Shown here piece after piece: positions 1-64,000 of a DNA stretch of 64,000 bases. The stretch comes from an uncultured bacterium (lineage in GTDB: Bacteria; Fermentibacterota; Fermentibacteria; Fermentibacterales; Fermentibacteraceae). Location of the stretch: positions 96,451 to 160,450 of the forward strand of contig CAZMAT010000003.1 in NCBI GenBank assembly GCA_964564435.1. Reading direction: 5' to 3'. Under the pieces are notes generated by a model. That model was not told the DNA's origin. It was given only the letters and a program-made list of their open reading frames with translations, and did no database searches. A program made the position numbers and the translations under genes. Positions within the stretch are counted from its first letter, which is position 1. Each line of letters opens with the position of its first letter.

Positions 1-887
1 CTCATGGGATCGGGCTCCCACGCGATCATTTCCGGAGGCGTGCCTGAGGCGGCCATCCTCTCCTCCACGAAGGCCTTCTCGTCGGCGATCTCCTCCTCCG
101 TCTTGGGCACCGGCTCGTAGGGTTCGCTGATGGAAAGGAAGACGGTCCCGTCGGGTTCGTAGCACTCGACCAGATACTCGTCCGGCGACATCGGGGCCCT
201 GAACACCCTGCCGTCAGGCGTTGTGGCGAACGAGAATATCGACGACATGCTCGAGGCTAGGTCCGTCGGGTCGAAGGGCGCCATCTCGCTGTGGTAGACG
301 ACCGCCGGCTCGGCCGACGAGCCCTCCCATCGCGCCAGGGTGAAGCCCATGAACATGCCCTGGTCGTTCTGCTCGAAATCGGGCTTGAGGCCGACTATGG
401 CGGTCGAGTCGAGCGCCGAGATCTGGACAGGCACTGTCGGGAAGAAGCCCGATATCTCGCCCGACGGGGCGCCGGTCGAATCGAATACGATTATCTTGGC
501 GGCCATGGCGTCGGCCACGGCCATGCTCCCGTCGATCTGCCTGAAGGCGAAGGCCGAAGGCGTGAGGAACTCTCCCGGGCCGCTGCCCTGGCGGCCGACG
601 GACCTCAGATAGGTCCCGTCCCGGTCGTAGAACAGGATCGAGCACTTCTTGAGGTCGAGCACTGCTATCTCACCCGCCGGTGACCACGCGACCCCGGCGA
701 TCTGGCCGAAGACGTAGGCGCTGTCGCCGAGTTCGATGCCGATGCTGTCGACGACTGCGAGCGTCCTCTGCGGGGCTCCCTCGGCCCAGTCCGGGACGGT
801 GTCGACCGGCTTCTCCCCGCATCCGGCGGCCAGGGCGAGCGCCAGCGCCAGTGCGGCTGCGGATACGGAGGCTGTTCTCGATGTCAC
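1..887 (-). CDS. NHL-repeat (beta-propeller) lipoprotein, C-terminal part outside window
   Basis: Reverse-strand translation from GTG at 887 gives VTSRTASVSAAALALALALAAGCGEKP..., a signal peptide plus lipobox LAAGC, followed by GRQGSGPGEF-type NHL-like repeats. AGGAGG lies 6 nt upstream and overlaps the glnA stop. Absent from the ORF track because no stop falls within the window. Confidence 0.6.
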   Translation of the reverse strand, partial: MTSRTASVSAAALALALALAAGCGEKPVDTVPDWAEGAPQRTLAVVDSIGIELGDSAYVFGQIAGVAWSPAGEIAVLDLKKCSILFYDRDGTYLRSVGRQGSGPGEFLTPSAFAFRQIDGSMAVADAMAAKIIVFDSTGAPSGEISGFFPTVPVQISALDSTAIVGLKPDFEQNDQGMFMGFTLARWEGSSAEPAVVYHSEMAPFDPTDLASSMSSIFSFATTPDGRVFRAPMSPDEYLVECYEPDGTVFLSISEPYEPVPKTEEEIADEKAFVEERMAASGTPPEMIAWEPDPM

Positions 888-897
888 GCCGATCCTC

Positions 898-2325
898 CTA
901 GATGTTGAAATAAAGGAAATGCTCGAGCGGATGGGGATTGCCGCGGAGCAGCAATGTCTCTTCGCGTTTGGCGTCGATGTATGCATCGATGAGGTCGGGC
1001 TCGAACACCCCGCCCTCCTCCAGGAAGGACCTGTCCGTCTCGAGGCTGTCGAGGGCCTCGTCGAGGCTCTCGGGCAGGACTTCGAGCCCCGAGGTGTCGT
1101 ATCCCGGGGCGAAGACGTTCGCGTCGATGGGGCCGAAGCCCATCTCCTCGGGGACCATGTCCTTCCTTATGCCGTCGAGCGCCGCCATGAGGATCGAAGC
1201 CATGCACAGATACGGATTCCCCGAGCCGTCGGGCACCCTGTACTCGAACCTCATCGACTCGGGTGTCCTCGCGTAAGCCGGAACGCGCACGGCCGCGCTC
1301 CTGTTCGCGCCCGAGAAGAACCTGTAGACGGGAGCCTCCTGGTTGGGCACCAGCCGGTGGTAGCTGTTGATGGAGGGGTTGGTGAAGGCGCAGAGAGCCC
1401 GCGCGTGGTGCAGGATGCCGGCGATGGCGCTGCGGGCGGTCTCGCTCAGGTGGCAGTAGCCCTCCTCGCAGAAGAACACCCTCTCCTCGCCGTTGAGGAA
1501 GTAGAGGTGGAAATGCATGCCGTTGCCCGGCTCGCCCTTCATGGGCTTTGGCATGAACGTGGCAGCCAGGTTGTGCCTGAGCGCGACGTTCCTGACGATG
1601 TGCTTGGTGATCATCACGTTGTCGGCCGAGCTGAGGAACGGCGCGAACGCCACCTCGATCTCCACCTGCCCCATCCTGCCGACCTCGTGGTGGTGGTACT
1701 TCACCTGGATGCCCGCCGCCTGGAGCAGCGAGACCATTTCGGCCCTCGCGTCGTGGAGGCTGTCGACCGGGAACATCCTGTGGTAGGCGCTCTCGGTCTG
1801 GTGGAAGAGCCCCAGCGACTCGGGCGAGGCCGAATTCCTATGGTTCTCGAGGCTCGCGAACTCGTATCCGACCCTGCACGGCTCGTTCCAGATGCAGGCC
1901 TTGTCGAACAGGTAGAACTCGAACTCGGGAGCCCAGAAGCTCTCGGTAGCGAACCCGGACTCCCGCAGGAGGTCCTGCGCCTTCCTGGCCACGCCCCTGG
2001 GGTCGCGGGAGAACGGCTGCCCCGTGTCGGGATGGAGGATGTCGGCTATCAGGCACAGTGTGGACTGCTTCGTGAAAGGATCGTCGAAGACCCTCCTGGG
2101 ATCGGGCACCAGAGCCAGATCGCCGGCCTCCGTGGGGGTCATGGCCGAGAGGGTGGATCCGTCGAAGCCCACGCCCTTCGTGAAGAGCTCGGGCTTGATG
2201 CTCCTGGCCGGTAGGGTTACGTGCCGCCAGCAGCCCAGCACGTCGGAGAACCTGATGTCCACCTCTTCGTACTCGCTCTCGGCGAGCTTCCTGAGGAGTG
2301 CCTGCACTACGCCCGATGCTGTCAA
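898..2325 (-). CDS. glnA: glutamine synthetase type I
   Basis: 475 aa with GSI hallmarks (EVDIRFSDVLG..., FMPKPMKGEPGNGMHFHLYF, NPYLCMASILMAALDGI). TTG start overlaps the ispG stop (TTGA). Confidence 0.9.
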   Translation of the reverse strand: MTASGVVQALLRKLAESEYEEVDIRFSDVLGCWRHVTLPARSIKPELFTKGVGFDGSTLSAMTPTEAGDLALVPDPRRVFDDPFTKQSTLCLIADILHPDTGQPFSRDPRGVARKAQDLLRESGFATESFWAPEFEFYLFDKACIWNEPCRVGYEFASLENHRNSASPESLGLFHQTESAYHRMFPVDSLHDARAEMVSLLQAAGIQVKYHHHEVGRMGQVEIEVAFAPFLSSADNVMITKHIVRNVALRHNLAATFMPKPMKGEPGNGMHFHLYFLNGEERVFFCEEGYCHLSETARSAIAGILHHARALCAFTNPSINSYHRLVPNQEAPVYRFFSGANRSAAVRVPAYARTPESMRFEYRVPDGSGNPYLCMASILMAALDGIRKDMVPEEMGFGPIDANVFAPGYDTSGLEVLPESLDEALDSLETDRSFLEEGGVFEPDLIDAYIDAKREETLLLRGNPHPLEHFLYFNI

Positions 2326-3404
2326 CTCAACGGACCTCCGTGTTGTCTGGCGAGCCTTTCGAGCTCCTCCGATATCCTGGCGCGGACCTCGCCAGGGCTC
2401 ACCGTCCCGGGGAGCCTCCGGCCCCCCTCGAACAGGATCACTCCGGCGGGGCTCCCTATTACGGCGAAGTCTGCGTCCCGGGCCTCACCGGGGCCGTTGA
2501 CCTCGCATCCCATCACAGCTACCGTGAACGAACCGCGCATCCCCCTGAGCATCCCGGAAACCTCCTCCGCCAGCCCCGCCACGTCTATCCGCGTTCTGGC
2601 GCAGGTGGGGCAGCTCACCAGCCTCGGGTGGATGCTCCCCAGCCCGAGCGAGGAGAGGATCTCCCAGGCCACGAAGGGCTCGTCCTCGGGAGGGCCGGAC
2701 AGAGAGACCCGGATCGTGTCGCCTATTCCCCTTGCCAGCAGCAGCGCCATGGCCACCGAGCTCCTGACCGCCCCCCCGAGGGAGGGTCCGGCTTCGGTGA
2801 CACCGAGATGGAGCGGCCTGTCGCACTCCCTGGCCGCCCGCAGGTTGGCCTCCACCGTCGTCATCGGGTCGCTCGCCTTGAGCGAGATGACCGTGTCGGT
2901 GAAGCCTGTTTCGTCGAGCATCCGGAGATGGCGCTCGGCAGCGGCCCAGAGCGCGTCCGACCCGGTGCCGAACCTCTCCCTGATATCTCCCGGGATGCTG
3001 CCGGAATTGATGCCGATCCTTATCGGGATGCCTTTCGAGGCAGCCTTCTCGGCCACGGCCCGGACATCCGCGGGCCTGCGGATGTTGCCCGGGTTGATGC
3101 GCAGCTTGGAGATCCCGGCATCGACCGCCGCGATCGCCAGATCGTGCCGGAAGTGGATGTCCGCCACCAGCGGGACGCAGCTCTCGGCGGCTATCGAATG
3201 GAGGGTGGAGGCGGATGCCTCGTCGGGGACCGAGACCCTGACTATCTGGGCTCCGGCCCTCGCCAGCGACCCTATCTGTGCGATGGTGGCACGGGCGTCT
3301 GAAGTGGGCGTGTTCGTCATGGACTGGACGGAAACCGGGGCGCCGCCGCCGATCGCCACTCCACCGACCGATACCGCCTGCGACCTTCTCCTGCGGATCC
3401 TCAT
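2322..3404 (-). CDS. ispG: 4-hydroxy-3-methylbut-2-enyl diphosphate synthase (IspG/GcpE)
   Basis: The Arg-rich first 79 codons of the 439-aa ORF look like over-extension. Conserved IspG begins at [32 protein letters not shown] (ATG at 3404, forming ATGA with the prmC stop). CPTCART Fe-S motif present. Confidence 0.88.
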   Translation of the reverse strand: MRIRRRRSQAVSVGGVAIGGGAPVSVQSMTNTPTSDARATIAQIGSLARAGAQIVRVSVPDEASASTLHSIAAESCVPLVADIHFRHDLAIAAVDAGISKLRINPGNIRRPADVRAVAEKAASKGIPIRIGINSGSIPGDIRERFGTGSDALWAAAERHLRMLDETGFTDTVISLKASDPMTTVEANLRAARECDRPLHLGVTEAGPSLGGAVRSSVAMALLLARGIGDTIRVSLSGPPEDEPFVAWEILSSLGLGSIHPRLVSCPTCARTRIDVAGLAEEVSGMLRGMRGSFTVAVMGCEVNGPGEARDADFAVIGSPAGVILFEGGRRLPGTVSPGEVRARISEELERLARQHGGPLS

Positions 3405-4240
3405 GTCCTCCTCGCGGCAACCCAGCGCGGCCTGCCGGAAAGGTCGGGCCCGTGCCTGACGTCGCTCCATCCCCCCGCTGACTCCAGCACCGCAGCCAGG
3501 ATCGAAGGCTGAGGTCCCGACGCCTCCATCACCAGGGCCCCTCCGGGCCTCAGCAGCCTGACGGCCTCCCCGGAGAATCTCCGTATCAGGGCCATGCCGT
3601 CGGGGCCCCCGTCGAGGGAGGAGGCCGGGTCGTGGATGCACACCTCGGGCTCGAGGGTCGGAATCACTCCGGATGGTATGTATGGGAGATTGGCAGCGAT
3701 GCCGTCAAATCCCCTCCCGAGCGCACCGCCCAGGTCGCACCTCACGAGGGCGGTGTTCCATGCGCCGTGCAGGGCGCGGTTGCGAGCGGCAAGGCCGAGG
3801 GCGGCGGGGGATATGTCGCTCCCGACCACGAGGCATCCCGGGAACTCGAGCGCCAGCGTGACTGCGATAACGCCCGAGCCCGTGCCTGCGTCGAGGAGCC
3901 TGGATGGTTCCGGGTCGAGCATGCCGAGCAGGGCTTCGAGGGTAGACTCTGTTTCCTGCCTCGGCACGAGCGCCTCCGGCCCCGACAGGAATCTGCGTCC
4001 CATGAACCAGGCTTCCCCGGTCAGGTGCTGCAGAGGGATCCTGCCGGCCCTGGCCTCCACCAGGGCGAAGTATTCCCCCTCGCTGCCGGGATCCAGAGAC
4101 ATCCGGGACGACATGTGGAGGGCGTGCCTGGGAAGGCCGAGCACGTGCATGAGGAGGAGCTCAGCATCGATCCCGGGATCGGGGCATCCGGAAGACCCCA
4201 GGGCCCTGGAGGCGGCCGCAAGGGCTTCCCTGACCGTCAC
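3401..4240 (-). CDS. prmC: release factor glutamine N5-methyltransferase PrmC/HemK
   Basis: 279 aa with [14 protein letters not shown] motif and NLPYIP (NPPY-type) motif. Overlaps the prfA stop. Confidence 0.85.
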
Positions 4241-5319
4241 CCTCCCTGCGATCCGCCGGTGGTGCGTTCCGAGAGGAGCCGGTCCTGCTCGGCCGATACC
4301 AGGGCGTCCACGATCCCGTCGAGGTCGCCCGTCATGACCTGCTCGAGGCTGTGCACCGTCAGGTGTATCCTGTGATCGGTGACCCTGGACTGGGGGAAGT
4401 TGTAGGTGCGGATCTTGGCGCTCCTGTCGCCGGAGCCCACCATGGAGCGCCTTGCCGAGGCCCGCTCCGATTCCGCCGCCTCCTGTTTCAGCGCGAGGAG
4501 CCGGGAGGAGAGGACCTTCATGGCCTTGGCCTTGTTCTTGTGCTGGCTCTTCTCGTCCTGGCAGGTGACTACGAGCCCCGTCGGGAGGTGGGTGATCCTC
4601 ACAGCCGAATCCGTCGTGTTCACGCTCTGGCCGCCCGGTCCGGTGGACCTGTAGACATCGATCTTCAGGTCGTCGGGCCTGATGTCGAGCTCGACCTCCT
4701 CGGCCTCCGGGAGGACCGCGACCGTGCAGGCGGAGGTGTGGATCCTGCCCTGGGCCTCCGTTTCGGGCACCCTCTGGACCCTGTGGACGCCGGCTTCGTA
4801 CTTCATTCGGGAATACACGCCCTCGCCCGACACCGAGAAGGAGATCTCCTTGAAGCCGCCCTTCTCGGAGGGCCTGCTGCCGAGGACCTCGATCCTCCAG
4901 CCCCTGCGCGCGGCATAGCCGGAGTACATCCTGAACACGTCGGCGGCGAAGAGGGCAGCCTCCTCGCCTCCCGTGCCTCCGCGTATCTCCACGATGACGT
5001 TCCTGCCCTCGTTCTCGTCCCTCGGGAGGAGCATCCTCTTCAGGGAGTCCTCGAGCGCGGCCCGCTGCTCCCTGACTCCGGGCAGCTCGTCCCTCGCCAT
5101 CTCGACCAGCTCGGGATCGTCGCCGGAAAGGGCCTCCTCCAGCTCCTCCACCAGCTTACCGACCGAGGCGAGCGCCTCCAGCGCGTCCCTTATCCTCGAC
5201 AGGGCTGCACGCTCGGAGGATAGTGCGCGAATGGACGATGAGCTGCGCTGCGTCTCCGGAAGGCACAGGAGGTCGTCTATCTCCGCGATCCTCGCGATGA
5301 TGCCCGGGAGCTCGTTCAT
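4237..5319 (-). CDS. prfA: peptide chain release factor 1
   Basis: 360 aa with the GGQ motif ([25 protein letters not shown]) and typical RF1 domains. Confidence 0.92.
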
Positions 5320-6290
5320 TCCGGCGTCACCAGCCGGACCGAGGGGCCGGGGTCCTCGCCGACGGCCAGCTTCAGGGCCGCCACCGCCACCTCGACCTCG
5401 GCCGGGCCCGCCTTGCGGGTCGTGAACCTCTGCAGCAGGAGGCCGGGCCAGGCGAGCGCCCGCGCGAGCGATGACCTCTCGAGGTTCCTGTCGACCAGCC
5501 GCAGTATCTCGTAGGAGATCCCCATCACCAGGGGCAGGAGCGGGAGATGATAGAGAAGCCTCCAGTGGGCTGCGGGACTGCTGCCGGTGGCCAGCGCCAC
5601 CGTGAAGTCGACGACGGAGTAGAAGGCCACGGCCAGGAGCATGACGAGGAAGATGAAGCTCGTGCCGCAGCGCTGGTGCCTGGGATCGGCGAGCCCTGCG
5701 GCCCCGGCGAGGTCTTCCGCCCCGCCCTCCCAGGCATGGATGGTCTGGTGCTCCGCTCCGTGGAAGACGAACACGCGCCTGATCTCGGGGATCAGGGAGA
5801 TCGCGGCCACGTAGGCGAAGAAGCCGGCTATGCGGAAGAGCCCCGCAAGCAGGTTGATCCAGAGATGGTTGTCACCGCTGATGAGCATGCCGAGGCGTAT
5901 CGGGAGCCAGCCGAAGAGGGCGGCCGCCAGGAGGAGGCCCAGCGCGAACGACAGGAACGACCCGTCCCCGCCGCCCTTGCCCTTCTCCTTCGCCGGTTCC
6001 GCCATCTCGGCAGACCAGCTCAGGGCGGCCATGCCCATGCGCAGCGAGTCGAACAGGGAGGCGGCGCCTCTGAGCACGGGCTTCCGCCAGACCGGGTTCC
6101 GCGAGGCGAGGGGCCCGGCGTCCAGGATCCTGCCGGCTATGGAGCCGTCGGGAGTGCGCACGGCCACCGCCGCCCGCGTGGAGGAGCGCATCATCACGCC
6201 CTCGATCACGGCCTGCCCGCCGGCCTTCTCGAGCCGGCAGGACCCCGCCTGCGCCCCGGAGTCGGTCGGCTTGTCCACGCTGTCGGTCAT
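5316..6290 (-). CDS. DUF1385 (COG3872) family putative metal-dependent enzyme
   Basis: 324 aa with [12 protein letters not shown] and GAEHQ motifs typical of DUF1385, which is commonly linked to prfA/prmC. Confidence 0.7.
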
Positions 6291-6331
6291 CTATACCCGG
6301 ATCCTGCCGGACTCGCGAGGGAGCCAGCGGC

Positions 6332-6547
6332 CTATTTGCCTTCGGAGTCCTTGCGGCCGTACTTCCGGTTGTACTTGTCCACCATCCCGGCGGAGTCGAT
6401 GAGCTTCTGCCTGCCGGTGTAGAACGGGTGGCAGCTCGAGCAGATGTCGAACTTGACGTCGCCGGACGTGGAGCGCGTGCGGATGGTGTTCCCGCAGGCG
6501 CAGGAGAAAGTGGCCTCTTCGTACTTCGGATGGATGTCCTTCTTCAC
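6332..6547 (-). CDS. rpmE: 50S ribosomal protein L31
   Basis: [27 protein letters not shown]...[16 protein letters not shown] at 6547 preceded by AAGGAG with an 8-nt spacer. The track ORF is extended 24 codons upstream. Confidence 0.85.
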
Positions 6548-6590
6548 CTCTGCCGCTCCTTGGAAATTCCGGCTCTCCGGACGCGGGGCA

Positions 6591-7871
6591 TCATTGGGAC
6601 ATGCTCGCCATCGCGTCAAGGAACCTCTTGTTGGACTTGTGCTGGGAGATCTGCTTCTTGAGGAGTTCCATGGCCTCCACGGGATTGAGGTCGACCAGGA
6701 TCTTCCTCATTATCCAGACCTTGCTCAGGGTCTCCTCGTCGAGGAGCAGCTCCTCGCGCCTGGTGCCCGACTTCGTGATGTCGATGGCGGGGAAGACCCT
6801 GCGGTCGGCGAGCCTCCTGTCGAGGACTATCTCGCTGTTGCCGGTTCCCTTGAACTCCTCGAAGATGACCTCGTCCATCCTGCTGCCGGTGTCCACGAGG
6901 GCCGTCCCGACTATCGTCAGGCTACCGCCCTCCTCGGCCTTCCTGGCCGCGCCGAAGAACCTCTTGGGGCGCTGCAGGGCGTTGGAGTCGACACCGCCGG
7001 AGAGGATCTTGCCGGAATGGGGGATCACGGTGTTGTTGGCCCGGGCGAGGCGCGTGATGGAGTCGAGCAGGATCACGACGTCGTGGCCGCTCTCGACCAT
7101 CCTCTTGGCCTTCTCGAGCACTATGTCGGCCACCTGGACGTGGCGCTTGGGGGCTTCGTCGAACGTGGAGCTGATCACCTCGCCCCTGACGTTGCGCTTC
7201 ATGTCCGTGACCTCTTCGGGCCTCTCGTCGATCAGGAGGACGATGAGCACCACCTCGGGGTGGTTTATGGCTATGCTGTTCGCTATGTGCTGGAGGAGTA
7301 TGGTCTTGCCCGCCCGCGGCGGGGAGACTATCAGGGCGCGCTGCCCCTTCCCCAGCGGGGTCAGGAGATCCATGATGCGGCCGCTGAACTCCTCCGAGTC
7401 GTGCTCCAGGATGAAGCGCTCCTTGGGGTAGTAGGGGGTCAGCTCGTCGAAGTTGCGCCGTGTCCTGGCGAGATCGGGGCTCTTCTGGTTGACCGTCTCG
7501 ACCCTGAGGAGGGCGAGGTACTTCTCGCCTTCCTTGGGCTGCCTGACCTGGCCAGATATCGTGTCGCCCGTCAGGAGTCCGAACCGCTTTATCTGAGACG
7601 GGGAGACGTAGATGTCGTTGGTCCCTGGCAGGTAGTTGGATTCGACGGCCCTGAGGAAGCCGTACCCCTCGGGCAGGGTCTCCAGCACTCCCGTCGCGAA
7701 CTCGAGCCCGTTCTTCTCGGTCTGGCTCTCGAGCATCATCTGGATGAGATCTCGCTTCCTGCAACCGGCGATACCCTTGATCTCCATGCTCTTGGCTATG
7801 GCCTGGAGCTCCACCAGCGTCATGCTCTCGAGATCGGAAAGGGAATGACCGTCGAGCGGCTTTTCTACCAT
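6591..7871 (-). CDS. rho: transcription termination factor Rho
   Basis: Full Rho architecture (N-terminal RNA-binding domain, Walker A PPRAGKT, RecA-like core). Start re-picked at [23 protein letters not shown] (ATG at 7871, 426 aa); the track ORF is 51 codons longer. Confidence 0.92.
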
Positions 7872-8029
7872 TGAGTCCCTCAATCGGTTCGGGTTAACGA
7901 GAGATATGGGGGGCGAATGCGCCTGCCCAGCGGCCGTATCCGGGAACCGCGTAATGGAACATCCGTATCTGTCAAGCAGTTTCGGATCGACGGATCGGAA
8001 AGCACTAATAAATTGTTTCAACAAAGAGG

Positions 8030-8610
8030 AGAGTCAAGCCCCTTGCTCCGCGTCCGCGGAGCAAGGGGCTGGGAGCGGCAGCACGCTCATCTCCGCGTCC
8101 GCGGAGATGAGCAGGCCCGGCAGTGGCTTGCCAACCCTCCGATTCTCCGGTTCGGCAAGCCGCGAGAGGGCCGGGGTGTATAGTCCAGTCTCGCCTCTGC
8201 GAGACTGGCACGCGCACTCGCAGTTTCCTGCTTGGAAACTGCTGTAGCGCTACCCGTCGATTTCGGCAGGCTGGAAACTGATTTTCATGTCAGCCGAAAT
8301 CGATGATGCGGGAGCGATCCAGCCTGCTGCTCGATATCCTTGCGTCTGACCCGCCGTGAACGCAGGCCGGGCGCCGGGTTCTCTCGCGGTTCGCCCATCT
8401 AGTCGTGCTGGATGCTGGCGAACCACTGTCGAACCTGCTCATTCCCGCCGACGCGGGAAAGAGCGCCCTGCGCAGGATCCAGCCCTTTCCGCGGGCTGTC
8501 TGAAGATCAAGCCCTTCCTTGCGAGGCTTGCACGCATACCCGCGGTTTCCTGCTGGGAAACCGCTGAAATGCTACCCGCCGATTTCGGCGAAGCCGAAAT
8601 CGGAGTATAC
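8030..8610. repeat. hairpin-rich intergenic repeat array upstream of rho, at least two copies of the ~140-bp structured element family
   Basis: At least 8 perfect or near-perfect stem-loops, including 8039-8068 and 8085-8112 (both with loop cgcgtccgcgg), gcagtttcc-tgcttg-ggaaactgc, and cgatttcggc...gccgaaatcg. Shares the agcggcagcacg, ggcacgcgYactcgcagttt and gctacc motifs with the repeats at 53.9-54.4 kb and 57.1-57.4 kb. Confidence 0.7.
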
Positions 8611-8617
8611 TCCCCCG

Positions 8618-10195
8618 GTGAACAGGCGCAGGTTCTCCCGGATCGCCGTGCTGTCGGCCGCCCTGGCGGCGGCCGCCGCATCCTCCCTGGCTTCCCTGCG
8701 GTACGAACCGGGCCCGTGGTCCTGGGCGGCCTCCGCCGTCTGCGCCGCATCGGCGGCGCTCCTTGCCTCTCGCGGCCACCGGGACGGAAACGGCGCGTCG
8801 ACCCACCGGCAGGCATCCGCCGCCGCCCTCGTCCTCTCCTCCGTGAGGCTGACCGGAGGCTTCGGCGGGCCCCTGACTCCGCTCTACTTCCTGCTCCTCG
8901 CCTGGATGGCGGGGCGTCCCGTCCAGGGGCCCGCACTCGAGGCCGGGATCGCCCTGGGACTCGTCGAGGGGCTGCTCACCGCATCCAGGGGCGGCCTGAT
9001 CACCCCCGGTCTCCTGGGCAGGCTTTCGGCGGCTGCCCTGCCTCTCGTCGCACTTCCGGTGTCGTCGCTCGCGCTGGAATGGATGGCATCGGGAGGCGGG
9101 CGCGCGAAAGGTCCGGGGAGCAGATCCGGGCGGACTGGTCCATGCGGGAATGATCCTGCTCCCGTCTCGCAGGGCTGCCTGGAGCTCGTCAAATCGATCG
9201 CCCAGGCCGGCAGTCTCGGCGGGGCCATACACTCGACCGCAGCCTGGCTGGCAGGCTCCGGGAACGATCTGACCGTCACCGTCGGGCTCCTGTCCGGCGA
9301 CAGCGGCAGCCTCGACGTTTACGAATCGCTGGGCCCCCTGGCGCAGGGACGAGTCGGCATGAACTTCGACCTGGAGGGCTCGGTGGCGGGGTGGACCATC
9401 AGGAGCGGCAACTCGATATCGCGCTGCGGCCTCGGGAGCGGCGGGCGGGCCGTCACCACGCTCTCCCGGTCCGATCCATCGACCGTGCGCTGCGGGAGCT
9501 GCTCGGCAGCACCCGTGGTGATCTCCGGCAAGAGCGTCGGAGTCCTGCTCGTCGAATCCCCCTCGGAGGAGGGCACCGGAACCGGAGTCGAGGGGACGCT
9601 CGACCTGGCGGCCGGGCTGCTCGGCCTGGCGATAGAGAAGATCCTCCTCCGCGAGCAGAAGAAGGATCTCCAGAACAGGGACGGTCTGACGGGGCTTCCG
9701 CATCCCGTGGACTTCATGGATTTCGTGAGGCGGACATCGAGGGACGTCTACCGGTTCGGCAGGAGCGTATCCCTGTTCGTGGTGGAGATCGATTCCCTCG
9801 AGGAGGTGAACGCCGCGCACGGTTTGAGGGGAGGGAACAGGCTCCTGTCCGCCTGCGGCGAGAGCCTCGGAGGGATTGCCGGCTCCGAGGCGGCTATCAC
9901 CAGGCTCTCGGCCTCGAAATTCGCGATCTGCATCCCCGGCATGGACCAGGCCGCGGCGGAGGCGTTCGCCGAGAGCGTCGTGAGGAGCTTCGACGGCATG
10001 AAGGTGAAGCTGGAGTCCGGCGAGATATCGCCGAGAGTCGTCGTGGGGGGGGCGGTGACGAGGAGCGACAGGAGGATCGAGTCGCTATGTGCCGAGGCTT
10101 CGCGGGCCATGGTCTCCGCGAGGGCGGTCTCCTCGAGGTTCCAGGTCGCGCTCCTGCTCGCATCCGGACAGAACCACGGGGCCGTCGATCCTTGA
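8618..10195 (+). CDS. membrane-anchored GAF/GGDEF-domain protein with degenerate GGDEF
   Basis: About 5 N-terminal TM helices, a central GAF-like region, and a C-terminal GGDEF fold (GLTGLPHPVDFMDF...LFVVEIDSLEEV...RLSASKFAICIPG). The GG[DE]EF signature is replaced by SASKF. The 5' end of the track ORF overlaps a repeat element, so the start was moved to GTG 8618; this is uncertain. Confidence 0.65.
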   Translation: MNRRRFSRIAVLSAALAAAAASSLASLRYEPGPWSWAASAVCAASAALLASRGHRDGNGASTHRQASAAALVLSSVRLTGGFGGPLTPLYFLLLAWMAGRPVQGPALEAGIALGLVEGLLTASRGGLITPGLLGRLSAAALPLVALPVSSLALEWMASGGGRAKGPGSRSGRTGPCGNDPAPVSQGCLELVKSIAQAGSLGGAIHSTAAWLAGSGNDLTVTVGLLSGDSGSLDVYESLGPLAQGRVGMNFDLEGSVAGWTIRSGNSISRCGLGSGGRAVTTLSRSDPSTVRCGSCSAAPVVISGKSVGVLLVESPSEEGTGTGVEGTLDLAAGLLGLAIEKILLREQKKDLQNRDGLTGLPHPVDFMDFVRRTSRDVYRFGRSVSLFVVEIDSLEEVNAAHGLRGGNRLLSACGESLGGIAGSEAAITRLSASKFAICIPGMDQAAAEAFAESVVRSFDGMKVKLESGEISPRVVVGGAVTRSDRRIESLCAEASRAMVSARAVSSRFQVALLLASGQNHGAVDP

Positions 10196-10209
10196 GGGTC
10201 GCGGCAAGG

Positions 10210-10590
10210 GTGCTCCTGTTCGCTCTGGCAGCGGTGATCTGGATCCTGAGCTCGGATCCCGCCCCGGATTACATCCCGCCCCTCTTCCCATATCAGGACA
10301 AGCTCATGCATTTCGTGGAGTTCGCCTCGCTGGGATTCGCCATCTCGCTGAACCGCGACCTGTTCCGGAGATCGGACGGCGCCGCCCTCGCCTCCGGCGT
10401 TCTGTGGGCGGGACTCGACGAGATCCACCAGGCCTACGTCCCGGGAAGGGACTGCTCGACCGGCGATTTCCTGGCCGACTGCGCCGGGCTGGCCGCGGGT
10501 TTCGCGGCCGGGGCTCTGAGGTCGGCCAGGGCTGGCCGCAGGCGCAGGCTTGGCCTTATGTTCCGCGAACGGAGTGAAAGCGGCTCTTGA
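10210..10590 (+). CDS. VanZ-like family membrane protein
   Basis: LFPYQDKLMHFVEFA...GLDEIHQAYVPGRDCSTGDFLADCAG matches the VanZ family. It is the 3' part of track ORF 9391..10590, whose 5' portion is antisense to the GGDEF gene. Start uncertain (GTG 10210 or TTG 10192). Confidence 0.6.
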   Translation: MLLFALAAVIWILSSDPAPDYIPPLFPYQDKLMHFVEFASLGFAISLNRDLFRRSDGAALASGVLWAGLDEIHQAYVPGRDCSTGDFLADCAGLAAGFAAGALRSARAGRRRRLGLMFRERSESGS

Positions 10591-10698
10591 CACCGCTTCA
10601 CCGGCAGGATACGATCTTCAGTCGGACAGGGGTCGGTCCTCAAGTTGTTCCCAGGGGTCCATTCAGCCATTCTGACCAGTCGAGAGGAGGTCCCGCGT

Positions 10699-10965
10699 AT
10701 GCCTAGAGCCAGGATGATCTGGTTCTGCCTGGCAGTTCTCAGCGCCGCCCTGCTTCTCTCCGCCTGCGGTCCCAGCGAGGCACAGATCCGTGCCAGGGAC
10801 GAGGCCAGGAGTGCGGCTCTTGCGGCCGAAGCCAGGGCAGCCAGCCTTCAGGCCGAGTATGCAGATCTGACCGAGTCCATCCCCCAGAAGGAGGCTCAGG
10901 TCCAGTCACTTCAGCAGGAGCTCGCCGAGCTCCAGGCCGAGTATCAGGCACTCGGCGGCCGCTAG
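10699..10965 (+). CDS. small coiled-coil lipoprotein
   Basis: MPRARMIWFCLAVLSAALLLSACG signal and lipobox, then heptad-like AQIRARDEARSAALAAEARAASLQAEYADL... GAGAGGAGG RBS precedes ATG 10699. Confidence 0.5.
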   Translation: MPRARMIWFCLAVLSAALLLSACGPSEAQIRARDEARSAALAAEARAASLQAEYADLTESIPQKEAQVQSLQQELAELQAEYQALGGR

Positions 10966-10980
10966 GAGGGGGGGAACGCA

Positions 10981-11658
10981 ATGAATCGCAACTTCGCAAT
11001 GATCCTTGCAGCGACTCTGTTCCTCGCATCCGGCGCCGTTGCGGGAACCTGGTCCGCTGAAGAGCTGTCCCAGTACACGCACGATGAGATCGACGCCATG
11101 GGCAACGACAACCTCCCTCTCCAGATCGCCTACTGGGAGTGGGTCAAGGCCGAGGCCGACGATGTGATAGCCGAGTGGGAGCCCCAGGTTCTCCCTCTGC
11201 GCGCCCAGGCTCAGGATCTGGACAACCAGATCGCCAGCCTCCAGAACCAGATCAACCAGCTCAGGGCCGACATCGAGAGGCTCCGCAACTCCGGCGTGAC
11301 CCACAACATCGTCGAGGGCGAGTGCCTCTGGACCATCGCGTCCTACCACTACTACTTCAACGACGGCACCAAGTGGCCGCAGATCTACGAGCGCAACCGC
11401 GAGACGATAAGCGACCCCGACCTGATCTACGCCGGTCACACGCTCATCGTCCCCGTGCCCATGGTCAGCAGCTACACGGTCGTCGATGGTGACTACCTCG
11501 GCAAGATCGCCGGCTACGGCGTCGTCTACGGCGACAGGGGCATGTGGCCCCAGCTCTATGAAGCAAACCGCGGTGTGATCAGCGATCCCAACCTGATCTA
11601 TCCCGGCCAGGTTCTCACCGTCCCCAGGACCGGCTCGAGGCCTGGTACCACCCGTTAG
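10981..11658 (+). CDS. secreted LysM-domain protein (two LysM repeats)
   Basis: Signal peptide, a coiled-coil stretch, then two LysM-like modules (HNIVEGECLWTIAS...DLIYAGHTLIVP and YTVVDGDYLGKIAG...NLIYPGQVLTVP). GGAGGGGGG RBS. Confidence 0.8.
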   Translation: MNRNFAMILAATLFLASGAVAGTWSAEELSQYTHDEIDAMGNDNLPLQIAYWEWVKAEADDVIAEWEPQVLPLRAQAQDLDNQIASLQNQINQLRADIERLRNSGVTHNIVEGECLWTIASYHYYFNDGTKWPQIYERNRETISDPDLIYAGHTLIVPVPMVSSYTVVDGDYLGKIAGYGVVYGDRGMWPQLYEANRGVISDPNLIYPGQVLTVPRTGSRPGTTR

Positions 11659-11672
11659 AAAACTGTCGAGCG

Positions 11673-11710
11673 GGGAAGCTCCTCCGGTCCCGGGGGAGCT
11701 TCCCTTTTCT
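11673..11710 (+). terminator. Rho-independent terminator after the LysM gene
   Basis: gggaagctcc-tccggtcccgg-ggagcttccc is a perfect 10-bp GC-rich stem followed by ttttct. Confidence 0.6.
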
Positions 11711-11731
11711 CGGGAGACGGATCCATCCGGC

Positions 11732-12688
11732 ATGTTAGAAAGCGTCAGGGTCCAGAGGGAGCTTCCGCTCGAGCTCGCGGGCGAGGTCCTCGGACCCGGC
11801 GATTCCTTTCTGCGGCTGATATGCAGCAGGCTGGGAGTCACCGCGGTCTACAGGGACGGAGTCGTGGTGTTCACCGGGCCGGTGGAAGCCGCAGAGAAGG
11901 CCGGCAGCGTCCTCGACCGTCTCAGGGAGGACATCGGGACCACCGGGTCGGTCCGTGACATCTCGCTCTACACCGCACTGGACTTCCCATCCCCCGGCGA
12001 TCCCGGCCTGGATCTCCCCGTTCCCGGCAAGGCGGGGCGCGTCTCCCCCCGGACCCCCGGCCAGGAGGAGTACATCTCCGCCATGCGGGGCAGCGAGATC
12101 GTATTCAGCATCGGACCGGCAGGCACGGGCAAGACCTTCCTCGCAGTGGCCGCCGCGGTCGCCTCGCTCCGGGACGGCCTCGTAGAGAGGATCGTGATCA
12201 CCAGGCCTGCAGTCGAGGCAGGCGAGAATCTCGGCTTCCTGCCGGGCGACCTGCTGCAGAAGATCGACCCTTATCTCAGACCCATCTATGACGCGCTCAA
12301 CGACACGCTCTCGCCGGCGCGCCTCCGGCGAAGCATGGACAACGGCGTCATCGAGGTCGCCCCTCTCGCCTACATGCGCGGGAGGACGCTCAACAACGCC
12401 TTCGTGATCCTCGACGAAGCCCAGAACACCACCCTCACCCAGCTCAAGATGTTCCTCACCAGGCTCGGGTTCAGATCGAGGGCGGTCATCACGGGCGACA
12501 TCACGCAGATCGACCTCGAGCCCGCGTCGTCCTCCGGCCTGGTGCGCATCCGTCCGATCCTCGAAGGTGTCGAGGGGATCAGGTTCGTCCTGCTCGGCGA
12601 GAGGGACGTCGTGAGGCATCCCCTCGTGCAGAAGATCATCACCGCCTTCGCCCGGTACGAGCAGAGCCCGGGGGTGGAACAGAAATGA
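11732..12688 (+). CDS. phoH: PhoH-like ATPase
   Basis: 318 aa with Walker A GPAGTGKTFLAV and the PhoH C-terminal region. ATGA overlap with the next gene. Confidence 0.9.
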   Translation: MLESVRVQRELPLELAGEVLGPGDSFLRLICSRLGVTAVYRDGVVVFTGPVEAAEKAGSVLDRLREDIGTTGSVRDISLYTALDFPSPGDPGLDLPVPGKAGRVSPRTPGQEEYISAMRGSEIVFSIGPAGTGKTFLAVAAAVASLRDGLVERIVITRPAVEAGENLGFLPGDLLQKIDPYLRPIYDALNDTLSPARLRRSMDNGVIEVAPLAYMRGRTLNNAFVILDEAQNTTLTQLKMFLTRLGFRSRAVITGDITQIDLEPASSSGLVRIRPILEGVEGIRFVLLGERDVVRHPLVQKIITAFARYEQSPGVEQK

Positions 12689-14730
12689 CCGGCGGCAGGG
12701 CCGCCATGCTCCTGGTGCTGGCAGGTGCCGCCGCCGTGGCGGGCGCCTACCTCTTCATCGTCGCGCCCTCGTTCGCCCTCAACGATTTCGAGATCAGGGA
12801 GGGTGAGATAGTTCCCGACGGCATCGAAGCCCCGTTCTCCTTCGAGGTCCTGCTCCCCGCTGACGAGATGTCGGGGCTCAGTCAGGAGGTCGAGGCGACG
12901 GTCCCCCTGTATCTGTCCTATTCCGACGACGTCTGGCCCGAGGTCCGCGAAGGGCTCTCCAACCGCCTGGACGAGCTCTCGGTGGACAGCCTGGTGATCC
13001 AGGGGGCCCTGCGCGAACTCGGGATCATGTACGAGAAGGGCGTGATGGACCTGGACGGCCTGACCGGGGAATCCAGGGGAGGGCTGGCGATCGTCACCAG
13101 GAACGGGATGGACGGCACACCCGCTCCTCTCGGCAACGTCAACATCCACGGGCTGTCCGAGGTGGAGGCGGCGTTCGCGTCGACCCTGCGCGGAGGGGGG
13201 CTTCCCGAAGGGCAGGCCGATTCGCTCTCGGCACTCCTCTCCCCCAATGTCCTCGTGGATGGCGCGCGCAGGCAGGCCAGCATCGAAGAGGCCCTCTCGA
13301 GCTATTCCATGGTGGACACCCTGATAAGCGCGGGCGACATGATCGTGCCGGCCGGAGGTGTCGTGACCGAGCAGTCGGCCAGATACCTCGAGGCACTGAG
13401 GTCGTCACAGGCCGAGGGGATGAGCGGCAGGCGCGCTAGGAACGCTGCCGGCAGGCTGCTGCTGCTGGCCGGGATCTTCTCGGTGGCGGTCGTCTACGTG
13501 AGGGATTCCATGAAGCCCGCCTGGATCGACCGCGAACGGGTCATGCTGCTGTGCACGAGCTGGACCGCGGCGCTGTTCGTCACAGGCATCCTCTCGGTGC
13601 TGTCGGGGCGGTTCTACGGGGGGTCCTACGCCTCCCTCGTCACCTTCGGAGCCCTGCACACGAGCGTTTTCACGAACAGGAGGCACGGCGCGGTATTCTC
13701 CATCCTGTTCGCCGCGCTGACCGCGGTCGGGCATCCCCATCCCTTCAGCAGCCTCATGGTCGCAACGGCCTCGGGATCGCTCGCATCATATACGGGGTGG
13801 GACCTCCGCAAACGCAACACGATACCGCTATGCATGGTCTACGCCTCGCTCGCGGGAACGGCGGCGTTCCTCACCTGCCGCCTCCTCGACATAGGGGTCA
13901 ACACCACCCCGATGTGGATCGGGATCCTCGAGACCCTGCTCTCCCCGGTCGCCGGCGTGGGGGCGGCATATGCCCTTCTCCCGCTGTTCGAGAAGTTCGG
14001 GGTCAGCACCGTCAGGTCCATCGAGGAGGTCAAGAAGAGGGACCACCCGCTCCTGCTCGATCTCAGCCGGTGGGCGATGGGGACCTGGCAGCATTCTCAG
14101 CATGTCTCCGATCTCGCCTCCGAGGCCTCCCGCGCGATCGGGGCCGACCATGTCCTCGCCGAGGCCGGCGGGCTCTTCCACGACATCGGCAAGGTCATGG
14201 ATCCCAGGCACTTCATCGAGAACCTGCCCCCGGAGACCCCCAACCCCCATGACCTGCTGCATCCCAGGGAGAGCGCCGCGAGGCTCAGGGCACACGTCAC
14301 CGAAGGGGTGAGGCTCGCAAGGAAGTTCAGGGTCCCCGGGCCGGTCATGGACATAATCGCCCAGCATCACGGGATGACGGTCATGAGAGCCTTCTACGAG
14401 AAGGCCAGGCGCGAGTGGGAGCAGGGGGTGGAAGGAGCCTCGGAGCCCCGGGAGGCGGATTTCCGCTACGCAGGCCCCAAGCCCGCCACCAGGGAGGCCG
14501 CCATCGTGATGCTGGCCGACGCCGTCGAGTCGGCCACGAAGAACATGTCGGGCGAGCCGCCCGAGGTCATCGAGGAGCTGGTGAGGGATGTCATCGAAGA
14601 GAGGGACGTCGACGGCCAGCTCGACGATTGCCAGCTCACGCGCGGCAACCTGACCGTGATCCTCGCGACATTCCTGCAGGTCCTCCAGGGCCGTTTCCAC
14701 GAGAGAGTGAAGGACTATCCCCATGGCTGA
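12685..14730 (+). CDS. 7TM-HD phosphohydrolase (PgpH/YqfF-like, putative c-di-AMP phosphodiesterase)
   Basis: 681 aa with a 7-TM domain and a C-terminal HD domain (GGLFHDIGKVMDP...IIAQHHG). Gene position between phoH and ybeY matches B. subtilis yqfF. Confidence 0.8.
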   Translation: MTGGRAAMLLVLAGAAAVAGAYLFIVAPSFALNDFEIREGEIVPDGIEAPFSFEVLLPADEMSGLSQEVEATVPLYLSYSDDVWPEVREGLSNRLDELSVDSLVIQGALRELGIMYEKGVMDLDGLTGESRGGLAIVTRNGMDGTPAPLGNVNIHGLSEVEAAFASTLRGGGLPEGQADSLSALLSPNVLVDGARRQASIEEALSSYSMVDTLISAGDMIVPAGGVVTEQSARYLEALRSSQAEGMSGRRARNAAGRLLLLAGIFSVAVVYVRDSMKPAWIDRERVMLLCTSWTAALFVTGILSVLSGRFYGGSYASLVTFGALHTSVFTNRRHGAVFSILFAALTAVGHPHPFSSLMVATASGSLASYTGWDLRKRNTIPLCMVYASLAGTAAFLTCRLLDIGVNTTPMWIGILETLLSPVAGVGAAYALLPLFEKFGVSTVRSIEEVKKRDHPLLLDLSRWAMGTWQHSQHVSDLASEASRAIGADHVLAEAGGLFHDIGKVMDPRHFIENLPPETPNPHDLLHPRESAARLRAHVTEGVRLARKFRVPGPVMDIIAQHHGMTVMRAFYEKARREWEQGVEGASEPREADFRYAGPKPATREAAIVMLADAVESATKNMSGEPPEVIEELVRDVIEERDVDGQLDDCQLTRGNLTVILATFLQVLQGRFHERVKDYPHG

Positions 14731-15112
14731 CGGACCAGTCGTCGAGACCCCGGTCGGCGATCCCGGCTTCGACCCGGAGGATCTCCTGCGGATGGTCTCC
14801 CCCCCGGTGGAGGGTGACGTCGAGATCGTCCTGGTCGATCCGGGATACATGCGGGTGATGAACCGCAGGTACAGGCACATCGACCGCTATACCGACGTGC
14901 TCACGTTCGACCTGTCCGAGGGCGGAGCCGGCCCCGAGGGGGTCATCTACGCCGACATGCGCCTCGCCCCGCCCATGGAGGAGCTCCTCGAGAGGATATT
15001 CCACGGCTATCTCCACCTCCTGGGTCGCACCCACGACACGGAGGCCGACTCCGCATCCATGGCGGCCGACGTGGCCTCGATGGTCGCCGGGGCTTTGGAG
15101 GGAACACGGTGA
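14723..15112 (+). CDS. ybeY: rRNA maturation endoribonuclease YbeY
   Basis: 129 aa with the HGYLHLLGRTHD zinc-binding motif. Confidence 0.9.
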   Translation: MADGPVVETPVGDPGFDPEDLLRMVSPPVEGDVEIVLVDPGYMRVMNRRYRHIDRYTDVLTFDLSEGGAGPEGVIYADMRLAPPMEELLERIFHGYLHLLGRTHDTEADSASMAADVASMVAGALEGTR

Positions 15113-16329
15113 CGACCCCTGTGATCCTTCTGTCTTCAGGAGCGCTTCTGACCGCCGTGGCCAACGCCCTCAGGGCGGCGCTCCCAGGCATCCTGCCCGG
15201 GAGGAGGGACGCCGCGGAACGCAGGGAGACGGCCATCTCGCACCTCAGGGTGCTCTGGCTGGCGAGGTTCTGCGGCCTGATCACGGCAGGGATGGGCATC
15301 GCCCTCGTAGCGCTCGAGATGGGCATTTCCCCCGGATTCCCGCCCCCGGCCTCGGCTGTTGCGCTTTCGATCCTCCTCTTCCTCCTGGCGGAACTGGCGC
15401 CATCCAGGCTCGGCCACACGAGGCCCGACCTGATCAGGCGCTCGCTCGGCATCCCCCTGTTCCTTCTCCGGGTGGTCTTCCACCTGCCGGCGCGGGCGAT
15501 ACTCGGCCCGGCGTCCGGGGACGACGGGGAGACCGGGGAGTGGGTCTTCACGCCCCCCGACTTCATGTGGCTGGAACAGCGCACGGAAAGGAGCGAGCAG
15601 CACAGCTTCCTGCAGGAGAGGGAGCTGATGGAGGGCATAGTGGATTTCGCGGACAAGATCGTCCGCGAGGTCATGGTGCCCCGCATCGACATGGTTTCCA
15701 TGGCCGCGGGCGACGATCTCGACCGCGTGCTGCGGGAGGCCCTGGCCGCCAGCCATTCCCGGATCCCGGTGTATCGCGAGAAGATCGACGACATCATCGG
15801 TGTGCTCTACGTGAAGGACCTGCTGAAAGCCCTCTCCAAGCCGCCTTCGGAACCGTTCCGGATGGAGAAGATCCTCAGACAGCCGTATTTCGTGCCCGAA
15901 TACAAGAGGGTCGACAGCCTGTTCAGGGAGTTCCAGTCCCACAGGATACACATGGCCGTCGTGGTTGACGAGTACGGCGGGACCGCCGGACTCGTGACCA
16001 TGGAGGACCTGGTCGAGGAGGTCTTCGGCGAGATCCTCGACGAGTTCGAGGACTCCGAGGCCCCCATGATCCAGTCACTCGGCCTCGACACCTTCAGGGT
16101 CGACGCCATGCTTCCCATCGACGACCTGAACGATCTGCTGGAGTCGTCCTTCGGGTCCGACGACTTCGACACCGTGGGCGGTCTCGTCTACAGCAGCATC
16201 GGGAAGATCCCCAGGCCAGGCGAGAGCGTGCTGCTCGACGGGTACAGGTTCACCGTGGAGAGGGTGCGGGCGCAGAGGATACTGCTCGTCAGGGTGTCTC
16301 CCGAGCGGCAGCAGGAAACTCCCCCCTGA
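15109..16329 (+). CDS. HlyC/CorC-family transporter (DUF21 + CBS pair + CorC_HlyC)
   Basis: 406 aa with an N-terminal TM region, a CBS pair (MVPRIDMVSMA..., IHMAVVVDEYGGTAGLVTMEDLVEE) and a C-terminal transporter-associated domain. GTGA overlap with ybeY. Confidence 0.8.
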   Translation: MTTPVILLSSGALLTAVANALRAALPGILPGRRDAAERRETAISHLRVLWLARFCGLITAGMGIALVALEMGISPGFPPPASAVALSILLFLLAELAPSRLGHTRPDLIRRSLGIPLFLLRVVFHLPARAILGPASGDDGETGEWVFTPPDFMWLEQRTERSEQHSFLQERELMEGIVDFADKIVREVMVPRIDMVSMAAGDDLDRVLREALAASHSRIPVYREKIDDIIGVLYVKDLLKALSKPPSEPFRMEKILRQPYFVPEYKRVDSLFREFQSHRIHMAVVVDEYGGTAGLVTMEDLVEEVFGEILDEFEDSEAPMIQSLGLDTFRVDAMLPIDDLNDLLESSFGSDDFDTVGGLVYSSIGKIPRPGESVLLDGYRFTVERVRAQRILLVRVSPERQQETPP

Positions 16330-16330
16330 G

Positions 16331-17086
16331 GTGAGAGAGACAACTCCGGCCTGGGTCCTGCGGAGAGTCAGGTGGAGCGAATCCTCGCTGATCCTCACCC
16401 TGTATTCGATGGATCAGGGCAGGATCTCGGTGATGGCGAAGGGCGCCCTCAAGCCGGGCGGGAGGTTCCACGGGATGCTCGAACTCCTGGCCGGCGTCGA
16501 GGTGACCGTCTCCAGACGCGAGGGCCGGGAGATGTCCACCCTCACCGACGCTTCGCTGATCGAACCCTGCACCGGGCTCAGGGCGGACCCCGAGGCTTTC
16601 GCGCACGCCTGCCTGCTCTCGGAATGGGTGCAGGGTCTCTTCTTGGGAGGGGAGTCGGCCGGTGCGGTCTACGGGCTTCTCGGGACCGCCTTCTCGACCC
16701 TGCCGGAGAGCCGGGCGAAGTGGGCCGTCACCTGCGCCTCGGTGGAGACCATGCTCAGGCTTGCCGGACACGGCATGGAGATAGATGATTGCGTGCGCTG
16801 CGGCCTGCCCCCGGAGGGCTCGGAGACATGGAGCCACCGCGAAGGCGGGATCGTCTGCGCGAGGTGTTCGATGCCCGGAGAGACCGCCGTTTCGAAGGGC
16901 ATCCTCGAATTCATAAGGACCTGCCGGAAATCCGGCTTCGAGACCGCCTCCCGCACCAGGCTCTGGAAGGGCGGCTTCCGGGCGTGCCACGATTTCATGC
17001 GGGACTTCGCACAGGCCCACAACCAGTCGGGTTTGAGGCTTCGCTCGCTCGGCGTACTGGAGGATCTGGAACATGGCGCCGTCTGA
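16331..17086 (+). CDS. recO: DNA repair protein RecO
   Basis: 251 aa with N-terminal OB-fold residues (ESSLILTLYSMDQGRISVMAKGALKPG) and a C-terminal Cys4 zinc motif (CVRCG...CARCS). Confidence 0.8.
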   Translation: MRETTPAWVLRRVRWSESSLILTLYSMDQGRISVMAKGALKPGGRFHGMLELLAGVEVTVSRREGREMSTLTDASLIEPCTGLRADPEAFAHACLLSEWVQGLFLGGESAGAVYGLLGTAFSTLPESRAKWAVTCASVETMLRLAGHGMEIDDCVRCGLPPEGSETWSHREGGIVCARCSMPGETAVSKGILEFIRTCRKSGFETASRTRLWKGGFRACHDFMRDFAQAHNQSGLRLRSLGVLEDLEHGAV

Positions 17087-18440
17087 CGACTCTATGAAGA
17101 AGATGGTTTCCCTCTGCAAGAGACTCGGTTTCGTGTTCCAGTCCGGCGAGATCTACGGCGGGCTCCAGTCGGCCTGGGACTACGGCCCGCTGGGCGTAGA
17201 GCTCAAGAAGAACATCGAGTCGAGCTGGTGGGACTTCATGGTCAGGCGCCGCGCCGACGTGGTCGGAGTCGACACAGCCATCATCACGCATCCCGACGTC
17301 TGGAGGGCCTCCGGCCACGTCGAGAACTTCCACGATCCCCTCGTGGACTGCAAAAAGTGCAGGGCGAGGTTCAGGGCCGACCAGATCGAGGGCACGAAGT
17401 GCCCGGAGTGCGGCGGCGAGCTCACCGAGCCCAGGGATTTCGGCCTGATGTTCCGCACGATGATGGGCGCGGTCGAGGATGAGGCCGCCGAGGTCTATCT
17501 GCGCCCGGAGACCTGCCAGTCGATCTTCGTGAACTTCAGGAACATCGTCACGGCGTCGAGGCAGAGCCTGCCGTTCGGCATAGCCCAGATCGGCAAGGCC
17601 TTCAGGAACGAGATCACAGCCAGGAACTTCGTATTCAGGTCCCGCGAGTTCGAGCAGATGGAGATGGAGTACTTCTGCAGGCCCGCTGACGCCGACAGGT
17701 TCTTCGAGTACTGGAAGGGCGAGAGGATGGCGTGGTACCTGTCCCTCGGCCTCTCGAGGGACAGCCTCCGGTTCCGCGACCACGCGAAGGAGGAGCTGGC
17801 CCACTATGCCAGGGCCTGCACCGACATCGAGTTCGCATTCCCGTTCGCCCCCGGGGGGTTCGGAGAGCTCGAGGGCATCGCCAACAGGTCCGACTACGAC
17901 CTCTCGGCCCACATGAAGGCCAGCGGGCAGGATCTCTGGTTCATCGACCAGGTCGCGAACGAGAAGGTGGTCCCCTGGGTCGTGGAGACCTCCGGAGGCG
18001 TGGGGCGCACCATCCTCGCCGTGCTGCTGGACGCCTACCACGAGGATGTGGTGGACGGCCGCGAGCGCGTGACGCTCAGGCTGTCGCCGGCTCTCGCGCC
18101 GGTGAAGACGGCGGTGCTGCCGCTCTCCCGCGCCCTCGAGGGGAAGGCGGCCGGGGTGGCGGACATGCTGCGCCCTCATCTGCCAGTGAGCTTCGACGTG
18201 ACGGGATCGATAGGCAAGCGCTACCGCCGCATGGACGAGATAGGCACGCCCTTCTGCGTCACATACGATTTCGAATCCGAGAACGACGGGGCAGTGACGA
18301 TCCGCGAGCGGGACACGCTCGAGCAGGTCAGGGTCGGGGTGGACAACCTCGCCGACCTCCTCCTCGACTGCCTCAGGAAGGGCTGGGGGCCGGCCATCGA
18401 AAAGGCCGGGCTCTCGGCCGCCGGGAGGGCCTCGGAGTGA
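17073..18440 (+). CDS. glyQS: glycine--tRNA ligase (alpha2 type)
   Basis: 455 aa with class-II GlyRS motifs (FQSGEIYGGLQSAWDYGPLG, Cys-rich insertion CKKCRARF...CPECGG, C-terminal anticodon-binding domain). Confidence 0.9.
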   Translation: MAPSDDSMKKMVSLCKRLGFVFQSGEIYGGLQSAWDYGPLGVELKKNIESSWWDFMVRRRADVVGVDTAIITHPDVWRASGHVENFHDPLVDCKKCRARFRADQIEGTKCPECGGELTEPRDFGLMFRTMMGAVEDEAAEVYLRPETCQSIFVNFRNIVTASRQSLPFGIAQIGKAFRNEITARNFVFRSREFEQMEMEYFCRPADADRFFEYWKGERMAWYLSLGLSRDSLRFRDHAKEELAHYARACTDIEFAFPFAPGGFGELEGIANRSDYDLSAHMKASGQDLWFIDQVANEKVVPWVVETSGGVGRTILAVLLDAYHEDVVDGRERVTLRLSPALAPVKTAVLPLSRALEGKAAGVADMLRPHLPVSFDVTGSIGKRYRRMDEIGTPFCVTYDFESENDGAVTIRERDTLEQVRVGVDNLADLLLDCLRKGWGPAIEKAGLSAAGRASE

Positions 18441-18442
18441 GC

Positions 18443-20857
18443 ATGGAACTGTCCAAGCGCTACGTCGCGTCCGAGGCCGAGCCCCGCTGGCAGAGGCAGT
18501 GGCGCGAATCCGGCATCTACAGGTTCGATCCCGACTCGGGGAAGCCCCTGTTCACGATCGACACGCCGCCTCCGACGGTCTCGGGCATGATCCACATGGG
18601 GCACGTCTTCAGCTACGTGCAGGCCGAGGTCATAGCCAGGTACAGGAGGATGGCGGGGGACGGGGTCTTCTACCCGTTCTGCTTCGACGACAACGGGCTG
18701 CCCAGCGAGAGGTTCACCGAGAAGACGAAGAAGGTCCGCGCGCACGAGATGCCCAGGAGCGAGTTCGTGAAGCTGTGCCTCGAGGTGACGTCCGGCGCCG
18801 AGGATGGCTTCCGCGAGCTCTGGACGAGGCTCGGCTTCTCGTGCGACTGGGACGAGATGTACACCACCATCAGCCCCTGGGTCAGGGGCCTGAGCCAGAG
18901 GTCGTTCCTCGACCTGCACTCTAAGGGCAGGATCTACCGGAAGAGCATGCCGACGCTCTGGTGCCCCGAGTGCAGGACCGCCGTAGCCCAGGCCGAGACC
19001 GAGGACCGCGAGCTCGACTCCGTCTTCCACGACCTGGTGTTCGGGCTGGCCGGCGGGGGGACCATCCCCATAGCGACTACGAGACCCGAACTCCTGCCCG
19101 CCTGCTCTGCGGTGTTCCGCAACCCGGATGACGGGCGCTGGAGCCATCTTGAGGGCAGATCCGCCGTCGTCCCGCTGTACGGGCGCGAGGTCCCCGTCCT
19201 CGCGGACGGCAGGGTGTCCATCGAGAAGGGCAGCGGCCTCGTGATGTGCTGCACCTTCGGAGACACGACCGACATCGCCTGGTGGGAGGAATACGGGCTC
19301 GAGCTGCGCATCGCCCTCGAGCGGAACGGCCGTATGAACGAGCTCGCCGGGCCGTATCGGGGCCTGAGCGTGAAGGAGGCCCGCGCCAGGATCGTCGAGG
19401 ACCTCTCCGCGGGCGGGCTCCTGACCGGCTCGAAGCCCCTGGTCCACGCGGTCAACGTCCACGAGAGATGCGGCACCGCCCTGGAGTACCTCGTCACCCC
19501 GCAGTGGTTCATCCGCATCCTGGACATCAGGGACGAGCTGCTCGAGCGCGGCAGGCAGGTGAAGTGGCACCCGGAGATGTTCCGGGTCAGGTACGACCAC
19601 TGGGTCGAGAACCTCAGGTGGGACTGGTGCATAAGCCGCCAGCGCTACTACGGGGTCCCGTTCCCGCTCTGGTACTGCGGCTCCTGCGGGGAGCCGGTGT
19701 TCGCCCGGGCGGAGGACCTCCCGGTGGACCCGCTCGAGGATTCGCCCTCCGGCCCCTGCCCGCACTGCGGATCTGCGGAGTTCACCCCCGAGAACGACGT
19801 GATGGACACCTGGGCCACCAGCTCGCTCACGCCCCTCATCAATGCCAGGTGGGGGGAGCCCGGCGACAGGTCGGGCATGATACCGATGAGCCTGAGGCCC
19901 CAGGCGCACGACATCATAAGGACCTGGGCATTCTACTCGATCGTGAAGGCGCATCTCCACATGGACACGATCCCGTGGCGGCACGTGATGATCAGCGGCC
20001 ACGCCCTCAACCCGAACCGCGAGAAGATGTCCAAGAGCAAGGGCAACGTCGCGGGCGACCCTTTGGCCGCCCTCGAGAAGTACTCGGCCGACGAGCTGCG
20101 TTACTGGGCCTGCTCGAGCCGGCTGGGCACCGACGTGATGTTCAGCGAGGAGGTCCTCGGCCTGGGGCGGAAGCTCGTGACGAAGCTCTGGAACGCGGCC
20201 CGGTTCACCGCCGGGCATCTCGAGGGATTCGACCCCTCCACCCTCGTCGAGCTGCGCCCCTTCGACAGATGGATCCTCTCCCGCGCATCGAAGGCGGTCG
20301 CCGATGCCACCTCGGGCATGGAGGAGTTCGAATACTCTGTCTGCATGAGGGAGGCCGAGTCGTTCTTCTGGAACGCCTTCTGCGACAACTACCTCGAGAT
20401 AGTGAAGGGGCGCCTGTTCGGCTCCGATCCGCAAGCCGCCGGCGCCGCAAGGAAGGCGCTCTACGACTGCCTCTACACCGTCCTCCGCCTCTTCGCGCCC
20501 ATCCTGGTCCACATAACCGAGGAGCTCTACCAGGGGATCTTCAGGGAGCACGAGGGGCATGCCAGCATCCACACCGCCCCATGGCCCGTTGATGGGGAGA
20601 TCGACTCCGATGCCCTGCGGGCCGGCGACCTCTGCCTCGGGGTGATCGAGGCCGCCAGGAGGTACAAGAGCGAGAAGAACCTGAGCATGGCCGCCCCCCT
20701 GGGCAGGCTCTCGGTCACCTCCTCCGGGGAGGACATCGCGCTGATGCGGGGCTTCGGGGAGGATCTCGGGAACGTCACCAGGGCGTCGTCGATCGTCTGG
20801 GTCGAAGGCGTATCCGGCATCTCGGTGGACATCGAGGAAGCGGGGGAGGGTTCGTGA
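18443..20857 (+). CDS. valS: class-I aminoacyl-tRNA synthetase with editing domain, most likely valine--tRNA ligase
   Basis: 804 aa with TIDTPPPTVSGMIHMGHV (HIGH-type) and KMSKSKGNV motifs plus a CP1 editing insertion. The length fits ValRS better than IleRS or LeuRS. ATG 18443 has a GGAG RBS; the track ORF is over-extended from 17732. Confidence 0.7.
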   Translation: MELSKRYVASEAEPRWQRQWRESGIYRFDPDSGKPLFTIDTPPPTVSGMIHMGHVFSYVQAEVIARYRRMAGDGVFYPFCFDDNGLPSERFTEKTKKVRAHEMPRSEFVKLCLEVTSGAEDGFRELWTRLGFSCDWDEMYTTISPWVRGLSQRSFLDLHSKGRIYRKSMPTLWCPECRTAVAQAETEDRELDSVFHDLVFGLAGGGTIPIATTRPELLPACSAVFRNPDDGRWSHLEGRSAVVPLYGREVPVLADGRVSIEKGSGLVMCCTFGDTTDIAWWEEYGLELRIALERNGRMNELAGPYRGLSVKEARARIVEDLSAGGLLTGSKPLVHAVNVHERCGTALEYLVTPQWFIRILDIRDELLERGRQVKWHPEMFRVRYDHWVENLRWDWCISRQRYYGVPFPLWYCGSCGEPVFARAEDLPVDPLEDSPSGPCPHCGSAEFTPENDVMDTWATSSLTPLINARWGEPGDRSGMIPMSLRPQAHDIIRTWAFYSIVKAHLHMDTIPWRHVMISGHALNPNREKMSKSKGNVAGDPLAALEKYSADELRYWACSSRLGTDVMFSEEVLGLGRKLVTKLWNAARFTAGHLEGFDPSTLVELRPFDRWILSRASKAVADATSGMEEFEYSVCMREAESFFWNAFCDNYLEIVKGRLFGSDPQAAGAARKALYDCLYTVLRLFAPILVHITEELYQGIFREHEGHASIHTAPWPVDGEIDSDALRAGDLCLGVIEAARRYKSEKNLSMAAPLGRLSVTSSGEDIALMRGFGEDLGNVTRASSIVWVEGVSGISVDIEEAGEGS

Positions 20858-21375
20858 GGCCGTCCTGGGACGAGTATTTCCTCAAGCTCGCCATGCTCGC
20901 GTCCGAGAGGGCGACATGCCCGAGGATGCACTGCGGCTGCGTGCTCGTGAAGGACCGCTACGTCCTCTCGACGGGCTACAACGGCTCCCTGCCCGGCTCT
21001 CCCCACTGCGAGGACGAGGGCTGCCTGGTCGTGGACAATCACTGCGTCAGGACGAACCACGCCGAGATGAACGCCATCTGCCAGGCAGCGAGGCACGGAG
21101 TGTCGCTCGAAGGCGCCTCGGCCTACGTAACCAACATGCCCTGCACGACCTGCGCCAAGGCCCTGACAGCCGCGGGGATCCGCAGGGTCGTGGTCTTCTC
21201 GGGATTCCACGACACGCTGGCGGGGAAGTTCTTCGCCGAATCGGGCGTCGTCCTGGAGAAGCGCGCAATGCCCTGCCGGGAGATCATGTACGACCTGGAG
21301 TCGTATTCCTCGGCGAGGAGCCTCGATGCACAGGGCGGCTGCCCCGATGGAGACCACGGGACAGGCGGGAGCTAG
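20854..21375 (+). CDS. dCMP deaminase (ComEB-like)
   Basis: 173 aa with the CMP/dCMP deaminase zinc motif HAEMNAI...PCTTCAKAL. GTGA overlap with valS. Confidence 0.85.
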   Translation: MRPSWDEYFLKLAMLASERATCPRMHCGCVLVKDRYVLSTGYNGSLPGSPHCEDEGCLVVDNHCVRTNHAEMNAICQAARHGVSLEGASAYVTNMPCTTCAKALTAAGIRRVVVFSGFHDTLAGKFFAESGVVLEKRAMPCREIMYDLESYSSARSLDAQGGCPDGDHGTGGS

Positions 21376-22169
21376 AGCTTCCCTGCCCCTCCGGTGCCCC
21401 AGCGCGACTGCACCGCCCTCTCCAGGGCGCGGAAGAACAGCCTGTCCGTGAGGAGCCCGATGGCGACTATCACCACCATGACGGCCACGACTTGTGCAAT
21501 GTCGTTGAGCTCCCTGCCCAGCGCCAGCATGCTGCCGAGGCCCGGCACCGAGTAGAGCAGCTCGCCCGCCATGAGGGACCTCCAGGCGAAGGTCCACCCC
21601 AGCTTCATGCCCGTGACGATCGAAGGCAGGGATGCCGGAAGGACCACCCTCGCGTACAGCGAGGGGCCCGCGGCGCCCAGGTTCCTCGCCGCCTGCAGGT
21701 AGACCCCGGGCGTGTTGCGGATGCCGTCCTGCGTGGCGAGGGATATCGAGAGGAAGGCGCCCATGATCACCACGAAGAGGATCGCCTGCTCCGACAGCCC
21801 GAACCACAGGATCGCCGGAGGGAGCCAGCAGATGCTCGGAAGGGCCTGAAGCCCGAGCACCACCTGCCCGACCGTGTCCCGTGCGAGCCGTGAGCTCCCC
21901 AGCAGGATTCCCAGCAGGGTCCCGGAGGCCAGGGCGATCCCGTAGCCTATGAAGAGCCTCTTCATGCTCCCGAGGATGGATATCCAGAGCACCCCCGTGC
22001 CGCCGGTCCTCGCCAGGGATTCGAGAACGCCCGGGAGTGTGGGGAAGAGGTAGGAGGGCCATATCCCGGCCTCCCCGAGCACTATCCAGACGGCGACCAG
22101 CAGGGCTCCGAAACCGAGCTGTACCGCCCTTCTCGAGAGAGCCGTCCCGGCCCTAGCGCGGTTCTCCAT
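21372..22169 (-). CDS. ABC transporter permease (NitT/TauT, SsuC/TauC-like)
   Basis: 265 aa with 6 TM helices and the ABC-permease EAA-like loop (ARNLGAAGPSLYARVVLP). Confidence 0.8.
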   Translation of the reverse strand: MENRARAGTALSRRAVQLGFGALLVAVWIVLGEAGIWPSYLFPTLPGVLESLARTGGTGVLWISILGSMKRLFIGYGIALASGTLLGILLGSSRLARDTVGQVVLGLQALPSICWLPPAILWFGLSEQAILFVVIMGAFLSISLATQDGIRNTPGVYLQAARNLGAAGPSLYARVVLPASLPSIVTGMKLGWTFAWRSLMAGELLYSVPGLGSMLALGRELNDIAQVVAVMVVIVAIGLLTDRLFFRALERAVQSRWGTGGAGKL

Positions 22170-22974
22170 CGCCCACCGCCCTTCCTGCCGGCCTGAGGTC
22201 CGCCAGGACCTTCGCAGCGAGGGGCATCAGCCCCGGGTCCTCCATGTGCCTGGGCCTCGGCAGGTCGACGGCATGTTCGGCCACGACCCTTCCCGGAGCG
22301 CCCGACATGACCAGTATCCGGTCGGCCAGGACCGCAGCCTCCCTGACGTTGTGCGTGACGAAGACCATCGTCTTGGAAGACTCCATCCACAGATCCTGGA
22401 GCTCGGTGTGCAGCGAGTCGCGGGTGAGCGCGTCCAGGGCGCCGAAGGGCTCGTCGAGCAGGAGCACGCGAGGGTCGACAGCGAGTGCCCGGGCGAGGGC
22501 CGTCCTCTGGCGCATCCCTCCTGAGAGTTCGTGGATCCACGACTGGCCGAAGCGCTCGAGGTGGACCATGCGGAGGAGACGGTCGGCGACCGCATCCCTT
22601 TCGGTCCTGGGCACCCCCCTGGCCCTGAGCCCGAACTCCACGTTGGCCCGCGCGTTCATCCAGGGGAACAGGGCCGCGTCCTGGAAGATCAGCACGCGGG
22701 AGGAGTCCGGTCCCTCCACCCTCCTGCCGTCCGCCAGCACCTCGCCGGAAGTGGGCCTGTCGAGGCCTGCGAGCAGGTGGAGCACGGTGGTCTTGCCGCA
22801 TCCCGAGGGGCCCACGATGCACACGAACTCGCCCGGGCGAACCTTCATGTCGAGGCCCTCCAGGGCTGCGACCGAACGGCCCGGCCGGCTGAAGCTCCGC
22901 GAGACGCCCCTCAGCTCGAGTTCCAGGGCTATCTCCCCGCTTCCGTGATCCCGCCGAGGATGGTCAGGTCGCAA
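22153..22974 (-). CDS. ABC transporter ATP-binding protein (SsuB/TauB-like)
   Basis: Walker A GPSGCGKTT, ABC signature LSGGMRQR, Walker B LLLDEPFGALD. Start uncertain: TTG 22974 or ATG 23046, both overlapping the 3' end of the SBP gene. Confidence 0.85.
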   Translation of the reverse strand: MRPDHPRRDHGSGEIALELELRGVSRSFSRPGRSVAALEGLDMKVRPGEFVCIVGPSGCGKTTVLHLLAGLDRPTSGEVLADGRRVEGPDSSRVLIFQDAALFPWMNARANVEFGLRARGVPRTERDAVADRLLRMVHLERFGQSWIHELSGGMRQRTALARALAVDPRVLLLDEPFGALDALTRDSLHTELQDLWMESSKTMVFVTHNVREAAVLADRILVMSGAPGRVVAEHAVDLPRPRHMEDPGLMPLAAKVLADLRPAGRAVGDGEPR

Positions 22975-23927
22975 AGGCCAGCGAGATCCGGCTCCTCGTC
23001 GAGGTAGCCGATCCTGAAAGCCGCTTCCGCGCTCTGGATGATGCATTCAGGGAGCGGATCCCAGGTCGGGGTCATCCTCGACCAGGCCATGGCGATGACT
23101 GAATCCGGAAGGGCCTTTCCGGTCATCCTGCCGATCTCCGAATTGACCAGGGCCATGGCCGAATCGGGATTCGCCAGCTCCCACTGCGTGATCTCGACGT
23201 GCGCCCTCAGCCACGCCCCGACCAGCTCCGGGTTCTCCTCGAGTATCCGGGTGGAGGCTATGACGCATGCCGTAGGGAACCTGCCCCCCTCCCAGAGATC
23301 CCTCTCGTCGACCAGGACGGTCCCGCCGCCCTCCACGACGAGCCTGCTGGCCCAGGGCTCGGGCACCCAGGCGCCGTCGATCTGTCCCTGGACGAAGAGG
23401 TCGAAGATGTCCGGGTTCTGCACCGCGACGACCTCCACGGTCCCACCCTGCTCCAGGGTCGAGAGGCCGTTGTCCATGAGCCAGCACCGCAGCGCCACGT
23501 CCTGGGTGTTCCCGAGCTGCGGCGATGCGAGCTTCCTGCCGTCGAGATCGGCCGGAGTCGATATCCCCGCATCGGAACGGACAACGAGGCAAGCTCCGGC
23601 GCTGGTGGCTCCCGCCACCACCCTCAGAGCGGCGCCATCGGAACGGATGTAGCCGTTCACCGCGGGATTGGGGCCTATGTAGGCCAGATCGATCTCGCCC
23701 GCGAAGAGGGCCTCTATCACGGAAGGTCCTGCGTTGAAGACGATGGGTTCGATCACGATCCCGGGGCCCGTCTCCCGTGCGAAGTCGCCTCTCGCCAGGC
23801 CTATGATGGCCTGGGAGTGCGTGATGTTGGGGAAGTAGCCGACCCTGAGAGTGCCCTCGGGCCGCTCCCTGCCGCATCCGGCGCAGAGCGCCGCGAGCGC
23901 GAGGGTGATCATCCTGCGGTTCGTCAT
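22929..23927 (-). CDS. ABC transporter substrate-binding lipoprotein (SsuA/TauA/NrtA-like)
   Basis: MTNRRMITLALAALCAGCG lipoprotein signal, then an NMT1/SsuA-like fold (LRVGYFPNITHSQAII...). Start re-picked at ATG 23927. Confidence 0.8.
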   Translation of the reverse strand: MTNRRMITLALAALCAGCGRERPEGTLRVGYFPNITHSQAIIGLARGDFARETGPGIVIEPIVFNAGPSVIEALFAGEIDLAYIGPNPAVNGYIRSDGAALRVVAGATSAGACLVVRSDAGISTPADLDGRKLASPQLGNTQDVALRCWLMDNGLSTLEQGGTVEVVAVQNPDIFDLFVQGQIDGAWVPEPWASRLVVEGGGTVLVDERDLWEGGRFPTACVIASTRILEENPELVGAWLRAHVEITQWELANPDSAMALVNSEIGRMTGKALPDSVIAMAWSRMTPTWDPLPECIIQSAEAAFRIGYLDEEPDLAGLCDLTILGGITEAGR

Positions 23928-24124
23928 CAGTGCCTTTCTTCGGGACGCCTGACCTTCGTCACCAGCACGGTCCCGTCCGTCAGCAGAACCCATCTCAGCC
24001 TGTCCTCGGGCGTCAGGCCCAGCCTGTCGACTATCTCCTTCGGGACCGTGGTCCTTCGCCTGCTCTCGCGGATCGTGAGCGCAGTCTCGGTCACGAAGTC
24101 CACCTGTTCGAGGTCTACATGCAT
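23927..24124 (-). CDS. AbrB/MazE/SpoVT-family DNA-binding protein
   Basis: MHVDLEQVDFVTETALTIRESRRRTTVPKEIVDRLGLTPEDRLRWVLLTDGTVLVTKV has the swapped-hairpin AbrB fold signature. GGAGGT RBS sits 5 nt upstream of ATG 24124; the track ORF is over-extended. Confidence 0.6.
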   Translation of the reverse strand: MHVDLEQVDFVTETALTIRESRRRTTVPKEIVDRLGLTPEDRLRWVLLTDGTVLVTKVRRPEERH

Positions 24125-24242
24125 TCCGTACCTCCGGGCGCCAATTTTACACCAAATCATATTGGTGTCAAGCCAAATGCTCGTGGCGAACCGCGCGTGG
24201 GATGAGGCTCGGCGCATGCCCGGCAGCCGCTGCGTGCGTGTC

Positions 24243-25712
24243 CTAGCGGATCGAGGCCTGGAACTGGATGGTGGCGTCGAGCCGGGAAGACCCTTCGGTT
24301 TCTTCCGAGCCTTCCCCGATCGATTCCACGGAGTCCTTCCGAAGGTACGACAACCTGCCGGCTATTTCGGAGCCTTCGGAGAGAGGCAGCCCGAGCGCGG
24401 CCTGGAGCAGGAATCCCCTGCCGTGCTGCTGGATGGACGCGAAGTCTCCCGGCAGGGAGAGCTCGCCGAAGTAGACCCTGGAATCGTAGTCGTCGGTGGA
24501 GAAGCCCGCGGCGGCGAGCCTGAGGATCGCGTCGCCGAGCGAGAGCTTCAGCCTCGTCTCGGCACCGGTTCCGCCTGGGGAGCCGTCGGGGCCGTCGTGA
24601 CCGGTGCGCTGGACGGCGGCGGAGAGGATCGTGCCTCCCGCAGGCCTCCAGGAGGAGGATGCGACGATGCGGTACGACCCGGCGCCCTCTTCGGAGGAGC
24701 CCCTCGCACGCAGGCCAAGGTCGAAGTCGGGGGTCATCCTCCGCGAGATCTCCAGATCGGCTCTAGAGCCTGAGTCGTCCCCCTCCAGGAGGCACATCGC
24801 CGTGAGGCGGGCCGACCATCCGTCCCCTGGCCGGAGCCCGGCTGAGGCGCCGGCCCCTATGTCGCAGGCCCCTCCCAGGGGCATGGAGGATCTGTCCCCG
24901 GGGAAGTCGCCCGGGCAGCGGAAGACACCGGCGTTGAACCGCAGGGCGGATGTCTCCTCGTGGATGCAGGCCCAGAAGGCTTCTGACGCCCTGTCGCCCG
25001 AGAGCCCGGCCGCAGCCTCGCAGGTTATCCCGACGGCCCCTGCCGATCCGTCGAAATCCATCCCGGCACGCCCGTAGAGGCCGTCACCCCGGTCACCGAG
25101 GACCGCTCCGAACCCGAACGGGCCGCGGGCGATCCTTGCAGCAGCGAGATCCTCCCGGACCGAACTCTCGGCTGCGAGCTCCGACGCAGTCCGGTGGAGG
25201 CCCTCTCCGGAAGGGTCGATGCGGGATGAGGCACCGAGGAGCGTGCACGACACCCCGCCTAGGGAGAATCCGCCGCCTGCTCCCAGCAGTGGCTCGGCGT
25301 CCGAGCATCCCGGGCTGGCCGCGGGTTCGAGCCTCGTTTCGAGGGAAGGCGGCTTCTCCTCGATGCCGGCGCCGCTCGACCAGCCTCCGGGATGAGACAG
25401 GACGAGCCCCGACCCCAGACCGGCCCTCAGCCAGCCCCCGACCGCGCTGAAGGCCGAACCGGGATCCCGGTACGAAGCCCCCGCCGTGACCAGATCGCAC
25501 CAGTCCTCCCCGGGGTCCTTCTCCGCCACTGCGGTCAGGGCGAACCCGCCGCGCGAGAGGCGCACCCTGTGGAGGAACGAGTACGGGTCACCCGCCCATG
25601 TGCCGTCGACGGAACCGCTGGCGTCGGGGAACAGCCTTCCCAGCCTGAAGAGGACGTCGCCTCCACCGGGAGATGTCACCAGCGCAAGGGAGAGGATGAT
25701 CCCGGGGATCAC
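24243..25712 (-). CDS. secreted Gly/Ser/Ala-rich protein, possible outer-membrane beta-barrel
   Basis: Starts at a GTG overlapping the TGA of the ComEA-like gene (GTGA). MIPGIILSLALVTSPGGG signal-like N-terminus and alternating amphipathic segments. The track ORF 24243..26723 is over-extended through the upstream gene in another frame. Confidence 0.45.
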   Translation of the reverse strand: MIPGIILSLALVTSPGGGDVLFRLGRLFPDASGSVDGTWAGDPYSFLHRVRLSRGGFALTAVAEKDPGEDWCDLVTAGASYRDPGSAFSAVGGWLRAGLGSGLVLSHPGGWSSGAGIEEKPPSLETRLEPAASPGCSDAEPLLGAGGGFSLGGVSCTLLGASSRIDPSGEGLHRTASELAAESSVREDLAAARIARGPFGFGAVLGDRGDGLYGRAGMDFDGSAGAVGITCEAAAGLSGDRASEAFWACIHEETSALRFNAGVFRCPGDFPGDRSSMPLGGACDIGAGASAGLRPGDGWSARLTAMCLLEGDDSGSRADLEISRRMTPDFDLGLRARGSSEEGAGSYRIVASSSWRPAGGTILSAAVQRTGHDGPDGSPGGTGAETRLKLSLGDAILRLAAAGFSTDDYDSRVYFGELSLPGDFASIQQHGRGFLLQAALGLPLSEGSEIAGRLSYLRKDSVESIGEGSEETEGSSRLDATIQFQASIR

Positions 25713-26779
25713 TCCACTGCCAGCCTGGATCTCATCCCCTCGAACAGCGACTGACCTATCCCCGGGACGTCCATGATCTGTTCGACCGAAGTGAAGGGGC
25801 CGTGCTCGAGCCGGTACGCCACTATGGCCTCGGCCCTGGCGGGCCCTATGCCCGGGAGCGAGCAGAGATCGTCGACCCCGGCGGTGTTGATGTCTATCAC
25901 ACGGTCGGCCGCCTGTGCGGGAGGCGGGGCGGGGATTTCGCGCACGAGGGGGACTGGGACGTGAGCCGCCCGGCCGAGAGCCACCCCGGCGGAATGGGTC
26001 TCGCCGAGGTCGGGGTGGAACCCGAGGCCGTAGAGGAACTCGACGGGGCCGGCGCCGAACGTGAGGGAGAGTGCGAACCTCGACGGATCCGAGGACAGGC
26101 CGAGCCGGATGACCAGAGATCCGGTCGGGGAGTATCCCGCCGTGAACGAAGGCTCCGGATCGAGCCCCTCTGTGAATGTCAGACCCGCCGACAGGCCCAG
26201 CCGTTCGACCGGGGCGACCCCTGCAGAGAACGACGCGCTCCTGGGGACCGCGGGGTCGCCCGAATCGCCCAGGCGGCTCCTCGCGAGGCCCCTCACCGCG
26301 AGCGCCGTCAGCACGCCGTCCATCGGGCGGGCGACGAGGCCTGCGTCGGAGGAGAATGCGGTGCAGGAGCCGTATCCCGAGATGGAGAGCCTGTGAGCCG
26401 ACACCGAAACCCCGCAGGCGAGGCCCGTTATGATCCTCCTGGAGGCGCCCGCGGTGAATGTGAGTTCGGAATAGCCCTCGTCGCCCGAGGCGAGTGCTCC
26501 GGCCGAGAAGCATGTCGCGCCCGAGGGCAGCGAGCCGGCCACGGAGGCCCTGTCGAGCCTCCGCAGGCCGAACGGCCTCGAAGCCGACGCGGATACGGAC
26601 CATCCCTCGAGGAGGGCGGTTCCGGCGGGGTTCTCGAACATGACGGCGGCGCACTGGGGGAAGAGGGCCGATGAAGAACCGGCTGCAATCCACGGAGCCT
26701 GCTGGACCGGTTCGAATGCGCACTCCGCGGCACCCGGCGACAGAACGGCGATCACTACGGCTGTTCGATGCCAGTTCAC
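25709..26779 (-). CDS. ComEA-like helix-hairpin-helix DNA-binding protein with beta-rich N-terminal domain
   Basis: C-terminal DINTAGVDDLCSLPGIGPARAEAIVAYRLEHGPFTSVEQIMDVPGIGQSLFEGM matches the ComEA HhH tandem. N-terminal ~280 aa are signal-peptide-led and Gly/Ser-rich with beta-strand periodicity. Confidence 0.6.
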   Translation of the reverse strand: MNWHRTAVVIAVLSPGAAECAFEPVQQAPWIAAGSSSALFPQCAAVMFENPAGTALLEGWSVSASASRPFGLRRLDRASVAGSLPSGATCFSAGALASGDEGYSELTFTAGASRRIITGLACGVSVSAHRLSISGYGSCTAFSSDAGLVARPMDGVLTALAVRGLARSRLGDSGDPAVPRSASFSAGVAPVERLGLSAGLTFTEGLDPEPSFTAGYSPTGSLVIRLGLSSDPSRFALSLTFGAGPVEFLYGLGFHPDLGETHSAGVALGRAAHVPVPLVREIPAPPPAQAADRVIDINTAGVDDLCSLPGIGPARAEAIVAYRLEHGPFTSVEQIMDVPGIGQSLFEGMRSRLAVE

Positions 26780-26875
26780 GTTTCCAGTCTACTCCATGAC
26801 GGGTTCCGCTGCAAGTGGTGTTGACATTGCCTCCCCGGCAGACAAAACTCTGTCCATGAAGCGGAGGAGGGGCGT

Positions 26876-28366
26876 TTGGGTGTCTGTCGCATCGAAAGCG
26901 GCGGACGGGGACAGGGAGGGGAGGGGGCGGCGCTAGACGGGCTCCTGACGGACACGGCTCTAGAGGTGCTCAGGAAGCGCTTCCCGAACTCACCGGACCC
27001 CGCAGCCGAATGGAAACCCGGCAGACCGGCCTGGCGGTCGCTGCTGCCGGAGCTCGAGGTTCTCGACGAGGAACTGGCGTCGCTGCGCAGGCGCGGCGGC
27101 AAGGTCGTGCTATACGGGCACGACGACGCAGACGGCATCACCGGCATCTATGCCGGCAGGGTCATGCTCGCCCGGCTGGGTTTCAGGGTGGTGCCGATCA
27201 TCCCGGACAGGGCTTCAGAGGACTACGGCCTGCTGCCGTCGCGGATGGACGGCCTTCTCGAGGCCGGCGACCTCCTGCTCACGGTGGACTCGGGCTGCTC
27301 GGCAGTCGAGGGGGTCGAGTGGGCCCTCGCGAGAGGGGCAAGGGTCGTCATCACCGACCACCATACCCTGAACCCTCCCCTGCCCCGGGCGCACGGCCTC
27401 ATAGACCCCCAGGCCATCGGCTTCCCCGGCACCGTCCTCGCGGGATGCGGAGTCCTGTATGCCGCTCTCGCCGAGCTCTTCCCCTCCATTGCAGACTGCC
27501 CACGGCTCTACACGGCGGTCGCCCTCGGCACCGTGTCGGACAGGGTCCCTCTGCTGGCAGCGAACAGATACCTCCTCGAGCGCTTCCGGAACGTCGAGAC
27601 CGGCGATCTCCCCGCGGGGATGCGGGTCATCGTCGACGCCTGGCCCAACAGGAAGGGCGCCTGGTGTGCCTGCAACGTGAGGCAGCAGATCACGTCGGTC
27701 ATCGGAAAGGGCCTGAACTCCGGCATCGGGCGGCTGCTCGAGATGCTCGAGAGCGACGACGCGGCATGGTGCGCCTCGGCCTGGCGGGAGATGGTCGCCG
27801 CCAGCGATTCGAGGTCCCAGCAGATGTCCGACATGCTTTCCCGCGCCATGAACGAGAAGGATCCCGAGGCCGATGCCTTCGGGATGGTCATCGTGCACCT
27901 GCCCGGCATACCGCCCGGGATGGGCGGCACCCTGGCCAGCAAGCTGTCGCGCATCTTCAGGCGGGGGACCATCGTCGTCACGACCCGCGGCAACGGTTCG
28001 ATCGTCGGGGAGGCCAGGTCCCTCGGCGACTGGGACATGGCATCGTTCCTCACCGGCATGAAGAACGTGTTCAGCAGCGCCGGAGGCCACTCCAGGGCGG
28101 CCGGTTTCAACACCGACAGGATGGGCTGGCCCGAACTCCGCAGGAACCTCATCTCCAGGCTCTCCACGGTACGTTCGAAGCCGGTGCCCGAACCGCACGT
28201 CGATCTCGAGCCCGCCTCCCTGCCGCAGGCGCAGGAGCTCTCCTGCCTCGCCCCGTTCGGCCCCGACTTCCCTCCTCCCGCCGTGAAGGTGGGAGGGATG
28301 CGCTACCTGATGCAGCTCGGTCCGAACGGGCCGTGCTGGTGCATCACGGAGGACAGCGGGGAGTAG
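26876..28366 (+). CDS. DHH/DHHA1 phosphoesterase (RecJ-like/NrnA-like)
   Basis: VVLYGHDDADGITG, VVITDHH and the GGHSRAAGF DHHA1 motif. Start uncertain. Confidence 0.7.
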   Translation: MGVCRIESGGRGQGGEGAALDGLLTDTALEVLRKRFPNSPDPAAEWKPGRPAWRSLLPELEVLDEELASLRRRGGKVVLYGHDDADGITGIYAGRVMLARLGFRVVPIIPDRASEDYGLLPSRMDGLLEAGDLLLTVDSGCSAVEGVEWALARGARVVITDHHTLNPPLPRAHGLIDPQAIGFPGTVLAGCGVLYAALAELFPSIADCPRLYTAVALGTVSDRVPLLAANRYLLERFRNVETGDLPAGMRVIVDAWPNRKGAWCACNVRQQITSVIGKGLNSGIGRLLEMLESDDAAWCASAWREMVAASDSRSQQMSDMLSRAMNEKDPEADAFGMVIVHLPGIPPGMGGTLASKLSRIFRRGTIVVTTRGNGSIVGEARSLGDWDMASFLTGMKNVFSSAGGHSRAAGFNTDRMGWPELRRNLISRLSTVRSKPVPEPHVDLEPASLPQAQELSCLAPFGPDFPPPAVKVGGMRYLMQLGPNGPCWCITEDSGE

Positions 28367-28490
28367 GCGCCGTGGAAGCGCCCCGAACGCGGCGCACACT
28401 CTCCCGAAATGGAAACCCGGCGCATCCCTCCTTGGAGGGACACGCCGGGAAACCGGACGCAGCCGGGCGGCCTACCGCCCCTGAGCCGCC

Positions 28491-30110
28491 CTAGATGTCG
28501 AAGTCCGCATCGTCCCGCGGCTCCACCTTGAAGTCCTCGAAGGAGAACCAGCACACCCCGACGATGCTCTGGATCGCTCCTCCCACTGTCGGTTCGTAGG
28601 TGTAGTCGCCCATGTCGTCCATCATGCAGGCACCCGACCCGTCGGTGACGGACCACTGGCCGTAACCGAGGCTGTCGCTCACCACCGTGAGATTCTGGAT
28701 CCTGACGAGAACGCTCTCCCACTCCTCGGGCGCGGAGGAAGTCATCATCTCGCCCGTGGTGGCATCGTGGGGGGCGGGCAGCGGGTGTCCGGAGGAGACG
28801 ATCTCGGCGTCGGTGATGTATGACAGTTCGGTGAAACCGTAGTATTCCTGGACGGTCCCGGTCACCACGACGCTGTCCCCCCGGGCGAAGCCCGCGATGT
28901 CGTTGTCGTAGAGGGCGAGCCCGCTCCATTCGCCGCCGCCCTCGTCCTGGATGACCGCATAGTCCTGGGACGAGGAGTAGAACTCGTCACCTCCCACGGT
29001 GACTATTCCAGTGACGCTCACTATCTGTCCGAGATACGGCGACTCGGCCGCCTGCCCCTGCACCTCGTAGCAGGAGAGCACCTCGCCGGGGCCCGTTCCG
29101 CCACCGACGTCGAGGTCGCCGTCGTCCCTGGGTTCGAGCTTCCATTCGCTGTAGCTGTACCAGAGCACGCCGGCCGCGCTGAAGAGCGTGTCTCCCACGG
29201 AAGGAACGTAGGAGTAGTCGCCCATGTCGTCTACGATGCACTCGCCGGACCCGTCATCCACATCGAACTGGCCGTAGGAGCCCACCGAGATCACTACCGC
29301 GTCGGAGATCTCTACGAGGACGGCCTCCCATTCCTCGGCTCCGCCGGCCTCGGTCAGATCGTCGGTGGCGACGGCGGACGGCGCGGGGAGATCGGCATCC
29401 GAGCCGAGGATCTCGATGGATGAAGGGAAGCTCAGCTCTGTCGTCCCGTAGTACTCCTGCACGGTTCCCGTGATCGCGATGCTGTCGCCCCTGACCAGGC
29501 TCTCCACGCTGTCGCCGTAGAGGACAAGGCCGCTCCACGGTCCGCCGGCCGGATCGGAAAGGACGGCGTATATCCCGTCAGAGGAGTAGAGCTCGGTGCC
29601 CCCGGCGGTCACGACGCCCATGACCGTGACGACCTGGCCCTCGTAGGGGGACGAGGTGGCCATGCCCTGAACCTCGGCGCAGGTCAGCCAGTCGCCGGCG
29701 GCTCCGGAGTCGGGCGTGACGGCCGTGACCTCGTTGCTCCAGCTCTCGAGGCCCTCCGTGTCACGGGTTACGAGGGCGTAGTAGTAGGTGTGGCTCCACT
29801 CGAGCCCCGTGTCGGTGAACACAGTGTCGGAGGCCGTGGTGCGGGTGGCCGCTATCACGGCGCCGGTCTGATCCTCCTCGATGCCGGGCTCCTCCGACCT
29901 GTAGAGGCGGTACTCCTCGAAATCCTCGTCGGGGCACATGGTCCAGCTCGCCAGTACCGAGTTCGTGGAACCCGAGGCGTCGGCGTCGAGCACCGAGGCC
30001 TGGGGCTCCTCGCCTGTGCCGGCGGGGCCCTGTTCGTCGTCGCCGCAGGAGGCCGCCAGGGTGACGGCCGCTGCCAGGATGAGCATCCTAGTCCTCGCAG
30101 AAGAAGGCAT
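28491..30110 (-). CDS. lipoprotein with Fn3-like domain and two tandem ~185-aa OB-like repeats
   Basis: MLILAAAVTLAASCG lipobox. Two repeats (CAEVQGMATSSPYEGQVVTVMGVVTAGG...EWKLEPRDDGDLDV and CYEVQGQAAESPYLGQIVSVTGIVTVGG...DFKVEPRDDADFDI), also visible as a ~540-bp DNA duplication. GGAGGT RBS 5 nt before ATG 30110. Confidence 0.55.
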   Translation of the reverse strand: MPSSARTRMLILAAAVTLAASCGDDEQGPAGTGEEPQASVLDADASGSTNSVLASWTMCPDEDFEEYRLYRSEEPGIEEDQTGAVIAATRTTASDTVFTDTGLEWSHTYYYALVTRDTEGLESWSNEVTAVTPDSGAAGDWLTCAEVQGMATSSPYEGQVVTVMGVVTAGGTELYSSDGIYAVLSDPAGGPWSGLVLYGDSVESLVRGDSIAITGTVQEYYGTTELSFPSSIEILGSDADLPAPSAVATDDLTEAGGAEEWEAVLVEISDAVVISVGSYGQFDVDDGSGECIVDDMGDYSYVPSVGDTLFSAAGVLWYSYSEWKLEPRDDGDLDVGGGTGPGEVLSCYEVQGQAAESPYLGQIVSVTGIVTVGGDEFYSSSQDYAVIQDEGGGEWSGLALYDNDIAGFARGDSVVVTGTVQEYYGFTELSYITDAEIVSSGHPLPAPHDATTGEMMTSSAPEEWESVLVRIQNLTVVSDSLGYGQWSVTDGSGACMMDDMGDYTYEPTVGGAIQSIVGVCWFSFEDFKVEPRDDADFDI

Positions 30111-30182
30111 CTCCGACCTCCGGTTGAGTGAATCCCTCGTCGTGCTTTCCTGACCGAATATCGCCCGGCGGGGTGTCGGCGG

Positions 30183-31067
30183 CTAGAAGGAGGCGGAGAG
30201 CCCGGCCAGCACGGGCCAGCCGAACTCGTCGCGGGATAACGAGATATCCAGCCGGTAGGAACCGGAGGATTCGTAGGCGTAGCCCGCCCCGAAGAAGGGG
30301 CCGGAAGCTTCGGATTCGCCGGGGACCAGCTCCCAGCCTCCGGATACGGCTACCGGGCCGGCGGGGATCTCGGCGGCTGCCGAGAGCCTCGAGGCGGTGA
30401 AGAACCCGAGGGACCCCCCGCCCACCAGTCGGAGGATGGCCGCTGGCCTCCACGAAGCTCCGAGCGTGAGCACGGTGGGCATGTTCTTCCTTACGCCGTT
30501 CCACTCTGGCGCGCTGCCCAGGTTGTCGACGGAAAGACCAAGTTCCAGGCCGGGGAGAGCGTCGCTGTAGAGGCCGATTGTTGACGTGAGGCCCGTCGCC
30601 CCTTCTGCGTCGGCGCTCTCCCATACCGGGCCGAGCGAGGCTCCGGCCCTGAGCCCGGGCAGGATGGCGGTGGAGAAGGAAGCCGACAGGCAACCCGTCG
30701 ACCAGGAATACTCTCCCGTAGGCATCCCCGCCTCGTCCCTGCCCTGGATGCCTCCGTGGCCGAGCCACTGGATCGCCAGGCCGGCAGTGGAGCCTCCCCC
30801 GGCGGAGAAGGCTGCCGCTGCGCCGGCGGTGGATGACTCGAGCCGGGCGGTCCCGCCGGATGCGGTTATCCCGGGGATGAGGGCAGCGGGATTCGTCGTC
30901 CCTGCAGAAGCCCCGGCCGTGACGGCGCCCGCCGCGATGCCGAGCCTCGCGGTGGCGGCGAAGGGATCGGCGCAGAGCACCAGGGCGTCGGCTGTGCCCG
31001 TCGAGGCGGAGGAGACGCCCGATGCGAGCAGGGCGGTCAGCGCACTATTGAGAAGTACTCTACCCAT
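30183..31067 (-). CDS. outer-membrane beta-barrel protein (PorV/PorQ-like), C-terminal Phe
   Basis: MGRVLLNSALTALLASGVSSAST signal, Gly/Ala/Ser-rich alternating strands, ends ...LAGLSASF. Start re-picked at ATG 31067 with a GGAGG RBS. Confidence 0.5.
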   Translation of the reverse strand: MGRVLLNSALTALLASGVSSASTGTADALVLCADPFAATARLGIAAGAVTAGASAGTTNPAALIPGITASGGTARLESSTAGAAAAFSAGGGSTAGLAIQWLGHGGIQGRDEAGMPTGEYSWSTGCLSASFSTAILPGLRAGASLGPVWESADAEGATGLTSTIGLYSDALPGLELGLSVDNLGSAPEWNGVRKNMPTVLTLGASWRPAAILRLVGGGSLGFFTASRLSAAAEIPAGPVAVSGGWELVPGESEASGPFFGAGYAYESSGSYRLDISLSRDEFGWPVLAGLSASF

Positions 31068-32188
31068 CTCCCACCGCCTCCGTCCTCGAGGACGGCTGCA
31101 TAGAGCCCGGGAGAGGCGAGGGAGCCTCCGTCCAGAGAGAGGTCCCACTCGACCGAAAGGGTTCCGGTCTCACGGTTCATCACGGTTTCCCCCGACAGGT
31201 TCACGACTCTGAGGGTGTATGCCTGAGAGCCTCCGGACTCGGGCCATCGGAACGTGACATGGTCGGAGCATGGGCTGGGATAGGCGACGAAGCCGGAAGG
31301 ATCCCCGGGGGCCCCGCCTCCGGGCAGGGACTGGAAGTAGAGGCTGTCGCCGTCGGTCGAGATGAAGAACGTGCCCAGCAGGTCGGTCCTGAAGATGTCG
31401 ATGTCGCGCCCCAGCAGCCTGGCGATAACCTCGCCGTGGGGATGCCCGAAGGGATTGCCTGCGCCCACTTCGATCGCAGCCCAGTCGGGTGAGACCGCCG
31501 CGAGCCACTGCGTCGAGGTGGACGTGTAGGAGCCGTGGTGGCCCACCTTCAGGACGTCCGAGGCGATGCTGTCGATCAGGCCGAGAGCCAGCGCATCGAG
31601 TACGACCTCCTCGCCGCCCTCCGTCTCGAGGTCGCCTGTGAAGAGGAAGCTCACATCCAGGTACGAAAGCCTGAGCACGATGCTTGCGTTGTTGATGTTG
31701 CCGGGGTCGAGCGGATCCACCGGGTGCAGCACCTGCACCGAGAGATCCGGACCCCAGTCGAGGGAATCGCCCCTCCGGAGGATGCGGAGGCCCGACCCGC
31801 AGGCCTCGACGGCGTCCATGAACTCGCCGTATACGAACGAGCCGGAGTCGAAGCCGCTGTCCCAGACGGAGTCGACCGTGACGGTCTCGAGGACGGAGAT
31901 CAGCCCTCCGATGTGATCCGAATGCGGGTGGGTCGCGACGATGCCGTCGAGATGCGTGATGCCCAGGCTGTCGAGGAGCGGGAGGACCCTGGATTCCCCG
32001 CAGTCCCAGAACGGGTCGGACCCGTGGTCACCCCCGTCGATGAGATAGCTCCCGCCAGACGGGGTCCTCACGAGCATCGCATCACCGGAGTAATCGGAGT
32101 AGCCGGGATCGATGAAGAATACCGTCAGCGGATCGGATGCAGCCGCCGCCGCCAGGGCCAGCGCCAGGAGCAGGGATCTACTGGACAA
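31037..32188 (-). CDS. secreted MBL-fold hydrolase (ComEC/Rec2 C-terminal-like nuclease domain) with C-terminal Ig/T9SS-like domain
   Basis: Signal peptide, then HPHSDHIGG metallo-beta-lactamase motif and a later HHGS motif. C-terminal ~90 aa are beta-rich (YTLRVVNLSGETV...GLYAAVLEDGGG). Confidence 0.7.
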   Translation of the reverse strand: MSSRSLLLALALAAAAASDPLTVFFIDPGYSDYSGDAMLVRTPSGGSYLIDGGDHGSDPFWDCGESRVLPLLDSLGITHLDGIVATHPHSDHIGGLISVLETVTVDSVWDSGFDSGSFVYGEFMDAVEACGSGLRILRRGDSLDWGPDLSVQVLHPVDPLDPGNINNASIVLRLSYLDVSFLFTGDLETEGGEEVVLDALALGLIDSIASDVLKVGHHGSYTSTSTQWLAAVSPDWAAIEVGAGNPFGHPHGEVIARLLGRDIDIFRTDLLGTFFISTDGDSLYFQSLPGGGAPGDPSGFVAYPSPCSDHVTFRWPESGGSQAYTLRVVNLSGETVMNRETGTLSVEWDLSLDGGSLASPGLYAAVLEDGGGGRWVEYFSIVR

Positions 32189-32771
32189 ATGCCTTGATGA
32201 ATGCCCAGGTATTGGACGCGAAGGAATTCTCGTAGACGCTGTTCTTTTCTCCAGGCGAGCCCTTGTCGCCGTCGCCGAACGAGAACAGGGCCGCCGCCCA
32301 GCTGGATGAGAGCCCGATGGTCCAGTTAGGGTTGATCCTCTCGCAGGAGCATCCCGGCTCGACAGGCCAGGACGCGTCGTAGGCCAGTGTCTCGACGGTC
32401 TGCCCTCCGGGCTCGATCAGCATGAGCGAGCCGGCGGCCGATATGCTGAAGCCCGAGTAGACCTGGTCGGGAGAGTAGCCGCCGTTGCGCCCGGGGTCAC
32501 CCGAGGAGCCGAGGACGACATATCCGTCGGGGGGCACGAGATAGGTGCCGCAGATGATCTGGATGCCGCTCTGGTTGCGGATCCGCCACCCCGAGAGGTT
32601 CACGTAGTCGTCGGATCTGTTGTAGATCTCTATCCACTCCCCCTCAGCCTCAGTTGCGGAAGAGAGCGGGGCCGCCATGAACTCGTTGAAAACCAGAGCC
32701 GACGAGGACAGGTCCTCGGGCAGGCACGGCTGATTGCCGGCAATGATCGACGCAACCATCAGCACAGTCAT
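32178..32771 (-). CDS. lamin-tail-domain (LTD) secreted protein
   Basis: LVFNEFMAAP...EWIEIYNRSDDYVNLSGWRIRNQSG matches the LTD signature. Overlaps the MBL gene by 11 nt. Confidence 0.7.
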   Translation of the reverse strand: MTVLMVASIIAGNQPCLPEDLSSSALVFNEFMAAPLSSATEAEGEWIEIYNRSDDYVNLSGWRIRNQSGIQIICGTYLVPPDGYVVLGSSGDPGRNGGYSPDQVYSGFSISAAGSLMLIEPGGQTVETLAYDASWPVEPGCSCERINPNWTIGLSSSWAAALFSFGDGDKGSPGEKNSVYENSFASNTWAFIKAFVQ

Positions 32772-32825
32772 CTCATTCCCTCTGTCCCCGGGGCCGGCGG
32801 CAGCAGCGATACGGGCATCCGCCCG

Positions 32826-33749
32826 TCATTCCGCGTCTCCGGACCCGCCCTCCATAGCCCTGAGCAGCTCCTCTATCTCCTGGAGGGCCTGTCGCCTCTC
32901 CTCCTCGAGCTGCCTCAGAGCCTCCTCGTCCTGTGTCCTGCGCAGGCGCTCCGTGGGCTCGAGCGTCGTCCTGTTGAAGAACGGCCCGAGCTCGAACTCG
33001 GCGGCGAGCGTGAACTTGGAGTTCTGCATCACGTCGGTCTGATCCCTGTCGTCGCCCCTGAGCGACTGCTCGAACTCGGACAGGCAGGCCGCTACGGACA
33101 CCTTCCTGTTGATGGCGTAGCGGGCGCCGAAGTTGGCATCCCGGCCGTCCCATTCCACCGCGAGCGAGAAGACGTTCGAGGGATGGACCTCCACGGCCAT
33201 GAAGAGGCCGGGTAAGGGATTGGCGAAACCGTCGGAGTCCTCTTCCTGGATGAAACGCCCGGAGCCCCATCCGAGGTTCAGGCAGACCGGAACATGGGCG
33301 AGGTAGTCCAGGCTCTTGGTGACCACGATGTATGCGGAGAGGTTCTGGCTCTGCGGGTACTCGTACAGCGCAGAGTCGTCCTCGAAGAACTCGTAGTTCT
33401 TCTCGCCTATCAGGTTCTCGACTCCGACCGCGATGCCGGGCCGGGTGATGGACTCCCGGAGGGCCAGGACCCTGGCCTGCCCCGAGAAGCCGCCTGCGCC
33501 CAGATACGTTGCGCCGAGCTGGATCCGGTCGATCAGGCCCACCTCTACATAGCCGCCCAGGGCGAAGTCCGATTCGTTCGAGCCGTTGGGGTTCTCGAAG
33601 CCGTAGGCGGTGAATCCGAGCCCCACGGCCACCTGGGTATGCTCGAGGACGCCGGCCACGGGGGCGTCGAGCATACCGTACCTGGCGAAGGGCAGCGAAC
33701 CCGCCAGCACGCTCGAAGCGGCGCACGCCAGAACTGCGAAGTATCTCAT
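32826..33749 (-). CDS. hypothetical secreted beta-rich protein with C-terminal coiled coil
   Basis: Signal peptide MRYFAVLACAASSVLAGS, beta-strand periodicity, C-terminal EALRQLEEERRQALQEIEELLRAMEG. Confidence 0.45.
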   Translation of the reverse strand: MRYFAVLACAASSVLAGSLPFARYGMLDAPVAGVLEHTQVAVGLGFTAYGFENPNGSNESDFALGGYVEVGLIDRIQLGATYLGAGGFSGQARVLALRESITRPGIAVGVENLIGEKNYEFFEDDSALYEYPQSQNLSAYIVVTKSLDYLAHVPVCLNLGWGSGRFIQEEDSDGFANPLPGLFMAVEVHPSNVFSLAVEWDGRDANFGARYAINRKVSVAACLSEFEQSLRGDDRDQTDVMQNSKFTLAAEFELGPFFNRTTLEPTERLRRTQDEEALRQLEEERRQALQEIEELLRAMEGGSGDAE

Positions 33750-33767
33750 CGGACCTCCCTGGTCGGC

Positions 33768-35039
33768 CTAAGATAACCCGCCCCGGCCGCTGGGCAAAGC
33801 CCCGTCACTCCCGCGGGCGATGGCCAGTGCCTCCATGACCGCTCCGGCGAAATCCCGCCTGTTCCTCCTGTACTCCAGCAGTGCCTCCCCGGTACGGTCG
33901 GACATGGCCTGCAGCGCGCTCCTGTCCCGGAGCAGCCCGGCTACGTGTTCCGCGCTGGTGGAGGGATCGTCGAAGTCGAGGCATGCCAGGGGTCCTCCGG
34001 CTCCTATCCCCGAGAGGGACTGGGGGACGGCGGCGACTGGCATGAGGTAGGACATGGCGTCGAGGATCTTCATCTTGATCCCCGAGCCCAGCCTGATTGG
34101 ACACAGGTAGAGGTCGTGCGAGCAGTGCAGTCCGGGAAGGGCTTCCTCGTTCACGAAACCGAGATACTCGATCCCCTCGCAGGTGATCCCGAGTTCCCGG
34201 GCCTCGTCCTCCGACAGGCCGCAGACCGAGAGTACGGCGGCGGGATCGATCCTCCTGAGAGCGGGCATGAACCTCCCGGCCAGCCATCTCAGGGCGTCCA
34301 GGTTCGGGAAGTACCGGTGCGAGCCGATGAAGAGCAGCTTCCTGCCGGATTCCGAGCCTTTCCACCGCTGTTCCCTGACGGGGATCGGCTCGTCGGTCAG
34401 CACCACCCTCGTTCCGGGGTAGGTCCGCGAGTACCATCCGGCATCGCTCCCGGATATCGAGATCACTGCGCTTACGCGCTTCATCAGGTGCCTCTCGTAG
34501 AACACCGTCTTCAGGTACTCGCCCAGGAAGAACAGGCGCAGCGGGCTCAGGATTCCCTGGAACCTGAACTGGTCCAGGGCCACGCGCCTCTCGACGTTGT
34601 GCGTGACGCAGATGACGGGGACGCTCCTGAACGCCTCGCGGGGGATCATCTCCAGCCCGGAGATGTGTTCGCAGACGATCGCATCCAGGCCCCGGCCGAG
34701 CAGCTCCCCGACGTGGCGTATGGCCGCGTCGCTCTTCCTGACCCTGCATATCCTCGGCTTCGGGGAGGAGAGGAACGAAGCGAGCGCCCGGACCCCTGCG
34801 GCGAACCCTTCGGCGACGTGCGGCAGGCTTCTGGGGAAGACCTCGGTTTCGAGCCCGATCTCCCTGAAATGGCCGGCCTGATCGGCGCGGTCCCCGTCGG
34901 CATCCAGCAGAACCAGGCTGACCGATACGCCCGGCGCCCGGGAGAGCTCCATGATGTGGTTGAGGAAGGAGACCTTCCCGCCCTTGTCGGGGGGCCAGGG
35001 GACCTCGACGACTATGTGCGCGATCCTGAGTCCGTCCAA
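33768..35039 (-). CDS. glycosyltransferase family 4 (GT1-type)
   Basis: 423 aa with an N-terminal Glyco_trans_4-like region and a C-terminal GT1 domain (EGFGLP-type region CEGIEYLGFV...LCPIRLGSGIKMKILDAMSY). Confidence 0.8.
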   Translation of the reverse strand: MDGLRIAHIVVEVPWPPDKGGKVSFLNHIMELSRAPGVSVSLVLLDADGDRADQAGHFREIGLETEVFPRSLPHVAEGFAAGVRALASFLSSPKPRICRVRKSDAAIRHVGELLGRGLDAIVCEHISGLEMIPREAFRSVPVICVTHNVERRVALDQFRFQGILSPLRLFFLGEYLKTVFYERHLMKRVSAVISISGSDAGWYSRTYPGTRVVLTDEPIPVREQRWKGSESGRKLLFIGSHRYFPNLDALRWLAGRFMPALRRIDPAAVLSVCGLSEDEARELGITCEGIEYLGFVNEEALPGLHCSHDLYLCPIRLGSGIKMKILDAMSYLMPVAAVPQSLSGIGAGGPLACLDFDDPSTSAEHVAGLLRDRSALQAMSDRTGEALLEYRRNRRDFAGAVMEALAIARGSDGALPSGRGGLS

Positions 35040-35240
35040 GCGGGGACCTTCCTGCCGCGGGCCTGCCGCGGAGCGGTTTGTGCGCGCATCCTAACCGGGT
35101 CGGGCCTTTTCGTCAAAGGCCCGCGCCCTGCCGGCGTCCGGCGGCCAGTCTTGCCGTCCCGGGCGATGCGGGGCATACTCCGGCCGGTATCCACGGAACC
35201 GCCGCCCCGGGCGGCGCTGCAACCGACGACGGGAGGCGAG

Positions 35241-35702
35241 ATGCCGGAGGACAGGACCCCGCCGCATGCATGCCCCAACCACAGCCTCTACGATGCCAAC
35301 GACCCGCTCATAAGGAAGCTGCACTGGGTCATCAGGGCGGCCGTGAGGGTGCTGGCCGTTCTCATGGTCTTCGTGATCGTGTGGGGGATAGGCGACGTCG
35401 TGTACGGACTCTACAGGCAGCTCGTCGCCCCGCCCTTCATGCTGCTGAGCATGAACGAGGTGCTGGGGACGTTCGGCGGATTCCTCGCCGTCCTCATAGC
35501 CATCGAGATCTTCACGAACATCACGCTCTACCTCAAGTCCGAGGTCATCCCCGTGCAGCTCGTGATTGCCACGGCCCTCATGGCGATAGCCAGAAAGGTG
35601 ATCATCTTCGACTTCTCGAGCATGTCGCCGGTCTTCGTCTTCGGCACGGCGTCGGTGATCCTGGCCCTGGGCCTGACCTACTGGCTCCTGACCCGGAAAT
35701 AG
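35241..35702 (+). CDS. small 4-TM membrane protein, PsiE-like
   Basis: 153 aa with four predicted TM helices. GGGAGG RBS 4 nt upstream of ATG 35241; the track ORF is over-extended from 33945. Confidence 0.5.
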   Translation: MPEDRTPPHACPNHSLYDANDPLIRKLHWVIRAAVRVLAVLMVFVIVWGIGDVVYGLYRQLVAPPFMLLSMNEVLGTFGGFLAVLIAIEIFTNITLYLKSEVIPVQLVIATALMAIARKVIIFDFSSMSPVFVFGTASVILALGLTYWLLTRK

Positions 35703-35728
35703 CAGGGCGGGCGATTCCCTCCCTGCCG

Positions 35729-35940
35729 TCAGAAGCCGTTGGTGCTCGACTTCTCGGGCGGTTCGACCTCGATCCTCTCGCGCCCCGGTTCGACCGTCTC
35801 CTCGAACGTCCATCCCGGCGGCAGGCCGAAGCCCGCGAGGGGCATCACCCTGTAGACGGTCACGCCCCTCTTCTGCGAGAACTTCGAGACCGCGCAGAAG
35901 GCAGCCCCCCTCGCGCGGGCGAGTCTGGCCGCCTCCGCCA
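35729..35940 (-). CDS. small conserved hypothetical protein (paralog of 62196..62423)
   Basis: MAEAARLARARGAAFCAVSKFSQKRGVTVYRVMPLAGFGLPPGWTFEETVEPGRERIEVEPPEKSSTNGF shares GFGLPxGW...EVEPPE with the 75-aa protein at 62196. It is the 3' tail of track ORF 35729..37048, the rest of which is antisense to gap. Confidence 0.45.
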
Positions 35941-36012
35941 TTGCTTCGCCGCGATCCGTGAAGAGTGCCGGCCTGGGCCTTGCCTGTCCCATCCGCCAGT
36001 ATCCCCTGCCCG

Positions 36013-37233
36013 CTAGAGGGTCGAGGCGATGTAGGAGGTCAGCTCCCCGAGCCGGTGGGTGTAGCTGCCCATCTCGTTGTCGTACCAGCCGAAGATCTTC
36101 ACGTGTGTCACCGGGATGCTCTCGGTCCGCTCCCCGTCGACCGCGGGCAGGACCACGTCCACGAAGCCCGTGCGGGTGTGCGTCTCGACGGCCTCGATGA
36201 CGACGGCCGCATCCTCGCCCTGCACGTCGGACGATACGTTCTGCTCCTCGCTGTACCTCACGAGGCCCGCCGCCTCGCCCAGGGATGCGTCGCGATAGAT
36301 GGCGTTGATGGCGTCGCGGTCGATGAGCGGCCTGCCCTCGCCGTCCATCCCGGACTGGAACGTGATGTTGAGGATGATGAGGCTGACCGTGGATGTGGGG
36401 ATCCTCACCGAATCCGCCATGAAGCCTATCCTCGAGATCTCGGGCAGCACCTGCTCCAGGGCCTTGGCCGCCCCGGTCGAAGTGAGGACGATGTTGGACA
36501 GGCCGGCCCGGGCCTTCCTCATGTCCTTCGCCCCGGAGTCCGGGACGGCGTCGAGGACGGGCTGGCTGGGGGTGATGGAGTGTACTGTGCTCATCCCCGC
36601 CGTGATCATGCGGCGGGTCAGGTCCCTTTCCAGCAGGGGCCGCATCATGTGTGCAAGGGCTGTCGTGGTGCACGATCCGCCGGAGACGACGGTGTGCCGG
36701 CCCGGCTCGAACCTGTGGTGGTTGATGCCGTAGATCATCATTATGGCGTCGTCGGGATCGGGGGCGTTCTTCTGCCTGCTCTTGAAGGGCGCGCTCTGGA
36801 TCACTGCCCTGGCCCCGGCCGCCAGATGACCTCTCAGCGCTCCTCCCGGAGTGTCCGCCTCGGCGTGCTGGTCCACGAACCTGCCGGTGCAGTCCACCAC
36901 GAGGGACACCCCGTTGTCCCGCCAGGGGATGTCCTTCGGGTTGCGCGCCTCCCTGAGGATCCGCACCTCCCGCCCCTGGATCGAGAGGATGCCCCTGCCC
37001 TCGTCGACGACCCTGCAGTCCCTGGTGGCATTGAGTCCGCCCAGCCACCTGTGCAGCAGCCCGTAGGTGCTGTCCTTGACGATGTACTGGATCACCGAAT
37101 CGAGCGACGTCCCGACCTCGCGCCCTGTGTTCACGACGAAACGGTCGAAGTCATCGCGTCCCAGGTGGTGCCACAGGGTCAGCTTCCCGATCCTGCCGAG
37201 CCCGTTGATCCCGAGTACACGCTGTCCGCTCAT
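36013..37233 (-). CDS. gap: glyceraldehyde-3-phosphate dehydrogenase family protein
   Basis: VLGINGLGRIGKLTLWHHL (NAD-binding), SGGSCTTTALAHMMRPL (catalytic Cys). 406 aa, longer than canonical GAPDH. GGGAGG RBS. Confidence 0.85.
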   Translation of the reverse strand: MSGQRVLGINGLGRIGKLTLWHHLGRDDFDRFVVNTGREVGTSLDSVIQYIVKDSTYGLLHRWLGGLNATRDCRVVDEGRGILSIQGREVRILREARNPKDIPWRDNGVSLVVDCTGRFVDQHAEADTPGGALRGHLAAGARAVIQSAPFKSRQKNAPDPDDAIMMIYGINHHRFEPGRHTVVSGGSCTTTALAHMMRPLLERDLTRRMITAGMSTVHSITPSQPVLDAVPDSGAKDMRKARAGLSNIVLTSTGAAKALEQVLPEISRIGFMADSVRIPTSTVSLIILNITFQSGMDGEGRPLIDRDAINAIYRDASLGEAAGLVRYSEEQNVSSDVQGEDAAVVIEAVETHTRTGFVDVVLPAVDGERTESIPVTHVKIFGWYDNEMGSYTHRLGELTSYIASTL

Positions 37234-37273
37234 GGTGTCGCCTCCCTGGTATTCGATCGAGCTGGTTCCGTCA

Positions 37274-40200
37274 TCAGATCGGCCGGGCGGTGACCGGAAG
37301 CCTCCCGGGGAAGATGTGACCGGTGCGCCCGTCGATGCTGAGCCAGTCCCCGGGCTTCATCTCGAGTCCGGCGAGCCTGGCCGAGCCCTTCTGTTCGTCC
37401 ACTTCGAGCCTGTGGCAGTCCACCACAGCCGTCTTCCCGAGCCTTTTCGCCGTCACCGCCGCGTGGGACGTGGCTCCTCCCCTCGCGGTAAGTATCCCCT
37501 GGACCTTCACGATCATCTCGATGTCCTCGGGGACCGTGTCCGGCCGCAGCAGCAGGATGCTCTCACCCGGACTCCCGGCGAGCAGAATCTCGATCTGCTC
37601 CCTGTTGACCGCGACCCTGCCGGAGTAGGCTCCGCCGGACACCCCCATCCCCAGGGCGACGGGCTCTGCCGGAGATCCCGCGTCGGAGACGAAGTATGGC
37701 GCATCGGAAGCCGGCTCCGAAACCATGGGCCTCTTCTGTAGGAAGTACAAGTCCCTGCCCGAGGGTGACTCGAACGTGAACTCGATCTCCTGGGGATCGT
37801 ACTCCCGGAGCGAGACGATGTCGCGGGAGGCATCCAGCAGGGTCCGGTAGACGTCGGGGAAATCCTTTTCGAGCGAGTTCTCCACCCCGTCGTAGAGGCT
37901 GCTCCCGAGGCGCTGGGCCTCGGAGATCGGCATGGGGGAGACCAGGCCCCCGACCAGGTCCTCCCCCTGGCTGCATGTCGTGAAGTCGCCGAAGAGCCTC
38001 ACCTGTCGGGTGTACCGGTCGTGGGGGTTCCTGGTGAAGGTCACGCCGGAGCCCGAAAGCCTGTTCCTGTTTCCGAAGACCATCCTCTGGAGGATGACCG
38101 CGGTCCCCCAGTCGTCCGCTATGCCCGTGCAGGACCGGTAGAACTTCGCGTGCGGCGAATCCCACGATTCGAGCACCTTGTGGATGCAGGCCACGACCTG
38201 TTCGAAGGGATCGTCCACGAAGGCGACTCCCAGGCCCTCCGCCCTCGTGCGGTAGGCGGCCGCCATCTCCCGCATGTGCTCCGGGGCGAAGTCCATCTTG
38301 AGCTGTACGCCGTAGCGCTTCTTGAAGTCGATCATGATCTCGTCGAAGATCTCCCGGTCGTGCCCGAAGCTCATGGCCCATGTCTGGACGAAGCGCCTGT
38401 AGGAGTCCCAGGCGGCCCAGGCATATCCCTCCCTCTGCGACAGGGCCTCGGTCAGATCAGGATTGAGCCCCACGTCCACGAAGGTCGTCATGAAGCCGGG
38501 CATCGAGATCGCAGACCCGGAGCGGATCGAGAGGATCAGGGGGCGGTCCCTGTCGCCCAGGCGGAGGCCGGTCTTCTCCTCCATGTCGTCCAGGGCGCGG
38601 CGGATCCGTCCTATCGTATCCCTGTACATCGGGCCGTAGGACATCGCGGGAAGCGCAGAGAACAGCTCGGCCGTGATCACGAAGCACTCGGGCACGTTGA
38701 GGCCGTAGGCGGCCAGGTGCTTCAACCCCAGCCCCTTGTAGCCCAGCGTCATCTGGTCGTCCGCCGCGGGCCGGCTCTCGTGGAGGGGCGAGATGAGGCA
38801 GTCCGGATCGTAGTTCATCATGCGGGTGAGCGCATCGGGGCTCAGGCTGCCGGCGAGGTCGGATATCTGGCGGTACTTGTCGCCGACATACCTGTCCAGC
38901 GCCTGGATCCCCTGGGCCGAGACGAGCACCTCGCGCAGGACGATCTCGGACACGGCGTCGACTGTCATCCCCCGGGCCTCGCACTGCCTCGGATCGTTCG
39001 AGAGCACTATGCGGAGGATCTGGTCGTGGCTCAGGATGGAGGCCCTGGAGAGCGAGCTGACGCTCTGCACGAGGAAGAGGAAGATGTTCCTGTACTGGTG
39101 GAAGGTGATGTTGTGCCAGGAGAAGCTCGCCTCGAGGAGCCCGATGCTGGCCGTGAACGTGCGGGTGTTCACGCCGTCCAGCGCGAGCACCCTGTCGAAC
39201 CGCCTGAGGTCCTTGGCCATCTTCCTGAGAGAGGCCCTGTTGACGAAGGGGATCTCCGGCTGGGAGACAAGGTCGTCCAGCAGCCTCGCGAGGAGCGTCT
39301 CGAGCCTGAAGGTCAGGCCGAGCGCCTCGAACTTGGGCTCCGAGTAGGAGCCGTACATCGAGGGGATCCCTGCGGCGATGTGCCTCTTGTGATAGATGTT
39401 CTCGACCGCCGCGGAGGGTGCGGGGTCGAGGATGATCTCCTTGAGCTGCTCCATGATGTCGAGCATGGCGTCCATGAGGGCATCCCTCTGCTCTCCGCGC
39501 GGATCCTGGCGCCAAGCCCGGAGGGAGTCCGAGAATGCCCTGCGCGCCTCCGTGTCCAGCCCGGTGTGGTCGATGACCGTCTTCTCGAGGGAGTCGGTGG
39601 AGAACGAGTACTTGCTGCGGAGGAGCTGGTAGAGGCGTATCATGAGCGCGACCCTTGTCCTGTCGGCCTCCGGGAGATGGCCCGCCTCCTCCATCCTTTC
39701 GGCAAGGGACTGCGGGGACAGGGTGGCCAGCCCCTCTATCAGCTCTCCCACGGGATCTCCGCTGTCGAGGTCGCCGCAGGGCCCTCCCCAGTGCTCATGG
39801 AGCCTCGCCAGCACCTCTCCCGGGCCCTTCGCATGCTCGTGCTCCCTGCTCACGGCCTCGAACACGCTCCCGGACAGGTACCTGCGCAGGGGGGACGCGT
39901 CCGAGGTGGCCCAGTAGCGGAGCACCGACCGGCTGAAGTCGACCAGCCTGCTGGACGACTCGGCGTGGGTCTGCTTCCTGAGGAAGTGGATCAGGGAGTC
40001 CCTCCTGCCGCAGATCTCGTCGATTCTCGTGGAAACGGACCTGAGCTCGCCCTCGGCCCCGAGGTCGCTGAAGTAGGACGGGAACGTCCTGAGGAGCTGC
40101 TTGGCCACGAAGTAGACGGGCCCGATGTCGGCGTTCAGGAATCGGGTGATGTCCCTCTGGAACAGGTCCGTGTCGGATATGAACACCCCTCCGAGCCGGA

Positions 40201-41434
40201 GCTGCACGTTCAGCGCCGCTGCGAGCTGCTCGTAGAGCGCGGGGTTGGATTCCACTATCCTCATCCAGCAGCGGATCTTGGGCAGGTGGTAGGGGTTGAC
40301 GACAGTCTCCCAATCGTCCGTCGCCTCGCCCACCTCGGGGTACTGGAACTTCCAGTAGAGTATGTCCTCGATGATGTGATCGGCGGCCTTGGTGTTCCCC
40401 GCCCTGCCGATGGCGGTGCCGATCGCCTCGTAGCACTGGAACCTCCGGATGAGGAAGCTGTCCTCCCTCCGGCCGAAGAACCCCTTGAGCCTGCTCAGGA
40501 TCCTGTGGACGTCGGCATGCCTGTCGGGCTCCATCAGGTCCTTGACCACGAGGAGGAGCGTGTTCAGGACTTCCTGCTGCCTGTACCCCAGGCTGTCGTC
40601 CTTCAGGTAGTAGAGGCAGACCAGGAACCTGTCGCCCGGGTCGTCTATCTCGAAGATGCCCGCGACCGCCCTGTCCACCAGGTCCGAGAAGGAGGGGAGG
40701 GCCCCCGAGAGGAGGTCCCGGGGCTGCGCCCCGGAGAGCGCCGATTCCAGGGCCGAGAGCTCGCCTGCCGACAGGAAGGAGAAGGAGGAGACTATGAGGT
40801 CGGGCCCCGCGAGCCCCGTATCCTCGCTCCGGCTCCAGCTCGCCACGTCCAGGTGGTCGCGCGCGTACCGGTACCCGAGCCCCAGTACAGACCTGTAGAG
40901 GCTCTCGAGCGGATCTGCGAGCCCCGGGAATTCGTGCCCTTTCCTGTAGAGCTCCCTGAGCAGCGAGTCGCGTTCCAGGAAGGCCCCGGGAGACTTCGAG
41001 AGCAGAGAGGACAGGTCTGCGCAGAGATCGGGCACCAGCTCCGAGTATTCCTCCCCGTGGCGCCCCGCGACGGCCGTGGATGTCCACAGCAGGACGATGC
41101 GGAGCAGGGCGGAGGTCTGCCTCTCCTCCAGGGGGCTCCTGATCAGGCCGGAGAGGAGTTCCGCAAGGAGCCGGAAGAGGACGGCCCTGTCCGGAACCTG
41201 CTCGACGTATGCCCAGTCGCGGAGGAGGATCGTCTGGAAACCCTCGATGAGCGTGTCGATGTTCCTGAACTCGTGGAAGTACTCGGTGAGGGTGTCGACC
41301 ATCGTGCCGCGCACGCCGTGGAACTTCTCGACGGCGGACACGAGAGGGGAGAAGCGGTCGGGGATGGCCACCTTCCTCGCAGTATCAGCGATGTTCGCCC
41401 TCAGCGCATCGGAGTCGGGTATCGGATCCCTCAT
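37274..41434 (-). CDS. large PPDK-like phosphotransferase: ~850-aa helical N-terminal region + PEP/pyruvate-binding ATP-grasp domain + PEP-utilising mobile His domain, no TIM-barrel domain
   Basis: C-terminal GGATSHAAVTAKRLGKTAVVDC (phosphohistidine mobile domain) and upstream PPDK_N-like region (NVPECFVITAELF...). Start set at MRDPIPDSD (ATG 41434, AGGGA RBS). Confidence 0.7.
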   Translation of the reverse strand: MRDPIPDSDALRANIADTARKVAIPDRFSPLVSAVEKFHGVRGTMVDTLTEYFHEFRNIDTLIEGFQTILLRDWAYVEQVPDRAVLFRLLAELLSGLIRSPLEERQTSALLRIVLLWTSTAVAGRHGEEYSELVPDLCADLSSLLSKSPGAFLERDSLLRELYRKGHEFPGLADPLESLYRSVLGLGYRYARDHLDVASWSRSEDTGLAGPDLIVSSFSFLSAGELSALESALSGAQPRDLLSGALPSFSDLVDRAVAGIFEIDDPGDRFLVCLYYLKDDSLGYRQQEVLNTLLLVVKDLMEPDRHADVHRILSRLKGFFGRREDSFLIRRFQCYEAIGTAIGRAGNTKAADHIIEDILYWKFQYPEVGEATDDWETVVNPYHLPKIRCWMRIVESNPALYEQLAAALNVQLRLGGVFISDTDLFQRDITRFLNADIGPVYFVAKQLLRTFPSYFSDLGAEGELRSVSTRIDEICGRRDSLIHFLRKQTHAESSSRLVDFSRSVLRYWATSDASPLRRYLSGSVFEAVSREHEHAKGPGEVLARLHEHWGGPCGDLDSGDPVGELIEGLATLSPQSLAERMEEAGHLPEADRTRVALMIRLYQLLRSKYSFSTDSLEKTVIDHTGLDTEARRAFSDSLRAWRQDPRGEQRDALMDAMLDIMEQLKEIILDPAPSAAVENIYHKRHIAAGIPSMYGSYSEPKFEALGLTFRLETLLARLLDDLVSQPEIPFVNRASLRKMAKDLRRFDRVLALDGVNTRTFTASIGLLEASFSWHNITFHQYRNIFLFLVQSVSSLSRASILSHDQILRIVLSNDPRQCEARGMTVDAVSEIVLREVLVSAQGIQALDRYVGDKYRQISDLAGSLSPDALTRMMNYDPDCLISPLHESRPAADDQMTLGYKGLGLKHLAAYGLNVPECFVITAELFSALPAMSYGPMYRDTIGRIRRALDDMEEKTGLRLGDRDRPLILSIRSGSAISMPGFMTTFVDVGLNPDLTEALSQREGYAWAAWDSYRRFVQTWAMSFGHDREIFDEIMIDFKKRYGVQLKMDFAPEHMREMAAAYRTRAEGLGVAFVDDPFEQVVACIHKVLESWDSPHAKFYRSCTGIADDWGTAVILQRMVFGNRNRLSGSGVTFTRNPHDRYTRQVRLFGDFTTCSQGEDLVGGLVSPMPISEAQRLGSSLYDGVENSLEKDFPDVYRTLLDASRDIVSLREYDPQEIEFTFESPSGRDLYFLQKRPMVSEPASDAPYFVSDAGSPAEPVALGMGVSGGAYSGRVAVNREQIEILLAGSPGESILLLRPDTVPEDIEMIVKVQGILTARGGATSHAAVTAKRLGKTAVVDCHRLEVDEQKGSARLAGLEMKPGDWLSIDGRTGHIFPGRLPVTARPI

Positions 41435-41513
41435 GGCGTTCCCTGCGAATCCCCGGGCACTCTCCCCCGGACCTGCCGGCGTCCGGGGCCTCCGGCCGGC
41501 GGGTCGTGCGAGG

Positions 41514-43211
41514 CTATAGCCCGCCGTCCTCCACCGAGTCAAGCCATGCCGCGACCGGGCCGATCGTCGCTCCCACCGCTCCGTCCGCGAACGGGTTCCG
41601 CAGCCCCGTGGCGGACAGGAGCTCCGTGAACGAGCGGCTGCCGCCCAGGTCGCAGAGCCCGGTGTAGGCTCCCATGGCTGTGTCGCGTCCGGCCCGCGCC
41701 CTTCCCCAGAACTCGAACGCGCACACCTGGGCGAGCGTGTAGTCGATGTAGTAGAAGGGATCCTCGAAGATGTGGCCCTGCCTGAACCAGAAGCCCCCGT
41801 TCTCGAGGAAGCTGTCGCCGTCGTAGTCGCGCCAGGGCAGGTACCTGCGCTCGATCCCCCTCCAGGCCGCCCGCCTCTCCGACGGCGAGGCCGACGGATT
41901 GCCGTAAACCCGGTGCTGGTACTCGTCGACGGCGGCGCCGTAGGGGATGAACAGGACCGCGCCAGAGAGATGCGCGAACCTGTACTTGTCGGCGTCCCCC
42001 CCGAAGAACCGGTCCATCCAGGGCCAGGCCAGGAACTCCATGCTCATGGAGTGTATCTCGCATGCCTCGAGGGTGGGCGAGAGGTACTCGGGCACCTCGA
42101 AGCCCCTCGAACGATATGCCTGGAAGGCGTGCCCGGCTTCGTGCGTCAGAACGTCGACGTCGCCGCTCGTCCCGTTGAAGTTGGAGAAGATGAAGGGCGC
42201 CCCCTCGGTTGCGATGTACGAGCAGTAGCCGCCTCCGGCCTTGCCGCTCCTTGTCTCGAGGTCCATCAGCTCCCTCTCGACCATGAAGTCGAAGAACTCC
42301 TTCGTGGCGGGGGACATCTCGGAGAACAGGTCCCTGCCGCGGTCGAGTATCCATGACGGACCGCCACCGGGCACGGGATTGCCCGACGGGAACTCGAAGC
42401 TCTCGTCGAAGAACTTGAGGGACGTCAGGCCGATGCGAGCGGCCTGCCTCTTCCTCAGGGCCGCCGCCAGAGGCACGATCGTGCCGAGCACCTGTCCCCT
42501 GTAGCCGGCCACCATCGCGGCGTCGTAGTCGGACCTTCCAAGCCGCGCGTACGCAAGGGGGACGAAGCCGGGGAAGCCGAGCCTCCTGGCGATGCCGTCC
42601 CGGAGGTGCACCAGCTTGTCGTAGATGCCGTCGAACTCCTCGATGTGGGTCGAATAGAAGGAGCTGACCGCCTCGGTGGCGTCCCGCCTCACACCGCGAT
42701 CCTTGGATTCGATGAAGGGAACCATCTGGGGCAGGTTGCGCACCTCGCCCATGAAGTCGATCCGGGCGCCCGCCTTGAGCTTGACATACTCGCTGGCGAG
42801 CCTGTTCTCGGCCTGGAGGTCGCCCAGCACCTCGGGGCTGAAGGTCGAAAGCTGGAGCTCGGCGAGACGGAAGAGCTGAGGACCCCGTCTGCGTTCCAGG
42901 TCGGGCCTGAACCTCGACGAGACGAGCGCGGCATAGAACCGGCTCTTGATGCCTTCGTATACGGGCATGAGTTCGTCGGCCGCGTCGTTCTCCGCGTCGT
43001 AGAAGGCATCGGCGGTGTCGATGGTGTGCCTGATCCGCCCGATGGCGACCATCGACTCGAACCCGTTGCGCTCCAGGTCGATCTCGGCCATGAGCCCGTC
43101 CTGGACTCCCGCCGAGGATGCACTCGCGAACCGGGTCACCAGATCGTCCATCCTGGCTTCGAAGGCATCCCTGTCGGGTCTCCTGTACTCGAAGTCGACG
43201 AACCGCTTCAT
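41514..43211 (-). CDS. pepF: oligoendopeptidase F (M3B family)
   Basis: 565 aa with the HEAGHA zinc motif and PepF-type N-terminus (FEYRRPDRDAFE). GGAGG RBS. Confidence 0.85.
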   Translation of the reverse strand: MKRFVDFEYRRPDRDAFEARMDDLVTRFASASSAGVQDGLMAEIDLERNGFESMVAIGRIRHTIDTADAFYDAENDAADELMPVYEGIKSRFYAALVSSRFRPDLERRRGPQLFRLAELQLSTFSPEVLGDLQAENRLASEYVKLKAGARIDFMGEVRNLPQMVPFIESKDRGVRRDATEAVSSFYSTHIEEFDGIYDKLVHLRDGIARRLGFPGFVPLAYARLGRSDYDAAMVAGYRGQVLGTIVPLAAALRKRQAARIGLTSLKFFDESFEFPSGNPVPGGGPSWILDRGRDLFSEMSPATKEFFDFMVERELMDLETRSGKAGGGYCSYIATEGAPFIFSNFNGTSGDVDVLTHEAGHAFQAYRSRGFEVPEYLSPTLEACEIHSMSMEFLAWPWMDRFFGGDADKYRFAHLSGAVLFIPYGAAVDEYQHRVYGNPSASPSERRAAWRGIERRYLPWRDYDGDSFLENGGFWFRQGHIFEDPFYYIDYTLAQVCAFEFWGRARAGRDTAMGAYTGLCDLGGSRSFTELLSATGLRNPFADGAVGATIGPVAAWLDSVEDGGL

Positions 43212-43350
43212 GACAATCCTCCGTCTCCATTTCCGCCATGCCCGGCGGCAATGGATGATACTCGAAGCGCGGAAGCGGTCAACGATATGCTGGCAGGCCG
43301 CCTCCCCGGAATCGTATCTTCCCGCTTACGCTCTGGAGCAGGGAGGTCTC

Positions 43351-45528
43351 ATGCCCGCACTCACGCTCTCCCTGGTCTGCGCGGCGGCTCTCGGAACTCC
43401 CGAGCTCCGCGCGACGAGGGTCGAAGAAGCCCCCTCAGTGGACGGCCGCCTGGACGAAGCCGTCTGGGCCCTGGCCGGGCCGGTGCCCTGCCTCTTCACA
43501 CAGTACGATCCCGAGAACGGCGCTCCCATGTCCGTGGAGACCGTGATCTCCATCCTTTACGACGACGAGGCTGTCTACTTCGGCTTCGAGCTGTCGGATC
43601 CCGATCCCGCGGGGATGATGGAGGCCCTCTGCCCGAGGGACGACTACGCCACGGGCGAGTGGATCGCCGTGCTCCTGGACACCTGGGGCGACGGCCGGGA
43701 GGCGTCGAGCTTCGAGGTCAGCCTGGCCAACTCGCAGCTCGATTCGAGGATAAGCCCGTTCGGCAACTGGGACTACAGCTGGGATGCGGTATGGAAGAGC
43801 GGCACCTGCCGCACTGACAGCGGCTGGTCGGCCGAGATCGCAATTCCCTTCAGCTGCCTGCGCTTCTCAGGGTCGGAAGGGGAGCAGCCCTGGACCGTCA
43901 ATTTCCAGAGGATCAGAGGCGCGACCAGGGAGAACGGCTGGTTCGTGCTGTCCGATACACAGCAGATGGCCCGGCTGGAGACATTCGCCCCCATCCGCGG
44001 CATGTCGGGGGTCGACCGCTCGCTGGGCATCGAGTTCCGTCCGTACGGGTCGGCGAGGCTGCTGAGGACTGCCGAGGCGGACTCGTGGAACTCCGATCCG
44101 GATGCCGGACTGGACGTCAAGATAGGGATCTCCAGCGGAGTAGCGCTGGATCTCACCGTACTCCCCGACTTCGGACAGGTCGAGGCCGACGAGGCGGAGA
44201 TGAATCTCTCGCACTTCGAGCTCTTCCTCGACGAGCGCAGGCCGTTCTTCATGGAGTCGGAGGACATCTTCGAGATGCCGTTCCACATGTTCTACTCCAG
44301 GCGGATAGGCGCCGCCGCCCCCAACGGCGAGGTCACCCCTATAGCCGGCGGGTTCAAGCTTTCCGGCAACCTCGGCGGCGGGTACAGGTTCGGCCTCCTC
44401 GACGCGGTCACCTCGTCGGTCTCGGAGGACTCCGTCACCATCGAGCCTGCGGCCAACTACTCGATCCTCAGGGCGATGCGTGAATCAGGCTCCTACGACT
44501 ACGTCGGCGTCGCGGCGGTCGACCGCTATTCGTGGGCCCAGGACGGCATCCCCGCGGCCGAGAGTCGCGCGTTCGCCGTGGACGGCAGCATCCTGATCCC
44601 CGGCAACCATCTCCTGCACGGGGAGGTCGCGGGCTCCTCGGGCACCGGCCTCGAGAGCGACGGAGCTTACGAGATCTCGATGAGCAGGGTGAGGAGCACG
44701 TTCACGTATGACGGCGGCTTCTCGTACGTCGGGGAGGACTTCGACGTCAACGCCACGGGCTTCACGACCCAGACCGGCTACTGGGACGGATGGGCCAGCG
44801 CCTACCGCTCGCTCGCACCGGGAGGTTTCATAAGCAGGGCCGGCTACGGCCTCTCGGCCTACTACGCGGAGCTGGACAGCGGTGAGATCACAAGCAGGAA
44901 CATCTCCGCAGACGCCGACGCAAGCCTGCCGAGCGGAGCGAACTTCGGAGGAGGCGCCGGACTCGACGGGCGCACGTTCGACCGGTACGAGGGCCCTTCG
45001 GGGCGCTGGTACGACGGCACTGCATCCGTGTACGCCTATGCCGGCACGGGCAGGTTCCATGGCATGAGCCTCTCAGCCGATGCGGGCACCGGAGGGTACT
45101 GCAACGGCGGCAGCTACGTCGACTGCGGCCTGCATTACTCGATCAGGCCATCCGAGCCGCTCGTCCTCTCGCTCGAGGGCGACTGGTACAGGACCGAAGG
45201 CGCGGACAGGTACAACTGGGAGGCCGAAGAGTGGGACGTCAGGGACACGGACTGGCGGTCGCTGGTCTTCAGGGCCGGGTACATGTTCGGCCCCGACATG
45301 GACGTCAGGCTGTTCTCCCAGCTCTCGGAGTTCGAGTCGGACTTCGCGCTGACGGGGGAGACGGAGAGCGGGGAGCTCGCCGCCAACATGCTCTTCTCCT
45401 GGCGCTACAGGCCCGGCAGCATGCTGTACCTGCTCGGGGAGAACCGGTTCGAGAAGGAGGCCGACGGCGGGTTCGGCTCCCCGGACCTGGGCCTCTATGC
45501 GAAGCTGACCTGGTTCCTCCCCGTCTAG
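43351..45528 (+). CDS. secreted DUF5916-like protein with N-terminal CBM9-like domain
   Basis: Signal peptide MPALTLSLVCAAALG. VDGRLDEAVWA...FTQYDPENGAPMSVETVISILYDDEAVYFGFELSDPDP resembles the carbohydrate-binding family-9-like fold. GGGAGG RBS before ATG 43351; the track ORF is extended from 43015. Confidence 0.55.
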   Translation: MPALTLSLVCAAALGTPELRATRVEEAPSVDGRLDEAVWALAGPVPCLFTQYDPENGAPMSVETVISILYDDEAVYFGFELSDPDPAGMMEALCPRDDYATGEWIAVLLDTWGDGREASSFEVSLANSQLDSRISPFGNWDYSWDAVWKSGTCRTDSGWSAEIAIPFSCLRFSGSEGEQPWTVNFQRIRGATRENGWFVLSDTQQMARLETFAPIRGMSGVDRSLGIEFRPYGSARLLRTAEADSWNSDPDAGLDVKIGISSGVALDLTVLPDFGQVEADEAEMNLSHFELFLDERRPFFMESEDIFEMPFHMFYSRRIGAAAPNGEVTPIAGGFKLSGNLGGGYRFGLLDAVTSSVSEDSVTIEPAANYSILRAMRESGSYDYVGVAAVDRYSWAQDGIPAAESRAFAVDGSILIPGNHLLHGEVAGSSGTGLESDGAYEISMSRVRSTFTYDGGFSYVGEDFDVNATGFTTQTGYWDGWASAYRSLAPGGFISRAGYGLSAYYAELDSGEITSRNISADADASLPSGANFGGGAGLDGRTFDRYEGPSGRWYDGTASVYAYAGTGRFHGMSLSADAGTGGYCNGGSYVDCGLHYSIRPSEPLVLSLEGDWYRTEGADRYNWEAEEWDVRDTDWRSLVFRAGYMFGPDMDVRLFSQLSEFESDFALTGETESGELAANMLFSWRYRPGSMLYLLGENRFEKEADGGFGSPDLGLYAKLTWFLPV

Positions 45529-45550
45529 TCCGGTGAGTCGGGTGAGTCCG

Positions 45551-45744
45551 GTGTCAGAGGAAAAAATGTAAAGTAATCAGGCTTTTGGAATAGAAGACCG
45601 AAATGTCTTGAGAAATAACGTATTAAAGCACTATATGATCGATGCAACCCATTGCCTGTCTTTTGTTTTCAGGATTCTTGGATTGCATCTTCTTGAGGGT
45701 CCGATTACACGATTCTGATTACTTTACATTTTTTCCTCTGACAC
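45551..45744. mobile_element. MITE-like element: perfect 30-bp terminal inverted repeats flanking a 134-bp AT-rich core
   Basis: gtgtcagaggaaaaaatgtaaagtaatcag (45551-45580) is the exact reverse complement of 45715-45744. The core is ~38% GC against a ~68% GC background, has no ORF, and lies 9 nt from the 3' end of tRNA-Ser. Confidence 0.55.
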
Positions 45745-45753
45745 CGACCGATG

Positions 45754-45844
45754 TGGCGGAGGGGGTGGGATTCGAACCCACGGACCCCACTAGGGAGTCA
45801 ACGGTTTTCGAGACCGCCCCGATCGACCTCTCCGGCACCCCTCC
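45754..45844 (-). tRNA. tRNA-Ser (anticodon CGA)
   Basis: 91-nt reverse-strand cloverleaf: acceptor GGAGGGG/CCCCTCC, anticodon loop CTCGAAA, long variable arm, T-loop TTCGAAT, encoded CCA. Closely resembles E. coli tRNA-Ser. Confidence 0.85.
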
Positions 45845-46019
45845 GCACGGCCCCGAATATCCGCTTTCGGGCCCCCTCGTGCAAATCCGGTCTTGCCCTG
45901 CCGGATGACTCGGTCTATTTTCACCCTGCTGTGACCAGATGCCGGAACTTCACCCTGCATCGCGGGTTGTTGATGGCAGGTACGTCAGTGAGACTCAACT
46001 CGGCTCTGCTGGAGGAACG

Positions 46020-46826
46020 ATGCACCGCATGATACTGGTCGCCTCCGTGATCCTCGCCGCGGCCTGCGCCTGCCTCAGTGCCGGCGACGGAAGCGGGCCC
46101 GCTCCGAACTTCACTTCGACCCTCCTGGTGGACACCGGCTACACGCCCTATTCCGGCATCTCCTGGAACAGGGGCGAGTATCCCGTCTTCGTCCTGCACT
46201 GGACCCCGTCGGAAGAGGCCGATCACTACGAAGTCCGCGTCTCGACGGACCGCATCGACGAATCGAACTGGGACGTCGCCGTGCCGGTGGACACCGTGTC
46301 GGGCGGCCAGGATTCCTGCTGGGTCTCCCTCGATCCCGTCGTCTTCGAGAACACCTGCATCGGCTGCGGCCTCTGCGTCGATGCCTGCCCCCAGAACGCG
46401 ATGACCCTGGTCGGCGGACGCGCGGTGATAAACCCCGATTCGTGCACGTCCTGCGGCCAGTGCGTGCTGGTCTGCCCGGTGAATGCGATCACCGATACGA
46501 AGTACGACACCTGGTATTACTTCGCTATCCGCGCCTACTCGGCTTCGGGCGCCCCGTCCGAGGATGTCGTCTGCACCGCAGACGCCTACAGGATACGGTA
46601 CTTCGACGACATCTCGCGCTGCCAGCACTGCAACAGCGAAGGAACGTCCACCTGCTATGCCGTCATCAACACCCCGCCCTGCCCCGTGGACGCGATCTAC
46701 TGGGACGAGGACTTCTACATCTACATCGACACCACGAAGTGCATCAGCTGTGGCATCTGCTTCGAGCACTGCCGGACCGACGGCCTCTACTCCATAAGCA
46801 ACTACGTGGAGTCGTCCGCACCGTAG
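46020..46826 (+). CDS. lipoprotein with two 2[4Fe-4S] ferredoxin-type domains
   Basis: MHRMILVASVILAAACACLSAG signal and lipobox. Four CxxCxxCxxxCP clusters (CIGCGLCVDACP, CTSCGQCVLVCP, CQHCNSEGTSTC, CISCGICFEHC). GGAGGA RBS. Confidence 0.65.
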   Translation: MHRMILVASVILAAACACLSAGDGSGPAPNFTSTLLVDTGYTPYSGISWNRGEYPVFVLHWTPSEEADHYEVRVSTDRIDESNWDVAVPVDTVSGGQDSCWVSLDPVVFENTCIGCGLCVDACPQNAMTLVGGRAVINPDSCTSCGQCVLVCPVNAITDTKYDTWYYFAIRAYSASGAPSEDVVCTADAYRIRYFDDISRCQHCNSEGTSTCYAVINTPPCPVDAIYWDEDFYIYIDTTKCISCGICFEHCRTDGLYSISNYVESSAP

Positions 46827-46914
46827 ACGATGCATCCGGGATGCGGTTCCGCGGCCCGATCCCCGCGATCGGCCGCACCGGGCCGCCCGGGATGGGAAGG
46901 AACCGAAGGGAGAG

Positions 46915-47409
46915 ATGCTTGTGAGGTTCATCCCGATTACCGCCCTCGTCCTTGCCGCTGCAGCCTCCGGCGCAGGCATGGCCTTCTCGACCGATTCGGG
47001 CAAGCCGGTCGTCTCCTGGGATGCGGTCGACCCTTCATGGGATCATCTCGAGATCAGGATCTCCGCAACGCCCTTCGACGAAGCGGCTCCCGCGAAGGGC
47101 GCCGTAGTCTCCCTGATCGCCGTCGACAGCCTTTCAGGCGCGTTCCCGCTGGAAGCCGAACTCGCGGGCAGCTTCGCCGTCGAACCTGAGATCTGCATCG
47201 GCTGCGGCCTCTGCGTGTCGGCATGCCCCGTCGATGCCATCACGCTGGTCGAAGGCAAAGCCCTCGTCGACCCGGCGACCTGCATAGCCTGCGGGCTCTG
47301 CGCCTCCTCGTGCCCGGTCTCGGCCATCCTCGCCCCGTCGGCATCCGCGCATTTCGCCCTGCTCGGAGTCGACGCCGGGGGTGCCGCCACCATGCTGGGG
47401 TCGATCTAG
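46915..47409 (+). CDS. signal-peptide-bearing 2[4Fe-4S] ferredoxin-domain protein
   Basis: MLVRFIPITALVLAAAASGAGMA N-terminus. CIGCGLCVSACP and CIACGLCASSCP motifs. Confidence 0.65.
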   Translation: MLVRFIPITALVLAAAASGAGMAFSTDSGKPVVSWDAVDPSWDHLEIRISATPFDEAAPAKGAVVSLIAVDSLSGAFPLEAELAGSFAVEPEICIGCGLCVSACPVDAITLVEGKALVDPATCIACGLCASSCPVSAILAPSASAHFALLGVDAGGAATMLGSI

Positions 47410-47643
47410 GTGCCGCTGCGCAGGTATCTACTGCCTGTGCTTGTGCTTGCGATCGCGGCGCTAGCCCTCGCCGGGACGAAGTACAGGATAGACCGTACGC
47501 GCTGCACGGGTTGCGGCGACTGCGACAGGATCTGCCCCGTGGATGCCGTCGAGATCGTGGACGGCTACTCGACCATCGACCCCGATGCCTGCATAGGCTG
47601 CGGCATGTGCCTGGGGGTGTGCAGCCATGACGCGGTACGCTAG
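47410..47643 (+). CDS. small signal-peptide-bearing 2[4Fe-4S] ferredoxin
   Basis: GTG start. MPLRRYLLPVLVLAIAALALAG (RR-containing n-region), then CTGCGDCDRICP and CIGCGMCLGVC. Confidence 0.6.
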   Translation: MPLRRYLLPVLVLAIAALALAGTKYRIDRTRCTGCGDCDRICPVDAVEIVDGYSTIDPDACIGCGMCLGVCSHDAVR

Positions 47644-47869
47644 CCTCGCGGGCCTGCTGATGCTGCTTCTCGCCGCTGCCTGCAGCGGTCCGTCGGACAC
47701 GACGCAGCTCGTGGTGGATCCGGACCTCTGCATCGGCTGCGGTGAATGCGAGGAAGTCTGCCCCTACGGTGCCGTTGAGGTCGTCGACGGCCATGCCGTG
47801 ATCGACCCCGCCCTCTGCCACTTCTGCCTGAGGTGCGTCGAGGAGTGTCCGAAGGGGGCGATCTACTGA
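47627..47869 (+). CDS. small lipoprotein-type 2[4Fe-4S] ferredoxin
   Basis: MTRYASLAGLLMLLLAAACSG lipobox, then CIGCGECEEVCP and CHFCLRCVEECP. Confidence 0.6.
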   Translation: MTRYASLAGLLMLLLAAACSGPSDTTQLVVDPDLCIGCGECEEVCPYGAVEVVDGHAVIDPALCHFCLRCVEECPKGAIY

Positions 47870-49074
47870 TGAAGAAGCTCTCTCTGATCCTGCTCGTGCT
47901 TTCCGCCGCCGCCTGGTCGGCTGCGCTGGAGCAGTTCGTATCCCTGTCGGTCGAATCCGACAGCCTCGGGGTCTCCCCCGGCCGCAGGCAGGCCCTGTGG
48001 AACGGCATGATCTCCGAGGATTCCTGGGGCGTCAGGGTCACCGACAGATATCTCGATGCCGACAGCGGCGGGCTCGTCCCCCGGCGCTTCCTGGGCAGGA
48101 ACGACCTGCTGGTGGATGGTGACGCCAGATTCGGCGCCCTCACCGTCAGCCCCGGCTTCAGATGGAACACCGCCGCGGGCGACGGCCTCGACTTCATCCT
48201 GCCCGACCAGCAGGGCACGGTGCTCGACCGCTCCTACACCAGGCCCGGGCTCGGCCTCGGTGTCTCGCTGCCCCACGGGTTCGGCGCGTTCGTCGAGGGC
48301 AGCCTCGTGGAGCGCAGCCTCGAGTACCCCGACGGTTCCTCCCTCGGCTGGTCCGGCCAGGGCGCCGAGGGCTACGTCGAGTGGGACGCCCCGGGCCTCT
48401 TCTGGGCCAGGGCCGGAGGCTCCTTCCGCAAGCACTCGAGCGACGACATCGGGTTCGATACCGACTGGTCCGAAGTCGGCGCAGCCGTGGGCATCCGAAC
48501 CACCGTGCTGCCCGCAAGGGTCCAGCTCGTCGGCCAGGCCGAGTTCGGCTCCCTTTCGGGGGAGGACTACCTGGGGGGCGACCTGGGCGAGAGGGCTTCG
48601 CTCCGGCTGCGCGCCGTCAGGTCCTTCACTCCCGGGATGGCGCTGGACATGACAGTGTTCTCGTCTCTAGACCATCGCGACGGGGCCTGGTACAGGGCTG
48701 CCTCATCGGGTGCCGCGAGGCTTGTCCTGACGCGCGGGAGGCCCGGGGAGATCCCCAGCCAGCTCGTGCTGGGGGGGCAGGTGACGTCCTCGTCGTTCAC
48801 GACCGCGCGCTTCGAGGCCTCCGGCAGGCTCCACCTGGTCGAGGGGCTGTCCACGCTGCTCTCGGCCACGGCCCGCAGGATCCCGACAACCGTCGCGGGC
48901 GCCGGGCCCGGACGCGACTGGGTGACCCTCGGCGCCGGACTCGAATACAGGATATCCACCCTCGCCGTCGTCTGGGCGAAGGTGCAGCAGGAACTGACGA
49001 TACTGAACGACACCGAGGACTGGACGAGGCTGGACGCCGGGATCCAGTTCTGGCCGCCTTCCATCAGTATCTGA
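47869..49074 (+). CDS. outer-membrane beta-barrel protein (putative porin)
   Basis: MKKLSLILLVLSAAAWSA signal and ~16 amphipathic beta-strand segments. ATG overlaps the TGA of the preceding ferredoxin gene. Confidence 0.5.
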   Translation: MKKLSLILLVLSAAAWSAALEQFVSLSVESDSLGVSPGRRQALWNGMISEDSWGVRVTDRYLDADSGGLVPRRFLGRNDLLVDGDARFGALTVSPGFRWNTAAGDGLDFILPDQQGTVLDRSYTRPGLGLGVSLPHGFGAFVEGSLVERSLEYPDGSSLGWSGQGAEGYVEWDAPGLFWARAGGSFRKHSSDDIGFDTDWSEVGAAVGIRTTVLPARVQLVGQAEFGSLSGEDYLGGDLGERASLRLRAVRSFTPGMALDMTVFSSLDHRDGAWYRAASSGAARLVLTRGRPGEIPSQLVLGGQVTSSSFTTARFEASGRLHLVEGLSTLLSATARRIPTTVAGAGPGRDWVTLGAGLEYRISTLAVVWAKVQQELTILNDTEDWTRLDAGIQFWPPSISI

Positions 49075-49126
49075 ATCACCTCTCCAGGGGTCCCGGCACC
49101 GGCCGGGGCCCCGTGGGAAGCCGCCG

Positions 49127-50257
49127 ATGACACTCGACCCCCTGATCCGCGGAGCCGCCCTCGGCCTCGCCACCGGAACGGCCTGCCTGGCCTCCTGCGG
49201 CCCGGTCTACGGGGCCTACCTGCTCTCCGAGAAGAGGTCGGGTCTCGAGTCGCTGCGCGTGCTCCTCGAGCTCAACCTGGGAAGGTTCCTTTCCTACGCC
49301 GCCTTCGGAGCCCTTTTCGGCCTGCTGGGAGGGTCGCTCCCAGTCTCGATAAGGGGGCCCCTGGCGGCGGCTGGATACATCCTCTTCTCCGTCTATCTCC
49401 TTCTCTCGGTCGTCCGTGCCAGGAAGTCGTGCGGCGGCGGATGCTCAACTTCCAAGCTAACCCGCTTCACCCGGAGTCCGCTGCTGCTGGGCGTGCTCAC
49501 CGGCCTCTCGGTGTGCCCCTCGTTCCTGATCGCGGTAACAGGCGCGTTCGAATCCAGCGGTCCACTGAGCGGAGCTCTCCTCTTCTCGGGATTCTTCGCG
49601 GGGACGACCGTATACATGCTTCCTTTCGCAGTCCTGGGACTTTTCACCAGGAAGGCCTGGTTCACCACGATCGCGAGGGTTCTTGCAGTCATCGTCTCGG
49701 TCTACTTCCTGGCCGTCGGGGTGCGCATGGCCCTGGCTCTGATCAATCCCGGCGTATCGCAGACCACCGGCACCGCGGGCGCTCCCTCCGACGGTGAAGG
49801 GCCGGCATACGCGGCGCTCGAGGAGGATACGCTCTATTTCGTGGGCATACCGGGCGACCCGGCGGATCACGCACAGGATCTCGCCGCGTTCTTCGGCTCG
49901 CAGGAAGGCCCCGGAGCCGTCTTCGTCGCCGTCGCCCCCGCCGATCCGACTTCGTTCGCCGGGCGCATCCCCGAGCTTTCCTCGGTCATCGTGCCCTGGT
50001 GGGTCGACCCGAGGAGCGGGATCGCCCTCGAGCCATGGCAGGCCGAGTTCGCATGGGTCGTGGAAGCTCGCAGATACAGGGCCTTCGCGGTCGAGTACGA
50101 GCCGTGGTGCGAGGACAGGGCCGAGACGATCCGGTCGTTCCTCGACAGATACAGCTTCAGTGTGGAGCCCGATTCCGGATTCACTTTCCTGATGCAGAAC
50201 ACCCTCGAGTGTCCGCCGGATTCCTGCGCGACGTGCCCCCTCGGGGCGTTCGAGTAG
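49127..50257 (+). CDS. polytopic membrane protein with Cys motifs and a C-terminal soluble domain ending CPLGAFE
   Basis: About 6 TM helices with TACLASCGP and SCGGGCS motifs. C-terminal ...ECPPDSCATCPLGAFE shares the CPLGAF motif with the NapH-like protein encoded at 51529-52968. Confidence 0.45.
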   Translation: MTLDPLIRGAALGLATGTACLASCGPVYGAYLLSEKRSGLESLRVLLELNLGRFLSYAAFGALFGLLGGSLPVSIRGPLAAAGYILFSVYLLLSVVRARKSCGGGCSTSKLTRFTRSPLLLGVLTGLSVCPSFLIAVTGAFESSGPLSGALLFSGFFAGTTVYMLPFAVLGLFTRKAWFTTIARVLAVIVSVYFLAVGVRMALALINPGVSQTTGTAGAPSDGEGPAYAALEEDTLYFVGIPGDPADHAQDLAAFFGSQEGPGAVFVAVAPADPTSFAGRIPELSSVIVPWWVDPRSGIALEPWQAEFAWVVEARRYRAFAVEYEPWCEDRAETIRSFLDRYSFSVEPDSGFTFLMQNTLECPPDSCATCPLGAFE

Positions 50258-50304
50258 CCTGACCCGCGCCTGACGCGGGGCTCGGCAGTTTCATGGAGGA
50301 AGAG

Positions 50305-51507
50305 ATGCCCACGGATTTCAGTGCTGGATATGCCGGACCCAGGGTCAAATCCGACTGCCTGGTCACCTTCGCGCCCGGAGAGGGCGCCCTGGAAGTCTCG
50401 ATCACTGGAGAGGCGGATCACGCCCCCCTCGAAGCGGCCATCAGGGCCGTCGCCGACAGGCTGGGTGTCGGCGGCAGGGTGACCGTGAAGGATTCCGGGG
50501 CCCTTCCCTTCGTGGCGGCAGCCCGTTTCGAGGCTGCGGCGAGGAGGGCGCTCGGCGGCAGCCTGACCCCCCTTCCACCTGCGGTGGTCTTCCAGCCGTC
50601 GCCCAGGGTACGCCCCCGCAGATCGAGGCTGTACCTTCCCGGCAACCGCCCGGAGTTCCTGCCCAAGGCCGTCTCGTCGGGCGCGGACGGCGTGATACTG
50701 GACCTCGAGGACAGCGTCTCCCCCGACAGGAAGTTCGAGGCCAGGATACTGGTGGCCCACGCCCTCGCATCCATGGACTTCGGCGGGGTGGAGATCATGG
50801 TGCGCATCAACCAGGGGGCCGAGGGCGACGAGGACCTCGCCTGGATCATCCCGCAGAGGGTTCAGCACGTGCTTGTGCCCAAGGTCGAGACCCCCTCGAG
50901 GATCTCGGACGTCCGCGCACTTTCGGAGAAGATCGCGAAGCGGTGCCACAGGCCTGGGCTGCCGTGGTTCATGCCCATCATCGAGAGCCCCCTCGGGATC
51001 CTCTCTGCGCTGGACATCGCCCGCGCAGTGCCCGAAACCGCCGCCCTCACCCTGGGCCTGCAGGACCTGACCGCCGAGCTTGGCGTGAGGCCCACGCCGG
51101 GCGGACGAGAGAGCTTCTTCTCGCGCAGCATGATCGTGCTCGCCGCCAGGGCGGCCGGGCTCCAGCCGATCGATACCGTCTACGCCGACGTGAAGAACGA
51201 GGAGGGGCTCAGGGCATCCATCTCAGAGGCCCGCGAACTGGGATTCATCGGCAAGGGATGCGTCCATCCCGGGCAGGTCGCTGCCATCAACCAGGGTTTC
51301 ATGCCCGACGCCGAGTCGATCGAGTACGCGAAGAAGGTCGTGCTCGCCATGGAGGAGGCGCAGAGCCGCGGGCTGGGCGCGGTGGCCCTGGGCAGCAAGA
51401 TGATCGACCCCGCCGTCGCGAGGCAGGCCGAGGCCACCGTAGCGGAAGCCGTCATGTTCGGGATCATCCCCGAAGGCTGGAGGGATGCCGCGGGGGCGGG
51501 TGAATAG
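50305..51507 (+). CDS. citrate lyase acyl-carrier (CitD-like) fused to citrate lyase beta / citryl-CoA lyase (CitE, HpcH/HpaI family)
   Basis: N-terminal ~90 aa are CitD-like (GYAGPRVKSDCLVTFAPGEGALEVSITG...). The remainder is CitE-like (ILDLEDSV, MVRINQG, FIGKGCVHPGQV). GGAGGA RBS before ATG 50305. Confidence 0.7.
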   Translation: MPTDFSAGYAGPRVKSDCLVTFAPGEGALEVSITGEADHAPLEAAIRAVADRLGVGGRVTVKDSGALPFVAAARFEAAARRALGGSLTPLPPAVVFQPSPRVRPRRSRLYLPGNRPEFLPKAVSSGADGVILDLEDSVSPDRKFEARILVAHALASMDFGGVEIMVRINQGAEGDEDLAWIIPQRVQHVLVPKVETPSRISDVRALSEKIAKRCHRPGLPWFMPIIESPLGILSALDIARAVPETAALTLGLQDLTAELGVRPTPGGRESFFSRSMIVLAARAAGLQPIDTVYADVKNEEGLRASISEARELGFIGKGCVHPGQVAAINQGFMPDAESIEYAKKVVLAMEEAQSRGLGAVALGSKMIDPAVARQAEATVAEAVMFGIIPEGWRDAAGAGE

Positions 51508-51528
51508 AACCGGGCGGCCGGGGCCGCC

Positions 51529-52968
51529 CTAGCCCTCCTTCGTGCCGATCTCGCAGCTCCCGGAGGAAGGCTCGCCGGGCATCCCGCAGGACTGCCCCCT
51601 GCGCCCGGTGAGGCGGCACAGTTTCGTCCACAGGCCGGCCCGGCAGGCCAGCCCCAGCACGAACCCGTAGAAGCACAGGTACCGGCAGAAGAACCTGCCC
51701 CAGAGGATCGAAAGGACTGCCGCGGCCAGGCCGAGCACCAGGTTTCCCGCGAGGAACAGGGTGAACACAGCCCTGAACGGATCCACCTCGCAGAACAGGG
51801 CGGCCCAGGGCACGTCGAGGATGCCTCTCCAGGCCAGGACGACAGCCGCGCAGAAGAGCACGAACAGCACCGTCCTCGCTCCGAGCAGGATCCGGTCGAG
51901 CTTCCGGCCGGGCTGGGGGAGGCGCAGGATGTCTAGCTTCCAGAGGATCTCCTGGAAGGCCCCCATCGGGCAGACCCATCCGCAGTAGACCCTTCCGAAG
52001 AAGAGCGCGTGGACGACCGGCAGAGCCAGCAGGAGGATGCCGGCGAGCCCGAGGAAGGATATCGCCGTGCCGCCGAGGGCGTACTGGAACGCGCCCAGGG
52101 GGCAGAAGCATCCCTGGACCACGAAACCCAGAAGCAGGAGGCTCAGGGACAGCACGACGAGCCGTGTAGCCCGTGCCTTCCTCCTAGTCTTCCTCCCGCC
52201 CCGCAGCTTCCTCGATGCGATGGTCGCGAAGGCGAGGAGCACCGCCGTGATGCAGAGGATGACCAACGTCCTCGTGCGACCGGTCGAGGGGTTGCCGCAG
52301 GTGTCGTCCGTCCATCTCCCCGCCCAGTGAGGGCAGAGCTGCCTCTCGTACGGGCAGGCCGCCGCAGGCGGGAGGCCGCGAGGGCAGCCCAGCGAGACGA
52401 AGGCGGGCGGAGCGCCGGCGGAATCCTGCAGCGCCGACGCGGTGGTATCGGCCGTCAGCGGCCCCGGGTTGTCGCAGCGGCCGTCGGCGCCTTCATCCCT
52501 GTAGAGGGCGCATGACGGCGCTTCCGCGTAGCAGGCCTGCTCGGGGGTGTAGCCGAGGGGGCAGGAGACCACGACGCAGTCGGAGTCGTCGGTGGTCTGG
52601 CCCTGACTGGCGCTGTCGGGAGCCGTGACGCCGATGGAATCGGACTGTACTTCCTGCTGGACAACCGGATCGGGCGGGGTCGAATCCGGGCCCGTGTCAG
52701 GCCCCGTATCCGGATCGACCAGGGTTGTGTCAGCCGTGGAGACGATAGTGTCGGCCGGAGTGACATCGGGCTCGACCGCTTCCGTATCGGGCTCCGCCAC
52801 CGACGGCTGGGGGCCCGGATTGTCGCACAGGCCGTCTCCGTCGGAGTCGGTGAACAGCCCGCAGGTGGGGGCCGATTCGGGGCAGGCGTTCCCGGGCGGG
52901 AAGCCCAGCGGGCATGTCGCCAGAGCCGCCGATGTCAGGATGAATGCAAACCAGAACGAGGTTCTCAT
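51529..52968 (-). CDS. NapH/MauN-family membrane polyferredoxin-like protein with periplasmic Cys-rich Asp-rich repeats
   Basis: Signal peptide, then three repeats (CPLGxxPxxACxxxxPxC...DxDGDGxCDNPGP). TM domain carries CFCPLGAFQY and CGWVCPMGAFQE motifs diagnostic of the NapH/NosR/MauN Fe-S membrane family. Confidence 0.65.
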   Translation of the reverse strand: MRTSFWFAFILTSAALATCPLGFPPGNACPESAPTCGLFTDSDGDGLCDNPGPQPSVAEPDTEAVEPDVTPADTIVSTADTTLVDPDTGPDTGPDSTPPDPVVQQEVQSDSIGVTAPDSASQGQTTDDSDCVVVSCPLGYTPEQACYAEAPSCALYRDEGADGRCDNPGPLTADTTASALQDSAGAPPAFVSLGCPRGLPPAAACPYERQLCPHWAGRWTDDTCGNPSTGRTRTLVILCITAVLLAFATIASRKLRGGRKTRRKARATRLVVLSLSLLLLGFVVQGCFCPLGAFQYALGGTAISFLGLAGILLLALPVVHALFFGRVYCGWVCPMGAFQEILWKLDILRLPQPGRKLDRILLGARTVLFVLFCAAVVLAWRGILDVPWAALFCEVDPFRAVFTLFLAGNLVLGLAAAVLSILWGRFFCRYLCFYGFVLGLACRAGLWTKLCRLTGRRGQSCGMPGEPSSGSCEIGTKEG

Positions 52969-53034
52969 CCGCCGGTCAGTGTCTCCCCGAATGGAGCGCG
53001 GGGCGCCATGGAAGCGCCCCGCTGCTGGATGATC

Positions 53035-53658
53035 CTATTCGAAAATGTACTTGATGGAGGCAAAGGTCTCGTTCTCGAGATCGTTCGTCCCTGCGAGTAT
53101 CCAGTGGGGGACAGTCGACTCGAGCCCGCCGGTCGGCTGGCCGTCCGGGCTGCAGAAGACCGCGCGTCCGTCGGCACCGTTCCAGTTGTACACATAGACC
53201 GACTGACTGTCCGGGGTCGCGGTCCACTCTATGTCTATCAGCAGATTGTTGCTCCCGTTGTAGAAGAAGGGGGTGTCCAGGTCAGTGCTGAACCACTGGT
53301 CCGGGCCGAGACCCGACAGCGTGTACGTAGACCTGCTGAACACAAGCGTCTTCGACGACGGGACGTAGTTGTTCTCGAAGTTCGTGCCAAGAGCATCGAG
53401 GGTCGTGTAGCCCATGTAGATCTTGAAGTTGTTGTAGGAGCCGTGGTCTTCGCCGAACGGCGCACGCTTCCACATGAGATCCTGGATCGTGATCGCCGTG
53501 CCTATCTCGCTGTCGAGCACTACCACCTGGTAGCGCATTCCGGCAGGATATCAACCACCGCAGAAAGGCGTACTGCCGAGCCCTACGTCGCTGCCTATCT
53601 CGACGTCGGCCATCGCAGCCGTCGAAAGCAGCAGTGCCGCTGATATCAGTCTGTTCAT
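53035..53658 (-). CDS. secreted protein interrupted by in-frame TGA (signal peptide-CGG-TGA-mature domain): candidate selenoprotein or pseudogene
   Basis: ATG 53658 has a strong GGAAGGAGGAAGG RBS. Reads MNRLISAALLLSTAAMADVEIGSDVGLGSTPFCGG, then TGA at 53551-53553, then the same frame continues YPAGMRYQVVVLDSEIG... to the stop at 53035. An 8-bp stem with AGGU loop lies 14 nt downstream of the UGA. Local GC (~57%) is lower than background. Confidence 0.4.
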
Positions 53659-53720
53659 CCTTCCTCCTTCCCTGTCTGGAACCCAAATATACCTCCGCGG
53701 CGTCCCCGGGCAAAAGCGGC

Positions 53721-53750
53721 TTGACGCTGCGTGCCGCCCGCCCATATAAA
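53721..53750 (+). promoter_or_regulatory. putative sigma70-type promoter of tRNA-Asp
   Basis: TTGACG (53721-53726), 18-nt spacer, TATAAA (53745-53750), 17 nt upstream of the tRNA 5' end. Confidence 0.4.
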
Positions 53751-53767
53751 TCCCGCCTGCAAACGGT

Positions 53768-53845
53768 GGTCCGGTAGTTCAATTTGGTTAGAGCACCGCC
53801 CTGTCACGGCGGAAGTTGCGGGTTCGAGTCCCGTCCGGACCGCCA
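53768..53845 (+). tRNA. tRNA-Asp (anticodon GTC)
   Basis: 78 nt: acceptor GGTCCGG/CCGGACC, anticodon stem CCGCC/GGCGG with loop CTGTCAC, T-arm GCGGG-TTCGAGT-CCCGT, discriminator G, encoded CCA. Confidence 0.9.
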
Positions 53846-53862
53846 CTTCCCGCGCCCGCGGG

Positions 53863-54420
53863 AAGTGGCAGCGTCGCCAGCACTGTTTGCGAAGCAAACG
53901 TGCGAGAGACCATCAATCCAGCCTGTCACTCCTGTTCGATTTCGTGTGTCTGACTACTGCTTGCGCCGCAGCATTGCTCGCACTTCTTTCGAGGCTCTTC
54001 AGCTCGCACTGCGGGTCCTTCCGGGGGGCGTTGCCTCCCGTCCCCCTCATTTCGCGAAGCGAAATGAGAAACAAGCGGCAGCACGGTTCGCGAAGCGAAC
54101 CTGCGAGAGCGATCCAGCTGATCTGGTGGCACGCGTACTCGCAGTTTTCTGCGAAAACTGCTGTTACGCTACCTATCGATTCCGCCCTGCGAAATCGATG
54201 AAATTAGAAGGAAGCGGCAGCACGGTTCGCGAAGCGAACCTGCGAGAGCGATCCAGCTGATCTGGTGGCACGCGTACTCGCAGTTTGCTGCGAAAACTGC
54301 TGTTACGCTACCTATCGATTCCGCCCCGCGAAATCGATGAAATAAGAAGGAAGCGGCAGCACGGTTCGCGAAGCGAACCTGCGAAAGCGATCAAGCCTGT
54401 CCTCGAGCCCATGCGGTTCT
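53863..54420. repeat. 139-bp tandem repeat (about 2.3 near-identical copies plus one degenerate copy), each unit carrying three small hairpins
   Basis: Units begin at 54073, 54212 and 54351 (period 139) with only 3-4 mismatches. Internal hairpins are ggttcgc-gaa-gcgaacc, gcagtttt-ctgcg-aaaactgc and tcgatt...aatcga. A degenerate copy at 53863-54072 directly follows tRNA-Asp. Confidence 0.8.
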
Positions 54421-54429
54421 TCACCGTTA

Positions 54430-57120
54430 AGTGGGGCACAGGTCCTGTTCAGCAGCACCGTGCTCTCACCCTGAGTCTGTAGTTCTCGAAGCCCTTGAAG
54501 CCGTTGATGCTCCTGGAGATCTGATTTATCAGCTTGTTTCTGCTTCCGCAAAACAAGCTGGCTGCTATCGGCTCATCACTCTGTGTATCCACGCTGGGTA
54601 AGCTGATAATGTACGTCTACAGAAAATCTGCCCGCTTGTAGTCAACTACACTGTGAAGTCTTGATTGTCGACCCATCAGAGAATCCATTGCGCTTCTACA
54701 AGCAACAGGTTCAAGATCATTTCTCTGTAAGCAACGACGAGTTCTCCATCGATCCTGTGTTTCGAATCTGACGGACGCGGAAGCGTAAAAGGGCTCTAAG
54801 TCAATGTAGCAATCGACATTGGGCAACTACTTATATGCGGTATGATGCCGTGCTGGTCAGTATTCGACAGGCCATACCCATGCGGCTTCTTCGGACATTT
54901 GGTTGACATGGTTGCTCCCGCATACTAGTCATCGATCACTACTCACACTGAGTAACAACAGTTGCGGCATCTTCAGGGGGGTTGACGATGGGCATCGCCT
55001 TGGTTGCGCTTATCGTTACCGGAACACTGAACCTCACCAGTTATAACGTATGGAAACCGGCTTCGTGGAACAGGGCAGACGCTCGGGATCTGGTGATATC
55101 ATCTGTAACGGGTAATCCGGTTGTTGCAGGAGGCAGATGAAACATAGTCGGAGGCTCCGGTGGAGCCGATGAAGGAGAGTTCCGGGTCTGGGAATTTGAT
55201 CTTGCATCGCTTGGAACAACACCTCCTGCTGGTAGTGAGCCCTATCTATGGACATACGCGTATGCTGGAAGCACTGACTACTCTTCTCAGAAAGCACATG
55301 CACTTACTGCGTACGGATCCACGGAAGAAAACGAGAGCTACCTCGTAGCCGGCCATGACCACTACTGGCTCGGTCCGGTGCCGCACCTGCTCATATCGGA
55401 CTTGTATGTAGCAGGTGGATCTTCTCCCATTGGATCAGACCATCAATTCGAACGACCTGGTTCTGTCATGCCCGAGGCGAATGACATAGTCTACATTGAT
55501 GACATCAGTTCATTCGTCACCGGCTCTACCGGTGCAGGAATGGCTACCTGCGGAACCTATCGCCCAGGCGAAGGGTATCCCAAGCAGCCTTTCCTTCAGA
55601 TATCGGACATCGATGACTATTCGACGGTCTTCCCTGGTCTTTCGTCATCATCCTGGGGAAGAAGCCTCGGAGCAGTAGTATACGACTCGGAAAACAGCAT
55701 CATCGTTGCAGCCGGCATGTCTACGGGTTCGCCTTCAACGAATAGAATAGATAGAATAGTGATCTGCGGCTATAACCGATTCATAGGAGCCGTCGAGAAC
55801 TCCTTCTCGCTTGGCAGCTGCTTCTTAAGTGAAAACGAAGTCGAAGCATACAGACCGCCTCTTGTGGATCTCGGCGGAGGATTCTATCTGTATTTGACCA
55901 GCATACAAGGGCCGGTGGACATCTCGGGTTACTCATGGCACGGAGTTATCGCTACATTGTGGAAGTACAGCAATAATGGCGGAGTCGCGTCGATCAACTG
56001 CGTATCAAGTGACATCTGCAGGATACAGAACATCGCCGGCTACAGCAAGTTCTCCGACTTCATACCATTTTCGATAGGGCTTACCGAGAGCTTTGGAAGT
56101 TCCGGCGGTGACGCTGTCGTGCTGATTAACTCTAGATACACAGATGCACGGGAAGAGATCGACCAGTCCCGCCTTGTTGTTGGTACCGTGAATGTTGTTA
56201 TGGGATCTTCGCCAACAGTTGATATTGCAGACGGAGTCAATGATTTCCAAACGATACGGATACTACCAGAGCAGGAGTTCCAATCGGGTTGCGCGTACCA
56301 GGCCATGCTGGGGAACGAATTTGTCTTTACCGATTGCAGCAGCAGTGAGGCTTTTTCTGGAACCGGAGTAGGTGTTTTCTACAAGAGCCTGACATGTCAT
56401 GATTACAAGAAGATCTGGCTCTTCCAGATATCGCCGTCGAACGCAGAGGCGTCGATTGTACCGATGACGGAGCGAGAAGACCAGACCTATCCAGCGTCAG
56501 AAGTGAGCTTCCATCTGACCTCTAATCCGGTAGTGGATGGCGTTGTCGAAATTGCCACGAATGGGACGATTTCGACAGGTACAGAGGCTTTGTTGTTTGA
56601 TGTTTCGGGGAGGATGATCGGTCGAACCAGCCCCGATGTCTCTGGCACTTTCAGAATCGCAAGCGTTCATGGATGCCCTCTGCCAACTGGTGTCTATACT
56701 GCCGTGGTTACCCAGAACGGGGAGGCGTGCTTCGTTAGTACATGCGCTGTCATTGACTAAATGACATAGTGCTGCGACCAGCTTTGTGGGCTGCGCCTGC
56801 GCAGCCCACAACCTTATTGCTAACTAGTGTGGACGACGCATTACAAAGAGACAAGGTTCAATATAAGCTAGATTGTGATATTCAACCGCTTCATAGTACA
56901 ATGGGTGAGTTTCCGGTGTTGGAGTCATTTTCTCGACAGCAGAGTTCTTCCCTTATGCCTTATCTCAGTCCAGATGCTCTAGCACTCAACCTTTGCTATC
57001 CCAGCTGCCAGCGGCCTTATCGATTCTCCTAACTAGAACGCTTTGATGCTCCAAGCCTGACCGTGCTGAACCATTTACAGAAACCCCAGCAGACTAACAT
57101 TCCAACAGGTGATCCATATC
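54430..57120. mobile_element. low-GC (~50%) islet adjacent to tRNA-Asp, bracketed by copies of the hairpin-repeat family, no recognisable mobility genes
   Basis: Sharp compositional drop against the ~68% GC background. Located 3' of a tRNA gene, with repeat copies on both borders (53863-54420 and 57125-57370). A single large ORF lies inside. Confidence 0.6.
54988..56760 (+). CDS. islet-encoded Ser/Gly-rich secreted protein with T9SS-type C-terminal sorting domain, containing an in-frame TGA at 55138
   Basis: ATG 54988 has an AGGGGGG RBS. Reads MGIALVALIVTGTLNL... (hydrophobic N-terminus) for 50 codons, TGA, then the same frame continues 540 codons. The C-terminus (NPVVDGVVEIATNG...ALLFDVSGRMIG...GVYTAVVTQNGEACFV) matches the Por/T9SS CTD pattern. 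A stem-loop with GGU-containing loop lies 12 nt after the UGA. The track reports only the 55378..56760 part. Confidence 0.5.
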
Positions 57121-57124
57121 AAGT

Positions 57125-57370
57125 GTGATCCTTGCATCAACGACCCTTCACTCACGCATACGTGGATTGATGATGTGGCCTGCACGGTTCTCACGCGGAG
57201 AACGTGCGAAAGCGAACAGGTTGCCCAGATACTCAAGCCGGAATACCCGTGCACTCGTGCCTGACGGAAACCTTGATCCGCCCGAGGTGGATCAAGGCAC
57301 GCCCTGTCGCGGTTTCCCTTCGGGAAACCACTGTCGGGCTACCCATCGATTCCGCTTCGCGAAATCGATG
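57125..57370. repeat. right-border copy of the hairpin-repeat family
   Basis: cgcggtttccc-ttcg-ggaaaccac tgtcgggctacccatcgattccgcttcgcgaaatcgatg parallels the 139-bp unit (gcagttttctgcgaaaactgctgttacgctacctatcgattccgccctgcgaaatcgatg). The upstream part has gcacggttc...gcgaaagcgaac similarity. Confidence 0.55.
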
Positions 57371-57381
57371 TGACGATCCGG

Positions 57382-57648
57382 CTACTCCAGCATGACCAGC
57401 CGGTGGGCCGAAGCTCCTGACTGCGTCGATATCCTCACGAGATAGACCCCCGGAGCGAAGCCGCCGATCCCGGTCTCGTTGACCCCGGCCGCCGCCGGGA
57501 TCGCAGGTGCTTCCTGCACGATCCTCCCCGAGACGTCGAAGACCGACACGTCCACGGCCGCCGCGGAACCGAGGACGAATCTCACGGTAGCCAGGCCCGC
57601 CGCCGGATTGGGGAAGACGCACGACAAGGATATGATCCCGTGGTGCAT
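57382..57648 (-). CDS. orphan 88-aa ORF consisting only of a T9SS-type C-terminal sorting domain (likely gene remnant)
   Basis: MHHGIISLSCVFPNPAAGLATVRFVLGSAAAVDVSVFDVSGRIVQEAP...GVYLVRISTQSGASAHRLVMLE shows the CTD pattern with no catalytic or cargo domain. It abuts the islet border repeat. Confidence 0.45.
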   Translation of the reverse strand: MHHGIISLSCVFPNPAAGLATVRFVLGSAAAVDVSVFDVSGRIVQEAPAIPAAAGVNETGIGGFAPGVYLVRISTQSGASAHRLVMLE

Positions 57649-57760
57649 CCAATATCCAACCGCCGTACGCCCCGGTCAATCGCATGAGGCCTGCACGGCC
57701 TGGATACTCTTCCGGAGGCTTTGGAACGTCGTATCTTCGGTGATCCGGAGGAGGTCGGCC

Positions 57761-58408
57761 TTGAAGAGACTCCCTGCCCTGGTCGCGATGCTCGCCCTCG
57801 TCCCCGCCGTGTGTCCCGCCGCCGCCGGGGACGGTCCGGTACCCCCGCTCTCCCCGCCAGTCCAGTCGGGATCGGGGGCCGGAGCTCCCGCTACGGTCGA
57901 GCAGTTCACGGAGGAGTCCGGAGACTGGTCCATCATGGGCGGGGGGAGCGTGACGGCGGACCGGCTCGTCTCGTTCCTCCTCGAGAACAACCCCGGTGCC
58001 GACAGCGGGAGGGTGGCGCTGCTCGCCTCGCTCTACGTCGAGGAGGCGGCGTTCGAGGGGGTCGACTCCGACGTGGCCTTCGTGCAGATGTGCCACGAGA
58101 CCGGCTTCCTGCGGTTCGGGGGGCTCGTGACGGAGGAGATGAACAACTTCTGCGGGCTCGGATCGACGGGGCCCGGGAATCCCGGGCTTTGGTTCCCCGA
58201 CGAACGCACCGGCGTGCGCGCCCACATACAGCACCTGAAGGCCTACGGATCCACCGAATCGCTGAACCTCGAGCAGGTCGACCCGCGCTTCGGGATGGTC
58301 AGCCCCCGGGGGAAGTCCCCCGATGTCTTCGGCCTCTCGGGGACATGGGCCTCCGACAGGCACTACGGGGAGAGCCTGGCGGAACTGCTCCTGCGGCTGC
58401 GGGGCTGA
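57761..58408 (+). CDS. secreted peptidoglycan hydrolase with glucosaminidase (FlgJ-like) domain
   Basis: TTG 57761 is preceded by GGAGGAGG. Signal peptide MKRLPALVAMLALVPAVC. Glucosaminidase-like core (FVQMCHETGFLRFGG...NNFCGLG). The track ORF is over-extended from 57479. Confidence 0.65.
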   Translation: MKRLPALVAMLALVPAVCPAAAGDGPVPPLSPPVQSGSGAGAPATVEQFTEESGDWSIMGGGSVTADRLVSFLLENNPGADSGRVALLASLYVEEAAFEGVDSDVAFVQMCHETGFLRFGGLVTEEMNNFCGLGSTGPGNPGLWFPDERTGVRAHIQHLKAYGSTESLNLEQVDPRFGMVSPRGKSPDVFGLSGTWASDRHYGESLAELLLRLRG

Positions 58409-58466
58409 CTCCCCGCAACCACCTCCGCCTGCCGACCCGGCCCGCTCCGATCCGGGGATCGCCCCT

Positions 58467-58955
58467 TCAGGCCCCCATGGTCCAGGCGCTGATGGCTTCG
58501 AAGCCCGACCTGGGGATCTGGAGCCTGAACGACTGCCTTCCGTCCGCAGGCTCCACCAGCATGACGACGGCCTCCTCCATGGATCCGGTCGGCCCCGCCA
58601 GGGTCTTCATCTCCGCCTTCCGGTCGGTGAGGGAGACCGAGACGCCGCTCTTCTCGAAACCGATGGGCGGGTATCCGCCCTCGTTGTGGCCGAAGACCAG
58701 GCGCCCCCGGTCCGTTGTGGCAGCCATGACGTTGATGCCGCGCTTGCGCACGCCGAGGACCTCGCCGACCTTGTCACCGATGGTCCTGTCGATGTCGTAG
58801 AAGCATACCCACATCGCGCTGACCTGCTCGCCCTCGGCCAGGCCGAACAGCTTGACATAGTACCCCCGGCCGCCGTCTCTACCGATCTTGAACCACCAGT
58901 ATCCGCCGACCGCGGCTATCGCGACGACCAGGACGACGATCTGGACGACTCCCAT
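58467..58955 (-). CDS. hypothetical N-terminally membrane-anchored protein
   Basis: MGVVQIVVLVVAIAAVGGYWWF TM anchor. GGGAGGG RBS 4 nt before ATG 58955; the track ORF is over-extended to 59078. Confidence 0.45.
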   Translation of the reverse strand: MGVVQIVVLVVAIAAVGGYWWFKIGRDGGRGYYVKLFGLAEGEQVSAMWVCFYDIDRTIGDKVGEVLGVRKRGINVMAATTDRGRLVFGHNEGGYPPIGFEKSGVSVSLTDRKAEMKTLAGPTGSMEEAVVMLVEPADGRQSFRLQIPRSGFEAISAWTMGA

Positions 58956-59152
58956 TCCACCCTCCCCCGGCCGGGCGCCCCTGCCCGGCTTTATCAGGCT
59001 CCCCTGGGAAGCCCGAAGCCCATGCATGTATCCCGAAGGATTTGTCCGGTCCGGCACCCGGTCAAGCCTCCCTGCCATGCATGCGGTACTGATCCACGAT
59101 CCGGCGGCTCATACGGATGTATCGATCGCCCGGCCCCGGGCCGGTGCGCGGG

Positions 59153-59196
59153 TTGACATCGCGGGCACGCCCCGCGATAAACGCGAATGATTCGCG
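59153..59196 (+). promoter_or_regulatory. putative promoter (TTGACA-17-GATAAA) plus 7-1-7 palindromic operator CGCGAATgATTCGCG overlapping the zur start codon (candidate Zur/Fur box)
   Basis: TTGACA 59153-59158, GATAAA 59176-59181, palindrome 59182-59196 spanning ATG 59187. An 8-bp inverted repeat atcgcggg/cccgcgat also lies in the spacer. Confidence 0.45.
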
Positions 59197-59645
59197 ATAT
59201 GGACGGAACCCTCGATTGCGACGGCGCCGGGATCACGCCCGAAGCCGTCCTGCACGGCCACGGCCTGCGCGTCACCTCGCTCAGGAGGTCGGTCATGTCT
59301 GCCTTTCTTGCTGCAGGGGGAGCTCTCTCGGCGGATGACCTGATGGCGAGGGTCGGCTTCGGGAGCCTTTCGAGCATCTACAGGGCGCTCGAGGCCATGG
59401 AGGCCGCGGGTGTGCTCGCGAGGTGCCCCGTCTCCGGCGGCGTGAGGCAGTTCTGCCTCGCACCGGGCAGGAGCTCGGGCCACAACCACTTCGAGTGCCT
59501 CGGCTGCGGCAGGGTGACCCACTTCGAGATGGACCTGCCCGAGGGATGCATGGACCGCGCACTGGGAAAGGGCTTCAGGGTGGAGAGCGCCTCTATCCAC
59601 CTTTCCGGCACCTGCCGCGACTGCGCTCGGAGGGCGAAGGGATGA
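59187..59645 (+). CDS. zur: Fur-family metalloregulator, likely Zur
   Basis: 152 aa with HNHFEC...CGRVTHFE and C-terminal CRDCAR metal-binding Cys/His motifs. Immediately upstream of znuACB with overlapping stop and start. Confidence 0.8.
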   Translation: MIRDMDGTLDCDGAGITPEAVLHGHGLRVTSLRRSVMSAFLAAGGALSADDLMARVGFGSLSSIYRALEAMEAAGVLARCPVSGGVRQFCLAPGRSSGHNHFECLGCGRVTHFEMDLPEGCMDRALGKGFRVESASIHLSGTCRDCARRAKG

Positions 59646-60469
59646 GGCGTTCCCTCGTTCCCATTCTCCTGACGCTGTCCGCCTGCAGGAACGCCCCGGC
59701 CCCCGTGGATGGTCTCGAGGTGGCGGTCAGCATCGCGCCGGAGGCCTATCTGGTGGAGGGCATCGCCGGCGATGCCGCCCGGGTGACCATAGTCGTCCCG
59801 CCAGGTGCGGATCCGCACTCGTACGAACCGACACCAGCGACGATGGAGGCTGTCGCGGACGCCGGCCTGTACCTCGCGATCGGCATGCCCTTCGAGGACC
59901 AGTGGCTCCCGAGGCTCCGGGGTTCGTCCCCGGGGCTAGAGGTGGTCCGGATCGACTCCGGGATCGACCGGACGGCCAATCCCGATCCCCACTTATGGAT
60001 GTCCCCCTCCCTGATGAGGATCCTCGCATCCAACACGTGCATGGCGCTCACGGCTGCTTCACCTGGCGACTCGGCACTGTTCGCCGGTGGCCTCGCCCGT
60101 CTGACGGCCGAGATAGACTCTGTGGACGCCGAGGCGGGCAGGATGCTCGAGGGGATGCGGGGGGCCTCGTTCACCGCCCTTCATCCCGCCTATTCCCATT
60201 TCGCCCGCGACTACGGCCTGGTGCAGATCGCCCTCGAGGTGGAGGGCTCCGAGCCCTCGCCGGCCGAGCTTGCCTCGATCGTACAGGCGGTGCGGGCTTC
60301 CGGCTCCAGGGTGGTGATCGTATCGCCCGGCTTCTCCACCGGAGCTGCGGGTGCGCTCGAGATGGAGCTCGGGATTCCCGCCGCGCCGCACGACCAGCTC
60401 TCGCGCGACTGGCCGGGATCGATGCTCGATCTCGCCAGGATCATCTCCGGAGGAGGTGGCTCGCAGTGA
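59642..60469 (+). CDS. znuA: zinc ABC transporter substrate-binding lipoprotein (ZnuA/TroA family)
   Basis: MRRSLVPILLTLSAC lipobox. TroA-like fold with the HSYEPTP metal-binding His and a second His (PHLWMSP). The track ORF is over-extended from 59423. Confidence 0.85.
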   Translation: MRRSLVPILLTLSACRNAPAPVDGLEVAVSIAPEAYLVEGIAGDAARVTIVVPPGADPHSYEPTPATMEAVADAGLYLAIGMPFEDQWLPRLRGSSPGLEVVRIDSGIDRTANPDPHLWMSPSLMRILASNTCMALTAASPGDSALFAGGLARLTAEIDSVDAEAGRMLEGMRGASFTALHPAYSHFARDYGLVQIALEVEGSEPSPAELASIVQAVRASGSRVVIVSPGFSTGAAGALEMELGIPAAPHDQLSRDWPGSMLDLARIISGGGGSQ

Positions 60470-61233
60470 CCACGGCTCCTCCCGTGGTGTGCCTGCGCAA
60501 GGTCACGTTCGGCTACGGGCCGGGCAGGCCCGCCCTCGACGGGGTCGACTTCGAGGTGGCCGTCGGAGACTACGTGGCGGTCATCGGGCCGAACGGGGGC
60601 GGGAAGACCACGCTCCTGAAGGTGATCCTGGGGCTCAGGACGCCCTGGTCGGGCACGGTCGAGGTGTTCGGAGGCCCGCCCGCGGCGGCGAGGGGCAGGA
60701 TCGGGTACGTGCCGCAGTGGAGCGGCGCCAGCCTCGACTTTCCAGCGACAGCTCTCGACGTGGTGATGATGGGCCTTCCCCCCAGGACCGGCGGACGGGC
60801 CGCGAAAGCGATAGCGCTCGACAGGATGGCGGACATGGGGATAGCCGGTCTCGCCGGGATCCATGCCGGGAGCCTCTCGGGCGGCCAGCGCCAGAAGGTG
60901 TACGTCGCCAGGGCGCTCGCGGGCGACCCGGAGCTGCTGCTTCTCGACGAGCCGGCCGCGAGCGTCGATCCCGCCGGCCAGGGCGGGCTCTACGACCTCC
61001 TTGCCAGGCTCAACGAGAAAGTGACCCTCGTTCTCGTCACCCACGACGTCGGAGCGGTCTCCGGTCAGGTGCGCTCGATCGCCTGCCTGAACTCGGAGAT
61101 GGTCAGCCACGGCGGCACGCTCGACACGGAGGCCCTCTGGAAGGCCTACGGCTGCCCGGTGGACCTCGTCTCCCACGGGACCCCGCACAGGGTTCTCGAA
61201 GCGGGCGCCCACGGAGGCTGCGGACATGCCTGA
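60466..61233 (+). CDS. znuC: zinc ABC transporter ATP-binding protein
   Basis: Walker A GPNGGGKTT, signature LSGGQRQK, Walker B LLLLDEP. GTG overlaps the znuA stop. Confidence 0.9.
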   Translation: MTTAPPVVCLRKVTFGYGPGRPALDGVDFEVAVGDYVAVIGPNGGGKTTLLKVILGLRTPWSGTVEVFGGPPAAARGRIGYVPQWSGASLDFPATALDVVMMGLPPRTGGRAAKAIALDRMADMGIAGLAGIHAGSLSGGQRQKVYVARALAGDPELLLLDEPAASVDPAGQGGLYDLLARLNEKVTLVLVTHDVGAVSGQVRSIACLNSEMVSHGGTLDTEALWKAYGCPVDLVSHGTPHRVLEAGAHGGCGHA

Positions 61234-62089
61234 GGCCCTGCTCAGGTTCGAGTTCCTGCAGCATGCAGTCCTGGCGATCCTGCTGGGATCGGTGGCCTGC
61301 GGCCTGATAGGCGGCCTGCTCTTCGTCAACAGGCTCTCGAGCCTCTCGGGCGGGATATCGCACGCGGTCTTCGGCGGTCTCGGCCTCTCCCTGCTCGCCG
61401 GCATACCCCCCCTGGCCGGCGCAACGGCTGCGAGCATCATAGCGGCTCTGCTGCTGGGCTTCATCTCCGCCAGGGCGAGGAGCCGGTCCGAGGCTGCGAT
61501 AGCAGCGGTCTGGTCGATAGGGATGTCGCTCGGCCTGATATTCGTGTCGCTGGCCCCGGGCTACAGGGGCGACCTGATGGGCTACCTCTTCGGGAGCGTG
61601 CTCGCAGTCCCGGCGGCGGACCTGGTGCTGACGGGCGCTGTCGATGCCGCCGCCCTCGCGTTCGTCCTCCTCTTCTACAGGCGCATCCTGTGCGTGTCCT
61701 TCGACCCCGAGTACGGAGCGACCCGCGGGATCGGCGCCGGCGCCCTCTACACCGCATTCCTCTGCCTCACCGGGCTCTCCGTGGTGGTTCTGATGAGATC
61801 GGTCGGACTTGTCATGGTGATCGCCCTGCTGACCATCCCCGCCGCATCAGCCCGCCTGCTCACCCACAGGCTCCCGGTGATGATGGCGCTCGCCTGCTGC
61901 TTCAGCGCAGTATCCGGGCTGGCCGGCCTGTACGCCTCCTGGGAGCTCGACTTGCCGGCCGGAGCCTGCATCGTGCTCGCAAGCGCAGCGCTGTTCGGCT
62001 GCATCTCCGCCGGCCGGGCCCTGTCCTCGCGCGCCCGGGGGTACGCAGCCGCAGACGCCGGACGGAGGGGCTCCCGAAGCGCCTCCTGA
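61226..62089 (+). CDS. znuB: zinc ABC transporter permease (ABC-3 family)
   Basis: 287 aa with ~8 TM helices typical of ZnuB/TroCD permeases. Confidence 0.85.
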   Translation: MPEALLRFEFLQHAVLAILLGSVACGLIGGLLFVNRLSSLSGGISHAVFGGLGLSLLAGIPPLAGATAASIIAALLLGFISARARSRSEAAIAAVWSIGMSLGLIFVSLAPGYRGDLMGYLFGSVLAVPAADLVLTGAVDAAALAFVLLFYRRILCVSFDPEYGATRGIGAGALYTAFLCLTGLSVVVLMRSVGLVMVIALLTIPAASARLLTHRLPVMMALACCFSAVSGLAGLYASWELDLPAGACIVLASAALFGCISAGRALSSRARGYAAADAGRRGSRSAS

Positions 62090-62195
62090 CGTCCTGTGGC
62101 ATTTTTCCGGAACCCCGTTCATAGTATGTGCCCCGGTCGGGAGGTCCTGTCCGGTTGACCCGTCCGGATACGCTGCTGCCAAGGAGGTCTCTGGG

Positions 62196-62423
62196 ATGAC
62201 TGAACTCGACAGGGCTAGACGTGAGGCCGGACGACTCGCCGATATGAAGGGCGTGAGCTACTGCGTGATCTCGCGGGAGGAATCCGGCAAGAAGGAGTAC
62301 AGGATCGCCTGCATGGAGGGATTCGGCCTCCCCAGGGGCTGGATGCTCGAGGAGGTCATCAACCCGAGGGTGGAGAGGGTGGAGATCGAGCCCCCCGAGA
62401 ACATCGAGGACGACTCATTCTGA
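62196..62423 (+). CDS. small conserved hypothetical protein (paralog of 35729..35940)
   Basis: MTELDRARREAGRLADMKGVSYCVISREESGKKEYRIACMEGFGLPRGWMLEEVINPRVERVEIEPPENIEDDSF. GGAGG RBS 5 nt upstream. Confidence 0.5.
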   Translation: MTELDRARREAGRLADMKGVSYCVISREESGKKEYRIACMEGFGLPRGWMLEEVINPRVERVEIEPPENIEDDSF

Positions 62424-64000
62424 CCCAGGGCTTCCCCTCCGATTCCGAGATAGCCGCCGCGGCCAGCCCACTGCCGATCACCGAAGTCGCCCGAAGGCTC
62501 GGCCTCGCCGGCGAGGATCTCGTCCTCTACGGGGACGACAAGGCCAAGGTCCGCCTCGACGCGGTGCGCAGGAGGTCGAAGGGCCAGGGGCGACTGGTAC
62601 TCGTCTCCGCCATGACCCCGACACCCGCCGGCGAAGGCAAGACCACCACCTCGATCGGCCTGGCGCAGGGGCTGGCCAGGCTCGGCCTGAAGTCCTGCAT
62701 CGCCCTGAGGGAGCCCTCGCTGGGCCCGATATTCGGGATGAAGGGCGGGGCCACCGGAGGAGGCTACTCGCAGCTACTGCCGGCGGAGGACATAAACCTC
62801 CACTTCACCGGCGACCTCCACGCCATCACCTCGGCGCACAACCTGCTCGCGGCGGCCATAGACAACCACATCTACTGGGGCAACCGCTCGGGCCTCGACC
62901 CGCGGACCGTGCGCTTCCACAGGGTTCTCGACATGAACGACAGAGCCCTGCGCAACATCATCATCGGGCTCGGTGGCAGGACCCAGGGTGTCCCCCGGGA
63001 ATCCGGGTTCGACATAACCGCCGCCAGCGAGGTGATGGCGATCCTGGCCCTCACCGAGGGCAGGGAGGACCTGAAGGAGCGCCTGTCGCGCATCTTCGTG
63101 GGGCTGACCTACGACGGCGACCAGGTGACCGCGGGCTCCATGGGGGTGTCGGGAGCGATGGGCGTCCTGCTGAAGCACGCCATCAGGCCCAACCTAGTCC
63201 AGACCCTCGAGGGCGTGCCGGCCTTCGTCCATGCCGGGCCCTTCGCCAACATCGCCCACGGATGCAATTCGATCATCGCCACCAAGATGGCCGTCGGCCT
63301 CTCGGACTGGGCCATCACCGAGGCTGGTTTCGGCTTCGACCTCGGAGCCGAGAAGTTCTTCGACATCAAGTGCAGACACGGCGGGCTCGATCCTTGCATC
63401 GTCGTCCTGGTAGCGACCTGCCGCGCCCTCAAGATGCACGGCGGCAAGAAGAAGGACCTCGACCCTCCCGACCCGGATGCCGTGGCGAGGGGGCTGCCCA
63501 ATCTCGAGAAGCACCTCGAGAACATCGGGAAGTTCAGCCTGCCGGCGGTCGTCTGCGTGAACAGGTTCCCTTCCGATACGCCCGAGGAGCTCGGGGTGGT
63601 CACCCGCAGGTGCGGGCAGCTCGGCGTCCCGGTATCTGTCGGAGAGGGATTCCTGCGCGGGGGGGCTGGCATGGTCGACCTCGCCGAGAAGGTGGTCGCA
63701 TCAGCTACCTCCTCCGATGCGCACTTCAAGCCCCTGTACGACTGGTCATGGCCCGTCGAGAAGAAGGTCCAGACAGTCGCGAAGGAGATCTACGGGGCAG
63801 AGTTCGTGGACTACTCGCCCCAGGCCCGGAAGGACCTGGCGACCATACGGAAGTTCGACTACTGCTCCCTGCCGGTCTGCATCGCCAAGACGCAGAACTC
63901 CCTCTCCGACAACCCCGAGCTCCTCGGGCGCCCCAAGGACTTCGTGGTGACGGTGAGGGAGATACAGATAGCCGCCGGCGCCGGTTTCGTGATCCCCATC
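62414..64000 (+). CDS. fhs: formate--tetrahydrofolate ligase (partial, continues beyond window)
   Basis: Reading frame gives ...TQGFPSDSEIAAAASPLPITEVARRLGL...AMTPTPAGEGKTTTSIGL...VHAGPFANIAHG, classic FTHFS motifs, with no stop before 64000. There is no ATG/GTG/TTG within 35 codons upstream; the start is provisionally placed at CTG 62414, overlapping the small upstream gene. Confidence 0.8.

Follow-up and report, generated by a model that had tools for sequence, protein, structure and literature searches.

The window, a stretch of 64,000 nucleotides from the genome of Candidatus Fermentibacter, an uncultured fermenting bacterium, encodes between positions 46020 and 50257 four exported 2x[4Fe-4S] proteins with clostridial-type motifs, followed by an outer-membrane β-barrel and a DsbD_2/CcdA-like membrane protein. 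The cluster is chromosomal and conserved phylum-wide, and its gene arrangement is far beyond chance since about 50 species share the same gene order. It may form a cytochrome-free electron route through the envelope that is built from iron-sulfur proteins and analogous to porin-cytochrome conduits, an unproven reading that we regard as about evenly poised between right and wrong. No description of such a route was found in the searchable literature. The cluster genes all look coding (GC3 0.81-0.88; genome GC 66%), and no CxxCH haem motif occurs anywhere among them.

Four ferredoxin-domain proteins with export signals

As originally predicted, four tandem ferredoxin genes with export signals lie on the forward strand, and every product matches Pfam Fer4 families (E 1e-14 to 2e-23). 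Fdx1 and Fdx4 are lipoproteins, and Fdx2 and Fdx3 carry ordinary signal peptides. Fdx1 (46020..46826, 268 residues, Fer4 81.5 bits) has a β-rich domain of about 80 residues ahead of its Fe-S motifs. These comprise three canonical CxxCxxCxxxC motifs, kept in 44/44 orthologues, and one variant, which would accommodate up to four clusters. A fibronectin-III-like β domain appears to be interrupted by the 2x[4Fe-4S] domain, with a second, variant dicluster domain after it. When the ferredoxin insert is deleted, the joined flanks match fn3 with E=0.001 and 19.7 bits, which is under the cut-off of 25 and only suggestive.

Fdx2 (46915..47409, 164 residues, Fer4 60.2 bits) has a signal peptide without a lipobox, and a β-rich N-terminal domain of about 80 residues again precedes the 2x[4Fe-4S] domain. 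Both motifs are canonical in 43 of the 49 orthologues, the other six having CxxD in one motif. Fdx3 (47410..47643, 77 residues, Fer4 51 bits) has only a 2x[4Fe-4S] domain of about 55 residues after its signal peptide, and all eight Cys ligands of its two motifs are kept in 51/51 orthologues. The lipoprotein Fdx4 (47627..47869, 80 residues, Fer4 66.5 bits) also has a bare 2x[4Fe-4S] domain, with all eight ligands kept in 51 of 52 orthologues. The expectation that two clusters would directly follow each signal peptide therefore holds for Fdx3 and Fdx4 but not for Fdx1 and Fdx2. The spacing of the doubled CxxCxxCxxxCP motif, including the proline and the inter-motif length, is strictly conserved in about 50 species and is typical of electron-transfer ferredoxins.

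Among PDB sequences, Fdx4 best matches the polyferredoxin wires FwdF and MvhB (E 1e-30 to 7e-28), in which many 2x[4Fe-4S] modules are chained into a long wire. Whereas in methanogens each of those wires is a single polypeptide in the cytoplasm, the proteins described here are separate and exported, with lipid anchors and β-sandwich domains. Translational coupling runs through the cluster: the GTG start of Fdx3 immediately follows the TAG stop of Fdx2 (TAG/GTG), Fdx4 overlaps Fdx3 by 17 nt, and the barrel start codon overlaps the Fdx4 stop (TGATG), the last as anticipated.

Membrane proteins of the cluster

The outer-membrane β-barrel (47869..49074, forward strand) has 401 residues, about 20 strands and no Cys. 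The model of the barrel matches outer-membrane barrels, MtrB among them, and the overlap of its start with the ferredoxin stop is kept across the phylum. A complex of barrel and ferredoxins may be envisaged. The porin-cytochrome conduits (MtrCAB of Shewanella, PioAB/MtoAB, Geobacter Pcc) differ in having barrels of 26 strands and about 650-700 residues, and the centres here are [4Fe-4S] sites divided among four small proteins, with no haem motif. No sequence relationship with these conduits was found, and for the present cluster a complex and a direction of flow are only proposed.

The DsbD_2/CcdA-like inner-membrane protein (49127..50257, forward strand, PF13386 80.6 bits) has six transmembrane (TM) segments and a periplasmic C-terminal domain of about 170 residues ending in C-x4-C-x2-C. 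In the alignment, C20, C24, C102, C106, C130-P131, C367 and C370 are invariant and C362 is at least 90% conserved; the Cys of TM1 and TM4 are thus retained. Loops 1, 3 and 5 are basic, which places the N-terminus and the C-terminal domain outside. The PF13386 domain, the invariant TM1 Cys and the TM4 Cys-Pro are shared with DsbD, CcdA and ScsB, and the addition of a periplasmic Cys-bearing domain recalls DsbD beta-gamma. Unlike in those proteins, there is an extra CxGGC in a cytoplasmic loop, and the partners are ferredoxins rather than DsbC, CcmG or cytochrome c maturation factors. No thioredoxin signature could be detected in the C-terminal domain, which also matched nothing in Pfam or the PDB. 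Its CATCPLGAFE end was thought to echo motifs of the NapH-like protein described below; only the C-x4-C-x2-C spacing of this end is conserved, and PLGAF is specific to the genus.

A convergent gene (51529..52968, reverse strand) encodes a NapH/NosR-like membrane Fe-S protein that matches Fer4_5 (PF12801) twice (54.4 bits). It comprises a signal peptide, three periplasmic 4-Cys repeats, a TM anchor and the Fer4_5 core. The repeats follow the pattern CPLG..C..C..D.DGD..CDNPGP; of the three that had been proposed, two are canonical and one is degenerate, and relatives have 0-4 by regex count (1-4 in all but one). They have no Pfam match, and the suggested TSP3 and EGF models do not fit. The core keeps the motifs CFCP, CGWVCP, FC..DPF and FCRYLC in 18 aligned orthologues. 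Neither the Pfam search nor this alignment revealed a C-terminal 2x[4Fe-4S] (Fer4) domain, and the protein is for that reason not a polyferredoxin. The original assignment thus stands for the core but not for the family: NapH/MauN membership was rejected (31 bits against a cut-off of 213, no Fer4 domain), as was NosR membership (43 bits against 1000).

The NapGH and NosGH quinol-dehydrogenase modules and NosR likewise combine a membrane protein bearing two Fer4_5 (CxxxCP) motifs with periplasmic-side ferredoxins, and NosR shares the order of periplasmic N-terminal domain, TM anchor and NapH-like core. The present protein differs from them in having no C-terminal cytoplasmic 2x[4Fe-4S] domain and in carrying novel 4-Cys repeats instead of a periplasmic FMN-binding domain; unlike NapG, its candidate partner ferredoxins have no Tat signal. 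Quinol is an unlikely donor here, because the hosts are reported to have no respiratory chain.

Conservation of the gene arrangement

Homologous clusters were sought in related genomes. About 50 species-level Fermentibacterota genomes keep the Fdx1-4, barrel and DsbD_2 genes of this core in the same order; the five genes all overlap in Aegiribacteria. The same core recurs in three Cloacimonadota MAG loci (L072, L073 and L077); the DsbD_2 product of that cluster is 42% identical to ours over its TM domain. The barrels of the two phyla have no detectable sequence similarity, which counts against the envelope electron route. A NapH-like gene lies directly upstream of the core in L077. In Fermentibacterota the ferredoxin operon is 0-5 kb from the NapH-like gene and the selenoprotein gene described below, on the opposite strand; this link is by proximity alone, a further point against the route. 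Elsewhere, the DsbD_2 and NapH-like genes are adjacent in Obscuribacterium (L079, both inspected), a NapH-like CxxxCP motif and a ferredoxin match lie downstream of DsbD_2 in Acidobacteria (L081), and DsbD_2 in Elusimicrobia (L082) has just a ferredoxin match beside it. In some Cloacimonadota, a DsbD_2 paralogue occurs in an unrelated context, four genes downstream from one for an Nfu-type Fe-S carrier, which counts against the envelope route.

A selenoprotein gene adjoins the NapH-like gene

Sequence evidence identifies 53035..53658 (reverse strand) as the gene for a secreted CxxU selenoprotein of 207 residues, which the original prediction had missed. The product has a signal peptide, a PFCGG-U motif (CxxU) and a galactose-binding-like β-sandwich; the UGA codon read as selenocysteine is at 53551..53553 (ttc tgc ggt ggt TGA tat, reverse strand). 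This identity rests on a UGA that is in frame in 48/48 copies and lies within the motif P[FWL]C[GA]x-UGA, on homologues with CxxC in place of CxxU, and on a covarying SECIS-like hairpin, GCGCUACC-AGGU-GGUAGUGC (53517..53536, reverse strand), whose 5' arm begins 14 nt past the UGA. In this hairpin 91.9% of cells are paired, and one pair shows a CG-to-UA double change in eleven sequences. The covariation is reached by 0/500 shuffles, slid registers score far lower, and the single-sequence z-score is only -1.5.

The gene always adjoins the NapH-like gene. In public records and automatic gene calling it appears as two ORFs, of 35 and about 160-170 residues, or only the larger is given, as a hypothetical protein. 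It is covered by no Pfam or NCBIfam model, and a keyword check of a 2026 review on selenoproteins in prokaryotes turned up nothing related. Bacterial CxxU redox selenoproteins (thioredoxin-like, DsbA-like, AhpD-like and others) also have CxxC homologues and a SECIS hairpin just past the UGA. This protein differs from them in lacking a thioredoxin-like fold, in bearing the motif on an N-terminal arm of the β-sandwich, and in having a Sec-type signal peptide.

Location of the Fe-S domains

Signal peptides were assigned by motifs and charge rules. The two predicted lipoboxes are borne out, the lipobox Cys being conserved in 44/44 Fdx1 and 51/52 Fdx4 orthologues (pattern L-x-[AGS]-C in Fdx4). The N-terminal uncharged run has a median of 15-22 residues in the ferredoxins, against 18 in the barrel's own signal peptide, and the SPase-I-type signals of Fdx2 and Fdx3 have the same length as the latter. 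The RR noticed in the n-region of Fdx3 does not represent a conserved Tat motif: among 51 orthologues the pair is RR in 14, RK in 13, KK in 12, KR in 2 and absent in 10. In most Fdx3 the N-flank has a net charge of +2 and the C-flank about 0, which predicts an N-in, C-out orientation.

In the Cloacimonadota cluster, one ferredoxin bears a type IX secretion (T9SS) sorting domain (PF18962, Por_Secre_tail, 58 bits) and a second one carries fused fibronectin-III domains (PF00041, 103.6 bits); within Fermentibacterota no ferredoxin has a T9SS tag. Every test run supports an extracytoplasmic location of the Fe-S domains, as predicted, because lipoboxes, signal peptides, the conserved neighbourhood and these Cloacimonadota domains all point to it. 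The [4Fe-4S] clusters would then be bound outside the cytoplasm. To our knowledge, there is no route for loading such clusters into Sec-, lipoprotein- or T9SS-routed proteins; this and the lack of a conserved Tat motif count against an envelope electron route.

Possible function

In the proposed route, two inner-membrane proteins would draw reducing power from the cytoplasm, namely the CcdA/DsbD-like protein, as a thiol-disulfide transporter with a periplasmic tail, and the NosR/NapH-like Fe-S protein with its periplasmic Cys-rich repeats. They would pass it to the four exported ferredoxin-domain proteins, with about ten [4Fe-4S] sites in total, Fdx1 and Fdx4 being lipid-anchored and Fdx2 and Fdx3 soluble. 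The barrel of about 20 strands might house the small Fdx3, or anchor or pass the lipoprotein ferredoxins. Electrons would arrive at the outer face of the cell and reach an external acceptor such as sulfur/polysulfide, Fe(III), humics or a syntrophic partner, and the CxxU selenoprotein would likely serve as an end-point or branch in the periplasm or at the surface. We infer the electron transfer itself, which was also part of the original prediction, as well as its direction and acceptor.

This route is favoured by the conserved export signals and Cys ligands, the likeness of Fdx4 to FwdF and MvhB, the translational coupling, the synteny in two phyla, the sorting and fn3 domains on Cloacimonadota ferredoxins, the match of the barrel model, the Cys and topology of the DsbD_2 protein, the adjacency of DsbD_2 and NapH-like genes elsewhere, and the absence of CxxCH. 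The hosts also suit it: they are strict fermenters, have no respiratory chain, share sulfidic habitats with sulfate reducers and require a sink for their electrons (PMC5030696; bioRxiv 10.1101/146886).

The same parts could instead form a chain of the NapGH/NosGH/NosR type that stays in the periplasm, where the membrane proteins would feed ferredoxins that act on a periplasmic enzyme or substrate, such as the selenoprotein working on polysulfide or disulfides; the barrel would be a substrate channel and nothing would cross the outer membrane. A NapH/NosR-like core with periplasmic ferredoxins is exactly the NapGH and NosGH set, the selenoprotein gene keeps its place beside the NapH-like gene, and the Fermentibacterota ferredoxins have no T9SS tag. 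We nevertheless consider this rather unlikely, given the phylum-wide overlap of barrel start and ferredoxin stop, the lipid anchors on two of the four ferredoxins, and Cloacimonadota that tag one ferredoxin for outer-membrane crossing and fuse another to fn3 stalk domains. A weaker lead in the same direction is that Fdx1 has acidic residues after its lipid-modified Cys, as do surface lipoproteins of related phyla.

The exported domains might also hold no redox-active clusters and bind or nucleate iron, sulfide or thiophilic metals, for iron capture, FeS/metal detoxification or cluster/iron delivery, with the DsbD_2 protein keeping thiols reduced or moving metal and the barrel serving as uptake or export pore. 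The absence of a known insertion route for Sec substrates and of a conserved Tat motif would fit, as would a habitat rich in Fe(II) and sulfide and the paralogue near the Nfu-type gene; the DsbD_2 superfamily also includes metal-ion transporters, which is a lead only. The strictly kept full motif spacing, the proximity of the sequences to known electron wires and the link with a NapH/NosR-like electron-transfer protein make this improbable. Finally, ferredoxins are normally cytoplasmic, and these could be ordinary ones on uncleaved inner-face anchors, with the barrel and other neighbours unrelated. Gene callers sometimes place the Fdx3 start nine codons later, so that the basic N-terminus is lost, and Fermentibacter Fdx3 has a net charge of +3 after the hydrophobic segment, a basic early mature region that would be unusual for Sec export and counts against the envelope route. 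The conserved lipobox Cys, the charge flanks of most Fdx3, the sorting and fn3 domains in Cloacimonadota, and the strict synteny and coupling with a barrel that has a signal peptide have already largely refuted this explanation, which we think very improbable; neither cytoplasm-facing anchors nor an unconserved neighbourhood was found.

Other features

A CitD-CitE fusion (50305..51507, forward strand; acyl carrier plus citrate-lyase beta/HpcH-type lyase, PF06857 and PF03328) follows the DsbD_2 gene in about three quarters of Fermentibacterota loci and is missing from the remainder and from Cloacimonadota. It is a frequent neighbour and probably lies outside the redox module. Between this gene and the convergent NapH-like gene, a consensus scan picked out a GC-rich hairpin of seven G-C pairs (51512..51529), which is a possible terminator.

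Organization of the gene cluster

Nine genes lie between tRNA-Ser (45754-45844, minus strand) and tRNA-Asp (53768-53845) in the window, whose G+C content is 65-68% across most of its length. Four plus-strand genes encode, in tandem, the ferredoxin-domain proteins Fdx1 (46020-46826, 268 aa), Fdx2 (46915-47409, 164 aa), Fdx3 (47410-47643, 77 aa) and Fdx4 (47627-47869, 80 aa). They are followed on the same strand by a protein of 401 aa (47869-49074) for which an outer-membrane β-barrel fold is supported, a DsbD_2/CcdA-like inner-membrane protein with six transmembrane helices (49127-50257, 376 aa) and a CitD-CitE fusion (50305-51507, 400 aa). The minus strand carries a convergent gene for a NapH/NosR-like membrane Fe-S protein, hereafter the NapH-like protein (51529-52968, 479 aa), and p167 (53035-53658, 207 aa), reread here as a secreted selenoprotein. 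The genes from Fdx2 to the barrel are translationally coupled, successively through a TAG abutting GTG, a 17-nt overlap and a TGATG junction. Third-position G+C is 0.81-0.88 in all genes of the cluster, as real genes should show. Haem-binding CxxCH motifs are absent from all nine proteins, and the barrel is free of cysteine. A search for redox partners in the remainder of the window turned up housekeeping genes only, e.g. those for GlnA, IspG, RF-1, Rho, tRNA synthetases, GAPDH and a PPDK-like protein. The fusion at 50305-51507 joins CitD, an acyl carrier, to a CitE-like lyase; there is no CitF nearby and no evident tie to the redox genes.

Ferredoxin domains and their predicted location

All four Fdx proteins belong to the Fer4 clan: CxxCxxCxxxC(P) occurs at least twice at a spacing of about 30 residues, and the scores exceed the Pfam thresholds (51-81.5 bits for Fer4, cut-off 21.1). 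The cysteine motifs are kept in 43/49 to 51/51 orthologues, and together the four proteins would offer about ten predicted [4Fe-4S] cluster sites; Fdx1 harbors three canonical motifs and a variant fourth. The original prediction that the Fe-S motifs directly follow the signal peptide holds for Fdx3 and Fdx4, which are bare 2x[4Fe-4S] modules, but not for Fdx1 and Fdx2, where a β-rich domain of about 80 aa comes first. With the ferredoxin insert deleted, the flanks of the window Fdx1 matched fibronectin-III at E=0.001, below the Pfam cut-off, which is suggestive only of such a domain. Five further constructs of the Fdx1 and Fdx2 N-domains gave nothing, and a fibronectin-III identity was not retained for them. 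In six species, including loci L020, L032, L037 and L062 of our species-level genome scan, Asp stands in place of the second Cys in the first motif of Fdx2 (CIADGIC, CISDGIC or CIADNIC), a substitution that leads to a [3Fe-4S] or an Asp-ligated cluster in other ferredoxins.

Signal peptides were judged by motif conservation and charge rules. The lipobox Cys (L-x-[AGS]-C) is present in 44/44 orthologues of Fdx1 and 51/52 of Fdx4. Fdx2 and Fdx3 have basic n-regions with small residues at -3 and -1, and their uncharged runs have medians of 22 and 18 residues, respectively, compared with 18 in the barrel's own signal peptide. The N-flank of Fdx3 has a charge of +2 and its C-flank a charge of about 0 in most orthologues; the predicted orientation is thus N-in, C-out. 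Taken together with the secretion and fibronectin-III domains found in the corresponding cluster of the sister phylum Cloacimonadota, the conservation of these export signals makes a cytoplasmic location of the Fe-S domains very unlikely.

Of 51 Fdx3 orthologues, 14 have RR as their dibasic pair, 13 RK, 12 KK and 2 KR, and 10 have none, so that the RR n-region originally noticed in the window protein is not a general feature. RR occurs in 2/44 Fdx1, 1/49 Fdx2 and 0/52 Fdx4 sequences. Tat export of Fdx1-Fdx4, as in NapG/NrfC/HybA-type proteins, is not supported since no twin-arginine motif is conserved, and the type IX sorting domain (PF18962) is absent from the window ferredoxins and from all Fermentibacterota ferredoxins examined. 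Fe-S proteins destined for export are thought to depend on Tat, since their clusters are inserted in the cytoplasm. How clusters could be inserted after Sec export is thus the weakest point of all readings of these genes that involve electron transfer, and likewise their main interest.

Two predicted inner-membrane redox proteins

The DsbD_2 protein matches PF13386 with 80.6 bits (threshold 24.9), which places it in the DsbD_2 family. C20, C24, G25-P26 and C130-P131 do not vary across 14 sequences. In these orthologues TM1 carries an invariant CxxxC, TM4 an invariant Cys-Pro and the third loop, which is strongly basic, an invariant CxGGC; two Cys of a C-terminal C-x4-C-x2-C are likewise invariant, and its first Cys is nearly so. 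The positive-inside rule, applied to the basic loops 1, 3 and 5, predicts a periplasmic location for both the N-terminus and the 170-aa tail. This arrangement of a TM domain with a periplasmic tail matches the β-γ layout of DsbD. No family or PDB sequence match was found for the C-terminal domain, nor any PDB sequence match with the full protein. The CPLGAF motif of the tail had been taken as an echo of the NapH-like protein. Only the C-x4-C-x2-C is conserved in the 14 orthologues, and the PLGAF that follows its last Cys is genus-specific, so that the resemblance is a coincidence.

The NapH-like protein has a core with two CxxxCP motifs and matches PF12801 (Fer4_5) over two stretches (54.4 bits). 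CFCP and CGWVCP are kept in most of 18 aligned orthologues, and FC..DPF and FCRYLC are further conserved. Its membrane core resembles those of NapGH and NosR, but the protein belongs to neither family: it scores 31 bits against TIGR02163 for NapH/MauN (cut-off 213.05), 22.8 against the NapH equivalog (cut-off 234) and 43 bits against NosR/NirI (cut-off 1000), with no FMN_bind match. It cannot be called a polyferredoxin, as first proposed, since there is no Fer4 match, the C-terminal 2x[4Fe-4S] domain is missing and the tail is short and unconserved. The N-terminus comprises a signal peptide followed by 4-Cys repeats of the form CPLG-x-C-x-C-x-D.DGD..CDNPGP, after which come a TM anchor and a strongly basic cytoplasmic loop. 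The expected three repeats are present, two canonical and the third degenerate in the window protein, and every relative except one has 1-4 copies. An HMM comparison with TSP3 and EGF models, suggested with the original prediction, gave no match; Pfam returned no hit even at E<=10, and a PDB sequence search with the protein found none. The likeness to NosR is one of overall layout only, with a new Cys-rich periplasmic domain.

A putative secreted selenoprotein

Automatic gene calls split the p167 locus into a 35-aa ORF and one of about 160-170 aa, and the searched databases list p167 as a truncated hypothetical protein. The 35-aa ORF, which lies in frame upstream of the "167-aa" gene, codes for a signal peptide and terminates in TGA, giving the junction ...STPFCGG-UGA-YPAGMRYQVVVL with the in-frame stop codon (53551-53553, minus strand) in a CxxU motif. 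The TGA is in frame in 48/48 copies from the phylum, within the motif P[FWL]C[GA]x-UGA-xxx[LM]RYQVVVL and with a signal peptide upstream. A SECIS-like hairpin of 8 bp with an AGGU loop (53517-53536, minus strand) begins 14 nt past the UGA. Across the alignment, 91.9% of its cells are paired, and 11 sequences carry a compensatory CG-to-UA double change. Its covariation score was reached by 0/500 shuffles and collapses in slid registers. The single-sequence folding energy is unremarkable (z = -1.5), and the case for the hairpin thus rests on conservation and covariation. An Rfam search of 45.5-54.5 kb returned only the two tRNAs and no known SECIS or other RNA family.

Among 1.84 billion representatives, an HMM search detected Cys homologues that are 200-207 aa long, bear a signal peptide and have CxxC where Sec would stand (PFCGDC in P0147, P0176 and P0226; PFCGFC in P0160). 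As judged from these sequence features, p167 has what is usually asked of a new secreted CxxU selenoprotein. Genes for SelA, SelB, SelD and tRNA-Sec are not within the window, whose only tRNAs are tRNA-Ser(CGA) and tRNA-Asp. No Pfam or NCBIfam model exists for p167; the region after the UGA is modeled as a galactose-binding-like fold. Whatever reading holds for the ferredoxins, p167 would add an unannotated family of secreted selenoproteins in which CxxU is carried by a carbohydrate-binding-like fold. Neither the cluster nor the selenoprotein was found described in the open-access literature searched, which included term searches within candidate papers and a selenoprotein review.

Conservation within and beyond Fermentibacterota

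Exact copies of the cluster occur on at least 23 metagenome contigs, and homologues carry the names Candidatus Fermentibacter, Aegiribacteria and Sabulitectum. Sequencing runs that carry the contig of the window include SRR20818757, SRR20818758 and SRR29823661. A scan using one genome per species yielded 70 loci, 56 of them from Fermentibacterota; locus L015 lies on a complete Fermentibacteria chromosome (OY970370.1). Among the latter, Fdx3, Fdx4 and the barrel are full length in 51-52, Fdx2 in 49 and Fdx1 in 44, missing genes being mostly at contig ends. The order Fdx1-Fdx2-Fdx3-Fdx4-barrel-DsbD_2 is invariable at protein identities of 25-60%. The CitD-CitE fusion comes right after DsbD_2 in about three quarters of these loci. 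The NapH-like gene is found on the opposite strand, 0-5 kb downstream, and one to three copies of p167 follow it in nearly every locus with a long enough contig; genomes have 1-3 tandem p167 paralogues. Many Sabulitectum-like loci encode, between the CitD-CitE and NapH-like genes, a protein some 600 aa long whose C-terminal tail resembles those of type IX secretion (L009:5123-6913, L028:11397-13175, L058:13008-14828), a counterpart of which is absent from that position in the window.

The same core was found in three Cloacimonadota MAG loci (L072, L073 and L077). In each, several ferredoxins bear a signal peptide or are lipoproteins, and the position of the barrel is taken by a protein of 377-400 aa with a signal peptide. 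The DsbD_2 gene of the Cloacimonadota cluster shows 42% identity across the TM domain. The barrels of the two phyla could not be linked by sequence (hhalign probability 2.5%), and their agreement is therefore limited to position, size and signal peptide. In two independent MAGs, one Cloacimonadota ferredoxin ends in a PF18962 sorting domain (58 bits). This 178-aa protein comprises a signal peptide, 2x[4Fe-4S] and the type IX domain (L072:6841-7377, L073:510-1049), and by its predicted domains is tagged for crossing the outer membrane. In L077, a lipoprotein of 820 aa (4809-7271) combines an N-terminal ferredoxin domain with several fibronectin-III domains (103.6 bits) and a weak second Fer4 match near its C-terminus; a classical NapH-like gene (L077:4007-4792) is directly upstream.

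Further afield, Obscuribacterium magneticum has a NapH-like gene directly upstream of DsbD_2 (L079:7844-9609), an arrangement that is Pfam-confirmed and occurs twice on one contig. Motif or tblastn evidence suggests a NapH-type CxxxCP gene and a ferredoxin match downstream of DsbD_2 in an acidobacterium (L081:9001-10811), and a ferredoxin match adjoining DsbD_2 in an elusimicrobium (L082:4422-5317). DsbD_2 with a NapH-like or Fer4 partner may be a wider two-gene membrane module, and this adjacency in other phyla suggests that the two membrane proteins probably work together. A DsbD_2 paralogue sits in an unrelated context in some Cloacimonadota. Members of this phylum without the ferredoxin and barrel genes have a gene for a small Nfu-type (CGSCP) Fe-S carrier (L070:7186-7413, L071:4056-4283, L074:3585-3971); there, a DsbD_2 paralogue with the C-terminal domain is located four genes downstream, beside an ABC transporter.

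Possible function of the cluster

The predicted inventory starts in the inner membrane with two redox transducers, one of the thiol-disulfide and one of the Fe-S type. To these are added four ferredoxin modules that would be exported and hold about ten clusters between them, a barrel with some 20 strands and no plug, and a selenol/thiol redox protein that would be secreted. Strictly fermentative and lacking a respiratory chain, the hosts inhabit sulfidic, Fe-rich environments and partner with sulfate reducers (PMC5030696; bioRxiv 10.1101/146886). The best-supported reading, to which we give about an even chance, is an envelope route that would unload fermentation electrons. Its main rival is NapGH-style chemistry taking place entirely within the periplasm, with the barrel as a substrate channel. 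The NapGH-like membrane core speaks for this alternative, which we consider rather unlikely. A non-redox role in metal or sulfide handling appears improbable. Anchoring of the ferredoxins on the cytoplasmic side, contradicted by their conserved export signals, is very unlikely.

The electron route could take the form of a "porin-ferredoxin" conduit, a trans-outer-membrane wire made of [4Fe-4S] modules alone that leave the cytoplasm by Sec, lipoprotein and, in Cloacimonadota, type IX routes. We put this specific form forward tentatively, as doubtful. The standard barrel-geometry formula gives an estimated C-alpha radius near 18 Å for 20 strands, in principle wide enough for a 55-residue ferredoxin. 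Fdx3, as the sole bare non-lipidated module, would be the natural occupant, with Fdx4 on the periplasmic side, Fdx1 and Fdx2 outside, and the secreted CxxU selenoprotein as an associated reductase. Such a conduit would require Fe-S assembly or insertion outside the cytoplasm, and thus would pose a concrete question of how extracytoplasmic clusters are made. They might self-assemble in anoxic habitats rich in Fe(II) and sulfide, with the ligand thiols held in the reduced state by the DsbD_2 protein.

To our knowledge, all established bacterial electron routes over the outer membrane use multihaem cytochromes. The proposed conduit is likened in function to the porin-cytochrome (Mtr-type) conduit, whose defining feature, the multihaem c-type cytochromes, is missing here. 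The cluster would then be a variant of an envelope electron conduit, and extracytoplasmic Fe-S on Sec, lipoprotein and type IX routes would be categorically new if the clusters are really there. If the conduit exists, obligate fermenters of two candidate phyla would unload electrons, cytochrome-free, onto minerals, sulfur or partner cells. Both phyla dominate anaerobic digesters and sulfidic sediments, and both encode ferredoxins with Sec, lipoprotein or type IX signals beside a predicted outer-membrane barrel. Should these proteins hold their clusters, extracellular electron transfer would extend to organisms at present classed as cytochrome-free "pure fermenters". This would alter models of syntrophy and electron flow for digesters and seeps.

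Regions flanking the cluster

Immediately upstream of tRNA-Ser, the window encodes a large DUF5916 protein (43015-45528, 109 bits) whose true start is probably near 43340. Its longest ORF overlaps an M3 oligoendopeptidase-like gene (41514-43211), judged from its translation alone. Just past tRNA-Asp, a 139-nt tandem repeat is present in about three copies (54061-54477). Together with related copies about 3 kb away (57191-57370), it flanks a segment of low G+C (0.52-0.56 versus 0.66). This segment encodes a 460-aa protein (55378-56760) that has no Pfam match and whose C-terminus, by eye only, resembles a secretion sorting tail. The segment between the repeats is possibly an inserted element.

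Follow-up and report, generated by a model that had tools for sequence, protein, structure and literature searches.

The window analysed here, a stretch of 64,000 nucleotides from contig CAZMAT010000003.1 of an uncultured member of the Fermentibacteraceae, carries on its minus strand a gene (53658-53035) whose reading frame is interrupted by a single TGA, and the question is whether this codon is a stop, a lesion or a selenocysteine (Sec) codon. A sequence-only reading of the same DNA had proposed a novel secreted selenoprotein, with a pseudogene or a sequencing error as the alternative. The alignment of TGA with Cys codons, the covariation of the downstream hairpin and the dN/dS values strongly support this proposal. 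As judged from sequence comparison, the UGA (53553-53551) is almost certainly a real selenocysteine codon, and we put the probability that the gene encodes one precursor of 207 residues, a previously uncatalogued bacterial selenoprotein, at about 0.88.

Reading frame and homologues across the UGA

The features of the locus are collected in Table 1. The open reading frame runs from MNRLISAALLLSTAAMA directly into DVEIGSDVGLGSTPFCGG, meets the TGA and continues in the same frame as YPAGMRYQVVV... for 171 sense codons to TAG. The ribosome-binding site, signal peptide, TGA position and continuation of the frame were thus found again as first described, while the earlier count of 170 codons past the TGA had to be corrected. 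The n, h and c regions of the signal peptide have equivalents in all homologues, including the uninterrupted ones with Cys in place of Sec (Cys forms), and cleavage would occur at the AxA site. Also conserved near the N terminus, in Sec and Cys forms alike, is the motif (D)[VI]E[IV]G...P[FW]C.

Table 1. Features of the selenoprotein candidate locus, in window coordinates
Feature	Position	Strand	Basis
Sigma-70-like promoter candidate (TTGCCC, 16-nt spacer, TATATT)	53686..53713	-	Consensus scan, 1 site vs 0.2 expected
RBS AGGAGG, 4 nt 5' of ATG	53663..53668	-	Direct sequence reading
ATG (53658-53656) and predicted Sec-translocon signal peptide MNRLISAALLLSTAAMA, codons 1-17, with AxA cleavage site	53608..53658	-	
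Mature N-terminal segment DVEIGSDVGLGSTPFCGG; Cys33 (TGC 53562-53560) opens the CxxU motif	53554..53607	-	
In-frame UGA, predicted selenocysteine codon 36	53551..53553	-	TGA at the homologous codon in 16 sequences; Cys in relatives
SECIS-like hairpin encoding (M)RYQVVVL	53517..53536	-	Fold, RNAalifold, bSECIS criteria
Remainder of CDS, codons 37-207 and TAG (53037-53035); predicted beta jelly-roll / CBM-like domain	53035..53550	-	
Downstream gene for a NapH/NosR-like polytopic membrane protein of 479 aa (Fer4_5 motifs; three Cys-rich repeats at the N terminus)	51529..52968	-	
Terminator-like GC hairpin 3' of the Fer4_5 gene, where the presumed bicistronic unit would end	51512..51529	-	Consensus match only

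Sixteen distinct nucleotide sequences, with 31-90% amino acid identity, have TGA at the corresponding codon, which is never TAA or TAG. These sequences come from Ca. Fermentibacter daniensis, other Fermentibacteria, Ca. Sabulitectum and metagenomes, and they were drawn from at least 8 independent MAG assemblies as well as JGI, ENA and Logan contigs; the recurrence of the TGA in so many independent MAG assemblies therefore excludes a sequencing error. Besides the genome of the window, the complete MAGs with this gene include LKHB01, GCA_035367215.1, GCA_964603785.1 and GCA_023139045.1. The C-x-x-U arrangement (CGGU) noted earlier proved to be general, since all Sec forms have [F/W/L]-C-x-x-U without exception, and the uninterrupted homologues of 201-218 aa carry Cys in the U column (CGDC, CADC, CGFC or xxxC). 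In fact, column 42 of alignment A3 holds U in 8 rows and C in 9. The Cys codon is TGC in locus L012, and a Cys residue is found in P0018, P0031, P0047, P0097, P0161-P0168, P0171 and P0172; the homologue alignment called for earlier thus places TGA or Cys at this site everywhere except in P0170, which has Ser. The sequence RYQV just after the UGA is present in 8/8 Sec forms and variable in the Cys forms.

The reading frame across the TGA is intact in every sequence, even across a one-codon indel, and other frame disruptions or disabling mutations are absent from the family sequences. Both sides of the UGA evolve under purifying selection, with dN/dS of 0.05-0.29 upstream and 0.08-0.62 downstream. 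Gene callers gave all Sec-type homologues in the databases either as proteins of 142-170 aa beginning just 3' of the TGA or together with a further ORF of 36 aa upstream; every public copy is mis-annotated as a truncated "hypothetical protein", sometimes accompanied by the stray 36-aa ORF. The codon used as a restart in the window (ATG, M41) is not conserved, being ATA, CTG, GCC or AAC in relatives. On the sequences at hand, this predicted selenoprotein family is conserved across the uncultured phylum Fermentibacteria.

The SECIS-like hairpin

The previously noted 8-bp stem with an AGGU loop, beginning 14 nt after the UGA, was confirmed from the sequence. It consists of the 5' arm GCGCUACC (53536-53529), the loop (53528-53525) and the 3' arm GGUAGUGC (53524-53517), includes one G-U pair and has an MFE of -12.1 kcal/mol. 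The spacing from UGA to stem is 14 nt in the clade of the window and 11 nt in most family members, and the corresponding distance to the loop is 22 nt in the window and 19 nt in most relatives. When checked against the published criteria for bacterial SECIS elements (bSECIS; PMC13188914), the hairpin fits all of them.

Taken as one sequence, the hairpin was rejected as evidence: the 71-nt fold is unremarkable (z = -1.07), 3.5% of the TGA trinucleotides in the window precede an 8-bp hairpin meeting loose bSECIS rules, and a chance combination of TGA and AGGT-loop hairpin also occurs, out of frame, at 15995. Since the hairpin does not exceed chance in a single sequence, the signal is a comparative one. 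A scan of the window with Rfam returned two tRNAs only and no match to a SECIS family.

Across the family, RNAalifold found the 8-bp AGGU hairpin as the sole consensus helix. Of the hairpin cells, 94% are paired vs 15-77% when the 3' partner was slid. The loop AGGU is invariant across the Sec forms. Compensatory changes occur at two pairs, namely the base pair (G:C to A:U or U:A) and the penultimate pair (C:G to U:A), the control for pairs changed on both sides being weak (63/500 shuffles reach the observed value). Codon choice is also constrained. GTA makes up 5.1% of the Val codons in the window genes, yet it is the second Val codon in 11/13 aligned Sec-form sequences, and CGC is retained in all Sec forms read, including genomes of 41-48% GC. 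L012, the only Cys homologue read at the DNA level, has AGG TAT CAG ACC CTG at this place and lacks the hairpin. Covariation, codon constraint and loss in the L012 Cys form together give moderate support to selection on the hairpin at the level of RNA; the support is no more than moderate because this stretch also codes for the conserved peptide RYQVVV, so part of the conservation of the hairpin is at the protein level.

The arrangement resembles that of E. coli fdhF, in which an in-frame UGA is likewise followed by a stem-loop inside the CDS with an AGGU apical loop. The fdhF sequence used was verified by 100% identity in 5,419 E. coli genomes and folds into a 17-nt GGUUGC...GCACC stem-loop 11 nt after the UGA, which is the spacing of most members of the family, whereas the clade of the window has 14 nt. 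The fdhF SECIS stem carries a bulged U. The stem of the window differs in being a regular 8-bp helix with a 4-nt loop and no bulged U, and the protein is unrelated to formate dehydrogenase.

Selenocysteine use in Fermentibacteria and other readings of the UGA

The use of selenocysteine by Fermentibacteria is directly supported by their SelD, which in MAGs of this group is itself a selenoprotein (CAG-U-AGK). The copy on contig L034 passes the TIGR00476 cutoff (300 bits vs 125), and in it, as in the copies from MAGs WJMA01 (L036), JAGLOJ01 (L037) and DAOWAD01 (L038), a TGA interrupts the frame at the canonical UxxK site, and a stem whose loop is AGGCU or AGGUU lies 21 nt further on. These are related genomes and not that of the window; one MAG holds both SelD (L037, JAGLOJ010000089.1) and a Sec-form locus of the family (L013, JAGLOJ010000096.1). 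The window gene and Fermentibacteria SelD, which belong to the same phylum and meet in this one MAG, have in common an in-frame TGA, a stem with a CC-AGG(U/C)U-GG apex, of which the apical CC-AGG(U/C) motif is shared with the window hairpin, and truncation by gene callers. The two proteins are nevertheless unrelated in sequence and fold, as SelD is a cytoplasmic AIRS-fold enzyme with its Sec in a glycine-rich N-terminal loop.

The search for selenocysteine machinery suggested in the sequence-only reading was therefore answered in part: Sec-containing selD was found in Fermentibacteria, while selA, selB and tRNA-Sec were seen neither in the window nor in the fetched related loci. Motif scans of the window for SelA, SelB and SelD gave no match, the window and 16 loci contained no tRNA-Sec, and the flanks beyond the window ends (L028-L031) had no sel genes. 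The Sec-containing SelD implies the presence of selA, selB and tRNA-Sec. TGA is the commonest ordinary stop in the window, ending 16/28 high-GC3 ORFs that have a stop, and the code is therefore not reassigned; the RF1 gene in the window also ends with TGA at its normal 360 aa. Further in-frame TGAs, scanned for in the window and the loci, amounted to GC-rich frame noise and yielded no credible selenoprotein candidate. Codes with reassigned UGA (table 4, Trp; table 25, Gly) were consequently discarded.

Three other explanations of codon 36 were weighed. What most often marks a pseudogene is a lone stop within the frame of a hypothetical gene, and the gene callers all split or truncated this ORF, as would be expected of a nonsense mutation or of a sequencing or assembly error. 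This alternative, raised in the sequence-only reading, has practically no chance of being right: the identical TGA recurs in distinct sequences from independent assemblies and contig collections, dN/dS values well below 1 show purifying selection to either side of it, no second disruption of the frame accompanies it, and the diversity of sequence sources opposes even an artefact of a shared pipeline, so that it is in effect refuted. The locus might also hold two genes, a 35-residue exported peptide with a genuine UGA stop and an independently initiated or re-initiated cytoplasmic protein of ~167 aa, the hairpin serving in termination-reinitiation or mRNA stability. The ATG chosen by the gene callers lies 5 codons past the TGA, and short upstream ORFs of 36 aa are called in L002-L007, both of which would suit such an arrangement. 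We consider it very improbable, because that ATG is not kept in relatives and has no preceding RBS, the codons from the TGA to the M41 position are conserved as protein, the frame is preserved across the TGA even where a codon has been gained or lost, and in the Cys-form homologues both parts belong to one continuous secreted protein that has Cys in place of the TGA.

The UGA could also be decoded, but not as Sec: there might be near-cognate read-through, a tRNA resembling tRNA-Sec might insert Cys, or the whole lineage might have reassigned UGA to Trp or Gly. Recoding of UGA as Cys occurs naturally in other bacteria, as do codes in which UGA stands for Trp or Gly, and the lack of selA, selB and tRNA-Sec in the window and fetched loci would agree with such decoding. 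We nevertheless hold it to be unlikely, since TGA is the most frequent ordinary stop and ends RF1 at normal length, no other credible in-frame TGA occurs in the genes of the window and loci, the SelD of the phylum has Sec at the canonical site with a similar SECIS loop, and the alternation of Sec and Cys together with a SelB-type hairpin at fixed spacing is a specific signature of Sec. Insertion of selenocysteine thus remains the preferred reading.

Predicted fold, neighbouring genes and possible function

The window protein has no Pfam match at E <= 1, and neither it nor the proteins of L013 and L012 match any NCBIfam model, including all NF selenoprotein models, at E <= 1. The current catalogue lists 119 prokaryotic selenoprotein families (PMC13188914, Table 1), none of which is matched by the window protein; the new family would thus be an addition to both the catalogue and the NCBI annotation models. 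In its local F-C-x-x-U context and cell-envelope location, the protein resembles the FCYXU TonB-receptor family of that table (PMC13188914). In the literature we found no paper relevantly linking Fermentibacter with selenium, and the Hyd24-12 genome paper does not mention it.

The structure was predicted from 37 sequences, an earlier prediction from 11 sequences having been unusable (pLDDT 54.9). The model is a CBM-like beta jelly-roll with residues 1-13 disordered, and this predicted fold matches no known redox fold. A PH motif at 184-185 is among the conserved residues. A thioredoxin-like fold carrying the CxxU was considered and abandoned in favour of the jelly-roll. The protein therefore differs in its predicted fold from thioredoxin-like, AhpD-like and TonB-barrel proteins, while its Cys-x-x-Sec motif is of the redox type. 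Its sequence identity to CBM-like, PHR and phage tail-spike beta jelly-rolls is 5-14%, with no Pfam CBM match. To our knowledge, no known CBM bears a Cys/Sec pair. The wider domain family comprises about 1,700 cluster representatives, is often tandemly repeated in giant surface proteins, and yielded no existing family model. An exported selenoprotein with a predicted CBM-like jelly-roll in place of a thioredoxin-like fold would be unusual, and it may mean either that selenium chemistry was recruited onto a binding scaffold or that the wider, uncharacterised domain family has a ligand site here.

The downstream gene encodes a protein with two Fer4_5 motifs (Pfam PF12801, E = 1.2e-14) and weak NCBIfam matches to NosR, NapH and CcoG that lie far below the cutoffs (43 bits vs 1000 for NosR and 31 vs 213 for NapH). 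NapH/NosR/CcoG-family proteins supply partners in the periplasm with electrons that come from the membrane or the cytoplasm. The downstream protein resembles them as a polytopic membrane protein with two Fer4_5 motifs, but it has unique N-terminal Cys-rich repeats besides its low scores, and no Nap, Nos or cbb3 genes lie near it. The Fer4_5 gene is the immediate downstream neighbour in six loci (the window, L001, L002, L005, L025 and L027), and the two genes are probably co-transcribed. Three divergent loci (L012, L013 and L023) lack this arrangement, and for this reason the functional link is offered as an inference only. On the other side, a divergent tRNA-Asp(GTC) lies upstream of the selenoprotein gene at 53768-53845. 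Its adjacency, pointed out earlier, is real and conserved among loci, whereas a functional connection between the two was sought and no sign of one was found.

On the preferred reading, translation would start at the ATG at 53658, SelB with Sec-tRNA(Sec) would dock on the hairpin (53536-53517) at the UGA, and selenocysteine would be put in there in place of termination. The signal peptide would route the product through the Sec translocon, and since the protein has no T9SS sorting domain, it most likely stays periplasmic. The mature protein of ~190 residues would form the beta jelly-roll (carbohydrate-binding-module-like) domain, with Cys33-Gly-Gly-Sec36 in its N-terminal segment, just ahead of the first strand of the core. 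Function is predicted to reside in the Cys/Sec pair, which most likely either serves as a redox centre by reversibly forming a selenenylsulfide or binds a soft metal or chalcogen, and we infer a periplasmic redox or soft-metal function for the protein. Its most plausible electron-delivering partner would be the NapH/NosR-like membrane iron-sulfur protein. The Cys-rich repeats at the N terminus of that protein come after a hydrophobic segment resembling a signal sequence, and they are presumed to lie on the periplasmic side.

A more far-reaching model, which we regard as speculative and rather doubtful, is that of a new extracytoplasmic selenium-dependent module. Here the Cys/Sec centre on the CBM-like jelly-roll would be kept reduced via a dedicated NapH/NosR-like transmembrane electron conduit, possibly together with a nearby DsbD_2 protein, and its external substrate might for instance be a redox-active polymer, a soft metal, elemental sulfur or polysulfide; the protein may then be among the few selenoproteins besides SelD that keep the Sec trait in Fermentibacteria. 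These uncultured bacteria are abundant as fermenters in anaerobic digesters and sediments, and their use of selenocysteine matters for the dosing of trace elements in digesters. Moreover, the family offers a concrete tryptic peptide and a simple SECIS amenable to testing in E. coli.

The in-frame TGA and its conservation

The open reading frame, its ribosome-binding site, the in-frame TGA, the hairpin behind it with the loop AGGU and the neighbouring tRNA-Asp, all described in the sequence-only reading, are present in the sequence. The frame encodes MNRLISAALLLSTAAMADVEIGSDVGLGSTPFCGG up to the TGA and proceeds unchanged as YPAGMRYQVVVLDSEIG..., as had been claimed, but it runs for 171 sense codons until the TAG and not for 170. 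We consider the TGA a probable selenocysteine (Sec) codon in a new selenoprotein family, with a probability of about 0.88. The selenoprotein proposed earlier is supported by the conserved TGA, the Cys homologues, dN/dS and the comparative signal of the SECIS-like hairpin.

Coordinates of the features in the window
Feature	Position	Strand	Remark
Selenoprotein-candidate ORF	start ATG 53658; end TAG 53037-53035	minus	read from sequence
AGGAGG	53668-53663	minus	4 nt ahead of the ORF start ATG
In-frame TGA	53553-53551	minus	codon 36
Hairpin	5' arm GCGCUACC 53536-53529; loop AGGU 53528-53525; 3' arm GGUAGUGC 53524-53517	minus	14 nt past TGA; one G-U pair
Promoter-like site	53713-53686	minus	upstream of selenoprotein gene
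tRNA-Asp(GTC)	53768-53845		upstream, divergent from ORF
Fer4_5 gene (479 aa)	52968-51529	minus	66 nt downstream of selenoprotein gene
Terminator-like hairpin	51529-51512	minus	closes the unit
Convergent trio	47833-51507	plus	
RF1 gene	4237-5319	minus	PCRF and RF-1 domains; ends with TGA at the normal 360 aa; adjoined by DUF1385 gene and prmC, with GcpE and glutamine synthetase next in related contigs
139-bp tandem repeat	54061-54396		2.4 copies, 95% matches (window 53860-54480)
Degenerate 58-nt partial repeat copy	53860-53917		directly 3' of tRNA-Asp
Gene for 460-aa protein	55378-56760	plus	
Metal-uptake operon	~59187-62089	plus	Fur-family regulator, ZnuA, ABC ATPase, ABC-3 permease; 6 kb from selenoprotein gene

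The protein search gave ten homologues, all called as proteins of 151-170 aa starting just past the TGA position. We fetched their DNA and scanned genome and metagenome collections. As a result, the identical in-frame TGA was found in 16 distinct nucleotide sequences with 31-90% amino-acid identity, the stop being TGA in every case. They come from Ca. Fermentibacter daniensis (LKHB01, DAOSJK01), Ca. Fermentibacteria bacterium (JAKLEF01, JAUWSQ01), CAZRWD01, Ca. Sabulitectum (JAGLOJ01, JAIOSV01, JAOZUR01) and JGI, ENA and Logan metagenome contigs. The motif around the TGA is [F/W/L]-C-[G/A]-x-U (U, predicted Sec), including FCGG-U-YPAGMRYQ in the window and FCGS-U-YLSLRYQ, WCGS-U-EPDARYQ, LCGS-U-SPSLRYQ, FCAS-U-GSQNRYQ and FCGN-U-TISLRYQ. 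At several loci the gene callers output a separate 36-aa ORF upstream, in frame with the main ORF.

Cys forms were sought twice, with a profile over 1.8 billion representatives and with a word index. The uninterrupted homologues are 201-218 aa long, with a signal peptide, the shared N-terminus (D)[VI]E[IV]G and Cys at the U position. Their motifs are CGDC (P0018, P0047, P0097, P0161, P0164-P0168), CADC (P0162, P0163), CGFC (P0031) or a lone Cys at the U position (P0054, P0118, P0123, P0156, P0171, P0172). In the DNA of one Cys-form locus (L012), TGC stands at exactly the TGA codon (FCADCAESMRYQ). In the protein alignment, the U column holds U in 8 and C in 9 sequences, and 13 of the 17 have the first Cys. 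Apart from a Ser in P0170, homologues have TGA (the 16 sequences) or Cys at this site, the two states to which the sequence-only reading had pointed.

Alternative readings of the TGA

That reading had also named a nonsense-mutated pseudogene or a sequencing error as its alternative. The 16 TGA sequences contradict it, and selection is purifying on both sides of the codon: the 35 codons ahead of the TGA have a Nei-Gojobori dN/dS of 0.05-0.29 and the 171 behind it one of 0.08-0.62 (0.053 and 0.111 between the window and the related locus L008, with dS of about 0.5). Moreover, the TGA recurs in independent assemblies from many studies, which excludes a sequencing error, and the chance of this explanation as a whole is negligible. 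Two genes with reinitiation after the UGA are highly improbable. Relatives have ATA, CTG, GCC or AAC in place of the ATG that lies five codons past the TGA and that gene callers took as the start in the window, so no restart is conserved; the Cys-form proteins are continuous across the TGA position, so both halves of the window ORF form one polypeptide in relatives. The frame is also kept through a one-codon indel between TGA and hairpin. Decoding of UGA as a residue other than Sec is unlikely too, since TGA serves as an ordinary stop more often than any other codon in the window (16 of the 28 high-GC3 ORFs that end in a stop, RF1 included), and no other credible in-frame TGA was found in the window or the fetched loci.

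The hairpin and Sec use in the lineage

Taken alone, the window hairpin is weak evidence, because the 71-nt segment folds no better than its shuffles (z = -1.07) and an 8-bp hairpin conforming to loose bacterial SECIS rules trails 3.5% of all TGA trinucleotides in the window. The published bacterial SECIS consensus has four requirements (PMC13188914), and the hairpin agrees with every one of them. By the values of that paper, its upper stem is 8 bp (required 4-16 bp), its UGA-to-loop distance 22 nt, or 19 nt in most relatives (required 16-37 nt), and its MFE -12.1 kcal/mol (required <= -7.5 kcal/mol).

Among 13 aligned sequences this hairpin is the sole helix predicted by RNAalifold, and 94% of the cells pair, against 15-77% with the 3' partner slid. 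Both sides change at two pairs, the basal G:C (to A:U or U:A) and the penultimate C:G (to U:A, recurring in the Sabulitectum loci L025 and L027), and three sequences have G-C in place of the G-U pair. The AGGU loop does not vary among Sec forms of the family; for the second Val, 11 of the 13 use GTA, which makes up only 5.1% of Val codons in the window's genes, and the Arg codon is always CGC, genomes of 41-48% GC included. RYQV is invariant among Sec forms, and Cys forms have RYQT, HFQV, RDQI, HHQA, RCQV and others; L012, the single Cys form compared as DNA, reads AGG TAT CAG ACC CTG, with no equivalent hairpin. In the control for both-side changes, 63 of 500 shuffles reached the observed value. 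The covariation is real but modest, as the region also encodes a conserved strand.

No sel genes or tRNA-Sec were found in the window. A 145-kb contig fetched for its Cys-form paralogue (L034) also bears an AIRS/AIRS_C gene, which is SelD (TIGR00476, 300.5 bits vs cutoff 125). At the canonical Sec site this gene contains an in-frame TGA (...LDYAPCAG-U-AGKLKP), which is why its call is short at the N terminus; UxxK is the SelD selenocysteine motif listed in Table 1 of PMC13188914. As a query, this SelD matched proteins named SelD in Ca. Sabulitectum sp. and Ca. Fermentibacteria bacterium and a close homologue in Ca. Aegiribacteria annotated as a hypothetical protein. The equivalent TGA is present in the selD DNA of L036 (WJMA01, 61% GC), L037 and L038, and L037 (JAGLOJ010000089.1) belongs to one MAG with a Sec form of the family (L013, JAGLOJ010000096.1). 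Such a Sec-containing SelD would imply that selA, selB and selC work in the lineage.

The SelD SECIS has a 6-8-bp G+C stem with the apex CC-AGGCU-GG or CC-AGGUU-GG, 21 nt past the UGA, and the window family's CC-AGGU-GG at 19 or 22 nt is very close to it. AGGU also lies in the apical loop of E. coli fdhF, whose SECIS sequence is 100% identical in fdhF of 5,419 genomes; its 17-nt GGUUGC...GCACC stem-loop begins 11 nt past the UGA, a spacing common to most family members.

The Fermentibacteria SelD genes (L034 2860-4092; L036 9770-10993; L037, L038 9743-10966) share the selenoprotein motif CAG-U-AGK and an N-terminal Cys-rich extension of ~55 aa (CPCPxDCxRHGxCxxCIxFHH...YCE) beyond the TIGR00476 model, and gene callers divide them into a 73-75-aa ORF and a shortened SelD. 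A gene with DUF523 (2-thiouracil desulfurase-like) and DUF1722 lies 1.7 kb downstream of the Sec-selD in L034 (5803-6729); DUF523 is among the predicted selenoprotein families (PMC13188914). The CGDC paralogue of Sabulitectum-like genomes (L032 6001-6615, L034 10001-10615) lies at another locus, where its neighbours are YjbQ, pyruvate kinase, FTHFS and a Pyr_redox/rhodanese/TusA/DsrE fusion protein of large size, and other Ca. Sabulitectum MAGs have the Sec form at the tRNA-Asp/Fer4_5 locus.

The protein and its neighbourhood

The window protein matched no Pfam or NCBIfam model at E <= 1, including those attached to the 119 catalogued selenoprotein families, and the Fermentibacter copy in NCBI is a 163-aa hypothetical protein. 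Its AlphaFold model (37-sequence alignment; pLDDT 85.9, pTM 0.81) is a predicted all-beta sandwich, on which an N-terminal segment (strands 16-21, 26-28) would be packed, with CGGU (33-36) modelled in a loop ahead of strand 41-47. Fold comparison gave phage tail-spike domains (11.1, 10.0), CBM domains of acetylxylan and PVA esterases (10.6, 9.5), PHR domains (8.5-8.9) and CBM32/35/6 and lectins (5-7), concordant with Foldseek. The wider family of this ~160-aa beta jelly-roll domain, which has no Pfam or NCBIfam model, includes 1,703 cluster representatives at E <= 1e-3 (P0011-P0160 among them). Some are lipoproteins of ~570 aa in which the domain occurs three times in tandem; others are giant surface proteins, up to 5,973 aa long, with 3-7 copies, some of which also have CBM96/DNRLRE and PKD domains. 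No Cys pair is present in the repeat proteins examined (P0036, P0042, P0115), so the Cys/Sec site is a specialisation of a single-domain, signal-peptide-bearing subfamily that occurs in Fermentibacteria and relatives.

In the proposed mechanism, SelB would insert Sec at codon 36, directed by the hairpin, and the product would be exported by the Sec translocon and stay in the periplasm. There, on the jelly-roll, the Cys33/Sec36 pair may either be redox-active as a selenenylsulfide or bind a soft metal or chalcogen, with the Fer4_5 protein as its likely electron donor. Recoding rests on the comparative data; export, chemistry and partner are inference. Insertion of this kind is standard in bacteria. 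The family is absent from the selenoprotein catalogue and annotation models, and in the library searched we found no paper linking Fermentibacteria with selenium. Two traits are unusual for a selenoprotein, the modelled CBM-like fold and the predicted export. The F-C-x-x-U motif resembles the envelope 'FCYXU' TonB-receptor selenoproteins (PMC13188914, Table 1), without a model match.

The 479-aa protein has two Fer4_5 motifs (PF12801, E = 1.2e-14), weak NosR/NapH/CcoG similarity and three N-terminal Cys-rich tandem repeats behind a signal-like segment. Each repeat contains several Cys at intervals and an acidic segment like that of thrombospondin type 3, D-x-D-G-D-G-x-C-D-N-P-G-P, of which the first repeat has the fullest version; no family model extends over them. 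The gene pair also occurs in F. daniensis, the CAZRWD01 and Logan lineages and two Sabulitectum MAGs (31% identity), and is absent from L012 (Cys form), L013 and L023. Near the operon, a convergent trio is conserved in Fermentibacter and Sabulitectum (L025 14327-16469; L027 14893-18476), consisting of an unknown protein of ~400 aa, a CitE-type gene and a DsbD_2 membrane protein that carries ~180 additional residues at its C terminus. In the window, the CitE-type gene is fused to an ACP domain. Four ferredoxin-type genes follow the trio in L027.

Of the 16 loci scanned, 12 have tRNA-Asp as their upstream neighbour, and we found no functional reason for this adjacency. Every unit of the nearby tandem repeat holds the palindrome GGTTCGCGAAGCGAACC, Logan contigs of the region stop at the repeat, and past it a segment at 54-58 kb is low in GC (0.52-0.56 vs ~0.66 elsewhere). 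Repeat and segment are possibly an island integrated at tRNA-Asp, or an assembly-breaking repeat. In L005, a related locus, tRNA-Asp and the selenoprotein gene have a ZnuA/ABC operon and a radical-SAM gene immediately upstream; in the window, operon and gene may thus have been separated by the low-GC segment. Inside this segment, the only family match of the 460-aa protein is a weak T9SS C-terminal sorting domain; tails of the T9SS type are frequent in neighbouring proteins at related loci, suggesting that the organism is diderm and has a T9SS.

Follow-up and report, generated by a model that had tools for sequence, protein, structure and literature searches.

Genomic islands beside tRNA genes carry accessory cargo of atypical composition, vary among relatives and are recognized by an integrase and a direct repeat of the tRNA 3' end, and integron cassettes are single genes bounded by structured, sequence-variable palindromic attC sites with R''/R' core sites, served by IntI and attI. 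Structured palindromes are also found in the BIME/REP elements of enterobacteria, the REPINs of Pseudomonas and the BOX elements of Streptococcus pneumoniae, all of which are extragenic and present at several loci. REPs carry a GTAG head. Bacterial selenoprotein genes, such as fdhF, have an in-frame UGA followed by a hairpin (SECIS), and sorting and export by the type IX secretion system (T9SS) are unusual among selenoproteins. REPINs have been defined previously (PMC3337134; PMC3116915). The locus described here shares features with each of these systems. It lies in the genome of an uncultured digester bacterium of the Fermentibacterota, within a 64-kb stretch of DNA that was analysed as a whole and is referred to as the window. 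Its features, in the coordinates of the window, are as follows.

53035-53745, minus strand: left-flank gene, a second candidate selenoprotein gene, with UGA (53551-53553) in a C-G-G-U (CxxU) motif and a hairpin at 53517-53536 (conservation; bSECIS constraints)
53768-53845, plus strand: tRNA-Asp gene, anticodon GTC, CCA encoded (ARAGORN; Rfam RF00005, 66 bits)
53842-53869, plus strand: perfect 13-bp hairpin overlapping the 3' end of tRNA-Asp (inverted-repeat search)
53870-54427, plus strand: array of structured modular repeats after tRNA-Asp (TRF, repeat search, blastn, covariance model R1)
54428-57140, no strand given: low-GC islet (composition; boundaries approximate, +/- tens of bases)
54988-56760, plus strand: islet gene of 590 codons with UGA in frame at codon 51, ending in TAA (translation; L034 alignment)
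55138-55167, plus strand: candidate bacterial SECIS, with the in-frame UGA (55138-55140), a 12-nt spacer and the hairpin GGCUCC-GGU-GGAGCC (55153-55167) (conserved in L034 and L047; bSECIS constraints)
56784-56811, plus strand: terminator-like hairpin, 24 nt past the stop codon of the islet gene (inverted-repeat search)
57178-57370, plus strand: complete repeat unit closing the islet, with an A-type element, an extra hairpin and a B-type element (R1 match at 57296-57370, 93.6 bits; blastn)
57382-57648, minus strand: 88-aa ORF of normal GC that encodes nothing but a T9SS sorting domain (PF18962, E = 3.3e-9; TIGR04183, 45.7 bits)

The islet has a GC content of 50.5%, compared with 66.3% in the rest of the window, and the sliding GC is 0.47-0.54 over about 54400-57200 and 0.65-0.73 on both sides. 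Codon usage of the islet gene is similarly atypical, with a GC3 of 0.54 versus 0.78-0.95 in host ORFs, and the gene ends in TAA, a stop codon not used by any of 56 host-like ORFs, which end only in TAG or TGA. The original prediction of a compositionally foreign block of about 2.7 kb beside tRNA-Asp, closed by a second copy of the repeat, is therefore borne out, as is its statement that integrase, transposase and tRNA 3'-end duplication are lacking: a Pfam scan that covered the islet ORFs, the neighbouring genes and 30 further ORFs of the window detected neither an integrase nor a transposase domain, and the 25-nt 3' end of tRNA-Asp is single-copy in the window with up to three mismatches allowed. 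At the islet edges no target-site duplication or terminal inverted repeat was found; the best boundary matches are imperfect repeats of 11 nt and 20 nt, of a kind frequent by chance. The left edge is placed where the homology of the left repeat unit to the unit of a sister species fades, at about 54425 (sequence comparison). Independent assemblies from at least 11 sequencing runs contain the islet at 99.9-100% identity, so that it is not an assembly chimera; the islet-bearing contigs from those runs all break within the tandem array.

A repeat array, at least 830 nt long, also follows tRNA-Asp in a sister species that is 87% identical in the flank, which suggests that the array is probably older than the islet. 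The 13-bp hairpin at the 3' end of tRNA-Asp is likewise kept in the sister species (L025 and L033). The islet gene is absent from the recovered sister-lineage contigs, among which no empty site was found; since these contigs all break inside the array, we infer the insertion from composition and differing gene content. To the right, L035, L048 and Ca. Fermentibacter daniensis all keep the block that runs from a glucosaminidase gene to Fur, ZnuABC and FTHFS, and the gene content upstream of this block differs between relatives, with a sulfatase gene directly upstream in two of them. The locus is thus a lineage-specific rearrangement point: where relatives carry, ahead of the glucosaminidase gene, the sulfatase gene and further genes of normal GC, this genome carries the islet, a single repeat unit and a shortened sorting-domain-only gene. 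The last of these, the 88-aa ORF, has no signal peptide and no coding sequence upstream, and it is probably what is left of the 3' end of a cargo gene that rearrangement at the locus cut short.

That the islet holds a single gene was correctly predicted, and this gene is an orphan. Its product matched only itself among 5.8 billion clusters and a single remote homologue, P0122 (E = 1.8e-26), among 1.84 billion representative proteins, and viral contigs, phages and plasmids yielded no relatives. The homologue of L034 is 33% identical to the islet protein (559 aa). Although 54988-56760 is the sole gene of the islet, it is not the open frame that had been described, as TGA lies in frame at 55138-55140 and the longest uninterrupted ORF within it is 55378-56760. 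No feature of the gene tells more than this in-frame UGA, which the original prediction missed. The UGA occupies the same aligned position in the window gene, L034 and L047, similarity continues on both sides of it, and both the UGA and the hairpin are kept in the L034 and L047 homologues at 31-33% protein identity. From N- to C-terminus, the encoded protein has a hydrophobic segment, the conserved motif PVVAGGR-U-xxxxGSGGA, a body rich in beta structure and a T9SS type-A-like domain. The motif around the UGA is its best conserved block, in which the third codon positions match for 8 of 11 identical residues, compared with 76 of 175 overall.

As in bacterial selenoprotein genes such as fdhF, the in-frame UGA falls within the motif of highest conservation, the apical loop of the hairpin is G-G-U/C (GGU or GGC) and the UGA-to-loop spacing is 18 nt. 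The stem energies, -9.1 kcal/mol in the window and -10.7 kcal/mol in L034 and L047, are below -7.5 kcal/mol as in those genes, and agreement with the bSECIS constraints (section 5 and Fig. 2 of PMC13188914) was found at 6 of 6 UGA sites examined. SECIS-like hairpins occur at 2.7% of codon positions in the window gene and at 1.3% in the homologue. A further likeness is the classical CxxU arrangement of the neighbouring left-flank gene, whose in-frame UGA and identical hairpin (stem energy -12.1 kcal/mol, within the bSECIS constraints) are shared by the window, L025 and L022, and which suggests that the lineage decodes UGA as selenocysteine (Sec). Unlike known selenoproteins, the islet family is an orphan without Cys homologues or a recognisable redox fold, its candidate SECIS stem is short, only 6-7 bp, and its product is predicted to be exported and sorted by the T9SS. 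No homologue with Cys at the Sec position was found, as both distinct family members in the searched databases have UGA; no Rfam SECIS family matches, no redox-partner Cys is near the UGA, and selA, selB, selD and tRNA-Sec genes were not found within the 64-kb window. Based on the conservation of UGA and hairpin in the homologue and on the agreement of both sites, in the islet gene and in the homologue, with the bSECIS consensus, we propose that the islet gene is probably an orphan selenoprotein gene with a T9SS-type C-terminal domain, a candidate whose Sec reading is drawn from two diverged homologues and one near-identical copy.

The predicted T9SS-type C-terminal domain is supported for the gene family, although the islet protein itself stays below both curated cutoffs: it scores 16.3 bits as a whole and 20.6 bits in its last 96 aa against TIGR04183 (cutoff 23) and 14.4 bits against PF18962 (cutoff 27). 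The C-terminus of the homologue alone scores 27.1 bits against TIGR04183, above the cutoff, and its full length 22.5 bits. Like T9SS type-A CTD cargo (TIGR04183 / PF18962), the family appears to end in a beta-sandwich-like domain, some 75 aa in length, that shows the customary ...NP...FDVSGR...GVY... pattern, and the host lineage encodes many CTD proteins. Unlike such cargo, the islet protein would have its putative export signal only upon UGA read-through: the N-terminal hydrophobic stretch (MGIALVALIVTGTLNL...), which lacks a charged n-region (sequence inspection), is encoded solely upstream of the UGA. Export of the islet protein by the T9SS may be expected if the UGA is read as Sec.

The repeats next to the islet are more complex than the 560-bp tandem array originally described. 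An array does follow the tRNA gene, but the true tandem repeat found by TRF covers 336 bp (54061-54396; 139-nt unit, 2.4 copies, 95% identity), and the roughly 200 bp before it comprise a diverged A-type element at about 53875-53920 and a non-repeat spacer, common to the sister species, to 54043. The 139-nt units (54061-54199 and 54200-54338, followed by a partial one that starts at 54339) are inverted doublets, each of an A-type element in reverse orientation and a B-type element. R1, the covariance model of the B-type element, matches the array at 54128-54200 and 54267-54339 on the plus strand and at 54044-54115, 54174-54254 and 54313-54393 on the minus strand. Its opposite-strand matches over the A-type modules are weaker (31-42 bits) and alternate with plus-strand matches of 83-94 bits, which indicates modules of alternating orientation. 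The unit closing the islet is preceded by a degenerate B-type head at about 57139-57172. The family, taken in the original prediction as flanking the islet, is not confined to the tRNA-Asp locus, as the window contains a third cluster.

8030-8610, plus strand: further repeat cluster in the 730-bp intergenic region between rho (minus strand) and a GGDEF gene (plus strand) (blastn, R1; gene identities from Pfam)

R1 matches this cluster at 8207-8305 and 8529-8605 on the plus strand and at 8086-8176 on the minus strand, so that the window has three clusters with five strong B-type copies in 64 kb. Copies also occur in the relatives L032 (between convergent genes), L035 and L045; a strict repeat pattern was found elsewhere in one other genome of the GTDB representative set and in four metagenome contigs. 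All repeat clusters are intergenic, and units are 75-97% identical between species. In the repeat alignment 93% of cells are paired, and compensatory double changes are found in 10 of 22 pairs, compared with 4.3 +/- 1.3 in shuffles (10 reached in 0 of 500) and 0-2 in slid controls.

Judged by sequence and covariation, the repeats are a dispersed, covariation-supported extragenic family that resembles BIME/REPIN elements. Like BIME, REP, REPIN and BOX elements, they are extragenic at several loci, they are imperfect palindromes whose hairpins are kept through compensatory changes, and they consist of inverted alternating modules with conserved linkers in tandem clusters; beside a hairpin, an invariant GCTAC, which reads GTAGC on the opposite strand, recalls the GTAG head of REPs. 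Unlike BIME, REP and REPIN elements, the modules are about 70 nt long, with two hairpins and an outer helix, compared with 20-40 nt in known ones, their hairpin sequences differ strongly among copies and the linkers are conserved, and the 64 kb examined have no RAYT gene (no Y1 transposase among the window ORFs scanned). The host phylum also differs, and we know of no REP or BIME family from Fermentibacterota. In one Hyd24-12 genome paper, the only repeats mentioned are CRISPR.

In another lineage, the single known homologue of the islet gene is carried by a cassette that is likewise low in GC. The GC content of the L034 homologue is 44%, compared with 58-64% in its host, and that of the window islet is 50.5%, compared with 66%. 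L034 and L047 are 70-93% identical in the flanks of the cassette and 98-100% identical over 9388-11587; their cassette genes differ at 8 positions in 1731 nt, and the identical tract extends into both neighbouring genes. These identities show that the cassette has been exchanged recently between diverged genomes. A cassette more identical than its flanks, with the identical tract running into both neighbours, fits plain recombination, and the cassette appears to move by recombination that ends inside neighbouring core genes. It has no repeats of the family (R1) and no tRNA (ARAGORN), and it shares no terminal motif with the window islet.

Two alternative readings concern what the gene and the repeats are. 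The islet gene could be a dead pseudogene with a TGA nonsense codon, or two genes that encode a 50-aa peptide and a reinitiated protein, as gene callers, which give 50 aa and 430 aa, would have it. TGA is a regular stop codon of the host genome, a Shine-Dalgarno-like AGGAGG precedes the TGA, and an additional nonsense mutation in some samples splits the gene into 142 and 281 aa, which makes the gene dispensable at least there. This reading is nevertheless unlikely, because the TGA position is identical in the aligned homologue, whose protein identity is 31-33%, the same frame remains open in both homologues for some 525-540 codons more, with protein similarity on either side of the TGA, and no ATG, GTG or TTG is in frame within 55141-55377; without the N-terminal 50 aa, moreover, a protein with a sorting domain would lack its export signal. 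The islet gene is probably intact, given that the UGA and the hairpin 12 nt downstream are kept in its only homologue and agree with the model of a bacterial SECIS. As for the repeats, they might act as genes for, or parts of, structured non-coding RNA, such as a trailer of tRNA-Asp, instead of as REP-like elements at the DNA level. The arrays fold better than shuffled sequence (z = -5.2 and -3.8), single-stranded linkers are conserved between helices that vary by compensatory changes, and all strong B-type matches in the window are on the plus strand, as are tRNA-Asp and the islet gene. No Rfam family matches the repeats, however, their inverted-doublet, tandem and multi-locus layout is typical of BIME/REPIN DNA repeats, and their position relative to genes is inconsistent (upstream, downstream or between convergent genes), so that we hold an RNA role to be a tentative possibility and a DNA-level role to be the more probable one.

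Other alternatives concern how the islet arose. The original prediction held that insertion or retention was mediated by the repeats, which would make the islet a new kind of mobile cassette. An integrase-free cassette system with the structured repeats as recombination sites, or in a weaker form as portable homology arms, would agree with the position of the islet between members of one family (a partial unit to about 54427 and the full unit at 57178-57370), and by this bracketing the repeats may serve as recombination substrates; their identity of 75-97% across species could in principle support recombination, a related array lies in L035 at the edge of a block that differs in gene content from this genome, and two B-type modules lie in L045 about 600 bp from low-GC small genes. 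The family is, however, also found in ordinary intergenic DNA without variable cargo, between rho and the GGDEF gene, in a Fic-like convergent pair and next to ordinary genes of relatives; the sister species has the array too, which thus probably predates the islet, the homologous cassette lacks such repeats and a tRNA and appears to have moved by recombination ending inside core genes, and neither a target-site duplication, a terminal inverted repeat nor an end motif common to the two cassettes was found. We therefore regard repeat-mediated insertion as quite improbable; the repeats are probably no dedicated site of cassette recombination and offer at most a non-essential landing zone and homology patches. 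Like an integron cassette, the islet is one gene between structured palindromic elements of variable sequence, but IntI and attI are lacking, and the islet gene apparently has a promoter region of its own and is followed by a terminator-like hairpin. The repeats, doublets of several hairpins each, lack R''/R' core sites and occur elsewhere without cassettes, and a search for attC cores (RYYYAAC ... GTTRRRY) gave one chance-expected GTTRRRY match, GTTAAGT at 54426, with no right-border partner. A remnant of a classical tRNA-targeting island or prophage, whose integrase and att site have since been deleted, is suggested by the nearby tRNA gene, the atypical composition and a clearly rearranged locus (truncated sorting-domain-only ORF, sulfatase block lost), and the islet is like tRNA-proximal islands in its composition, its accessory cargo, its position downstream of a tRNA and its variability among relatives. 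It differs from them in that integrase (fragments included) and direct repeat of the tRNA 3' end are missing and in that the cargo is a single gene, and the islet starts about 580 bp past tRNA-Asp, beyond the array shared with the sister species; as the gene also has no phage, plasmid or viral relative and the L034/L047 cassette adjoins no tRNA, such a remnant is very unlikely. The islet might finally not be foreign, and be instead a long-resident, lineage-specific surface-protein gene that drifted to low GC under relaxed selection, in agreement with the GC content of both homologues, some 16-18 points under that of their own hosts, and with the lack of a low-GC donor lineage with a homologue in the searched protein space. 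Against such drift, which we consider improbable, the non-coding flanks are as low in GC as the gene, the recovered sister-lineage contigs lack the gene, protein searches gave no closer homologue and diverged genomes have demonstrably exchanged the L034/L047 cassette in the recent past.

We thus favour, with a probability of about 0.5, the explanation that the islet is a horizontal single-gene accessory islet with a probable selenoprotein gene, placed in a pre-existing array of REP-like repeats. It would probably represent an ordinary accessory gene that was exchanged horizontally, and not a new type of mobile cassette. The gene would have been acquired or exchanged horizontally and would have come to lie among structured extragenic repeats, in an array without genes that already existed downstream of tRNA-Asp. 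Its product may be a Sec-containing protein, rich in beta structure, that has a signal for export at its N-terminus and a sorting domain of T9SS type A and would be destined for the cell surface.

The original prediction placed a block of low GC content beside tRNA-Asp, and base composition bears this out. The sliding-window GC content of 0.65-0.73 drops to 0.47-0.54 between approximately 54400 and 57200, the block at 54428-57140 has a GC content of 50.5% compared with 66.3% in the remaining window, and the gene within it (54988-56760, plus strand; the islet gene) has a GC3 of 0.54 and a TAA stop, compared with a GC3 of 0.78-0.95 and exclusively TAG (30) or TGA (26) stops in 56 host-like ORFs. 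The predicted lack of an integrase, a transposase or an att-type tRNA duplication was likewise found: domain scans of the neighboring genes and of 30 other ORFs of the window, which are housekeeping genes (e.g., glnA, ispG, prfA, rho, recO and those for tRNA synthetases), identified no integrase, transposase or selenium-machinery domain, and the tRNA-Asp 3' end has no further copy anywhere in the window. Searches of the islet borders for target-site duplications, terminal inverted repeats and attC cores yielded only chance-level short matches. Viral, phage and plasmid searches came back empty. This block constitutes a real accessory islet of foreign appearance. Its anatomy had been predicted mostly correctly, except that the ORF at 54988-56760 is not open but carries an in-frame TGA at 55138-55140.

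Features at and around the islet
53035-53745, minus strand: left-flank gene, beyond tRNA-Asp, whose C-G-G/S-U motif includes an in-frame UGA
53768-53845, plus strand: tRNA-Asp(GTC), found by ARAGORN and Rfam
Overlapping the 3' end of tRNA-Asp: perfect 13-bp hairpin, from an inverted-repeat search
The 200 bp preceding the tandem part: one diverged repeat element and a spacer, from a repeat search
54061-54396: 139-nt tandem unit, 2.4 copies that are 95% identical, from Tandem Repeats Finder
57178-57370: complete unit of the repeat family, closing the far side of the low-GC block
57382-57648, minus strand: 88-aa ORF of normal GC content with a T9SS sorting domain alone (TIGR04183, 45.7 bits)
~8030-8610: second repeat cluster, in the 730-bp intergenic region (7880-8610) between rho and a GGDEF gene

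A chimeric assembly is ruled out by identical contigs from independent sequencing runs. Exact-protein look-ups recovered the islet and its right flank, 99.9-100% identical to the window, in separate assemblies that stem from 11 or more runs, and each recovered contig breaks at 54355-54381, within the tandem array, as short-read graphs predict. The repeat family accounts for the breaking of short-read assemblies of these organisms at the tRNA-Asp locus. In four samples (L018-L021, covering window positions 54355-56795), the contig with the islet gene also ends at 56790-56795, inside a terminator-like hairpin just 3' of the gene; heterogeneity among strains downstream, or an effect of the perfect 13-bp palindrome arms on assembly, may be the cause. 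The flanking proteins place the organism in the Fermentibacterota, nearest among named relatives to Ca. Fermentibacter daniensis, Ca. Aegiribacteria and Fermentibacteria MAGs.

Gene callers divide the islet gene at the TGA into products of 50 and 430 aa. Among 5.8 billion clusters, word-indexed searching returned the self-match alone, and an exhaustive HMMER search of 1.84 billion representatives added one protein, P0122, with an E-value of 1.8e-26 and 31% identity. P0122 is encoded on L034, a contig of another lineage, where a TGA interrupts the full frame (9521-11251) at the identical aligned position (...GNPVVAGGR*NIVGGSGGADEGEFRVWEFD in the window and ...GEPVVAGGR*TTITGSGGAYREDGAYRVWHFD in L034). 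The block around the TGA is the best-conserved part of the protein, third-codon positions at identical residues match in 8 of 11 cases near the TGA versus 76 of 175 overall, and both genes remain open in frame for ~525-540 codons beyond it. A shared nonsense mutation in dead genes is excluded by the conservation of this block together with the long open frames. An alternative code in which TGA is a sense codon is ruled out, as 26 of the 56 host-like ORFs stop at TGA, and is further contradicted by the single, position-conserved TGA of the islet gene. Both genes also possess a hairpin, GGCUCC-GGY-GGAGCC, 12 nt past the UGA; hairpins of this kind follow just 2.7% (window) and 1.3% (L034) of codon positions. 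The UGA is therefore best regarded as a candidate selenocysteine site, in a segment predicted to read ...VVAGGR-U-NIVGGSGGADEGEFR.

Read-through of the UGA gives the islet protein a hydrophobic N-terminus. The T9SS sorting domain proposed for its C-terminus is matched by the C-terminus of the homologue, which by itself scores 27.1 bits against the TIGR04183 type-A model (cutoff, 23), while the window protein itself scores 16-21 bits and stays below the cutoff. No other domain was identified in the islet protein with Pfam and NCBIfam, and a structure prediction made without an alignment was unusable (pLDDT, 31.6). In some samples (Logan contigs; P0243 and P0244, variants of 55468-56760), an extra nonsense mutation after ...GGGFYLY divides the gene into parts of 142 and 281 aa, so the gene is dispensable at least there.

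The left-flank gene (53035-53745) is a second candidate. In this gene a signal peptide precedes ...PFCGG-UGA (CxxU), beyond which the frame remains open, and an identical 8-bp hairpin, GCGCUACC-AGGU-GGUAGUGC, is found 11-14 nt downstream of the UGA. Both the CxxU and the hairpin are kept in three genomes: that of the window and those of species with 96% and 71% flank amino acid identity (counterparts at L025 2845-3594 and L022 16232-16852). Gene callers divide this gene in two as well, and it matches nothing in Pfam or NCBIfam. It is likely to be an unannotated selenoprotein of no recognized family, and its conserved UGA and hairpin suggest that the lineage uses selenocysteine. We found no paper that joins Fermentibacteria with selenocysteine, and "seleno" is nowhere mentioned in the Hyd24-12 genome paper.

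The homologous gene in L034 also lies in a low-GC block (44% versus 58-64% in host genes), with a Se/S-carrier-like gene on one side and a polysaccharide-biosynthesis cluster on the other. The L034 locus contains neither a tRNA nor the repeats of the tRNA-Asp type. L047, from a second genome, has the same arrangement, with flanks that are 70-93% identical to those of L034 per 200-nt window. Across the cassette itself (9388-11587 in both) identity rises to 98-100%, the gene differing at 8 of its 1731 nt, and the identical tract starts in the final codons of the upstream gene and finishes within the downstream gene. Such a near-identical tract, running into both neighbors between diverged flanks, is the sequence signature of a recent interspecies exchange by recombination through the flanking genes, an exchange that requires no cassette-specific machinery. 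This cassette cleanly illustrates a gene-specific sweep between species. Directly upstream of it (6786-9395) are two Aminotran_5 genes of the cysteine desulfurase/selenocysteine lyase type and a gene with a weak match to Se_S_carrier (PF11823), a possible link to selenium metabolism. Sequence shared by the window and L034 cassettes is confined to the gene's 5' part, and no end motif is common to the two.

The repeats form a family of their own. Their conserved-core pattern occurs five times in the window, with zero copies expected by chance. The strict pattern had no match in a first scan of the genome collection, and a broader pattern matched only MAG RA.bin127 (Ca. Fermentibacteria), at two loci; the core is also present in four metagenome contigs and at the start of L035, the contig of a relative. 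Repeat copies follow tRNA-Asp in the sister species (L025, L033 and L046), come after a Fic-like gene between convergent genes in L032, lie upstream of a lipoprotein gene in L035, and separate a sorting-domain protein gene from low-GC small genes in L045. Nine distinct B-type modules could be aligned to a structure of an outer helix plus an inner and a second hairpin, with 93% of cells paired and compensatory double changes in 10 of 22 pairs, compared with 4.3 ± 1.3 in shuffles (0/500) and 0-2 in slid controls. The covariance model of this module (R1) matches the opposite strand over every A-type module with 31-42 bits, so that each 139-nt unit is an inverted doublet and the arrays are tandem doublets. 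BIMEs and REPINs (PMC3337134, PMC3116915) share this architecture, and the repeats are a dispersed element family that resembles them. More distant relatives, sampled over 17-20 kb, gave no R1 match, nor did the L034, L047 and L048 loci, and Rfam matched nothing beyond the tRNA. The elements may act as DNA or as RNA.

Several further structures were noted. The 7880-8610 intergenic region has additional long GC-rich hairpins (e.g., 8038-8070 and 8085-8112). L045, a 60-65% GC contig, has two tandem B-type modules ~600 bp from a 46-49% GC stretch with two small genes (intervals 2560-2900 and 3300-4200), a second instance of repeats beside low-GC DNA; a cluster-mate of the protein from its 734-aa gene is labeled Zixibacteria in NCBI. 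Unrelated to the tRNA-Asp repeats is a 43-nt AT-rich inverted repeat (45549-45591 and 45704-45746; 88% complementary, arms 112 nt apart) that ends 8 nt before tRNA-Ser(CGA) at 45754-45844.

Comparison with relatives bears on the history of the locus. Across 3.1 kb of the left flank, the sister species is 87% identical to the window, and it keeps tRNA-Asp, its hairpin and the first 200 bp, followed by an array of at least 830 nt whose hairpin sequences differ from those of the window. Because the array is present there, it is probably older than the islet. All sister-species contigs end inside the array, and no clean empty site was recovered. On the right, most of the block of genes for glucosaminidase, a 162/203-aa protein, Fur, ZnuABC, a 75-aa protein and FTHFS is kept in L035 (85% amino acid identity), L048 (80%) and F. 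daniensis (70%), while the sequence upstream of the glucosaminidase gene varies. In L035 and L048 a sulfatase gene is immediately upstream; beyond it, L035 has three more genes of normal GC content, which separate it from the repeat array with which the contig starts. The head of this array and the tRNA-Asp array of the sister species have a 66-nt stretch in common with one mismatch, from which we infer that L035 may be the far end of that array. The sulfatase block is absent from the window, where the 88-aa ORF, called as a gene in all assemblies, abuts a repeat unit and lacks both a signal peptide and a passenger domain; it probably represents the 3' end left over from a cargo gene after a rearrangement. 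Given the missing block and the truncated appearance of this ORF, the islet occupies a lineage-specific rearrangement point.

That the islet is a repeat-mediated mobile cassette, as originally predicted, is unsupported: the repeats are dispersed and probably predate the islet, and the sole comparable cassette moves without them. As none of the observations requires a new mobility mechanism, the claim should be downgraded. The repeats could still have the weaker role of a permissive landing zone or of homology patches. We regard as unlikely the broader proposal that low-GC single-gene cassettes of ~2-3 kb, lacking a recombinase and encoding a T9SS-sorted selenoprotein, sweep between species and in Fermentibacterota land in undescribed structured-repeat arrays that provide portable homology or a recombination scaffold, or that the arrays are a new functional RNA co-transcribed with tRNA-Asp. 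An FlgD_ig gene with small upstream ORFs in L040 was rejected as an analogue; one frame of 3157-4990 (minus strand) contains numerous stops, and GC content there is not low.

The main points are instead an orphan protein of the T9SS-cargo type with a candidate selenocysteine site, a second candidate selenoprotein in its neighborhood, and a new structured repeat family, which is a well-supported and apparently undescribed element in Fermentibacterota. If the UGA of the islet gene encodes selenocysteine, its product would represent a new selenoprotein family with no Cys-containing relatives and with a predicted T9SS surface destination, and selenoprotein biology would reach the outside of the cell in a phylum of uncultured digester bacteria.
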